Shown one piece after another: positions 1 to 64,000 of a DNA stretch of 64,000 nt. The notes beneath the pieces were generated by a model, which ran no database searches, was not told the DNA's origin, and worked only from the letters and a program-made list of their open reading frames with translations. The stretch lies in assembly GCA_051294905.1 (NCBI GenBank), contig CM119371.1:35712001-35776000 (forward strand), read 5' to 3'. Each line of letters starts with the position of its first letter. Position 1 is the first letter of the stretch. The stretch is from Botryllus schlosseri (Eukaryota). The translations under genes and the position numbers were made by a program.

Positions 1-1140
1 CACGGGACAAACGACCTGCCAAATTTAAAGCCTTCCGACCCACTGTGTCAAAATCTGCGACGAAAAATGTAGTTCAAGTAGTGTCCGGACATAAAATAAG
101 CATTGCGGACGCGGCATAGAATATTCTGACATTTCCGTAGCTAAATTTCGAAGAATTCAGCATTTCGAAGGATAAACGCAAAATATGATGAGTTTCAACA
201 GTTGATTCGGTAAATCCGAGCCTGTCACTCATCGTAAGAATTATCACTCGGCCCTGATGCAGATTGTTTTTCGTTCAATACAGTTTAATGTGATCGACCC
301 GGCCATAGATTTTTCGCATCAGTGCATTGCCCGTATTGAATTGACATGGTTGTTTTGACACAAAAAGTTTAAGTGACCTTCACATAATTCATATACCTTG
401 TCATTGATAACCAGGCCTATCTGCACCAACCTGTCTGCATCACGTTTTTGATCCAATTGCTTATACAGCGACAATGGGAAATGTCGTCGACTACCCGTAC
501 GCTATCCGACTTTGACGTCAAGACATATCCTCGAAAGAATGTTTCAGGATTAACTCTGAAACTTTTTGTTTTGAAGTCGCTCAAGGTATTTCTTGAATGC
601 GTCAGTATACCGGCGTATTACGTTAGAATTTTGATTACTCGCGTGGCGTGCTGCCATTTTGCTAGTTGCCCGGATTGAGAATACAAAATAGGTCGATCCA
701 AACCCAATTGTTAACAACTGAACCAGCTATAACTGACTAGCACCTGATCTAGATACGCTATTATTTCACCGACAGTTAACCGTCTAGAAACGGTAAAGAA
801 GAAATCAATGTTGGACAAGTCGGCAGTTTTCAGCTCTCCTGAATCAGATAAAATTAAAATTATAGCTACACATTTCCCCAAATTTGATTTGAATTCGAAT
901 TACTGAATTCTCACAAATTAAATTTAATGAGAAAGAAATGCATCAAACTAAAGTCCTATTCATGCCCAACCGGATTAATTCTCAGGGAAAATCTCTATAC
1001 GCCAGTCTTGGCGCGGTTCGCACTATACAGCTCTCCTGAAGGATTCTCAGGAAAACCAGAAACTATATTAGAATTAGAATTGAAGCACATAAACATTTCA
1101 CATATCAAATTACCGACATTTCACTCTAATTAATCTAATT

Positions 1141-1701
1141 CAGTGGTTCCCAACCTTTTTGTCTTCATTCCCCACTATACCCAAACCTCCTATATACCCT
1201 TTAAAAATGCCCCTCCATAACGTACGGCCAGACGTTTAGCCGGGATTTGCTATTGAAAAGTGTTTCTGAATTCAAGATAACTATTGTCGTATTTTCTTTT
1301 AACTTATTTCATTACGGAGCAGCTATTTGCTTGTTTGAGTACGCAAGACAAACAACCTAACCATTACGCAAGGCCGTTGCCCACGACTGCAACATAAAGC
1401 GTATTGTGATTGTGAACCGACAACGGTAACGCTCAAAATTTATGAAATCGTTATTCACGTCATACTTGTAGTGCTGGATGCTTCTGTGACGCCATCATTA
1501 GTTATCCAGAGTTAAAAATGAGTTTTTGTGAACAACAGGCAATATAATGTTCGATACAGACGTTCTAGAGCAGTTAACTGGTAACTCGGTAATCGCACAT
1601 GTGTCTCCGTAAATATGTAGACTATCCTGTATATAATGTTGAACAAATGCGTCCATTCCCCACCAGAAACCATTGAATTCCCCACCGGTTGGGAACCACT
1701 G
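1141..1701. mobile_element. Non-autonomous hAT (Charlie-like) MITE, 561 bp
   Basis: Perfect 15-bp TIR CAGTGGTTCCCAACC at both ends; exact 8-bp TSD ATCTAATT at 1133-1140 and 1702-1709; no coding capacity. Confidence 0.9.
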
Positions 1702-2561
1702 ATCTAATTAGACAGCTAAAATTAGGTAGTTGAGCAATGCCTGGCCCCAACTAGTTAGTTCTGATACACAACAAAGCACATGTACCCACACTTGTGAACA
1801 GTTCTGATGATGTAATACCACTTTCTGCGTGGTATGGTCGGTTCATTACAATTATTTTGTCGTTCAATAAAGCGGAATATCACGCTAAACGACTGACGCG
1901 TTGATTCGAAGCTGAGTATTTATTTGTGTATGAGTATTGAGTAGCTTTGTCGCGTGACACTTGATTGAATAATGGTGTCCACACCTTCAATATATATTTC
2001 TGGATTACGGTAACGCGATATTTTACGATATTGAGCGCACGTAATTTCGTCGCCTCTGTCGCCATCAGGGGCAGGTACGAATCGAGTGAGGTCGGTAACT
2101 TGCGTCACGTCTTCAATGCAATTCACAGAATCAGAAACCGAATGCTGCATATTAGGCACGAACCCGGGAGGTCGTCAACTTGTACCTAACGAGATTTTAG
2201 GAATAGCTAACTAATTTATTTTTCGACAGTCTGTGCCGCGAAAGTTTAGGGCTTCAAAAATTGCATCTAAATTTCCCGACGCCTTCAACACCCTACCTCG
2301 CCAACACAGCATTACAGGTCCACACGACAAGAGTGTATATTCAAACTCAAAAGATGATACACGACAACGTAACGCAGGATTATATCATGGCTATAAATGC
2401 TATATATTCCTACATGCATACATTCCTACGTCTCTACTTATACAAGAATCCCTTGGATTAAGATACCGTGGTGTAAGTCTGAGAGCTACCACGGGTGTAT
2501 ATTCACACGCGTATATCACGTATGATACACGGATGGGAATGCACACTCTTTTTGCTTAGAG

Positions 2562-2871
2562 CAGTGATCCCCAACCTTTTTCCACCCACGTACCATTTCG
2601 AATTCTTGTGGTCAAGTATATTAAAACGGAATTTGATTAGGTAAGAATCATGATGATTTACGACTATAGATCTCTTCCCCGTAGTCCGTCATTGGTATTA
2701 TTGCTCCTACCCACGACGAAGACGGCTTCAAAAAACTCACAATCATCGCCACCTGAACTATCATAACTCCCTTCGGTCGAATGAAACAGAATCAGAATCT
2801 ACTCGCGGACCACCTGGAAGACCTTCGCGTATACCACTAGTGATACGCCTACCACAGGTTGGGAACCACTG
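2562..2871. mobile_element. Non-autonomous hAT MITE, same TIR family as 1141-1701, 310 bp
   Basis: TIRs CAGTGATCCCCAACCT and CAGTGGTTCCCAACCT (reverse complement of right end); TSD GCTTAGAG / GCTTAGAC (7 of 8 match). Confidence 0.8.
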
Positions 2872-3279
2872 GCTTAGACTGAGGGTTAAAAACTTGCATC
2901 TTGATATCCGAAAGACTTCAACAAACCCACCTCACGGACAGCATTGTAGTTCCAGTGCATCGTATGTATGCATTATCGTAGCACCGTACGAATTTGAAGT
3001 CGATGTATGTGGAAACCATCGTCTGGTTAAATATCAGACGATGTCGACCCTGGTCCATCTATATTTCCGACTTTTCCTTTCCAAATCGAGTATTTTTCGC
3101 GATATTTCTCCATGGTGTGGTACAGAATGTTTTGTGTCACTATTGCGTTGACTTCGATATTGCAGATCGAGGAAGTGGGCTGTCTAAATCAGACGGCAAA
3201 CTTCTATCTTCGTCCGGGAAGATGCGTACGAAAACCGTGCAAGACAATGAGGTATAGTCAAGTCACTGTAGCGCGATTA

Positions 3280-3722
3280 CGGCTGCATTTAAACAAATGG
3301 TTGTTTGAAACACATTGTTTAAAACAAATTTTAAACAGTGTTTTACGCAAAGGCCTTTTAAAAAAAATTGATTTTTTTAAATTGTCAAATTATGCCATAA
3401 TTGAGTAAATACTTTCCAAAAACATGTTGTATGAGCCTATGGACAATTGCCACCCGATATAGCCAACGTATATCGATATGGGATTGTTGGAACCCTCAAA
3501 ATAGTCGGTTCAGCAGTTATAGTACGGATATTTCGTCAAAGAAGTTATATTTACCCTTTATTTTCAATTGTCAATGGCAATTCACTATGAAGTCACAATT
3601 GAATATTCGTGACGTCATGTCTTTAAAAAATACAAAGAAACAACACTAAAAAACATGTTTTAAACAAGGGCCTTGTTTTAAACACGTTTGTTTTGAATTC
3701 ATTTTCGTTCTAAATGCAGCCC
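3280..3722. mobile_element. Probable MITE, superfamily uncertain
   Basis: Inverted ends GGCTGCATTTA ... TAAATGCAGCC with AAACA/TGTTT-rich subterminal sequence; only a TA flank, no convincing longer TSD. Confidence 0.5.
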
Positions 3723-5665
3723 TAGGCGCGATATGACCAGTGGTCGGATTCAGCAGGTTCGCACCAGTTCTACAGATCCGTTTCACGAGTTTTTATGACA
3801 TCGGCGAAAAAGTCATCGTGAAATTTTGTAACAGAACTTGCTGTCGTTCTGGCTACTGGATATGACTCTGACGTTTGGCGTTGGCCATATTGTAGCGGGA
3901 GTAGTTGCGAATTTTCGGGTTTTGTGACGTGCGATCGATATGGAAAATGTAATAGTGATGCATAACATATACCAGCAGCTACATGCATCCAGTTCCGTTC
4001 GCAGAGAGGTGCGGGTGTTACCGGTGAGGTTGAGCATCACAGGTGGTTGGTAAAGAAACGCGTCTAACTAAACTCAAATCCATACCATCGAAACTACTGA
4101 CAACAATATATCTACCAAAAAACTCTCCAAACCTCAACAGCTGGTTAGTCGATATATACTTGCATGTTGACGGCGCTCTTTCACTGTGGAGAGCAGATCT
4201 CTCATTTGCCCGGTACAGTGTTTGTTTAGTTCAGAGGTCTTATTATGTATTTGCTCTGGATAAGTGAACTGGCAGTGCTGTTAAATATAGTTTCCCCGGG
4301 ATGAATTGCTGAAAAAAACATGTCCCAGAGTTTTTTCCAAGTTACAGGAACTTTTTAGTTGTATTACAGTAGTGGTATTATTGATGATATATTTTCGAAA
4401 TATTTTTTAACACATTAACGAGATCAAAACTATAGGCTCACCTCTTCCTCTTCAATATACTGACAGCTATAGCTGCGTAGGAATGAGTAACGAATGTGCA
4501 ACTCAATGGGTAGCATAAAATAATTTTTATCGGCCCATTTGCTCGGGGTTTTGTCGAAATGTAGGGAATTTTGGATGTTGGTAACAAGATTCGACTTCAT
4601 CGGTTCAAATAGCAAATATCGTCTACATTAGTGCCCGAGTTAACCTCTCGGGTTACTAATTCAATGGCTTTGTGGCTTTTCGTTACTTGGAATCCATGCG
4701 CAATTGTTGTACTAGTCTTCGTCATTACACAGATATTTCAAATGTTAGCTTAATTTTGACGTAGATGGATGGACACTCCCGAATTATCATAGTAGAACAT
4801 TGACGACATAACGCAAGAGTGTCATTATTACATATCCGCAACTTTTGTAGTGCATCCTGCGTGTTCAAAGTAAGAACAAGTTAATTATGTCCGAAAGTAA
4901 TACCTGGAATACTGTAGCACAAAAGCATCAAGCAGCAAATGTAAGCCACCAATCGTGTTCCTCGTAAACTCCGACCATTCTTGGCATATTTCAACTGTAA
5001 GCAAAACACATGTGATATGTGCGATCTGCTGAAATTTATGGGAGGTTTGCCTATCTAAATATGCACACTAGATACGTTAATCCTTCACGGGTGAGATCAA
5101 TCCGAGCAAATATAGGACTATTGTGTTGGTTTATACGTGACCTGAACTTTTCACCTGCCAATGGGTGGCGCGAGCCAGCGATGAACCAGTATTTAAATTG
5201 ACACATGGTATAAATAGGAATCTGAAGATTTTGAATGAATTTAGATTTTCAAATCGTACTGAACTCGATTTGGAATTTGAGGTAGAACTTGTATTAATTT
5301 GTAATTTCGATAATGCTTTGTTCGGACGCGATGCTTATAAATTCAAGAATTGCATTCTGACTTGGATTTGAAACAGACACCATCAAAATTCAGATATATT
5401 TTAATATATTTTATTTAAAGTGAATGTGCAATAGAAAGCAACCTATTTATAATCGTTATTGCATTTTAGGATGTCTTGATTTGATGGAACCCAAACCAAA
5501 AAGTTTTAATATGGCAATCATATGTTATTTCGACACTTCACTGCTGCAATTGTAAAATTGGTTCCTTGCAACCGGTCCTAATGCTAATCGCTTCCCTATG
5601 GTGCAACATATGAAAATGGCGTCATGCAATCCAAACACCATGTTCAATTGTAGATTGTATACGGC

Positions 5666-6085
5666 TAGGGTTACCATACGTCTTCTTTTAAGAGGATTTT
5701 GTCCTCATTTTTGACTTTTTTGAAAGTGTCCTCAGAGGACGCCCCTTTGTCCTCTTTTGTGAGATTGTGTCCTCTTTTTTGAGAATCTTTTTTAAATATT
5801 CGGTAAAATTCGAGTGAGACACATGAAATCAGCACTGAAGTAACGCTCCGGCGACTATTTCAGGAGCTGAGCCGGAAAGCCGATCTTTTTTTAATTTTTA
5901 GTTCACCAACGTAAAGTGTATTTCTGGAGTTGAGCTGGAAAGTTGACTTTTTTTTCTTTTTTCAGTCAACCAACCACAAAGTCGGGGAAAATTTACCATT
6001 TTTTCCCGATTTTACTCCAGAATTGAAAGTCGGAAAATACACAAAAGTGTCCTCTTTTTCACATTTTCAAAATATGGTACACCTC
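5666..6085. mobile_element. Possible degraded MITE
   Basis: Imperfect inverted ends TAGGGTTACCATA / TATGGTACACCT with repeated GTCCTC subterminal motifs; no TSD found. Confidence 0.3.
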
Positions 6086-9000
6086 AGTATGTGTATTATG
6101 TTGCTAAATTCTAGTACAGTATCGGTGAGAATTTGAGTGCTGAAAGTGATGCTACGTAGACCTGGGCCTTTATAACTCCGCGAATCCTCTACTATACGGT
6201 TTCGTAAAAACCAAGATGGAATTTTGAATAGCAGCAGATAGAGGTTTTTTACTCATCGAATTCCAGCGTATCAAATCGCTTTGCTCAATTATCTACATAA
6301 CCTCGGCTGTTGATTTTTCCTGAGACCAGTAAGCATTGTGTCGTTTCTCTACATGGGCGCGTACCGGTATCAGCGCACGGTGACTGTAGAGATAAGATCT
6401 CCTTATTAGATATGACAGACGAGCTTAGATATGGAATATGGAAAGTCACACGCATCGCCCAGCGTCTGTCTCGGTCTTTGATATCGAATACTTCAAACTA
6501 AATTCCTGGGGTAATCATCACGTTAACATTTGAATTTTGCTGCGACGACGTGATACTCGATAGGGATTCTTAGAACGTTTACGCCCGGAACATCAGTCGG
6601 AGACGTTCGCGGCGTTCAATTATAGCGTAATGTGTCGAAATCTCGGTGTCGGTAACATACCGCCCGTTATAAAAGGTTATTTCTGTACTGGCGTTTGAGA
6701 TTCCAAACGTATCCGAACCGCATCTGGTGGAAAGTTGTTGTCAGAGGCGACCACACTCACGGCTGCAAACAGGAACTGATGGCCGAAATAAAATGGCCTA
6801 ACCGTCAAAAGGCGTATTTACAAAAGTGACTGTGATGTATGCTCAATATAGGGACTATTTTACCGCTGATGCGCTCATGGAAAACTCTAAGTTTCAATTC
6901 ATCCTCAACTATAGTTTGTTTTCACAATACTTGCTTGCATACTTTAGGGCAGGGTGACCAACTTTTTTTTGTTTACGGCGTATGTGGTTTACAAATGATT
7001 CCGTGAATTTTACTATTAATTTATAATCTTGTAATCGGTTGTATTATAATACCTAATTAGAACTCTCGCACCGAGATACTAATCTTTCAATGTGTATTAT
7101 CACCTTGTACAAATATTAGAACAATTAGCACATCAAATATACTTAGAGACTGCTGAGAAGTGTATGTGCGGCCCGTGGTACCACTGTATTATCAATGTAG
7201 GCTCAGTTATCAACTGGGTTGCACACCCTGAGCAACGAAGTCGGGTTTGTTTTCTCAAAACAAACCATAAAAAAACATGTGCGTTTTAATCGAATAAGGC
7301 CACGTTTTCTTTTTAATGTTTTTAAATCGACAATAGGGGCGTGAGTTTTCGTACTCTGGTCAAGAGTTTTCGAATCACAGCTATATAATCAATACCAATT
7401 AAATACGCGAGAACCCATGATTTTTACAATACTACGTGCACTGCGAATATTGCATCGTTTGAAAGTCGTATTGCTAAGGATCGTCCGAGGATCCCAGCAT
7501 TGAACAGCTGTTGGCGGTTAGAATATGGGAATGTCATGGCCCAAGCTATACTTCATGCCCATTTTAAATTGTTTCGAAATACACTGAATGATATGATCTT
7601 TAATTATTGCGACATCGCTCAAGGAAACCGACGGCTTCCTGATAAACAAATCTTGCATGGCTGGCTTGTAGTGCAAGAAATCGAGACCACGATGATCCGA
7701 TACAATAGAATGTTGGTTTCACGTTCAGACGACCGCATTCGGTAATCTCACACGGTGCATATGTCGCTATTGTTATTTCTTAAAATACAGCTCAGCATTA
7801 CGTGGCATCAATATCGTGGCGTCACGTCGCGACAAGCTATAACTTTCTCTTCTCATTGGCAGCTTTAAAGGCTCTCACCATAGTATATTAGTCTCAACTC
7901 TTCATAACTAAAGATATTGATGCAACTGATTTCATGATAGACGAATAAAGCGGAGCTTGCTCTTCATTGAATTTTATTTGGACAAGTATAGAAGCAACGA
8001 GAGGCAAAATAAATTAGAACGTATTGTGATGTGCAAATCGTAAATGTCCACAGTGATCTGTATCACAGTGGCGTCAACATCGATGCATGCAGTGATACTT
8101 GCTACGCGAGAAATTGTGTGACATCAATTGAAATTGCGACACCTAAAACGATATCGCAATATGCACAGTTCAGCGCGGCAAATGCCCAACAATAATCTAT
8201 CATCCCACAATCCTTCGACGGGCAACAGGTTTGCATAACATGAGCAATATCTGGACACTAAAAACAGGAGTTAACACTGATCAGTGGTCATATGTCGTAA
8301 GACACACGTTTTAAGGATTTGGGTTTGAATGCGGCATGTGCTAATATCTTGGAAACGACGTTTTCAGAAACATTGTGGTACATGTAACGAAACTAGTTTG
8401 TAAAACGTGACTGATTAGAGATACACTGGGGGTTGGTATTAATACATATAGGGATCTTCCAAGAGCACGTGCACTTTCTGGCATTACACAACGTGATATC
8501 AACAATAAAGCAAGCAAAACCGGTGATTACGTAAAGAAAACATGCAAAGAATGCTGATACTTCTGTTTTGGATATGGTTTTGATACCCAAAACAACTGAT
8601 GCATATTAAGAATGAAGAAACATACCGATAACACTAATTCCCAAACTTTAAAATAGGGCGAGATTTAAGAACAACTCAAGAGGTTATCCTATTGTAGTGA
8701 TTGATGTTGAAGGTGCGGATTGCAAAAGCAAATAGCCCCATGTAAAGGATAAGGGCGTGCGGAAAGATGTTCGAATGGGTTTTACGAATTAACAGCAACT
8801 GCGGGGCATTAATATAAGGTACATTGGTATCTTTACTACTAACAAAACCCCCTCTAATTCATAGCAGATAAAGCGTTTTGCTTGAACCGAATCGGGTTGG
8901 TTGAAAGTATTTTTACGTGAATGTATTGAGAGAAATTCAATGATGCCTCTCAAGGCGGAAATAAATCTTCGCTATCCACTTGAGATAAAGAACTAGTTCT

Positions 9001-11333
9001 GCCAAATTTGACCCAGTCAACTGGTAATGACGTTGGTATGACGCTTCCAAAAATTATATTCGTAAATCTACTTTTACTGAGGTATTCTGTCGAAAGTTAT
9101 TGATCGGTGATGTACTCCAGTCGTGTGACATAAGGAAACCAATAAAATATAAAGCTCATTGGGCCTACAATAAACTTTAACATTGTCAAAGAAAATAGAA
9201 CTCAATATACTATCAGATTACCATATTGAACATGGTATTGTAATGGCGTTATGGGGTCGAGGGGCCTAGACTATTGGAATTGCGTTGGAAATTGATACAT
9301 GAAGAACATATCATTATAGATACATTATACATACATGCAGTTTGAGGTAAAGGCGAAAAAGTGCACATCGTTTATTGTAAATTGTTTTACGTTAATATCT
9401 TGCGCAACATGGCATGACACTGGTCAGGTTGCTAGTTCAATAGTAAGACACGTTGTCAGCGACAGGTAATATATCATGTCGTGTAATGACCGCTTGATAT
9501 CGCATATAAGCATCGACAGAGATATATTTCTAAACAGGAAAATTATTTACTCACAGAAAAATGAAGCTTACATCCCATCCACATGATGAAAGACTAAATT
9601 TGTGTAACGTGAGTAGAGACAAGTAAGTGTCAACTCATGATCGTTTAAGCCACCGCTGAAAACGTCGATCAGATTCGCCACGTGTGCGTATTCCGACTAT
9701 TTTGCCAACATCACAAATCGACTACAGATGCCAGTTCAATAGACCTGTTTATATTTGTTTCCAGCTTTTCCAGTAGAGATTATGCTAGTTCCTACAATCA
9801 TGGCTCTGGTATGTTAAAGACGTGATTGTTTTCGTATAAGCGTTGTCATATACACGGGTGTCCGTATCAGTTTACTGCATTGGAAAATAATTATTTATCC
9901 ATTCAGTGGAAATCCCAGCAAGACTTTTACTGTGGTCATCTTTAATCCCATAAAAACGAATCAGTAATGGTAGGACTCTGTACACGATCCGTGATGTACT
10001 GGCTATATATTAATAAGATCGCTATGATTAGTTTACATCCCTAACACGACTGGTGACTAAATGTTTATTTATTTCAAAAAATCTTTCCGAAATGATATCG
10101 CACGACGACATTTAGGGTTCAAAGGCGCGGCTGTCTTTCTTGACGCAAGGCCGAAATATGTCGCAAAGGTTGGATAACAGAAGAAACGCCACAGGTAATG
10201 TGACACCCGGCGATAAGAGTCTTCGATAATTTTTAATAAAATATTTTGCTGCGACTCGAATAATTTTCGCGTTTTTGTGCTGTTTTGGGGTAGATAGCAT
10301 CGCGAAATTGCATTACTCTGTCACTCCTTGCGATTCGATTTTGTCAATCGAATTCCGTTTCTTTGCGTTGGTAACCAGACACTTAAACCCAATTCGGTAA
10401 AATGGTGGAGATACCTGAGCCACAAAGCGTCAATTGTTCGCAAACGGACCTGGACGATGGGAGAGTTTCAGCCGAAATGCTTCCGGAATGACTTCAAAAT
10501 CTGTCAAGGACGCTGTTCCAAAGTACCAGCCATATTTTCATGTTAATAAATTACCCCAGGACCTATATATCGTCAGTGGACATATTTGCAGGGCAATGTA
10601 AAAGTCCAAGCTCAACATATACCGGTAAAACTATACCCATACCGGCGATATCAAGTTTGACGTTTGGCTGTAGGATTAAACAATGTACAATTGCACATGT
10701 AGGCTACAACATTTGTGCTAGCAATACGCTTTTTCATTACATTGTATAGATATAGGATAAACGTTGGGTCCAAATCCAAATGCTGTATAAACGGATAACG
10801 CTTAGTGATATAAAGCTCTTCATTGGTGTTCTTGTATGTTTTGTACCGATGACTCAGTTCCATTCCGCTTATTCGACGTCTGCTTCAGGCCTTCGCCGAT
10901 TTTCGTTTAGGTATGGTACTGTCTCGTACTGATTTTGGGATGTTCTCTGAGAATTATCCATCCGTCTTTAATCGTAATTCAATGGGAATAACGTAGCGAA
11001 TTCCGTTTTCGCGATCTCTTCTCTCCTCTCTTTTTATGATCTCTCGCGTAATTCTCTCAATTACCCGAACTGAGCTGTCTCCTATTCGGGAATCTCTCTC
11101 GTATTCTTTCGACTGATAATTTCATTTCAGCGCTTCAGAGCTTTTCCGACTTGCGCTGTCAGGAGGGCTTGTTTTCGCAATAGTCGTCGATTAATATGTT
11201 CCTCTCCTTATGAAACGGTGCGGATTTAAAGGACTCTACTCTTTCGAGCCATTCCATCTGAAATATAAAGTAAAGTATGTTAACATTACCACGATATTAA
11301 ACTGCTATCAGTCTATATCGTCATTGCGTATAC

Positions 11334-12487
11334 CAGACCTGGACAAAGTGCGGCCCGCGGGCCAAATGCGTCCCGCGAGCTATTCTGTGCGGCCCGCGAA
11401 AGGTTGCTTGGAATTCAAAACATAAAACTTGCTTTTTGAATGACTACAACCATAGGCTGTATCAAATGAACAGGAAATTCGTTTACTTTGAAGCCTGTTC
11501 ATTAACATGCCACGAATACGCTGCCTACGTACCTGGCGTGCGTAATCCAGATTCAAAATTAAGGCAATGTAGCAAAGTATGAGTAGCAATTGAAGTCACA
11601 AGAAATCACTCTGTCCATATAGTTTAGTTCAAACCTTCCTTGTTGACACTGTCACATTACTCATTATACGCTATGTGTTTCTATTTGCGACGTGATATGT
11701 TTCCAAATCCCTAATTCGGAAAACAAGTCAATTAGTGCTCGCAATTACTATATGACTCTATCACCCACAAAGGATTACCGGGCATGCCAAAAAAAAAGCC
11801 GAAAACTGAAATTCGAAGAAGGTTTAGGCTGAGAATTTAGAGCACTGAATATTCGCATACTGGAGTCAGGGGTAAACCCATCCTTTTAGGGTTTGCCGAT
11901 CATGTCGCCGAAATTAAGGAATTTAATTAAAGTCGTTCTTATGACAAAAGCACGAAACACTCGGTCAAGGGAGGGCGAAGTTCAGAAACACTGCAGGCTT
12001 CGCTCAACATACAGGTTATTTAACCTGCACACTGCTCGGAAGGCAGCGACGAAGAATATAAGCTTTGTACTATTGCATGTATATTTCAGTGCAGTGGTTC
12101 TCGAACTGAGAGACGTTAAAGCATTATAAGGGTGGCGTGAGGCCGAAGTTTATTGAAAAAATTTTGCGCGCTACGCGCGACATACCTCAGCTTACAGTTG
12201 TTGCTCTGTGTATTGTCCGACTTTGATATTTCAGAATTCTCTCAGAAATAGCCAAAATCCATGCCATTCCATCGAACTATCCCTTGGAATTGCTAGCATT
12301 CTGGTTGCACTTTTTACTATTTTGTGATATCATGATATCTTGGCGCGAAATTTTTCACTATCGTAAAGGAGGCGTGCCTATAAACATCCGAGAACGCTGG
12401 AGAATATAGCTAAAGTTTTTCACTCGGCCCGCCAACGTATTTATTTTTCTCATTTGGCCCGCGAAGGAAAATAATTGCCCACCTCTG
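11334..12487. mobile_element. Non-autonomous hAT (Charlie-like) element, 1154 bp
   Basis: Imperfect TIRs CAGACCTGGACAA / CAGAGGTGGGCAA; subterminal GGCCCGC repeats at both ends; exact 8-bp TSD GCGTATAC at 11326-11333 and 12488-12495. Confidence 0.85.
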
Positions 12488-15400
12488 GCGTATACGGTCA
12501 AATCACATGCTTTTGCAGTTTCAGTTACTTGCTTTATCAACATAAAAGCTGATATATTATTAAATAGGTAGCGATAGTGGGTAAGTATAACGTTACCTGT
12601 CGCTTTGAGAAAAATATTGACTTTCCTAAAATTGTCCATGTATATTTCTCGCAATCACTCTCATCTTTATCACTGTAACGCGTACTGGACTGCTTATTCC
12701 TTCGGCCGCTCCTCTCGAATATTAACCTGTTGGGTAGAAAGTTGCGTGTGAGTTTGAATATTCCTGAACATGAGGAATATAATTACAATCCTCTTACTTC
12801 CTCAAATTTATCCTTCGTATCGTTCCTTTCGACCCGATTTCAGTCAGGTTAAATCGATTTCCTCTCGCTTGAAAGATATTCCATTGCTGGTTGTCTTGTG
12901 AACTGCGGGACTGTAGGATAAAATAGAATGTTGTTATTCAAAGATGTAAGATTCTTCATGATCACTGGACCACTATAATTACAGTAAATAAATGCTTGGT
13001 ACTCAGAATTGCCGGGACAGCATGGGGGGGGGTGCAAGACTTAGAAATCCGTAAAAGACTATATCTGTATATTATATGTCTAGCGGCATATGTATATCAT
13101 GTACTCATGGTATCCATATGCTCAGATCGTGGGTATGTATATAATGAGTCGGTGTATATGCCACAAAAACATCAAGCTCCAAAATATAAAACGTCCTATC
13201 CTATCCTTGGTAGAGATTGCTGGACCTACAAAATGTCGATTACATTATAACACTTCGGAAATTTATTTGTAAATCAGCGGATCTTTATATGGCATCGACG
13301 AACTACTTTCAGGTCACATGGTGATGCAACTTTAGCCTTCCAGTAAGAGGAGAAAGTTTTAGTATACTTTATCGCATTTATCAGATCACTATATTAGATT
13401 AGGCAAATCTTCGACACCACACTCGAATGCCGAACATAATCCGCGAATATGGATAGAGTTTAATATCGAAAATTCCATGTTTATTTTTAGATTTGTTTGT
13501 TTTGATCCGGCGTCGAAACCTTTGTGTTGGAATCGTTGGTTTTGACTATTATGTGGAAGAGCATAAGATAAGCTAATGTGTATCAGTGATTTGTGAAAAA
13601 GTGAGAAAGATCACGTAGGATTGACGATGAAAGATTTCAAGTTTGAATCGGATCAAATATTCAAAAGATGATATTAGTTTTATATCCCTTCACTCTACTT
13701 GATGCGCATTTGCGGGATTTAGCAGATCATGTTGTGAAAGTTTAAGGCAACATGCAGCGACGGTATCTGTATTTGGAATGCTTACCCTTACAAGGAACGA
13801 GAACGCGTGCTTTCCGATTATGTGATGCTCTCTGTGATAAAGTTGTATCTAAATAGAAACACGCGGAATTTAGACACGCGTCGAGTCCCCGACATACAAA
13901 TATTGCAGCGGATAAAATCAGTGCGCCCGAGGAACTGGTACCAAAATTCCCGATGAACGAAAAGAGGCAATCATTCGAATTCTTTAAATACACCAGATTA
14001 CTTTTTGATTTTACGTAGATTAAAGTGCGCAATGGTAATGTGGTAATGGTAACTCTCGCAATGCGAAGTAGAAATAATCTCCGCAACAATTTTTCGAGTG
14101 AAAATGTCGTGTGTTTGTATACCATCTTTGCTCTGTTTTGTGGAATTTCTGAATTCACAAGCGGTGCTGTTGCGACATATACAATAGTAACAGATTGCGC
14201 TTTTATGTCGCTATATCTATTAATTCTATTTCATGAATTGGAATCTGGATGATGCTCCGGAGACTTCTGTATTGATCAGGCGGCATCGGCCATTTTTATA
14301 ATTCATAACAAATGTCATTTATATCCGTTACGAAAGTTCAAACCTTTGCTATCGTCTAAATTGGTATCATGACTGAAAGCATTTCGATCGCGGATCTTTA
14401 TTTCTGGATAAGTTTGTACATTTCACAGAAATTCTGGTGGCGGGGTGTGAAGTTTCCATAAATGATGTAGTTATGAAATTGTAGCGTCCGCGTCAGATGG
14501 CCGCCAATGGTATACGCAAACCGCATTTAGGAAAGCCCATTTTATATTTTGCGATCTCTTTCAATTGATGAGTGAGTCTTAAAGCAAACCCATTGCGAAG
14601 CGGTACAGCTTGAACTGTTTAACTCTGAAAATGCGGGTATCGCATCTCGTCAATCTCCTGCAGGGAGTTTATGTAACACATGCGAAGTCTATTGAGTCTA
14701 GTCACAACATTGCAAGGTAAATCGAAAAACCTAATCATTAAACCTTGAAACACTCTCAGTAATTATATCCTATGCACTATTAAAAAAAACCAACCTCAGC
14801 TCGCCTGTGTCTCCCGAAAACTTTATGCTGGGATCCACTCGTAATCAATATCTTTTCCACTGTGAGTCGTCGCGTGTGTCCTCTATACTTGATGTCTGTG
14901 TATAGCCGGCCGTGATGAAATGTGACTTCAACTGAGAACAGAATATTGGAGTTTAATCTGAATGCCAATTTGAAGGATCTAACCGCCGCGACAGCTTCCA
15001 GATACACGGAGGTAGAATACTTTATTTATGTCAACAAACGACAGTATGGTCACAAGTTGAAACGTGTGCGTAAAGTTTCAGACTCCCCAACTCGTACGAT
15101 TGGCACCATTCTGGAAAGCTTCATATGTTTGGTATTGTCGCTTTGTACTGCACGCGCATAACTGTTTCCTAAGCATGCTTAATCGGATCATGTCCCAATC
15201 AATCTGTTTATCCTGCGGCGTAACATGGCATTTTACTGGTTACGTGCTGACGCAATCCGACAGGATATCTAAACCGTTGCATGCGTGACAAGAAAATTTA
15301 TGTGTACTAAACAACGCGCAACCGTCTATTTGGATAAATCTATTGCCTTCCACCTATATTATAAATGCACATAACATAGAAGATTTTTTCAACTCACGTC

Positions 15401-16071
15401 CATGACCAAGATTCCTTATCTTCCAGCGTTTGCTGTTGTCTGACCATCCAGTTATGGTAAACTCATTCTCAGATACCGGACATTGCTGTGAGTCGCTTCG
15501 GTACGGCAGATGTTTTTCGTGACTGGGGTTGAAGCACTTGCCTAAAGGAGAAGCGCGTAAATACGTTAGTATGGGGCCGGTGACTTGTTTGATATATAGT
15601 CTTCGTTCTGCCGTAGCTCACATATCCTCACAGAACATACTGAGTATATGATTTACGATAGTGAACTGGGTATTGGTTAGGTACTGAGGTAATTCAAGCT
15701 AGAATGATGCTTCCATTCAGCTTCACAAATACTTGGTGACTTACAACACGGGGTCAGTATTTGCCAAATGGCATTTGTAAGACATAGCATTCGCAGTTAG
15801 GTCTTACCTGAAATCGAAAATAACGTTTATGCCTAATATATATGTGCAACGTTTGACTATAATAAGGTCAATCAATTTACCATAAAAAGGTATAAAACTA
15901 TCCTAGGTATTTGTAAAACGTCTATCATATCGATGCCATCTCTACATTATTTATCAATTCGTATGATTCGAGTTGCCTCTAGAAGGCTCGTTGAGCCGAT
16001 TTCAATGAACTATGCCTTTAGATATTTATAGCTAGACGATTGGCACGGCTAGCAAATACCTTGCAACTTAC

Positions 16072-16227
16072 GTTCGATCTGACATAAATGAATGGTCTCG
16101 CGGCTCGACGCGGCGGTCGCGCACGGCCCTCGGGTTTTCGTTTCCAGGAAGGAGCGCGTAATCTTGTGCGACACCTCGGTAGGACTGCCGACTCCCCATT
16201 GCTGGCATCTTGCCTCAAAGTCTTCAT
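16072..16227 (-). CDS. Candidate isolated host exon, 156 nt, product unknown
   Basis: Strong acceptor (TTTCCTTTCTTCGTTTAAG) and donor (GTAAGT); GC-rich relative to flanks; open in the phase 1-1 frame (EDFEARCQQWGVGSPTEVSHKITRSFLETKTRGPC...). No partner exons identified. Confidence 0.4.
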
Positions 16228-19200
16228 CTTAAACGAAGAAAGGAAATAAGGATTAGAATTGTAGAACCGTTGGACCATTGATTCTTAGTCAGGTTAAAAC
16301 TGAAAGTGTATAAGCCTGAAAAGTTTTTTTGTTCTATTCAGTCATAGGGTAGTAATATGCTAACTAAACCAGTGTTGAAACGCGGACCTTTTCCGTGTTG
16401 AAACCGAACCATAACTGTCTCAGTATAGGCCTGTACCTCGTAATTTAGAAAAAGCTGCGATTCATCATTTACAAGCATGGACTTTATAAAGCATAGATTT
16501 CGGATCTGAAGGACAAGTTAAAACATACACCATTGCCTTTGACTCACGTTCACCCCTTTACAACCAAGATTTATTGAGCTATCTATTTGTCAAATTCTGT
16601 CATATAGTTGTAAAATATTAATGCCTCAATGTCAATGATATCGTATCCACGTATTGTACCCATCGTCAATGCAACCACGCGGTATCATTCACCCGACAGC
16701 TTATGAGCTCGAGTCAAGATATTCCATTGCCACCCTGAAATATGTGTTTGTTCTACCGCGTTAGAAAGCGGAACTTGACACCGCATGAGACGCATTAGAA
16801 GAATTTGAAACCTGCGTCGCAACGACAGTCAATTATCCGTCGCCCGAATTAATGAAAAACAAGCATGCGGTGTTTCTATACTAAAATGACTAACGCTTGG
16901 TTTCCTACCAACGCGACAAGACCTGTTTATTTGTCTTGCGATAGATTGCATACTCCGCCGTCCCTGCCGACACATCAGTACCGCTATCCGGCTTGATAAT
17001 CAAGATATCGGCCGTGTTGAAGCGATTCTGTTTCAGCTCGGTTCTGCAAGAGCATTTTCGACATCTAAGTAATTGTGTCCCGTGCTTGCTAATAACGAGT
17101 ATGATATACAGATTCGTTTTGTACAACTATTTTCAAACTTCTGATTCTGAATAGATAATTGTAGAACTCAGCCACTATGATTGACGAAATGTTCTGATGT
17201 GCTTTCAATTGAGAAGATTCTGTTTTCATGAATTTAAGTTTAACGCAATTGGTCCCTAATCCGATACATGCAAACCTATCTTCTCGCCGCAATGTACCAT
17301 CGCGAACAACTATCCGATTATGTCGGTTATATGTTGTTTGTATTTGGCATAATATGTTTCGCATGTAACTCGCTATAAATATAACAGACATCAACATAAG
17401 GTTCCCGGAAAGGTATATACATTCTGGAAGCGTATGCAATAGTAAATGCAGATCTTTCAACCCAAGTTTGTTTAGCCCATATGATTGTATTCATATAGAA
17501 ACTGCGTACTGTTGTATCATTCGTGAAATATGCATACATATTTTTACACAAAATGTCTCTAATTCAAATGCGTTGTTTTGACTATTCATCCTAAGGAAAA
17601 GTACCATTTACAAAGTATTTTCCCGATTACAATACACAGGGTCAGGGAAGAGATCGACAGTCATTTGCTGTCCTAGAGTGTGCCACTTAATATTTCCCCG
17701 TCTCCCGAAAATTAACCCGTTTGGTTACGGCGTAGCTAAATTAGGTATTTTATCGCTACCATCTATACCGCCGTACTATGTCGAGAATTCACGACCTCAA
17801 GGTCGCTTTCCCGATAACAAATCGAGTAACCCGGCGGAAAATCTTCCGACAGTTAGCAGCCGCAACACAATCATCCCTTTGGGTTGGTAGGCGCAGTGAG
17901 TTATCAACAAATACGAGGCAAAATTCACCTCAGCTAGTAAATATATCTAGACGTTATCGATAAGCATGCACTGTTTTCAACTCAGTTGTATTACGAGGTC
18001 ATGGTCAGCCTAAATGTATAGTTTTCTCTCTGGTTTCAGCTTCCTGTCTTGCGCAATATCGTGGTCTTCTCAATCACGAAAATAATTTATGAATGTAGCA
18101 AGAATTAATGTATGAAGGGAGGTTCGAGTTTTAGATGTAACATTCATGGCATCACGCATAACAGAATCATTCCCCGCAAATACCCCAGCCATAATCGCTA
18201 ACATTGACGTTGCCGGCGGTCTAATCCTGCCCACGGTGTCACAGAAAAATGTGAATCATCCCGACTAACGCGCACTGAGGAAGTTGACGCACCTGGCCCG
18301 CGCGACCATGCCTAACACAAATGTCAATAAAGTTTTATTTAGAAATGCGTGAAATCGGTGATGGGAGCCTCGGTTTGTCAATCACGTTGAAATTCGTGAA
18401 CATGCTAAGATGGCGAAAATTCTCTGGCAAATATAGACTGCGGATTTTCGGTAACAAGCAATAAGAAATGGAGCGCGTGTGTGTGTCAGTTTTTCGTTGC
18501 TATATAATGTATTCGGTGCTTTTTTCCACGCAAGCATAAAGACAGGTGATATGTTTTTCTTGATTTAATCATTGATTAGGGGCATGACAGTCAAAGCTTC
18601 AACACCGCTGATTTTGTGACGAAAATCGACGACTTTTAGAGACACAATTTTCACTATTTGAAGGCGCTATGCCTATTTACAAGTCCCCGCGTTGACGACA
18701 ACAAAGTTCCAATTCTCACTAAATTAAATTCGTTAAAAATGACTAATTTTCCTTTCAAATTTCATATGGCGTGGCATAAAAGGCTTTAGGAAAAACATGT
18801 GATTCAATGGAATAACTCTGAAATCAATTTCATGTCCAGGTTGCCATTATAAACGAACACCGAACGAATTTTAATCTGCGTCGCCCGTCACCGGAAACAT
18901 ATTTGGATTCCGCGCGCGCACGTGCGATGGCGAATCTATTTCACTTAGATGTGGTCCGGTGTCATAACACTTTTGAGATGACTGTGTAGACGCGATATTA
19001 CCATTAAATGTGTTTTCGTCGTATACTATTACAATAATCCAATCCCGAATCGGTTATCTGCCAACTGGTCGTACACGCCGTGACATTGGAGCCGATTTGA
19101 GTCAGAAGTTTATAATATATTACAATATATATTTATTATATCCAACCAAATCGCATTGCTGTATGTTACCGACCGTATTTGGAAATTCATGACACCTTAA

Positions 19201-22200
19201 TTCATTAATATCAGTGTTATACGAAATTCCAGATGTCTTTGGAGAACCGAGTAGTAACATGAGTTGACGTGGAAAGTATATGTTCTCATTCTGTTTCGGT
19301 ATAATTGATTTGTCGATCTCATAAATAACGACGCTTCTAATATTTCAGTCATTCGTTATTCAATCAAAACTCATTCGTGATTGACAGTAGAGTTTGACTT
19401 GGATTACAATTTAATTTCCATACCTCTGGATGAATTGCCGTCCATATAGCAACTGGACAACCAACATGTTTGAACTCGAAATTGCGTTCAAATAACAGTA
19501 CTCACTGTGAACGAGAGATCAACGAGCACCTGGCAATCCCCATATCACTTGCAGTGTCGCTTGGACGTACGTTCAACGTCCAATAATTTAGTTTACACGT
19601 CCCATCATCAAATGCTGCATACGTGAATGTAATATAGCGGATATTGTCGTCAAGACTAAACTAATTAACAAATTCAACGATGCTGGATATAGCTTTAGTG
19701 ATTTCTGAATGTCCACCTATCTAAGGCTCCTTCTCGCCATCTCATCCGAGTAAGCGGTGTCTTACAAAAGTCTAGAACGAGAGTGGTCCGTGTTAAAAGT
19801 GGGTAGATTAGGTAGCGTAATAAAGAATATCGGTCTGGTGTATAAAATGACCAATCTAGTCGACACACCATGAACATTTTAAACAACAACAGCGTACGAG
19901 ACGCATAAACTTATTGATGATTAATTTCCGCGACTCGCCACAGCAGTAATGTAAACGGGCCCTTGATTCGCCGGTCTCCATTTGTATACATCGGTAATCA
20001 CCGTAAAGATAATATCTATCTTAACGTTGTGGTTGTTTTTTACGGAATGTGAAATAGTGCGGCGAGCGTGCCACCGCAAAGTACGCGGCGATGGTTACAG
20101 AGCGAACCAGCCGTGTTCAAACAGGGTCTAACCGCAGGCACCCGATGTCTGCAGCGTTCGCCAATTATTTCATTTGAAATGCCTGTAGGTTAAGCGGCAA
20201 AGTTCGCTAATGCAGACTCGATATTGCCGGAAGATTGCGATTTATTATTTCAGAGTCAGCCCTACAACGATCGCGAATGCCATGCGATCCCGCGGGGCTT
20301 TGAAATTACGGCTAATGAGGTGTTTTGTCGGGTCATTAGATACTTGACAAACCACATGCAAGGCAGCTAGCGCTGTCATTGATTGTCACATTCCCTCCAA
20401 ACTGATTGAGTCACCATTTCCACGTACTTCGGCATGAATTTGACAGTTGCCCACCGCCCAGAGTACAAGACTGCACAAAACTGAATTACTAACTACGAAA
20501 CTAGTTCCGTCGTTTCAGCCGGATCATTTCGTTATTTTCGATTTGCTCTTTGCGCCAAAATGGTTAGCTTTTACTGGCTACCTGCTTCGTAATTTGGTAA
20601 ATTCAGACTTAAGAGATTTTTTCGAATACAGAACTACACAAAATTGAGCAATTATCTTCGCGATAAAGGGCTGACGGCCACTATGTAGTGTGCAGGTTTG
20701 AAAACACATTTTCCGCTATAAACTCTACCGCTTATATGCAGCATATGTAATACGGGCAGTGGCGTAAATAGCTCAATTACCGTCATTTCTGATTACTATC
20801 GGGGAGGCCGGAACAGTGACTACCATTTCGTAATTGGGCAATCAGGGAAATGTGATTTTGTTGTTGCTGCGGTGCCAATTTGCGCATTCATAGCTCCTAT
20901 GTGCGATTGAAGCTTTAGTATTACAGATATAATGACTCACTAGTGGGGGGGGGGTTACTTTTCAGCAATGTTAGCATGCTCAATTTCTTATATCAGAAAG
21001 TGCATGCATTTGATTTCTCGTATTGTAAAATACAGACGATTTCGATTCAATCGCATGGCGCGTTATCACATATTGTAAACTGGCCTTGATCTGTCAATGA
21101 ATACCGTGATGTGGCTCATTTGAGCAAAAGCGAAGTGATTATACGCTTGATTACTCAATAATATCCATTGTTCGTCGACATGAGTGCTGAGGATTCTTGC
21201 TCTCTTACGCACACTGTCTTGATAGGTTACGTAAAATATTGCGTCGCATCAATGCATGTAGATGAGTGATATTTCATTTCGTACATTGACGGTAATGACA
21301 TGTGAACGACACTGTATTGAAAAGTGTCACCCGAATTGTTATTACGAGCAAGGGACTTTGACATACATTGTTTGAGCAATGTCTATTGCATTATTGTCCA
21401 TCTAGTATAGTTTATTTTGCAGTGTATCCAACGTTCGACTCGATGGATTATTGCAAAATTATTGTGTTGTGAGATTGTCTTACTTGGTTTGTCGTGCGAT
21501 ATTGACTCTGACCGTCTGCTATGCTCGGCAGGATGAAAGGTAATACCTTGACGCATTGAAATTACAATCTACAAAGGCAGCCGCTTTATCCCCGGATAGA
21601 CTATTTTCATATCTATTCGCAATTTCTTACGGCAAATGACTCGCATGAAAATGGTAAACCTCTCTGTAAACCATGAGCTAACATTAATATTGATGATTAC
21701 TTGTTGCATATTGTGTTGGTCACCAAATATGCATTCTAATAACGCCAGTAGAGCGCTGCGCTCGCAGCGTAATATTAGATATCCCACTTACAGCATTATC
21801 TCACTGTATGATAGGAATAATTCGATGATACGATACGCCCTCTATGCATAAACTCCAAAGTGGGATGGAAGCTTTACATAGCGCTCTTGTATTGTAGCTA
21901 CAAATTTTTGAACTCCCGGCGCACTTGAATGCAACTTACACAGATCTAAGTTTATAGATAAACAAAGCGAAAATGATATTGTAAGAACTACAATTTTGTG
22001 TTGAATTTTGAATGAATATACCGGATGACCTGTGACTTATTATTTAGCAATTGCTGTGTTGAACACCGTTATTGTGATGATTACTATAGCGCATAGCGCT
22101 AATTTGAGGATTTTCGCTTGCATTTAGACTTATAGAAGTACACAGATGCCATTCTCCAACACATGCGAACGGTTTAACATCATCACTATTGTTGTTTGGA

Positions 22201-25200
22201 AGAAACTTACCAAGTTTCAAACGATGCTGTAGAAAGTGCGATAATATTCGTTATTGGTCAATTGAGAACGGAGATATGCCATCCCGAATGTTACCAGCGT
22301 ACCTCCCACATAGAATAAATGTCACCAAAGTACAATTTGCGTTCCTGCGGGTGTTGTATTTATGTATGCGGACAGCAATCTTTTTGCAATTTTCGAGTCG
22401 GGATTCTGAATTTTTTAGAAATTTGGTAGCAATCACGTGCGTCACACTGGCCTGTCACTGGAAATAGTAATAAGGAAGAAATCGCGATGTGTTCGGCGAC
22501 TTTTGATGATAAAATCTACGCTGAATCAATCGGTCGGGATCTTTCGTGTTAGATTGCGTTGCAGTACGGGGCAAAGATGTGATACTGGCCGCTGAGACTG
22601 TTATTCGAACGAAAATTCCCTGCATTTGGCACCAACACCCCTAACTTTAACCCTCTGCTATTATCTAGCGCGGTGAACGATGTACGATCAGTCAAGCGTG
22701 GCTGATTTGTCACGCATGACTAGACCAACAGACCAACCACGCAATAAACCAACTACGCAATAAAACCGGTACGGTACTACTCTGATCGTGTTGGCCTGGT
22801 TGGAATTTCGCGTGTTGTTTCGGACTTGGCAATTAGCGGTTTGCTAACTGAACACCTCATGATACAGCTATCTCAGTAGCAAGTAAAACAAAATAAACGA
22901 TCATAGTAAATGCATGCTGGTGCATGCTGCGTAATTATAGATTTCTAGTGCAAGTTAGTCACATGTACGACAGGGTGTGAATTAAGCTCCTTCCCCTGTC
23001 AAATACGAAATCCCGCATTTTGCTAACGTCAGCGACGGGATCGCAACGTCATGCAATTGTTTAAAAGATGATTGCAATGGTATCGCTTCCTAAAACATAA
23101 ATTTCATTGCCCTATCGAGTATTCATCTTCGGTACTCCTGGTAAAATGATCACATCTACTCATTCATGCGTAAATTTGGCTCAATGTTCACCGATTTATG
23201 ACCATGAAACGTTTACAGGTTCTCGGCGGCCAGAGGTATTACAAAGCCCTTCCCCTGCATGCACATCACCCCGAATGTAAGATTTAAAACCATGTCACCA
23301 ATTTTTGTGCAGAGCAGTTGATCGCATACGACCCGCGGAAAGTGAAAGCGTTATGTGAAAGCACTTCGCAAAAATACTTCACAGCAGATCAAAACCCACC
23401 AGGGCTCAATTAAATGTTCCTGTCCCTGACGGATCATAAATAACCAAGGGCATAACCGCAAACGTACTGGCGCAACTATTTGTTTACGTGACTGTCATCA
23501 CCATCAATGACTGTCAACATCGAGTATGATATCCGATATCAAAATATGTATTGTCTCAATACCTATAATACCGATCATGTCGTCGGTCTTTTCAGTACGA
23601 ATCTTTGAAATGATTCGTCCCGATAACGAAATTAATCATTTCCTGCAGTCTCGACCCGAAATGCCGCACGTTGCGAAATTCTAGCGTTGAATCAATGCGG
23701 TTTGACGAACGCCGTTATAATTATATCCAACAATAACTTATGGCTTATCGTCTTCCAGGCGCCCGACTTTAAAAACATGAAAACTTGCAATCTAGATTTA
23801 ATTTGTAGCAACAGCACCGTGTCCCGTTAGTAACGCGTGCGATATGCCGAGAGAATTGTTTTGCAGAATCGAAAACAACAGTTTCAACTGATTTTCCGCT
23901 TTGCTAGTTTGCCGCGATGGTTTAGATTTTTTGTATCAAAACACTATTGCTTGTCGGCGTAAACTTAACGGATTCGTCGTATAACGCTTACAAATCAAAG
24001 TCATTATAATCTCCGGTACTTTGCGGCTGATTTAAAGATTGCAACAGAGCGACAAAGGAATAGTTTTGCAATGGTAGTTTCATCCGTGCCGATAGCGATG
24101 CTACTTCGCGTTGTCACATATTTGCCGGTTTTACACGACTTCCTAGGCGATCTTACGTGTCCATTTGGATATGCTGTATACAGCTGAGAAATAGCGTTGA
24201 ATTATTTGAATCCATCGTAAAGAACAGGACAAGCATGCATATTTTCTACCTGCAATTTCTTAAAATACCCAGCTCTCTAGATACCAGAACCGTCTCTGGT
24301 ACGGCTGCTCAATCGTATCTATTCTACGAGTATAGTGATCTACGCATTCACAGACTGTACCCAAACAAACCGGGTGTTGGTAGAATTCAGCCATCATGTG
24401 GAGAAGCTATTTACACCCGGCAGTGAAACGCTATGTCATTAATTAGTAGCCGCAGTATTTCAAATAGATTTCAAAAAGAGTCTCGTCAATTTTCTTGAAA
24501 TTTAGAACAGTCGGAATGCAAAATATTGCAAATGCCCATGCGGCACGCATGTCTAGTTAGGAGCCATCATGGATGCCTAATCATATACAACTAAGTCTAT
24601 CAAATCTATCTGTCTTCAAACCAGACTATATAAACTCCAAATCTTTCAGAATCGCTTCATCATTACAATCTGGCATTTTTCCGCTACTGAAACCATTGGA
24701 ACTTTCGCCCCGATGTTACCGATGAGTATTCCATAATTCGCCCGTTAGCCGAATCAAGTCTCCCGTAAGCCGCACCACGCGCCGCCGTGATCTCATTCGG
24801 ATTAGGAAGCAAAGGCAAAACAAACACTAACCGGTTACAAAGTTCCATTCTTGGCACGGGTGGGAACACGCCACTTTCAATAGTAATATCCCGAACAGAG
24901 TCTTTGTGAGCTGCACGCAGATATCCATTTTTCCTTCGCGATAATCCAAGTGTGATAGTCCTAATGACCCTTCGCTACGTTTCTGAAAGCAGAATTTTTC
25001 ACGCACAAACATAAATATGCATCGAATATTTGAGGTATGGAAAAAAATGCCTACGGCCGTATACTTCCTCGACAGCGCCATCCACGTCGGTGTGGTGACT
25101 GCCCGATTGTTGCCGTACAATGTCTCGGCTCAATGTCGCTTTATTCGACGTCAAATAAGGAGACTTAAGATCGATATAGAAACGGATTATCCGGTGCAAT

Positions 25201-26199
25201 CGTAGTCTTGAATGAAACCTAGGATTGTGGCGTAATTAACGGCACATTTTGCAAGAGAAAACACCATCGCACTAGGCTTTTCCTTAATCAATGGTTCTAA
25301 GCCTGATTGATACCAGCATGCATCAACTCTGGTTCTAAATAAACGAACGTGATTCTTGTTACATTTCTTTCTTTTTTGGATTTGTTATGATTTCCAGTTT
25401 TGGCCATTCGGTAACACCAAATCTAATTTGATTTGGAAAAGCTGAAAATATTCTAGTTCCCCAACTCTGCTCCAAGCTCATTTTGCGACTGGTCCATAAT
25501 ACAATATATCCTACATATATACACATTAGTAGGCCTACACCGTATATATAGATATACATGCCCATATCGAATAACACGCGCGAGCGAGATTTAGATGGAA
25601 ATTTCTATTTTTGATCACGTTTTGCCAACGCCGTCGTTACGCGTGCGTCGCACAACGCTACTTGTGCATCGATTTACGTTTTCCATGATTATTATTGACG
25701 CACGGCAGTTGTGATTGTTATACGCTCGATAATATTAGCTCCGGTGTAGATTACAGTCCTACTTTAGTCATTTACTGTGTGGGACATATCAAATCAAAGT
25801 ATGATCGATTTGAAGCATGGTTTGCGTCTCTATTTCGAGAAAGATCGTTTCGCATTCGCCTTCCGATATTACATATCACGGTATGCTCGTTCGTAGGGTC
25901 GTTAGACAGTCGAAAACCAACTGGTAATTGCGTATTGTCTGAAAAAGTCACCTTTGTAAAGGTCTCGTTGCGGTAACATACTGAATTTATATGCCGATGC
26001 TGATATCTGAAATATTAGACAAACTAGGTATGAAATACCGGTATTGATCAATGGAATTCCCGTGTTATTCGTTACTAAGGACTGGCAAAATGATTTGAGT
26101 ACTTACATCTTAATAAAGTACTAATTCAGTTGAACCGAGGCGATTCGTGAGAGATGATTTTTCGGAATACCGACATTACGCGCTTCTACTCACAAATCG

Positions 26200-26460
26200 A
26201 GTGGCGCAGTTGGTGAAACCAGCGTCACTACACCAATTGAAGTTGTTTTAAATCCCGGTTCTGACCAACTTCAACGTGTCAGAGGTTTATCCGGACTCCT
26301 CGTCTCCGACCTCACTGCAACGGTAGTACATTGAAAAGCCCGGACGTGAAAAGTGAGCCTAGCTTACATGTCGGCAGCAACGACAACGATCGGGACGTAT
26401 GGTGGTGAGAGCGACTGAAGAATGACTACGAGAGAGGCTGAAAGAAATCCCGATAATACA
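26200..26460 (+). pseudogene. Decayed LINE (CR1/L2-like) ORF1 SGNH-esterase remnant
   Basis: Translation gives AVGETSV...RVRGLSGLLVSDL and, after stops and a frameshift, SLHVGSND...ERLKNDYER. These resemble the GDS, PGAxVxD and HVGTND blocks of CR1/L2 ORF1 esterases. Confidence 0.35.
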
Positions 26461-27657
26461 AGAAATCGAAGATTAATGAACATTATGAAATTTATGTGGT
26501 GAAACACTAGGCCTAAAAAGGCGATAAGATCCACTGTGGGAGCAGGCCATCAGTACAATACAATATACAAAGACGTAATTTGTCAACGAGAATTTTAGTT
26601 TCAATACTATTTTTCACAGTGGAAGGCCGTAAACCCCACTTGGTCGCACCGCAGACTAAGAAACATGTAATACAAAGCTACCACATTAGTGGAAATGACA
26701 AATTTGTGAAGTCGCGATCAACCCACAGCATTGCTACAAAGGGAAATGAAATAGGTATGTGGTGGAAAATATACGTGGCATTATAGCCCTATTTGTAACC
26801 CAGACATTTACCTGTTCGATTAAGACCGCAATTTCAGCAATCTCGGCCGTGATCAAATCAATATCGTATGCCTCACTTCAATACTGTAAATGATTGCATC
26901 CCAAGACTGCCTATGCAAATTTACCGTTAATTTCCGAAACATTCTGAAGAGCTTCAACCCACCACGACCGCGTTTGCAATCTTATGACTCGTCTATGTGA
27001 AAATTACAAACGAGCGTCAGGTCCTAATTCCGGAAATTATTAAAGCACGCGCACTTTAGCGACACGTGAGCGCATCACCCGTTAGTGGTCGTGATGTCAC
27101 CGATTAACTTTTGCTTAGTAATACTGAACACACGTTCTGGTATTTCATGCGTTTCTGCCGAGTAATGCAAACCTTATTGCACAGGTGTATGCAGATAAGG
27201 CGTGACATTATTAGTACTTATGCAACACACATGATGATTATTGCTTTACGTCCGATAGACGTGATGCATGTGATACTAATGGAACTTATGACTTTGAAGA
27301 GAATATATTTAGGAATAAATCGTATGTCCTGCTCAATTTCCCGTAAATAAAGCTCGTGCTACCTTGGAAATCACAAATCATTCATTCACCAACAATTCAG
27401 CATTCTCGTAAACTGCCGAAACAGCTATGTTGAGGCATTAGCCTGCTATACTGTAATCAGCTCTCTCTTATGCATGTTATACCACGAAGTAACTAAAAGC
27501 ATACGTGACACCGATCATTGCATTCTCGTCCAAGTATACCTTTTGAGTAGGCCCGGTTATTGTCAATTTTCGCCCAAAACGGAAGTGCGTTCGTAAGACT
27601 GGAATGCGGACGACTCACTTCATCGTAAGTATTGTGTCTTCATAAAGTCATCCAAAT

Positions 27658-28212
27658 ATGGTTATGCCGGTTATTCCACCGCAGACGCACGATCCTATCT
27701 TATCGACGAATGAAACTTTATTATGTGTAACACAAATATGTTATTGTCAGGAATATAATCGCTTCGTATATTCGGAATGCAAAACATGTCTGGAATTGAA
27801 TCTGTCCATGGTTATTTTTAATACTAGGAAAATCGAGTACCTCGGCGATTCAAATCCGAATCAGGTATTAAACTTCGTGTCTAGTACTCCACCACTCATA
27901 TTACGACGATATAACAACAATAAAGACTTAAAAAGTACAAACATATATTTTTGTAGTTACAAAGACCACGACCATGAAAATAATTTCCCGTTTTTTGACC
28001 AGGACTATTTCGTAACGCTTTTGAGCATTGTGCAAGTATATCACTTCTTGACAGAAATTGTTTATCAGCGTAACATACTACTAGATGTTGTGACTTGGGA
28101 TACAGCTAGCCGAAGTTTCGAGGTACCGACGGTTGAAATAAAGCATAACGTATGTTTTCGTTACTCGGAAAAGTGTATCAGCTATATTTTTTCGTTGTTA
28201 AAATATTGCTAA
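27658..28212 (+). CDS. Orphan 184-aa ORF, possibly non-coding
   Basis: Longest ATG-initiated ORF in the first 42 kb; no motif recognised. Confidence 0.2.
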   Translation: MVMPVIPPQTHDPILSTNETLLCVTQICYCQEYNRFVYSECKTCLELNLSMVIFNTRKIEYLGDSNPNQVLNFVSSTPPLILRRYNNNKDLKSTNIYFCSYKDHDHENNFPFFDQDYFVTLLSIVQVYHFLTEIVYQRNILLDVVTWDTASRSFEVPTVEIKHNVCFRYSEKCISYIFSLLKYC

Positions 28213-28984
28213 TGGTGTGAAAGCGTATATTTCCGTTACTTAACTCACACTACTCGGTTCGATTACTCAGAATTGATACTCGACTGTTATTCAAGTACCG
28301 AAATCGTTTTTTCCATCCCTACATAATGCACATCAGATTCGATGTAAGTTGCATAGATGATTTTGAACACCCTAATCTGCTTTTTATCTGCATGAATCCT
28401 AATTAACTGCCTGCATCAAGTCCAAGGCATATGGAAGGACATTTGACGTGGGAAGCAGGCTTTTCACCGCAGTATGTACGTCTCGTTGCACAGCTTAGAA
28501 GAACGCGTGCGACTTTTGACTGGTAATAAAATCCACTGTCGCGTCGCCACAGCGACCTCGCGTCGCAGTAATCTAACCTTTTTCGCATACATTTCCAAAT
28601 GCTATAAGCCAGACCACGAACTCTTCGCGAATGCCTAAATGTCCGAGGCTGCGCCGGTTTTATCTTCAATCGTACTGCAGATTTTTTTTTCTATTACAGA
28701 AACGCTCAGTGTGATGTAAGTCCTCGTCGCATTACCTGTCCACGATTATAGTTTGTAGTCGATAACGTATATCTGGTATGCTCACAATGACACACAACGA
28801 AGTTAATACCATATCTGGTAGAGTGGCTCGCATATTTGACAGCTCTATACGTAATGACGCAGGGTGGTAAAATACCGCTCCGTTGATTAAGCGAAAGAGA
28901 ATCTTTAAAAGGAGAATCTTCATTAACCAGAATACCGTAGTTGGGCAATACACGAAACACAATTTGAATGAGGAGGATAATTCA

Positions 28985-29095
28985 GTGGTACTGACAGGGT
29001 GGCCTGACATGCGTATCTTCAAGCCAGGAACACCCTTGAAACTTTGGCAATATCAAGATGAATTAGGCAGCCTACAGGACCTAGGTCTCTTGGAG
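28985..29095 (+). pseudogene. Gypsy-like LTR retrotransposon pol remnant (RNaseH-integrase linker)
   Basis: VLTGWPD...LKLWQYQDELGSLQDLGLL resembles the GWP...YW..RDEL...DGLL pattern of Gypsy pol; short and isolated. Confidence 0.35.
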
Positions 29096-32000
29096 GTACA
29101 GAACTTTAATGTACAGTTGAATTATAGATTCATATTGAAATAAAGTTAGAAAATTTACGGCTGAAACTCGTCCGGTGGTAATCTTCAGCAACAATTTTCT
29201 GATCGATTCTCTGCTAGTAGCTAACGATTACCCCTAACGAGTGTCGGCTGACAATACTATTATTTATTTCAATATGAATTATTTAAAAAATAACAGCATA
29301 ATATGCGGTCGTGGTCAAAGTAGTCAGCTATGCTACAGGAGTAGAAGTAAGTAATGCAGTAAAGTCATACTCGATTACAAGCAGAAGTAGTGAATTGTAC
29401 TACCTTCCAAAACTATTTGACGTTCAAATGGATAATGAAAGGTATGAACGTATTCAACGAAAGTAGATTTGAAAAGTCGATTTGATCGAGGTATATCGCA
29501 TATACCATCAGTAGTAAATCGGAGATAGATTACTTTCGAGATTGCGAAATGACTGGTGACTCCATATATAAAGCAAATTTCGAAAATATATTCTTCTGGT
29601 CTATTTATTCCATATGTATTTATATCAGTGGTGTGTTAAAACGAGCAGAAATTGGGAGTGCTACAAGTCGGCAGCTACGGGATCAAAATAAAGAATATCG
29701 TCCTGGTGTAAATGACCATTGTAGTCGAAAAATACCATGGATACCTACTATATACCTCTACATATGTTCGTCCAATATATTCCGCTAATTCGTCGGCTAT
29801 GACTTATATTCGTTTATTGTATTTATTATGCATATTTTCCTATTCTTCTAATATATTCTGCTAATTCGTCCGGTTCATATATGTTCTCTCACAAAGATGA
29901 GAGAAACCAATCCCAGAACTATGCATTCCACTTTACGAAAACTTCGTAATTTTGCGCCAAAACTATTGAGAGAAGTGTCGTTATTATAGTCTAAAACTAT
30001 TAGTTCTTGACTACGTAGTGGAAGTAGGCATACAACACTTCGGTACTCCCAAAAAGTAAAAGTACTTCGTTACGGACCCCTCTTCGGTTAAGTATGAAGG
30101 GTAAAGGCTGCAGTAGAGAGCCATTTCTCTGTTATCACAGAGAATCGCAGAGAAGCGAAAATCGATGTGCATTAGCATACGTTTCGAAACTGTGCTTTGC
30201 CCGCCGGGTCTATATTAAAATTGATACACAACGGGAAAGATTGTTTTGCCAATAACTTCCGGTGTTACTAGCAATTGACATAACGTCGAGAAAATTTTCT
30301 TTACTTCCAACGACGAAATAAGGTCGGACAATACAATGGTATCGTTTAATGTCGCGTGATTTCCGCGATCATTACCCACACAAGCCACAATCTGACATTG
30401 TATGCGTATAGACCAGTGATTCTTATACTCTACCAGCCTGCGAAACACTTACGCTGAACTTCAGCCCAATTGCTTGTAACCAATCACGGCCAATGCGGGT
30501 GTATCGTCACATATCATAGGTTTAGATCGAGTGTCTTTCTTGACCCCTATGGAACCCCCGAGACTGACTTGGGTAACCACAATCAGGGAACACTGGTATG
30601 AAACGTGTAAGAAAGATCACCTGTCGACGTAATCAGAATACGTAAAATTTGATGAGGTTTCAATGACTTGCATATATACTGCACTGTTTGGGGAAGGTTC
30701 GTTATATTTATATAATTTAAATGTAAATATATATTTAGGATCGCACATATATAGACGCTGCTGGCAGTTACGCGTCTTTGTGGTCGCTAACTAATTCTAT
30801 TTTCGACCACTTATCATCACTAATTACCTACGACTAGGCGATGAATATAACCACAATGAGACGCCCGCGCGTGCTGTGAAAACTGCAGCGAAAACTGCTG
30901 TCGTCACATCACTGTTGAGTCACGTCCACGCACTGAAGTTATACCGATTGGTTTGGAAATGAATGACGTCACATACGGTTCAGTTGACATCATCGAAATT
31001 TTGCAGATATATTGTGCCGCTTCGTTTTCAAATGAACTAATCGTTTTGTGACTGGTTCTTGTCATGGCTTTTAAAAATAAATACAATGCTAAAATATTAT
31101 TTTCGGATGATCTGACATAGATCAATATGTCTATTCCGATTCATCAATACTCGTCAAGACGGAAATTATGCAGGATAAGTCGGTTTACGAAGTGAAGACG
31201 TACATTTTATACATAGCTACTGTGAGCTAAATAGTGTTGAATGATCGGTAACGTAAATCCTGTTGTATCAGAACATACCTAGTTCCCCTGATCATATGCG
31301 GAATCGTTGTAACAACAGATTTACGGATTTACGACTGTAAAAGGTAATCACGTGCAGTCTTCCTTCATGATAACAAAATCGGAGCTTAGCCTTTAAATCG
31401 CCTTAAAATACCAACTTTGACTTTCATTGTATTCACGGATCCTTAGGCAGTCTGTTATGTGGATAAAAGCATTACATCAAATCAAGGTCAAATCCTTAGA
31501 AATCCTTAGGAACGGGTTTGAAACAGCTTACATCTGGTTGATCCCAAGATAGGTCCGAACTTTTTAGTATGAAGTTTCTGAATATGAAAAGTTACAGCAG
31601 TGGTTGGAAAGATATGATTTATAACTGACCACGACTGCAATAGACGACGTGATTTCTCATATGTGAGTGCGGATCACTCTATTGATGTTATATCAAATAC
31701 ATTGGCCTCCATTTAATTTTTATGATTTAACCTGTATAATCTCGCCGCCCGAGATATTTGCTAACGGCGTTGCAATCAACGACATACACCGACGAATTTC
31801 ATAGGTCACAAGGTTGTCAGCAATGAACAAATGAAAAAAGGCTATAAATATACTTTTTATGCTTGCAATAGGGTATTTACGCAAGACTATCATACATTGA
31901 TTTCCAATTGTGCATCACGACCTCAGTTTTTCCATTTGAAATTTTCCAAGTAGACAGTAATTTTTGAATGCATTTCCACTTCGTTGACAGTGAAATCTAA

Positions 32001-32409
32001 AGAATACCTGTACAATACGATCCTGTATCGCTTAATGACATTAATAAGCACCAAACGTGCGTGCTCGTCAATTCTGAAAATGCACACGTCAGTTTTGAAA
32101 TTCGTAGAGAGTTATAAGAGTTCAGTTGTGCCCGTCAAATCTACCTACTCGAGTAATGTTCAAAATAATTGATATTGTTTTTCTTTCTTTGGATTTTTTT
32201 GACATTAAATCGTTACATTCAGAATTCAATCTTTTGAGAGAAATTTTGCGAGGAATACATCCGATTCGGCTCGAGTGGCACCACCGAATAATTCGACCAC
32301 CTTTGCGTAAGGATGTACGCGGATACCGTCGGATCCACATACGAATTTTACAGTTTTGGCTGGAATTTATAGTAGTTGCATCAAGCCGTCGCATATAATT
32401 CGTGATAAT

Positions 32410-33233
32410 TAGGGCGTTTTTTTTTAACTAAAAAAAGGAAAATTTTGACCTAAAAAATCAAAATTTTGACTTTTTTTTACCTAAACAAACTGAATTTTGA
32501 CCAAATTTTGACCTGACGTATGCGAATTAGGTGTTTTCCCACATTTCCCACAAAATTATACCACTTATCTTCATTTTTGGTTGGAACTGGCTGTCCTAAC
32601 GAAGTAGTTTGGCCTGAAAAAATGTTTTTGGCTCAGAAACAGGCAACTTTTTACAAGAAAAAACCAATATTTTAACGGAATCTGGTCCTATGAAGAATTC
32701 CAGTGGTTACAATATGTATTATGGAAGAAATAATTAAGATTTTTTGTAGTGCAACAAGAGATAGGCTACTTTCCTACATTCTTTGGTAGAAAATGCATGT
32801 CCTTACAAAGAAACTTGCCAAGGACGTTCAACAGTCCGACACCGTGTTGCTTCATTCTGACAATGTTGTCAACATCACAATTTTTCATCAAGCGCTTCCC
32901 AACATAAAAATGATGCAATGCCCAAGAAGTCTTTAGTTAGGATATTGCGGTACGTTGACCATAACACCATGTCTACCTATTTGTTTTATTTGACCATTTA
33001 TGATTCACAATCAGCAGACAATTAGCTGTTTACAACGGCAGGCCTATTAAATAGGCTACAAACTGTAAAATATCAAATAATAAGTTCACCGACAGTACAA
33101 AATCTACGATACAAACGAAATACAGACGTCAAAAAAATTTTGACTTTATGAAAAATTTTGACAAATTTTGATCTAACGCTACAATTTTGACAAAATTTTG
33201 ACAAATTTTGACATGTAAAAAAAAACCGCCGTA
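32410..33233. mobile_element. Non-autonomous hAT element, 824 bp
   Basis: Imperfect TIRs TAGGGCGTTTTTT / TACGGCGGTTTTT; many subterminal AAAATTTTGAC repeats at both ends; exact 8-bp TSD GTGATAAT at 32402-32409 and 33234-33241. Confidence 0.8.
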
Positions 33234-33399
33234 GTGATAATTCATTACAATGAGCATCATATTTTGAATATTTCATCGTACTTTACCGAATTAATCAATT
33301 AGCCAGTGGGGAAAACACCATCATTCTTATAAGCAACATTCCATGATTATATTATTTATTAAAGATATTAATAATAAAACATCTCCCATTCAGCGACTT

Positions 33400-34600
33400 T
33401 ACACGCGACAATCACGTACTTTATGACGTAACTGTCGGAAGTGCAAGTATGAAAAATCGGACAGAATTTTATCTCCGTTATTAATAGGCTGTTTCCTCGC
33501 AAATTCTACGACGTTTTTCATCTCCAAAATTAGTTTTTCAAGTAACCGTGTTGTGTAGGAAAATACCGCCATTGATCGTTTCACCAACGAAATTTCTCAA
33601 ATCTACCGGACTGCCGGATGTGACACGTAAGTTACACTTCCTACAGTCTCGATGCAAAACCGCTGATCAATTTACCATAAGCAATTTTCCAGTTGTCAAC
33701 TCCATACTTTTTACTCAAGTATTTAATGGCAAGGCTGATGCGGGCTTCTGCACGACACCTGAAAAGGGGATAAGGGGTGTCTTGCAAACGCCTAGCAGGA
33801 ATATAAGCCACGGTCAAGTCGGCACAAGTATACAATTCTATCAAAGAATCTCGACTCTCCGTAAAATGAATAGACCATAGATGTCAAGACATCATCATCC
33901 CTAAAACACAAACAACACAAAATCCCGCTTATCTGCAGCAAGATACAGGGAATTACGCGTAGGCTCATGCCACCATCTGAATCGACTTGTATGGTCAAGT
34001 TTTTCATGTACCAAGGGATGTTAACCTGGAGTTCTTGGACACCCTGCTGGGGTCCGCAGACTAGATTGAAGGGGTCCACGAAAAATCCAATGTTAGAGCT
34101 ACGACTATAAAACTATATTTTTTCTTATTACACATGTCCTTATTTGATCTTGTTTTTCTCGCTTACGACAGGTCACTAGCGATAATGAAGAAAATTTTTT
34201 TAGTCATCAGATATTTTTTTTGGCAACGAATAGACTATGGTAATTTGATTATGATTAGACGGTATTTTTGTGAACTTTTTCCATCACCTTGCCAAATGCC
34301 GCAGCTGAGAGGTCCACGCAAGCCCCTGACAACATTTAAGTATCTGATCAAGCTGAAAGGTTTGGAAACCCTGAACTATACCGTATGGTTATGGCGATCA
34401 TGAGATAGGCATGTATAAAGTAATCGGGTACTGTGATGATATTGCCGAGTTCTGAAGTGATTTGGTAATTCGGCAGTTGTTTCGCGACACGTAACTTCAG
34501 AATATAAGGCACAGGGTATGGTGCAATACGACGTGACAGAGAAATGTATGGCAAATGCCATATTCTAAAAACCATTCGCAACATATACACTGACTTGAGA
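33400..34600 (-). pseudogene. Heavily decayed Charlie-type hAT transposase remnant
   Basis: Fragments in expected order across frames: LRVAKQLPNYQITSEL, LTIQVDSDG (cf. FxLQLDESTD), KKYGVDNWKIAY..SGFASRL, MKNVVEFARKQPIN (cf. VVKIVNFIKxRPLN). Many stops; boundaries approximate. Confidence 0.35.
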
Positions 34601-36439
34601 TGACAGTGAAAAAGTACCGGGCGCGCGACGCCGGTGCCACCTTGTCGTCAGGAAAAGAGCCACGCAAAGTAACTCGGAGACGTACATGCAATATAGTCTT
34701 GAAAGATCAGCTTTGAGGAACATGTGAAATATTGTGCGCTATATCGTGTCGATTGTTGAAAACTGTTGCTTTGCGCTCACGCTACAATATTTTGTGGTAA
34801 CTTGGAAGAATAACAAAAACTTCACTGGAAGCAGTGGTAACTCCGTACATCGAGAATTTGTTTGCATTGCTGGATAGTATCCAATACACAAACTCTTGAA
34901 TAATGGTATACGGTTATACCATAGCATTTCACGAAACAAATATCGATTTTGCTATTGGTATGTCACTGTTTTAAACTTCAACCAGTGGGATTGAACATTT
35001 TTACTTCGGGTGATCACATACTCTGATATTGTCAACGTATCAAATATTTTCCACCTTGCATTTCGCCGTCAGCAACCAATCATCACCGCCATAAAATTAT
35101 TTTATACAGATAACGTCAATTGACGCCGTTTATGACGTCAGATTTATATGATTACGTTGGGTTCGTACTGAACCTTGTGACTTGTGACTTCAGGACAATA
35201 TAACCTTAATATATCTACAACATGAAACAATATTTGCTGTTTCATAACATGCCGTAATTTGACTCGGTAGCGATAAAAAAAAATTGCACGGTCACTGCTG
35301 TTGGCCGCTCAAACGAATTACAATTATTATTAAGATCTTTTGAATCGAGTCTGGCGAATACTTTAAGATGTCTGCAGCCACATTTCGTGCGTCTTCGCGA
35401 ACATTTTTACCGATGAATTTGAATTGCAAAAACGGAATCTTCTTGGTTTTATAAACCTCAACTCAGTTTCTCATCACATATCACGGCTAAGTTGGGTATC
35501 CTCATATGTGTCAGAACGTACGATATGTTTCCCGGATGTTATCTCCCAACTATAGATACCCAGTTTGGTACTATTCTCCCTGATTTTGCAATTTTGGGAG
35601 CTGACATCATTTTGAAAAGTCAACGCTTATGTAATTTCGACGTCATAGAACCCAGCTGCATTTCGAAACCGAAACAGAGTCCAGAAATTAACCAAATTTG
35701 ATTAGTAAATTAATCTATTTTTGTTGCAATATTAACGTGCATCTTTATATTATTCGCAATTGGCATTGTTAAAGATTCGATGAGCCGTCTGGAATTTAAC
35801 TCACAACGCCGTTGATTATTTCGTCTTAGATTACGGGGGAATTCGCATAAATGTGCATCAGCGTCTGTCTCGTGGAAGCAGAGTGTTTTATAAATAAGTG
35901 TTCGCGTCCAAAAATATACAAGCGCATAAAATATTGTTGACAGTTAATGCTCCATTCTTTTGGCTAAGACGTCTGGAATTACAAAAGTTGAGATCATGAT
36001 CAAACAAATATATATTCATTATCATTACACACTTCCAGTAAATAAACATTGGAAATAACTTGATGGTAATACACTATCGATTCGTGTAACTGTCGAGTTT
36101 CTAAATTTAGCACAGGTCACATGCTAAAATATACGCATGGCCATCAGACGCACCACGATTACTTTAACGCAGGGATATATGACGGAGTCTTTTGGCGTCG
36201 TGATATGAAGCGTCTGACAAAGCATTTTGTAGTCGAGATATGTAGTAAGTCATGACGCTACTAAGGCACCACTGATTTATTCAATACCCGGTTCTAACCC
36301 TAAATATGCGCTTATTTTTGCTTAATTCCTTATTATCGCTTACCGCAGACCACAAGCAAAATTGATAACCTTCTTTAGTCATCATGTAGATTTTATGGAA
36401 ATTACATGGCACGATGAGGCCATTATTATAACTGGCCAG

Positions 36440-36887
36440 CAGGGTTGTAATGACTCGAGTCATTGCGCATGACTCGAAGCAAGTCATTGACGCGAAATTC
36501 AGACGGCGAAGACCGACATTTCATTGTAATTTCGAAGCAAACACACTATTGGGATTTCGTTTGTTGGTACTGGTGCTTGAAAATGCGACCAGAAACTGCT
36601 AAAAGTGAGGAAAATTGATATATTATAAATGCGAACCATTCAATATCTCCAAACAGAGTTAAAAAGTGGGTTTAGGAAGACTTTAACTGGAAACTGAGCA
36701 GTCAACACAATGACTTGGACTCGGGCTCGAGTCATAATACCATAACTCGGACTCGATCCTCTGTTTTCTGACTTGGACTCGGACTTGACTTGGTGGGAAT
36801 TGAAAATGACTCGACTTGACTCGAGTCAAAAATATAAAAGTGAGATTGACTTGTGACTCGGAGCCTTGTGACTTGGTTACAACCCTG
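36440..36887. mobile_element. hAT MITE of the GACTCGAGTC-rich family, 448 bp
   Basis: TIR CAGGGTTGTAA at both ends; exact 8-bp TSD CTGGCCAG at 36432-36439 and 36888-36895; subterminal GACTCGAGTC/GACTTG repeats. Confidence 0.9.
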
Positions 36888-39800
36888 CTGGCCAGGCGTG
36901 ATGACCCAGGCTTCCCAAATTTCAAGTTTATGGGTCCAATCCAGAAAAAGAAACATTATGGACGCGGTGGTACAGACTTCGAGACGAGTTGGTTTGGAAC
37001 TTCGAGTCTCGAGATGAAACTAATCATGTATCTGTGCCAACACATGAATAGTTCTTTTTCTTGGCAGAATCTGCCGAGTATTACATACATTTACAATTTG
37101 TGTAGTTAATGTTATGACGTTGCGTTACAGCAATCAGCATTTGTTCGCTATTGTTCTAAAGGTGTTTCATAGTGATACCTAAGACATGCGTTATATATAA
37201 TTCACATTAAACCAATATCAAAAAAATCATGGTGCTAAGGGAAGGTGTGAACGTTCTGTTTGCTTTCGTGTTCATAGTGCAAATATTGATGTTTCAGAAG
37301 TTCGTGTTTGCAAACGAACATTGAAAGGTCTTACATCTACACTCTGAAGATTTCGTTGAAATAGCGTTATTTTATAGGGATACTAGAATCTTTGTTCGAA
37401 ATTCATAGCATTATAACTACCTATCCCCCTCTGCATGAGTGTGACTGCGAGAAAAGAACGTGGTAACGAAACTAAAACAAAACTTAGCGTATAATCGACA
37501 ATTTTATAGATTCCTGTGTATTTTGCTTGAGATACCACGTTATTATACGGTAGTGAATATTATATTGACACGACAACGTCACCGTCGAGTGCGTGTCCAC
37601 ATAAACGGGGTAAAATAATATAATCAGCTTTTATACTCGCCTGGTGACATGGTAACTGGTTAGTCATTCATGATGAAACTACAAATTATATTGTGATCCC
37701 GTGCTGCGCAAATTGATCTTGGGCTCTTAAATCATATGAGGATCCCAACAGCACTGGGTGCAAATAAGGCAGAGGTCTCAAACTCAAATGTGCTATCGGG
37801 TCAGTTTTCCCGTTTTGACGCCGCCGCGGGCCGCAGCACTTATATGGGTATTCTATGTCTTTCCAAGTAGGCCTTATTTGGTGGGAATGAATTGTCCTGT
37901 TGAAAGTGAGCCGATCCATCAGACTGACAGTAAACACACATCGTCAAAACGTGATTTACTCTTGTATCAATTTAGGCCTGGCACGAAGAAAATCATCACA
38001 TTTATAACTATTTGAATAGAATTGTTGTTGTACTTGATATAGTATATATTAATTATAAGATATAGACACCATATGGGCGGACAAATGTATGTTGCCATCA
38101 TAAAAGCTGTCGGGGTATAATTTCGCAGCTACTATGAATATTTTGAATTTAACAGATTGATAATAGAGACTAACCTGATATCAAAACATTTTTAGGTTGA
38201 GCATTGTAATTCCAATCCAGGATTCGGGTGTACTTCTGATATGTAGGCTATTAATCTCATGGGCAAATATCTTCAAATACAGGAGCAGAAAAAAATACAA
38301 ATATAATATAAATATATTAATGAATGTGTCTTAGTGATTGAAATGTCGGAACGCTGAACGGCCCATTGTTGTTACATCGTCGGAGCGTACCACCATCGGT
38401 AATCGGTACCTTGAAGTGGCCTTGATAACTATGGTTTAGCGACCCGAGATGTAACTAACAGATTGCCCATGGTTGCCATAAATATACTTGCTTAGTTAGT
38501 GATATACCAAGCTGCGACTTTCTGATCTATTACTATTCCCCTGATACGCGATTAGTTTGTTGCGTCCATGGTTCTATTAAATTCACGGCATTCCGAGTCC
38601 CTCTGAGTCAACTCAAGTCATTTTCATTTTGCCATCGAGTTAGCCCGAGTCTCAGTAATTCTAGGAAAGGTCGCGTCCAATTCCAACTCACAAATTTCAG
38701 TCACGAATCGTCTAAGGGTCAGGTCTTGTCATCATGAATTTGAAATGGAGCGAAATAGTGGATCTTCCCCTGCATGGTAGCGTTTGCAATAGATGTGATA
38801 GTGAAGTTTGATGAATAGTTTCAGGCTTTCGGAGCAATTTAAGAGGGAATTTTGACTTATAACCTGAAAAGATGTATGTGACACTTATATATTGTCAAAT
38901 TATTAAAAATCTAAAATGTTGTCGCGGGCCGCACACAATGCTCTGGCGGGCCGCGTGTTTGAGACCTCTGAAATAAGGGATCTTTGCGGATCGATAACTA
39001 ACTCTAGATCTGAAGAAAATTTCAACCAACAAGACATCAGATTATATTAGAGAACATTTCGATGCAGTAACATCGTCAGAATTGAAGTCTTTCCAAGGAC
39101 ACCAAGCCTATAATCTGAAGGCTAAAATGTGAATTGTGTTGCAATTAGCATTACGATATCAGATGTTGGCGTTCACACGAACCGAACCTTTTCGTATTTT
39201 CCATCATCCCTATTGGTTCTATTTCCTAGGACTATAATTTGCATCAATTCTCAGTGATACTGCAGTCGCTGGAAGGCGCGACTAATCTTCTTCGACGAGA
39301 CTTCATTTCCTACGAAACTTCACACTGGAACGAAAGTTCAGGCGGTCAAAAATGTATTCTACCGATTGTAACTTCCGGAAATGTCATGTGCAATATTTCT
39401 TTTCTCCATGCGTAATGGATATTATATTAGGACTCGATAATATGGTATACGTGTATGTTGTCAAAACGACGATTGAAGAGGCGCGACAGCAATCGCGCTC
39501 ATTCGGAAATTCGCTTTACGAATGGAACTGTTCCCGAATATTATGACATGCCAACAAGTTGACGATTTTCCGTCTTGCGACGAAGCCACGTATCGCCGAA
39601 CTGGAATATAATTACGGTTACGATCGGTTACGATAAGCGCCCATCAATAAGACCGACCAGGACGATTCCCGTCGGAGGTTTATCTGGGCTCCTCTTCCCC
39701 CGCCGTTGCCGTTCTTACGGCGAAAAAAAAGCCTAGTAAAAGACCCGACGAAAGAAAGCACTCACGAGGAATGGACAAACTAATAGAAATGGCCGCGGCT

Positions 39801-40799
39801 TCAAAAGAGATCAACAACGAAAAGAACTGTGACATCGGGCACTCCAGCCCGAGGTGAATGTTAGAGTAAAGGATCGCTACTGATGCGTGTCATTCGATAT
39901 CCTCCTATCCGTTCATGACATCGCATTGTCTTACTGCATTGTACGTTGTGTGTGACTTGTTCAGATAAAAAAATGACCCAACGATATTATGTTAATACCG
40001 TGGTGGCACCTACATTGCGCGACTATTATGAAACAGGGCTCGTCTCATGACAAATAAATGCTTTTGTCCTAAACAACATTCTAAAACTACCTCGAAGTGT
40101 GTATCTATACTACTGTAGATAGGGTAGGCCTACTCATAATTATCGGAGAAGCCGGGCATCAACGAGTCCAGGGGTGGTAAAAGTACTCATCATCAACATA
40201 TACTCGAGTCGAAGTAGAAGTGACATTCAACTTTCCACTCGGGAACAAGCATAAGTAGTCATTTGCAAGACGTGTCAACAGTACTCCGAGTGCAAGCAGG
40301 AAACTGAACGTCCGCAGAGAACTCGTGTGAGAAATTTCAAATAGTTGATCTGGCGAAGGGTCACCTACTTCAAGAAATTATTCGGGAGTTTCACCTTTCG
40401 AAATTTCAATACGTATCTAATCAACCAAATCAAAGCGACCAACGTCACTACAAATAGATGCAATTTCCGACGATCAATGAAGCTAGTGATACAGGGTCTG
40501 TACGTCGCTCGGTTGATATTACTGGGACACAATTTCGATGGCAATACTTTTGTTCTGGTCAACACACAGCTGCATCATGTTAGAGCGGGTCTGTCGGTAG
40601 TAGAGTTGAAAAGATTACCTCTTTCCTGTCTACCCCACAGCAATTCTAGTAAGCATTTTCTAAATGGCCGTTACCTCGTCCGATTTCATAGGATTTTCGA
40701 CTTGTAAACATTGTCCTCTTGATATGGTAATTTTAACTGCAAGTATACATAAAACCTGCCGAGTACCCCGAAAAGGACGAGTACTTGGTTGTTGATCAC

Positions 40800-42817
40800 C
40801 AGGGTTGTAACCAAGTCACATGGTTCCGAGTCACGAGTCAATCATACTTTTGTGGTTTTGACTCGAGTCGAGTCGAGTCATTTTCAATTCATCACAGACT
40901 CGAGTCCGAGTCCAAGTCACCGTTTAAAGGGTCAAGTCCGAGTCATGGTGTTATGACTCGAGTCGAGTCCAAGTCACAGTATTGAAGTCATGTTCAACTT
41001 ATGTTTTCAATCCTGCTTGGGTAATATCGAATTCCTTGTTTGCGAAACATGCTCATTTTGTCCCTATCAGAGTCTTGGCACGTGTTTATTCAGGCAGATA
41101 ACGGTCAGGTCCTGGCCTCATTTACCGATGCTAAAGATAATTTTACTAATCTTAGAACTTAAAATCGAATATCTCTCTTGTTAGTCTGATACATCACCAA
41201 TACAAGTATTCAGTTTTTATTATGAACACATCGACGATAGTTCACGAATAGCTGATAGAGAACCAACAAATTCACGTCAAGATACTAGTTGATAGAGAAT
41301 CAATAGATGCATGTTTATGTAGAGGTATTTACAACAGGCCAGCATGCTGTAAAAGCGTGCATGCAACTATGTGCATTGTGCAGTGACAACAGAACAGATA
41401 CCCTTTGATTATACTAAAGGTTTTCCCAATTGCATTACAGACTACATCGCAGTTACAGCATTGGAGAAATAACTGTACAATGGCGCTGTTCAAAAACATC
41501 CTTTCAAATTTTCCGGCCACTTCTGAAAATTGCCAGATCGCCCAAAAAATCAAATTTGGCTCAATTCCAACCAGTAGAAAGCAATGCTATGAAAGAAAAT
41601 TTTAGACTAATTACAAATAGAAATTTTCGAATTTTTTACCGGCTATCTCATGATATTGTTACATTGTGTAAAAATATGATTCATAGCAAATTTGACTCAA
41701 TTCCAACTAGAAAAAGTGAAGTTATTAGAGTAGAATGTTTTGGATATGAAAAAATAGTCGGCTTACTACTATGTAATTATATTATATGAAAGAATTTCTC
41801 ACTAAAATACTCCATTTATTTTCAAATCCAAAACATTCTCCTCTCACATCATTGATTCCACCTTTTTCAAATTAAGCCAGATCCAGTGTTCCCTTTATGC
41901 AACATAACAATTCTATCAAGTAACCACCCAGTAAAATAAAAAAGAAGTTATTTTAGAACAGCCACATTGTACAAACATCACACAACATTAGCCATTCATT
42001 ATTACTCACGTGCACAATGCACATACCTAACAAAACGTCAAATGGACGAGGGGCATTGTGTGTTTTCACAGACAGCAGATCAGATCAATGAGTTACACCT
42101 CAAAAATACTAATGTGGAAAGGAGATCCTCATATATGTTAAAGCGACATGGCCGTAGAATGAATCCACATCTACTGAATACACGCTCCACTAGTGCACTC
42201 GATGCAGGAATTGACAAGCATTTTTGAACCACACTGAAGAGCATTTAATACTCATTCTTTCTAGTCGCCCAAAAATGCAAAGAATCATCGCCTTCAAATC
42301 TACACATGAGCTCATCAGTCTCTTCACCATCTGAGTCATTTCATTGGCTCTAATTGAACTTTGATCCAATTGTTTGCTTGTATAATTGAAAAGTCTTGAG
42401 TACTTTAATTGCGGAGGATCTATTACCTCTTCATCACAGGATGATTTTGTACAATGCATTGCTACTATGTATCATTTTCTGTTGGTTTTACGGCGGCATA
42501 TCTGATATCAGACAAGTGAAACGAAAGCAGTGGTGACAAATAGCGATGTCGGCAGAATTCGTCGGATGCGTTGATCTAGCCATTATGATTCGCAAATTTC
42601 TTCATCTTCAAGTCATATAAAATAAGCCGAGTCAATGACTTGGGTCGAGTCATGCGTAATGACTCGAGTACAAGTCGAGTCAATCCAAATATTGACTCGA
42701 GTCGAGTCGAGTCATTTTCCCATTTCAAGAAAATGACTCGAGTCAAGTCGAGTCATAAAAAAATCGTGACTCGAGTCTGACTCGAGTCGAGTCATGACTC
42801 AAGTCATTACAACCCTG
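40800..42817 (-). mobile_element. Internally deleted hAT element, 2018 bp, same family as 36440-36887 in opposite orientation
   Basis: TIR CAGGGTTGTAA; exact TSD TTGATCAC at 40792-40799 and 42818-42825; GACTCGAGTC arrays at both ends; retains a transposase fragment. Confidence 0.9.
42120..42230 (-). pseudogene. hAT transposase C-terminal dimerisation-domain remnant
   Basis: Minus-strand translation QKCLSIPASSALVERVFSRCGFILRPCR matches the hAT LSIPATSAxxERxFS motif. Confidence 0.75.
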
Positions 42818-42922
42818 TTGATCACCTCTGCTAACGACTACAATCTTCGCGTCTTGATAGACACTTCCCGGTCAGATATTTATTGACAATCACGAACGAT
42901 AACAAAAATTCACCATACGTAA

Positions 42923-43734
42923 CTAATGAATAACGTCCCTCTGCCGAAGTCCGCTTCGCAAGCTCTCCAGGCATCGCTGCCGGCACGAATCGTCCTCAAA
43001 ATCAGTCGCTCTTTCGTACTCGTCGATGGCGAACTTCCTGTATGTCTCCGAAGAGAGATGTAGACCCTTCGAGCGACACGCGAGGCTCAGCGTGAAGAAG
43101 ATATCCCCCGCTGTGCTGTTCGGTCTGTAGTTCGGGCTGTTTACGAGATGCATTAATTCCCTCACCGCTTCTCTGCCGCACCTAATGGCTCTTCCGAAAC
43201 AATCAGTTTTGTGGTGCAAGAGAGCGACGAAGCCTAAACATCTGGCGACTGCAATAGTTCTCCTGTCGGTATCCACGCATTCCACCTCCTCCAGTTGAAT
43301 CGTAATCTGAATCATCCAAGTAATGACAAGTTTGGAAACTATATGACGCGATTGCCCGCCGGCTTCCACCATCTCCAACGCTCCACAGAACATCTTCGCA
43401 ACTACGATGTAATATAGCGCTACGTTATCCTCCAGTTTTTCAGAGCTGTATGCATAATATACCGATCTGTATATAATCAACGACGCGAGATGGCGCCCAC
43501 GGTTGGACACTTCGTCACCCCACTCCAGCAGTTGATGCTGGGGTGTTGAGCAACGTTGCACCCCATTATCAAAACACGTCATTGTTTTCTCCGCCTCGGC
43601 AACCTTCCCAAGATAGTGCTCGCACTCGGCCATGAGGAGCAACGTGTCCAGATTGTCGCTTGAGTGTTCCCGCTGCGGTAGATACGATAGAGCTTCGTCA
43701 TAGCGATTATTTCTTATCAGAGCGTGCGCCAGTC
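42923..43734 (-). CDS. Terminal exon of a host TPR-like helical-repeat protein gene
   Basis: 812-nt open exon after acceptor TTTGTTTTACAG; reads LAHALIRNNRYDEALSYL...LLLMAECEHYLGKVAEAEK (TPR-like); ends in TAG; AATAAA on the minus strand at 42879-42884. Confidence 0.7.
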
Positions 43735-44296
43735 CTGTAAAACAAACGATGCAATCTCAGAAGATCGCCAGCGATTTCAGGCATTTAATACGAGGGCGTT
43801 AATGTCTATAGATATAGCGAAATCTTACAGTCAAAATATCAGTATACACTGATAACAGTTGTATTTCACAGATTTCCGCCATATCGTAGGGTGCGAATCA
43901 GTCGAACGGTATTCAACGGTAGAAAATTTGACTTTAAAAACTATCCTAATGGGTTGAAACGAGTTAAATACAACAACCGCAATGGCAGGACTCATTATAA
44001 TTCTTCAAGTCAAGAAATTACAAGCTAAAAAGAAGTATTTGATTCGGCATGATTTCGCTACGAACTGCTAATTAACTTCATTCTGCCACGTCTACGTAAA
44101 TCCCAAATACTCAGTGGTTAAGTCCGCGCTTGTAGATTATCTCCATGGTACAAAATCGTCATTAAAGTATAATACAGTTAAGATCTTCAATCTTACATAG
44201 AAACAAGACTTGGCTTCCGCGGACGTCAAGATGTCATGAAAAGCGCGAAGTCATATGCCCAAATACATAGCTTGAGTCGTGCAACAGACACCTCAC

Positions 44297-52305: not shown

Positions 52306-53123
52306 AACGCAATAGCACGCTTTCGAAATTGCAGTACAGCACTAGACGGTGTACTCCGAAAAGGAATTTTTTCACCCTTATCATTCAACAAAGATATTTT
52401 TATACGTTCCAATCTATTTATATTTACAGGGAAAAAGAAAGGCTTTATGTAGTATTTGGAAAACGCCTTCTTATCTCCCTCGACTTTCACCACTCGCAAT
52501 AGGCGCTGTAATGTACCATTGGATTCTTGCGGTTCAATAATATCGCAATGAACGTATACAAAGTCAATCGACGGTAAGGGTGTTATATCGAAATTGAAAT
52601 GTATTTTTTTCTTTGAGAAAGAATATGCGGATAGCGCTGCTGTATTTGGTAACACGAAAGTCGCGAGAGTGTAGCCATCTGGAATTTCTATATTCTTCAA
52701 CGTTGCTGTATAATCGTTCTCTGCAGTCACGATATTGCATTGCGTATCCACTTCTGGATAAAAGATATCTGTGATGTCTTCGTGTGGAATTGACACAGTT
52801 AGGGTATTGCTCTCAGGAAAACATTTTACTGCTACATCGGGGTTGATACTTTCTATGGTTTTTAACATGGCGTAGAGCGAGTCATATTGTCCAATTTTCA
52901 GGCGGAATCGTCTAAAGCTTTGTTCGATACCCATAATTTGGAATCCGAAGGAAACTTGTGAATCGATGCGTTTTTCAAAATCTCTTGGAAAACTGATCTC
53001 CGTCAGAGCGACTTCATTTCTCTCTACATTTCTTGCCGTCTGCATTTCGTTGACATATTCTGCGGTTGTATTGCCAGGAAACATGTCCATAGAAGCATTG
53101 GAAAATAACGTCACATAACTCAT
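52302..53123 (-). CDS. mCP: Minor capsid protein (penton) copy 1, 273 aa
   Basis: YVTLFSNASMDMFPGNT...EVALTEISFP; VYVHCDIIEPQ..NG...RLLRVV...FFPV...IKISLLNDKG. Confidence 0.9.
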   Translation of the reverse strand: MSYVTLFSNASMDMFPGNTTAEYVNEMQTARNVERNEVALTEISFPRDFEKRIDSQVSFGFQIMGIEQSFRRFRLKIGQYDSLYAMLKTIESINPDVAVKCFPESNTLTVSIPHEDITDIFYPEVDTQCNIVTAENDYTATLKNIEIPDGYTLATFVLPNTAALSAYSFSKKKIHFNFDITPLPSIDFVYVHCDIIEPQESNGTLQRLLRVVKVEGDKKAFSKYYIKPFFFPVNINRLERIKISLLNDKGEKIPFRSTPSSAVLQFRKRAIAL

Positions 53124-53332
53124 AGTTTAGGTATTTTTGGAGCTGGTAACATATAACCCACACACGACGATAATAACGATACCCAAAGCTCCTTGTTTTC
53201 TTGAACGATTGTTAAATTGTAGAGTGAAAATATCACTATGATCAATATAACCAGGACTTGAGCGATGAATTGATAAAAGTTACGGTTTGACGATATCTTT
53301 TTGATCGACCCAGGAATTGAATTCTGGTCCAT
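53120..53332 (-). CDS. Small two-helix membrane protein typical of Polintons, 70 aa
   Basis: IAQVLVILIIVIFSLYNLT...LWVSLLSSCVGYMLPAP; ATGA overlap with penton copy 1. Confidence 0.8.
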   Translation of the reverse strand: MDQNSIPGSIKKISSNRNFYQFIAQVLVILIIVIFSLYNLTIVQENKELWVSLLSSCVGYMLPAPKIPKL

Positions 53333-54293
53333 ATCCTAGCCATTTCACTAAATACTGACGGTGTTTGCCGCGTTGACGTCTCTTTATAATCTTTTCAATA
53401 CGCCACTCTGTAGGTTCGGTCACCACCTGTAGTTCTTCTCTGTAAAACCTCCCGTCGATGACGTCATGATTATAGTCACGCAAGCGATACATCGGAGGGT
53501 CACCAGCCATTGCGTCGATGATATAAAATATCTCAGTTGTCCAATTGGGTCTACTGCTCTTTTCAAAAAGCCCGCGAATTTTCGAAATGCGTACGGCTGT
53601 TCCTTTCGTTAGTGTGGGAAGTGTAGCTTGTCGAAACCCGTACATTTTTTGCCAAATAGCTTCTTGATTGTGTGAATTGACTTGACTAGGAGCCATACCT
53701 AACGACGTATGTTTGGTGTGATTATAGGAATATACGAAATCCTGTAGCACGTCGATGTATTTACTGGTGTTATTCTTTGTGAAATAGCGGTACAAGATTG
53801 CCTTGAAAGTCCTAATACAGCGCTCGGCGAGAGACGACTTCAATTCGCTTTTTGTGTAAAAGTAACGAACTTTATTTTTCTTGAGAAAGTTTTGAAAAGC
53901 TCGATTGGTATATTCTGTACCTCTATCAGTCTGCAACACTAAAGGCAGCCTCTCATTGAACACTTGTCGGAAAGCAGAAATCATACTGCGACCAGTTTTA
54001 TCTTTAATTGGAATCAACCACACAAACTTTGAAAACGTATCAATAACCAAAGCCAGATATCTAAATCCACGATTGTATTTAGAAATAGACTGCACATCAA
54101 TCAAATCGCTTTGAAACTGACTATCAATTCCAGAGACCACCACCTTCTCGCGAGTAAATTTTTTTCGTATAGGAAAATGCAGGGTATAACTTTGTTCTGA
54201 TTTCAACCATTCTTTGTCTTTCTGTAAATAAGCTCCTCTATAGGAGTTTGGTTTGCGGGGATCGAAATAGTCTCTCGCTAGCGTCATGTCCAT
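53280..54293 (-). CDS. INT: Retroviral-like DDE integrase with C-terminal chromodomain, 337 aa
   Basis: FQSDLID, QTDRGTEY, LAERCIRT (D-D-E); chromodomain WRIEKIIKRR...YLVKWLGYGPEFNSWV. Confidence 0.97.
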   Translation of the reverse strand: MDMTLARDYFDPRKPNSYRGAYLQKDKEWLKSEQSYTLHFPIRKKFTREKVVVSGIDSQFQSDLIDVQSISKYNRGFRYLALVIDTFSKFVWLIPIKDKTGRSMISAFRQVFNERLPLVLQTDRGTEYTNRAFQNFLKKNKVRYFYTKSELKSSLAERCIRTFKAILYRYFTKNNTSKYIDVLQDFVYSYNHTKHTSLGMAPSQVNSHNQEAIWQKMYGFRQATLPTLTKGTAVRISKIRGLFEKSSRPNWTTEIFYIIDAMAGDPPMYRLRDYNHDVIDGRFYREELQVVTEPTEWRIEKIIKRRQRGKHRQYLVKWLGYGPEFNSWVDQKDIVKP

Positions 54294-54745
54294 AACTTTC
54301 CTGTGTAGCGTTGATTCGGCTTTCGTTTGCGCGGACCGTCAATGCTTTGCCAATTAACTGGAGGTTTATTGGCTTTCTTCTTTTTAACTTTTTTCTTTGA
54401 AGTTTTAGGTGTATGGGGTGGAGTTACCGCTTCGTAATTGCTCCAAATCTCGGGTGTTGCGGGTGGAGGTGTCGCGTCAAATGTGTTATTAATAGCGGGC
54501 GCCGCTCCGGGCGGATGCGACGCGGCAATTGTTTCATCGGTAGCGGGCGCTGCGGGTGCGCGGGACGACGACTTGATCAATTTCTTATTTGCACGTAGAT
54601 TTCTCAATAGTCTAATGCCGTGTTGAAATAGTGCTAATTTTTCGGTGCGTGTCAAATCAGAGTCCCTGATGCTTGCGATATGTTCATTGAATTTCTTTTC
54701 GTAGGCGTCTTTTGATTGTAAAGGCGGGAAGTACAATTCACGCAT
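54284..54745 (-). CDS. Basic Pro/Ala/Lys-rich protein, 153 aa (putative core protein)
   Basis: Overlaps both neighbours (10 nt with integrase, 8 nt with the spliced upstream gene); KKKVKKKK and PRKRKP basic tracts. Confidence 0.75.
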   Translation of the reverse strand: MRELYFPPLQSKDAYEKKFNEHIASIRDSDLTRTEKLALFQHGIRLLRNLRANKKLIKSSSRAPAAPATDETIAASHPPGAAPAINNTFDATPPPATPEIWSNYEAVTPPHTPKTSKKKVKKKKANKPPVNWQSIDGPRKRKPNQRYTGKLWT

Positions 54746-55142
54746 GTCTAGTCAATCCACCTAACAGACTTCCAATAATCGGAATTGCAGCACTTAAGAT
54801 CGCTATAAATCATTAAAGTTAGATCATGAATCGAATCGAATCACATATATATTCACCGGATAAAAAGCCACCCTTTTGAAATACTTTTTGCTTCTGTTTT
54901 TGAGATTTACAGCACAGCACTTTGCGAATGTTAGTTTTATGCTTCTTCAGTCGTGCCTTACTCGTACTTGAAATAGCTATATTACCCGAGACAAGATTAC
55001 GAAGACACTCACACACACAGGTAGTAAAAGCTTTGTGAGTTAATAACTCGTTACGCTCCTTCTTTTTAGCACTCTTTAACAGCTTCAACTTGATAAGATG
55101 ATTATTTAAAGTTTTTTTCAAAACACCGCGTGACCTCGCCAT
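54738..55142 (-). CDS. pX-like basic core protein, two exons (54857-55142 and 54738-54802), 116 aa
   Basis: Lys-rich body with CVCECLRNLVSGN; splicing gives QKGG-FLSAILSAAIPIIGSLLGGLTRHA; unspliced form stops at 54819 (107 aa). Confidence 0.82.
54803..54856 (-). other. Spliceosomal intron, 54 nt
   Basis: Donor GTGAAT, branch point CTAAC, acceptor TTTATAG; contains the in-frame stop; removal restores an amphipathic C-terminus. Confidence 0.8.
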
Positions 55143-55176
55143 TGCGAATGATAGTGAATGTTCGAGTACAGCGCTA

Positions 55177-55182
55177 TTTATT
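55177..55182 (-). terminator. Poly(A) signal AATAAA overlapping the ATPase stop
   Basis: Minus strand GAA TAA A. Confidence 0.6.
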
Positions 55183-55798
55183 CCGAATACACGGTCATAC
55201 GTTCGCTTGGAAAAATGTTGCTGCGAAGTCGATACTGTTCGGGTGTTTCCTGCGTCAAATCGACCATGATATAACTATAAGGCTTACGAGTTGCTCTCTT
55301 GTAAGCTTCCGTGAGAAAATTTGGTTTATCTGGAAACATTTGACGTGAAAGATATCGAATCTGGGCAGAATCACGAGGATTTTTCATGATGACAATATAG
55401 TTGCTAGACAGCGTAATGTCACGGAAGCCTGCTCCTCGGTGAAATAGATTTTGACAGAGAAACACCACTGAGAGCGACATGTGATGACTGTATCTGGTGA
55501 ACAGTTCACGCACTTGACTTGCTTGCGTCATCATGTCATCTAGCACAATTAACGTATGTTCACTATTAGCTCTCTGTAAATCTTTCAACTTGTCTAGACC
55601 CTTGTAAAATTGCACTCCTTTCATCTTATCATACAACGGTTGATAGTTATTATATAACCAGATGATCTTTCTCGGTCGAGGTACGATGAGCTTGTCGGCA
55701 TTTTGTATGATTCTATAGGCGAAAACTGTTTTTCCACTGGACGATGCTCCACTAATTATCATACGAAGAGGCGAGTATAAAACACGTGCACGGTTCAT
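55178..55798 (-). CDS. ATP: FtsK/HerA (A32-like) genome packaging ATPase, about 206 aa
   Basis: Walker A GASSSGKT, Walker B LIVLDDMM, RYSHHMSLSVVFLCQNLF; probable start 55798, just after the PolB stop. Confidence 0.95.
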   Translation of the reverse strand: MNRARVLYSPLRMIISGASSSGKTVFAYRIIQNADKLIVPRPRKIIWLYNNYQPLYDKMKGVQFYKGLDKLKDLQRANSEHTLIVLDDMMTQASQVRELFTRYSHHMSLSVVFLCQNLFHRGAGFRDITLSSNYIVIMKNPRDSAQIRYLSRQMFPDKPNFLTEAYKRATRKPYSYIMVDLTQETPEQYRLRSNIFPSERMTVYSE

Positions 55799-55804
55799 TT
55801 TATT
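55799..55804 (-). terminator. Poly(A) signal AATAAA overlapping the PolB stop
   Basis: Minus strand TAA TAAA ATG. Confidence 0.55.
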
Positions 55805-58800
55805 ACAATGAAAGCGGTACAGTATGTATGCCATCCGGCAAAACAACTCTTTTATAGTAACCATACGACAAAGCAGAACGATATTGCTTATAAGTAAAAA
55901 TATTACCATTGAAACAGCGAAACCCAGAATTAATCCCTCCGCAAGTGGAACGGTTTTGCAACACGCCTTCAAAATCCTTGAAGGTCTTAGAGGCGGATTT
56001 ACTCAAACCTTTGGATGAATATTTATCAGTCTCACCCTTGCAGTAATACGTTTTCGAGTTCAATCCAATAAACCCGTGACCCTCCCATTCTACTTTAAAC
56101 AGACCAGGAATTCGTTTAGCATAATTGTAAGCAGCGATACAGCACGGTTCGGTGGTTTTGAAAGCGATCGGATCACGCTCAAAGTCTGCTCGATGCAGCG
56201 CGCAAGCTCTCTGTATGAGCCATTCATCATGAACTTGAAAAAATTCTTTCCTCCGCGAAGGTTTAATCAGGGAGTAGATTGAATCAGCTGATAAACTCAA
56301 ATATTGGCTATCAGTATCTCCCTCCAAATAACTGAAGTCGCATTCCTCTAAATACTCATGTAAAAAGTCATACAGAAACGAAAGCATGCGCAATTTACTG
56401 GAGTTAAAGATGAATAGACCTACAATGATCGGTTGATCAACGTCAATTGAATCTGGTAACGAGCTAACCTCGATCAGATCTTCAGAAAGTTCATCGGCGT
56501 CAATAAAGTTTTTTTTCTGAATGTGTGATTTCAACTCATCACTTTTTACATAAGTATGGTTTCTGTACTTCATTGGGTTCTGTATAGTGGACCCGAACGC
56601 GGAATTTCCGCAGAGCTTGAAGGTCAAGGCCTCCATTTCACGTGCTGGGTCTTTAGGGGTTACATCACCCTTTCGCCTTTGCGTTACGACAGAATTTACA
56701 AACTTTTGAAATGGTCGTTTTGCTTCGTATTCCACGGCTTGATATATGCGTGAAATAATCATACCGTGATCCATGTACCAACCCAACAAATCACTTGTAA
56801 TTAGTTGTTTCTCAGTGAAATAACTAGAGCCCAAAAACTTCTTTGGAAATTTCACGTTGTTTTGACGGGCATATTCGCGCATATGTTCGCCGACATCGCA
56901 TAAATCCACCGAGATATGTTTACAAAATGGCGGAAATTCTGCATATTTTGCTTTTAATTCATCGGGGCAGTACGCATCGACTTCCAATGCACCAAAGAAC
57001 TGTTGATGAAATACGCGATCTAATAGTTGATTCGCAGTGAGATAATATTCTTTTGTTACATTTCTTTGTAGTGACGAAACAAACTGCGCAATGTCAGGGT
57101 TGAGTTTCATGCGATTCCATTCACATTCGCGTATTGATATTATCGTGTATCCCAACTCTTCGAGATAGGCAGTAATTTCTTCTGTTTTAATACGTCGCTC
57201 AATGTTTGCGTCGTCCTTATAGCAGCGATCGCAAAAATGAAAAAAACACCCATGATATTGGAATATCAATTGATATTCAAGCGAAAAGCCATCAACCGAA
57301 ATTTGACGCGAACCAAGTTTAGCTTGCTTGCCATTCCAGGCGTGTTGAATTGAAATACCGCGTTGATAACTTTCATAAGTAAGCCATTCGAGTTCTGCCA
57401 TCGCAGGGTAAATTGGCTTTCTGTGAAATTTTTGTTTGGTTTCGTCATACAACCACCTGATTGGAAATCCACACGGCATGCATTGATCGATGGATGCGAG
57501 GTAGAGCGAATTTGCGTCATATCCGATTATCTTTTTCACGTATTTCGCTGCGTCGCCGTACTGTATTTCACGAATTTTCGTTTCGTCTTTCATTGCAAAA
57601 CGTGTTGATATTTGTGACAAACCGCCAAATAGATTGCTCACTACAGTTTGATGGAGATCAGCATTCGCTTTACTGAACAGCGCGATGTCATAACATTCCG
57701 CAAACATGAGTCGATTGGCTATGCTTGGTAAGCTGATAGCAGATTTGAACATGTCGATACCCAACTTTTGATAAAAGGCAGCGTTATTACCTAACGCAAC
57801 CAGAAAGCCAATCACGTCACTTTCGTTATAAAAAGTTAGAAAGTCTCGCATGGTTTTCATTTGCAGACGATTCCACATATCTATGCATTCTTGGTATTGC
57901 GCCGCGGTGATATTAGTGCCTCGATGACTGCTATAGAACATTTCGTGTGAAGGCAATTGCGTGTCATTCAATTTATCAATACAAGTCATGTACTCGTATG
58001 GAAAATAAAATTTTTTGTCCACGCCATTTCCATAAATTTTCAAGTACGCATCCAAACTATAACCCGGTGACAGAAACAGCGAAATGTCAAGGAATTTCAA
58101 TCGGTTGGTACTGATGGTCAGATATGCGCTGTTTCGTTTCAAAACGAAAAATCCACTTTCTTCTTGCAGTATAGGAATCAAATATTTTTTACAAAGATTC
58201 AAGTCGTAACGAGCCGAGTTGAATCCAATCACAGGTATTTGATCCAACCAAATTTCGAAGTGACGATACAAGCGATCTAAATAGCGTGTTTTGCCTGGTT
58301 CAATTGCATTGCGATGCTCTATTAACATGCGAAAATCTTTCAATTCTTCTTCAAATAACTGGCGCATATGCGAAGATGCGATGTTTTGAATTTCATACAG
58401 TTTTGCCACCATATCGCTAATTAAAACGTTGGGATCACCGTTGGAAATGAGTGTATGCGTTTCATTCGTAACATTATCTGAGAGAGATACCGATACTGCA
58501 ACATGCTTATTAACAATTTCGACTTTCGGTGTGTCAGCTCGAAGATTTTCTTTTTCTAGTAAACTCTCAAAATCATAAGCGATTCTGAAGGGGTAATATC
58601 GTTTTTCAGGGCTAACCAAAATTCCTTGTTCGCCCATTCGCTCAAACACAGTCATCTTAGGGCGATAAATACCGAAACCGTGTCGCTGTTTTTGGGGACG
58701 CTCACAATCAATGCTTTTCATATGCTCTAGCAAATTATTTTTTCTAGTAAAGAAAAATTTACACTTGTCGCACATATAGGTAGACGTGTACAATGTCAGG

Positions 58801-59669
58801 TCCCGGATCAGGCAACAGTGATGATCTTGCATGTGAATAGGTATAGTTATTCCATTAGCATGAGAATTACGCAGCATGACTGTGCCTTGATTACGTTTTT
58901 CATAAAGCAGTATTTGAACTTGAAAACAATCCTCAACTTTTGATAAGTCTTCAAAAGCTACTCCGTTCTCAGTCGAGATATCGTAACGAGCTGTGAATTG
59001 CGCGGCCAATTGCCGAACATGTGTTTCATCTGGCGCTTTTTTCATACTATATGAAATGCATCGAAAAATACATAAAGAATCCTCATATGCTTTGCCTTTA
59101 CGATTACGCAGGAAAGTCATGATATATCTACATTTGCTTAATGCTTGCATCTCCGGGGAAATGGAAGTACTTCCACCGAGTAAAGCTCTATCCATCTCAT
59201 AAATGTAAATAGAAATATGCAACACATCAGCACAGTAGAATTTCGTATCTGGTCGCACTCGATTGGCATATTCAAAACCTGCCGTCAAATCGATCTCATT
59301 CGTGACGGAATCGAAATCTTCGCGCGATATGATAGTTTTAGGGACATTAAAAACCGCTTGAGAACTCTGAGGATGATAATAACTATATCTGGATGTGTCA
59401 CGGTTGAATAATAAGTACCCATACGCGAAATTCATCTTGAACTGACGGTATCTTCTGGGGTAAATGTCTGCAATACGCGCGTGAATTTCGAGCGGACCTC
59501 TTCCGACCATTCGAATGTTGATGATTTCTCGTAAGTTGTTTCTTGAAGTCCATGTCGAATCGATGATGGAATCGTAGTGTCTTTCAATCACCTCAATGCC
59601 GTCTTGTTCGAAACCCAGCGTTTCGTCGACCAGAAATCCACGATCTCCATATCGCCTGCGTCGCGCCAT
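55803..59669 (-). CDS. pPolB: Protein-primed family B DNA polymerase with N-terminal terminal-protein-like and vOTU-like regions, about 1288 aa
   Basis: Exonuclease YDFES and GFNSARYD; polymerase YDANSLY, KLCGNSAFG, GDTDS; DSLCIFRC...HHCCLI (vOTU-like); C2H2 finger CDKC...H; nuclease-like insert VDGF...FQYHGCFFH. Confidence 0.98.
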   Translation of the reverse strand: MARRRRYGDRGFLVDETLGFEQDGIEVIERHYDSIIDSTWTSRNNLREIINIRMVGRGPLEIHARIADIYPRRYRQFKMNFAYGYLLFNRDTSRYSYYHPQSSQAVFNVPKTIISREDFDSVTNEIDLTAGFEYANRVRPDTKFYCADVLHISIYIYEMDRALLGGSTSISPEMQALSKCRYIMTFLRNRKGKAYEDSLCIFRCISYSMKKAPDETHVRQLAAQFTARYDISTENGVAFEDLSKVEDCFQVQILLYEKRNQGTVMLRNSHANGITIPIHMQDHHCCLIRDLTLYTSTYMCDKCKFFFTRKNNLLEHMKSIDCERPQKQRHGFGIYRPKMTVFERMGEQGILVSPEKRYYPFRIAYDFESLLEKENLRADTPKVEIVNKHVAVSVSLSDNVTNETHTLISNGDPNVLISDMVAKLYEIQNIASSHMRQLFEEELKDFRMLIEHRNAIEPGKTRYLDRLYRHFEIWLDQIPVIGFNSARYDLNLCKKYLIPILQEESGFFVLKRNSAYLTISTNRLKFLDISLFLSPGYSLDAYLKIYGNGVDKKFYFPYEYMTCIDKLNDTQLPSHEMFYSSHRGTNITAAQYQECIDMWNRLQMKTMRDFLTFYNESDVIGFLVALGNNAAFYQKLGIDMFKSAISLPSIANRLMFAECYDIALFSKANADLHQTVVSNLFGGLSQISTRFAMKDETKIREIQYGDAAKYVKKIIGYDANSLYLASIDQCMPCGFPIRWLYDETKQKFHRKPIYPAMAELEWLTYESYQRGISIQHAWNGKQAKLGSRQISVDGFSLEYQLIFQYHGCFFHFCDRCYKDDANIERRIKTEEITAYLEELGYTIISIRECEWNRMKLNPDIAQFVSSLQRNVTKEYYLTANQLLDRVFHQQFFGALEVDAYCPDELKAKYAEFPPFCKHISVDLCDVGEHMREYARQNNVKFPKKFLGSSYFTEKQLITSDLLGWYMDHGMIISRIYQAVEYEAKRPFQKFVNSVVTQRRKGDVTPKDPAREMEALTFKLCGNSAFGSTIQNPMKYRNHTYVKSDELKSHIQKKNFIDADELSEDLIEVSSLPDSIDVDQPIIVGLFIFNSSKLRMLSFLYDFLHEYLEECDFSYLEGDTDSQYLSLSADSIYSLIKPSRRKEFFQVHDEWLIQRACALHRADFERDPIAFKTTEPCCIAAYNYAKRIPGLFKVEWEGHGFIGLNSKTYYCKGETDKYSSKGLSKSASKTFKDFEGVLQNRSTCGGINSGFRCFNGNIFTYKQYRSALSYGYYKRVVLPDGIHTVPLSL

Positions 59670-59715
59670 AGATACTAGTATCTGAAAAATATCAAGACAA
59701 TAGTCAGTACATATA

Positions 59716-60120
59716 TTAGAAATTGAATCCATATTTCAAGCGCAGTTTACATTTAATTACACCGTATAGAAACACAAACTTAATTTTTTCAAGACGCTGA
59801 ATCTCAACAATGCAAGCATTCGAGTCACTAGATAGTTTTTCAATGTCTTTCATGGTGTTTTTAACTATGTTTAGAAAATTTTTCGAGTAGTCTTGGTCAA
59901 ATACTTCCATCGAAACAAGTCGATTCCACATAGCTTCCATCTTCAAATCGTCGTCAACTAGACCTTCGATCAAAGACATAGTGTCTTGACGCGAGCGCTT
60001 TCGGCTTTCATTTTGACTCTGATATATCTTGTTCATGTCTTTTCTCGGAGCCTGCATCGTTACACTTTGATGAGGCGCGTTCATATCTAACAAGTCACTT
60101 ATGTCAATGAAGTTATCCAT
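59716..60120 (-). CDS. Hypothetical helical protein, 134 aa
   Basis: ATG preceded by a strong splice acceptor; basic RKRSR motif; no family recognised. Confidence 0.7.
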   Translation of the reverse strand: MDNFIDISDLLDMNAPHQSVTMQAPRKDMNKIYQSQNESRKRSRQDTMSLIEGLVDDDLKMEAMWNRLVSMEVFDQDYSKNFLNIVKNTMKDIEKLSSDSNACIVEIQRLEKIKFVFLYGVIKCKLRLKYGFNF

Positions 60121-60203
60121 ACTGAGCTGCGAACAAAAAAGATTGAATTAGCACTGTATCAACATGCATCAAAAATATTAGTACTAAATCAACATGCATC
60201 AAA

Positions 60204-60209
60204 TTTATT
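60204..60209 (-). terminator. Poly(A) signal AATAAA overlapping the stop of the helicase-like gene
   Basis: Minus strand TGT GAA TAA A; also lies inside a putative donor GTGAAT. Confidence 0.55.
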
Positions 60210-61446
60210 CACATTCTTCGTAAGTACGTTTGATATCACGAAATTTAGCATAGAAACTCATTGCATGCATATCAGTTTCTACTTCATTACCGTTATTGCG
60301 AGTTTTTACTGAAGTACGATTCAATAACGAATACAGAACAGTATCACGACCATGACTATTCAATGCTTCTACTGACGGATCGTAAAGTTTATTTCCAAAT
60401 TTTACGACAACAGTTTTTCCAGCAAATGATAGTGGGTACTTTTCAGTCATGATCTCAGAGCCATTTTTCACATCACAAAACATCCAGAAAGAGGCAGGCT
60501 TAATCAAGCCATAATCGCAGTTCACAGCTGTGCGTTGTACTGTCATAATAGTCTCTAGGAGAGCAGCATTATTCATGAAAATACTAGCGCAATTCGGAAA
60601 CATACAAATAGATTTGTCGGCATCGTAATATCTGAATGCATCCAACTTTTCCAAAGTACTCAATACATAGTTTGCTACATCACTAGTCAAAAACATATGA
60701 GTCAGCATTTCTTTACCAGAGTGACAATCACCCTCAAACCAAAAATTCGGGGCTATATCTCTGCGGCGAACATAACCTTCAAAGATAGAAACAACGAGCG
60801 CTGCCCTGAGGAAATTAAGACTACGCATTTGTCCGGCATACCAAATTTCGGTGATATTTTCTTCAAGCGCAGAATACAAAAACACAGCATTTTGAATCGT
60901 AGGTTGAGGACTTAACTTCTCGATCACTTTATTGAATTTTCGACTTCTCATATAATCACTTGCCAGAATTTCACTCGTACTGGATTCGCGCAACACTCGA
61001 ATAACAGAAATCACAGAGCGCCTACGAGCACTAACATTTGTTGAATCAGACGAGACACTTTGATCACTAGCTAACGATCTCATATTCGATATCATTGGCG
61101 AATCATCATCAGACAGGTCACTTAACATCGCTGTTTCTGTATCTTCTCGGGTGGACTGCTTGTTCGAAGGCGCTACACCAAAATGACCATTTTTCATGAT
61201 TTTGCGTATCTCTGCACGAGCCGCTTCCGTACGACGAATTTTGATTGGAGGCTCTTGACTATTCTCATCCGTACGTCGAATTTTAACAAAAGGTTGAGTG
61301 TTTTGCCAATCAAAACCTTCGCTGATTGATTTAGCTTCACTGCTATCATCACCGGTGATGTCAATCACGTCGACTTGAGTCGTACTACTTTCGTTATCTA
61401 CTGCGACTTGTTCCATCTCGTCATTTACGACTTGTTCAGTATTCAT
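60205..61446 (-). CDS. About 413-aa protein: acidic disordered N-terminus plus degenerate SF3-helicase-like domain
   Basis: FLRAALVVSIFEGYVRR...NFWFEGDCHSGKEML resembles E1/NS1 Walker A context; expected Walker B lacks acidic residues (ICMFPN); SIM-like VDVIDIT. First ATG at 61446. The ORF is certain, the function tentative. Confidence 0.6.
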   Translation of the reverse strand: MNTEQVVNDEMEQVAVDNESSTTQVDVIDITGDDSSEAKSISEGFDWQNTQPFVKIRRTDENSQEPPIKIRRTEAARAEIRKIMKNGHFGVAPSNKQSTREDTETAMLSDLSDDDSPMISNMRSLASDQSVSSDSTNVSARRRSVISVIRVLRESSTSEILASDYMRSRKFNKVIEKLSPQPTIQNAVFLYSALEENITEIWYAGQMRSLNFLRAALVVSIFEGYVRRRDIAPNFWFEGDCHSGKEMLTHMFLTSDVANYVLSTLEKLDAFRYYDADKSICMFPNCASIFMNNAALLETIMTVQRTAVNCDYGLIKPASFWMFCDVKNGSEIMTEKYPLSFAGKTVVVKFGNKLYDPSVEALNSHGRDTVLYSLLNRTSVKTRNNGNEVETDMHAMSFYAKFRDIKRTYEECE

Positions 61447-61739
61447 TCTCAATACTCAATAACTAAAGTACGTCGTATTCGAAATACTGAGCGTATCTAA
61501 ATCTATTCCCTAACGACGTCTGCGCGATACTCGACAATAACAAAACGCAGCTGTTCGAACGTAGTGGAACTTAGCATTACTAACTCTAAATGCGCCGTTA
61601 AAATCAATTCCCCTATGAGTTAGACAACAGTGCGTTACTCGTAGCGATTCAATCGTAATACTCTATAATATCAAAAACGCAAATGACTGCGATCTCTAAA
61701 TAGTAGTCGCATAGCTGAGGCTAAACAACGCGAATAAAT

Positions 61740-61822
61740 ACTGGGTTGGCCGAGTGGTTAAGGCGTTGGGTTTAAGTTCCAATGAGCAAGTGTTCACGTG
61801 GGTTCGAATCCCACACCTAGTA
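61740..61822 (+). tRNA. tRNA-Leu(TAA): tRNA-Leu(UAA)
   Basis: 83-nt type II cloverleaf; acceptor ACTGGGT/ACCTAGT; anticodon loop TTTAAGT; paired variable arm TGAGC/GTTCA; A73. Confidence 0.93.
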
Positions 61823-61867
61823 CTGTTTGCGATCACAATAAACGCGCATGCTTGCGCCTCTGAAACT

Positions 61868-62125
61868 AACGTTGACAGCTGCGGCTATGAAACTGCGGCA
61901 GTTGACAGTTGCGCAACGTTCGAGATAATTTAAGTTTAAAAAATAACAGCTGCGGCGTTGAATTTGAATCTGCGGCTGTTGCGAAACAGTTGCGCAACGT
62001 TCGAGATAATCATTTTAAATTTAAAAAATAACAGCTGCGGCGTGAACGTTGAATTTGAATCTGTGACAGTTGCGAAACAGCTGCGCAATGTGCGAGACAT
62101 TCAATCATTTTAAATTTTTAAAAAA
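61868..62125. repeat. Three imperfect tandem repeats (periods about 81 and 91 bp) with palindromic cores
   Basis: TTGCGCAA at 61909 and 61990, CTGCGCAA at 62081; each unit carries CGAGA, TTTAA..TTTAAAAAAT and CAGCTG motifs. Confidence 0.85.
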
Positions 62126-62145
62126 TCAGAGAAGACGCCGAGGTC

Positions 62146-62180
62146 TATAAAACCACAGTAGCTAGTGCATAATTTCAGTT
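62146..62180 (+). promoter_or_regulatory. TATA box plus initiator upstream of the BIR gene
   Basis: TATAAAA at 62146-62152 and TCAGTT at 62175-62180, about 31 bp apart; ATG at 62194. Confidence 0.65.
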
Positions 62181-62193
62181 CTATTCAAGAGAC

Positions 62194-62580
62194 ATGGAAA
62201 AGATCAAGCCGTGCGGAACGCATCAATCAATAAAGAATTCCGAGGGCGAAATACTATATGAACCTTGTGATTTATTAAATCAACCCGTCTTTCGTAAAAT
62301 GAATTTCGATAGACGCTTGCAATCATTCGAGTCTCATAAAGAGAATTTCAGAGTTAGTGCATTTGAACTCGCGACTTGTGGACTATTCCACTTAGGATTC
62401 AACAATCACGTCAAGTGCTACATTTGTGGTCAATTGTTTGATAACTTGACAAATTGTACAGATGTCTGGAGCGAGCATGCTAGACTCAATCCTTCCTGTC
62501 CTCTGATCATGAAATTAGCAAAGGATTCTAAGTTCTTTCGCAACGTGCTTATTCGTATACCGCATAGCAGTTTTCGTTGA
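62194..62580 (+). CDS. Single-BIR inhibitor-of-apoptosis-like protein, 128 aa, no RING
   Basis: RRLQSF...ELATCGLF...VKCYICG; exact C-X2-C-X16-H-X6-C zinc ligand spacing. Confidence 0.9.
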   Translation: MEKIKPCGTHQSIKNSEGEILYEPCDLLNQPVFRKMNFDRRLQSFESHKENFRVSAFELATCGLFHLGFNNHVKCYICGQLFDNLTNCTDVWSEHARLNPSCPLIMKLAKDSKFFRNVLIRIPHSSFR

Positions 62581-62589
62581 ATCTTTAAT

Positions 62590-63168
62590 GTGTGTATTTT
62601 TTGTTTAGATCGAATCATGTCTATAGCAATTAGAGCCGAGTCGCAACTCCCAGAAGGACCTCTTCGGAAAGACATTTACATTTTCAATAACATATCGAAG
62701 CTTCGAATCGAAACTGCAGACGATCAGCTGATTGATCCTCGACAAGTACGTGTGTTTCCAACGAATGGCGCAATTCAACGATTCAAAGCAAGTTTAACTC
62801 ATAATGGGAAGCTCGTTGCGTGTTACACTCGAGAAGGTATCGAATACTTTCAGCAAATCAATCTCGCTGATGAATATATATTATATTCTCCGTCGAACGT
62901 CGTCGATGACGTAGAAAATTCACCGCTGGGGTGGATTTTACAAGAAACATCGCGTTACATTGCGCCGAATGGTCAAATACAGCCTATGGATCGCGCTAAA
63001 GCGGGATTTCCAAATGGTTATGGTAACTTTGCTGGGTATTCGAATGGTGGGATGCCGAATGCCAATGCAAGTTTCCGGAATGCTGGCAATGCTACTGGAG
63101 CCTTTCCAAATAGCAATACGCAATACGGCAATCGCAGATGGATGCCAAACAATTCTCAGCAATTTTGA
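62590..63168 (+). CDS. Hypothetical protein, 183-192 aa, with Gly/Asn/Phe/Tyr-rich low-complexity tail
   Basis: Long ORF; alternative start 62617 after an acceptor-like TTTTTTGTTTAG; AATAAA at about 63226. Confidence 0.75.
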   Translation: MCIFCLDRIMSIAIRAESQLPEGPLRKDIYIFNNISKLRIETADDQLIDPRQVRVFPTNGAIQRFKASLTHNGKLVACYTREGIEYFQQINLADEYILYSPSNVVDDVENSPLGWILQETSRYIAPNGQIQPMDRAKAGFPNGYGNFAGYSNGGMPNANASFRNAGNATGAFPNSNTQYGNRRWMPNNSQQF

Positions 63169-63304
63169 ATTGTCTCGGAAGCGCGCTCAATGCGATATCA
63201 ATTGTTTTATTGCTATGTGAGTGGAAATAAAAGCTTCCTGTGATTATGATTGTTGTGTTCGATGATTTTCAGTGCTGATAGACTTATATCAAGATAGCAT
63301 ATGA

Positions 63305-63377
63305 GGTAATTTAATTGCTCAGCCCTGTAGAGCAGCTTTGTGTTTATAAGCAGGTCACTCAAGTTTAGTACTCTCCG
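63305..63377 (+). pseudogene. Decayed copy of the element's own tRNA-Ala gene
   Basis: Collinear blocks GCTCAGC, GTAGAGCAGCT, AAGCAG, GTCAC, TCAA, GTACTCTCC shared with 47770-47841; anticodon and B box destroyed. Confidence 0.6.
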
Positions 63378-63704
63378 TAGAGGTTATTGCACAATCTATC
63401 TCTAATATGCTGCAATACAGACAGGTTCAGACGTGTCTATTCACTTCCGTCGAGTGACTTTTATAACACATTTTACACAATCACATGAGCAGTTTATTAA
63501 TAACCAACAAGCACATTTACTAATCGTTCAGAACAAGGCGTAGAGCTTCTTTGAGATCTTGGCACACTTTCTTGATATCAGAATCCTTTTTTTGATTTGC
63601 AATGTAAAAGCAATAACAGTTTCGCATAGATGAGCATATGATTACGAATAAACCGATATTGAAGTCTTCTGAGAGCATATTCACTAGTCCGCGCAATTCT
63701 GCTC

Positions 63705-63989
63705 TTAGTACGTTATGTCTTTCAGAGCATTTGAATTGCTATTCGAAGGTATCTGACAGCTGTGAACTAATTCTTCAAGTTTGTTCATCGTAGCGTAACG
63801 ACCATTTTTACGAATCCATAACTGTATCATTTGATATCGTTGCTCAGTTAAGTTATAGCAATCCATGTATTGACATTCGGCAATTTCATTGTCAGATAGC
63901 TCAAGTTTTTCACGTGCAAACCTATACCAGTTCATCAGGTCAATTCGATCCATTATGACGTATATATCATTAGCAGTAATCTTTGACAT
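63705..63989 (-). CDS. Death-domain-only protein, about 94 aa (frame stays open to the window edge)
   Basis: WYRFAREKLELSDNEIAEC...LTEQRYQMIQLWIRKNGRYATMNKLEELV fits the FADD/RIP-type death-domain pattern. Confidence 0.85.
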   Translation of the reverse strand: MSKITANDIYVIMDRIDLMNWYRFAREKLELSDNEIAECQYMDCYNLTEQRYQMIQLWIRKNGRYATMNKLEELVHSCQIPSNSNSNALKDITY

Positions 63990-64000
63990 ATTCAATCTGC

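Follow-up and report, generated by a model that had tools for sequence, protein, structure and literature searches.

Results

An interrupted gene in a Polinton/Maverick element

The window, a 64,000-nt stretch of the Botryllus schlosseri genome (assembly GCA_051294905.1, contig CM119371.1, positions 35,712,001 to 35,776,000), contains a Polinton/Maverick element that runs on beyond its end (Table 1). The element has 243-bp terminal inverted repeats (97.5% identical) with AGTAGT ends and a GGTTTC target-site duplication, and it encodes an rve integrase (PF00665, E 2e-13) and an A32-type packaging ATPase (PF04665, E 8.5e-10). Terminal inverted repeats, a 6-bp target-site duplication and a set of integrase, ATPase, protease and capsid genes are likewise described for vertebrate Mavericks (Barreat and Katzourakis 2021, PMC8097293). 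The gene studied here, which is assigned below to the GasderminX family, lies in the order A32 ATPase, GasderminX gene, one small ORF, and rve-chromo integrase. ORFs of 1309 and 425 aa are conserved across the element families described below and gave no Pfam hit; from size and position, we presume them to encode the protein-primed PolB and the double-jelly-roll capsid protein, respectively. In family B, the cysteine protease is 74% identical. Another small basic ORF on the minus strand (51210-51578), which is 90% identical in family B, contains a QSGG and a QRGHG motif, after which comes an amphipathic-looking stretch. It is presumably a Cupiennin-type core gene, resembling the Cupiennin that is paired with GasderminX.

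Both ends of the element carry cell-death and ubiquitin cargo with Bcl-2, E2 ubiquitin-conjugating enzyme, BIR, and Death domains (46891-47409, 47911-48381, 62194-62580, 63705-63989). One family B copy contains an extra caspase-domain ORF (L029:7016-7756; PF00656, E 3e-13), placed between two ORFs that in the window copy are separated by 113 nt. In one family C copy, an additional segment of the penton-like, cupiennin-like, and capsid genes lies inverted close to the beginning of the retrieved sequence (L133:233-998). Beside the element, positions 36437-46118 hold nested inverted repeats rich in TGACTCGAGTC, which are probably other DNA transposons.

Table 1. Positions of the element, the interrupted gene and neighbouring features in the window
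Feature	Position	Strand	Remarks
Polinton/Maverick element	46643..64000, on to window-equivalent 64525		17.9 kb; terminal inverted repeats, target-site duplication, gene set
Cysteine protease (His/Asp/Cys), presumed maturation protease	49433..49885	minus	Weakly similar to pS273R of African swine fever virus (E 0.008)
Exon 1, GasderminX/pX-like gene	54857..55142	minus	95 codons + 1 nt; family assigned via P0124, a relative with contiguous tail
QKGG motif, predicted protease site	54867..54878	minus	Cut after GG; cleavage inferred
54-nt phase-1 GT-AG intron	54803..54856	minus	Splice signals and in-frame stops
Branch-point match CTAAC	54818..54822	minus	20 nt from intron 3' end
Exon 2	54738..54802	minus	Split codon, then ILSAAIPIIGSLLGGLTRHA-stop
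Downstream 153-aa ORF	54284..54745	minus	ATG inside exon 2

Splice signals and position of the intron

Read without splicing, the GasderminX ORF extends from 55142 to 54819 and ends in QKGGFLSGEYICDSIRFMI. The initial annotation had proposed that a 54-nt spliceosomal intron, reading GTGAAT...CTAAC...TTTATAG, interrupts the gene here; all of its coordinates matched, and the comparative evidence given below supports it. The A+T content is 74% in the intron as against 63% and 57% in the flanking exons, and the window copy has three in-frame stops inside it (TAA at 54821-54819, then TAA and TGA). Exon 1 encodes a very basic helical domain (25 K+R versus 3 D+E) with QKGGFLS at its C-terminal end. 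The donor is located three codons and 1 nt past GG, that is, 10 nt past the predicted cleavage site, so that GG-FLS belongs to exon 1.

A comparable donor-branch-acceptor pattern starting in the first 30 nt was found in 0.27% of random 120-nt windows of the element, and only three CTAAY-N9-16-YAG motifs are present on the gene strand of 48.4-62 kb. The splice-signal pattern at 54856-54803 is more than chance. Host chaperonin introns were ~55-74 nt long at six of the seven sites examined, with boundaries inferred by homology, and a size of 54 nt is therefore normal for the host. Several host chaperonin genes (L101-L103, L105) are intronless single ORFs and have intron-rich paralogs.

The TGA of exon 2 overlaps the ATG of the next ORF (54745) by 8 nt (ATGCGTGA), while the unspliced stop would leave a 73-nt gap before this ATG. 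Eight of the 11 other gene junctions of the element also overlap and three have gaps of 35-113 nt, which bears out the earlier remark that the spliced stop matches the packing elsewhere. The identical ATG-x-TGA overlap with the downstream ORF was found in families B and C.

Acceptor-like motifs, each consisting of a branch point, pyrimidines, and CAG, were also noticed on the minus strand of the window at 59681-59705 and 60127-60151, with equivalents at L028:5754-5775 and 6346-6366 and in L133 just before 4487. They lie 6-17 nt upstream of the likely true ATG of the polymerase (window 59669) in families A, B, and C, and before the ATG of a 134-aa ORF in families A and B. These motifs may be leader or trans-splice acceptors.

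Assignment of the gene to the GasderminX family

The model of P0124, a relative with a contiguous tail, is all helical (pLDDT 87.5) with a tail helix at residues 97-118. When it was compared with viral proteins, the single significant match was GasderminX of the Terrapene box turtle adintovirus (109 aa; E 5.6e-5, TM 0.67/0.73, 30% identity). By way of this modelled relative, the window gene is a member of the GasderminX (adenovirus pX-like) family. The Pfam family Adeno_PX (PF05829) matched 32 of 101 homologs at E<=0.1, weakly (best 1.5e-5, one exceeding the cut-off) and over the region of GG and the tail; it did not match exon 1 or exon 2 of the window gene when these were taken separately. 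The description of the product as pX-like thus holds through the GasderminX match of P0124 together with the Adeno_PX matches. Solved relatives were detected neither by sequence nor by Foldseek or VIA-align (best Z 5.5), and gasdermin was absent among the solved-structure matches listed; such negatives do not argue for a new fold.

G-G-F is near-invariant across the 101 homologs. P4 is Q in the window (QKGG) and mostly Q in the gene family, which departs from the adenoviral protease consensus (M/I/L)XGG-X (PMC7998265, section 14); the sister proteins P0124 and P0179 have LKGG and LRGG. The mean hydropathy separates the exon-2 peptide (1.29) from the tail that results from intron retention (0.56), whereas the hydrophobic moment does not (0.52 versus 0.56) and was rejected as a discriminator.

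GasderminX of Beta-class adintoviruses/eupolintoviruses is likewise small, basic, and helical, and its C-terminal region is pX-like (Starrett et al. 2021, PMC8502044), but the window gene carries the tail on a second exon. In the main text of that paper, 'splic' does not occur and 'intron' occurs only in a maturase label. Its membrane activity is a hypothesis from structure predictions there, and is called hypothetical in 10.1101/2024.03.25.586562. The precursor form of adenoviral core protein X (mu) is also a basic core protein with a GG site and a C-terminal region that is hydrophobic and conserved (PF05829; PMC7998265). The N-domain of the window gene differs from it in being a helical domain of ~95 aa, not a short protamine-like peptide. 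The C-terminus of adenovirus pX is linked to E2 protein levels, not to membrane lysis (PMC7998265).

The intron is shared by five families in the genome

A protein search of the genome (495 Mb, 219 contigs) gave 207 candidates, 150 of which were scored. The genome contains at least 150 copies of the gene in about seven Polinton families; by identity class, 72 copies belong to the intron-type group and 78 to the intronless group. There are 12 copies in family A, 14 in family B (53-64% identity, one 47%), and 46 at 46-49% identity in the C group, which has three subfamilies. The other 78 copies, at 28-36% identity, constitute families D and E.

The intron was examined in 57 copies from five families, namely all 26 of A and B and 31 of the 46 of the C group, and 56 of them were parsed by script. 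In each of the 57, the gene was interrupted at the identical codon and in the identical phase, even where protein identity was as low as 48%, and the intron position, a point raised when the intron was first proposed, is thus common to the five families. GT was present in 55 of the 56 parsed copies, TAG in all 56, and CTAAY in the last 25 nt in 55; the 57th copy (L004), which the script did not parse, contains the same intron. The donor GT is missing from L010 and CTAAY from L094, and 13 nt of the intron are duplicated in L026. In L004, the GG motif lacks its first G, and in L077, L092, and L098 the reading frame is shifted or runs on at the tail.

The intron is 54 nt long in 30 copies, 51 in 17, 52 in seven, and 53 and 67 in one each. 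Since these lengths include non-multiples of three, frame-breaking indels are tolerated inside the intron. Among family representatives, the interior of the intron was 41-59% identical and the first 13 codons of exon 2 were 62-90% identical. These 13 codons differed by 4-10 silent versus 0-3 replacement codons per family pair, and 11 of the 14 differences in exon 2 between A and B fell on codon position 3. Judged by sequence comparison, exon 2 is under purifying selection. Readthrough into the intron meets an in-frame stop inside it in all 56 parsed copies. The resulting retained tails are 3-12 residues long and have no common sequence past the first residues, which are imposed by the donor.

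Of the 14 fetched copies of families D and E, 13 have a contiguous tail, which reads GGMFM(S/T)L(I/L)SSILP(V/M)(V/I)TGLLGNLFK; the fourteenth is frameshifted. The other core genes of the B and C copies compared were aligned without coding introns, frameshifts aside. No coding intron besides that of the GasderminX gene was found in this comparison, which covered core genes of families A, B, and C.

Homologs carry the tail contiguously

A profile of 95 positions, ending at the GG region, detected 2526 proteins at E<=0.001. The comparison of tails covered 254 retrieved proteins. A hydrophobic tail follows GG contiguously in 233 of the 254, and exon 2 outscored the retained tail against 225 of these 233 homolog tails. 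One homolog, P0061, continues with GGFLSAILSAAIPVIGSLI and is near-equal to the two exons of the window gene end to end. At the DNA level, the tail comes directly after GG in 16 of 16 metagenome loci. The proposal that the intron hides a conserved hydrophobic tail is thus upheld by the D and E copies, the homologous proteins, and the metagenome loci, with which the separately translated exons were compared. Among the 21 homologs rejected by the tail filter are several with a variant GG motif and others that are truncated or frameshifted; some of the 21 may hide introns.

A homolog search with the single sequence detected P0001 only, which is 71% identical and ends in GGFLSGK. From this end, P0001 looks like another intron-bearing relative that was shortened by the gene caller. 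An N-domain tree built on 89 columns and 68 of the 229 rows, with a midpoint root, placed the six intron-type rows, consisting of the five families and P0001, in one clade with support of 99/95. This clade adjoins P0124 and P0179, and P0124 is placed next to it at 100/99. Both proteins have contiguous tails; they come from Logan contigs, which may be of RNA or DNA origin, and their contiguity is known at the protein level. Since the intron-bearing rows form one clade, they point to a single gain. One intron gain is the simplest reading of this short, midpoint-rooted alignment. A search of viral contigs detected relatives of neither the gene nor the capsid protein.

Sequencing runs that cover the site

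None of the listed sequencing runs that contain the sequence is on record as RNA, and two of them, X1 and X2, are only guessed to be RNA. X1 contains one unspliced 3-kb contig over the site (depth 44, no joint). The X2 contigs break close to the site, but they extend into the intron and match family variants, and those listed contain no joint. A spliced junction 54857/54802 was thus not seen in the contigs of these two runs, which are guessed to be RNA and in which contigs drop rare forms. X13 and X17, which are on record as RNA, have zero reads over the site. The unspliced contigs speak mildly against abundant spliced mRNA in the X1 and X2 samples; they may be DNA or precursor RNA.

Discussion

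The gene family, the pX-like tail, and the element class are already known. In our literature search, neither GasderminX nor an equivalent Polinton gene was reported to contain an intron, although such an annotation is possible in the Starrett supplement or in Repbase. A spliceosomal intron in a Polinton core gene is likewise not mentioned in the available parts of PMC11296320, PMC12220804, PMC11244446, 10.1101/2023.08.22.554363, 10.1101/2024.03.25.586562, and 10.1101/2025.02.07.637071. The initial annotation regarded Polinton genes as usually intronless. This agrees with intact vertebrate Mavericks, which are described as intronless (PMC8097293), but not with dinoflagellate eupolintoviruses bearing introners, in which spliceosomal-type introns likewise lie inside Polinton-like elements (Gozashti et al. 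2025, PMC12166617). The introners are young copies of intron-generating transposons (PMC12166617), whereas the intron in the window is a single old one with a diverged interior, fixed in five families.

With a probability of roughly 0.7, we consider the 54-nt stretch to be an ordinary intron, the removal of which would make the standard full-length precursor. It would be an intron of the host spliceosome that was likely gained once by a Polinton lineage and has been kept since. The gene would be transcribed by host Pol II and then spliced largely constitutively. Removal of the intron would produce a basic, predicted DNA-binding domain followed by the GG site and a hydrophobic helical tail, and translation of unspliced messages would end within the intron, without the tail. 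The precursor would be packaged and cut after GG by the protease of the element, releasing the tail, and the spliced stop would couple to the start of the next gene.

It is possible, but in our judgement unlikely, that retention of the intron is regulated. The retained mRNA would then give the basic domain without the tail, and the spliced mRNA would add the tail only when particles are built. A Polinton lineage would have a host intron at the boundary between the core DNA-binding domain and a pX-like, membrane-active tail, and its stage-dependent retention would yield either a tail-less core protein or a tail-bearing precursor. The intron, 10 nt past the predicted cleavage site, cleanly parts domain from tail, and the tail-less product would be close to that expected after protease cleavage, but no such switch exists in 233 of the 254 homologs. 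The in-frame stop in all 56 parsed copies would suit a switch, but in-frame stops are expected in any A+T-rich intron. Selection for in-frame stops in short introns is a general surveillance effect. Regulated retention is also in keeping with the lack of any other coding intron in the core genes compared across families A, B, and C, and with the finding of nothing but unspliced contigs in the two runs guessed to be RNA, but those contigs may derive from DNA or from precursor RNA, and rare forms are dropped from contigs. The retained tails, at 3-12 residues, are unconserved. With their early stop, such tails fit an ordinary intron better than a switch. The initial suggestion that retention switches off a membrane-active peptide until late infection found no support in any result; besides the unconserved retained tails, the branch point is strong and most homologs are intronless.

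It is rather improbable that the downstream 153-aa ORF receives its mRNA through a second use of the intron's 3' end, as a leader or trans-splice acceptor, a function that would be compatible with cis-splicing. The ATG of this ORF is 58 nt further on, a second use would explain the strongly conserved branch point, and acceptor-like motifs occur upstream of other starts in the element. Adomaviruses use acceptors before late ATGs (10.1101/341131). However, no loose end or joint at 54803 was present in the sequencing runs checked, and the downstream ATG overlaps the spliced stop as it does in intronless relatives, so that stop-start coupling is enough.

It is very improbable that the stretch is not an intron: although no spliced RNA was seen, stop-codon readthrough and frameshifting were rejected by the three in-frame stops of the window copy, lengths in all three frames, purifying selection on exon 2, and GT, CTAAY, and TAG being kept across families at 48% protein identity, and a gene-breaking or introner-like insertion was rejected by the lack of terminal repeats and flanking duplications (the longest word common with either exon is 5 nt).

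For an ordinary intron, the consequences are in part practical. ORF-based annotation shortens the gene and would call the tail lost, as is likely the case for P0001. As a marker, the junction would distinguish processed Polinton mRNA from DNA and unspliced precursor RNA among dozens of near-identical copies. If regulated retention were true, protease maturation would be joined by a second switch at the RNA level, and splicing would control a step of the life cycle in a class of elements that has been described as intronless.

That a presumed virion-core gene has kept an old intron implies a long history of transcription and splicing of these elements in the host nucleus, and continued selection on the hydrophobic tail. 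Particles are described as unseen so far in the Maverick group (PMC8097293). The presence of the intron in a presumed core gene would give indirect support for real particles.
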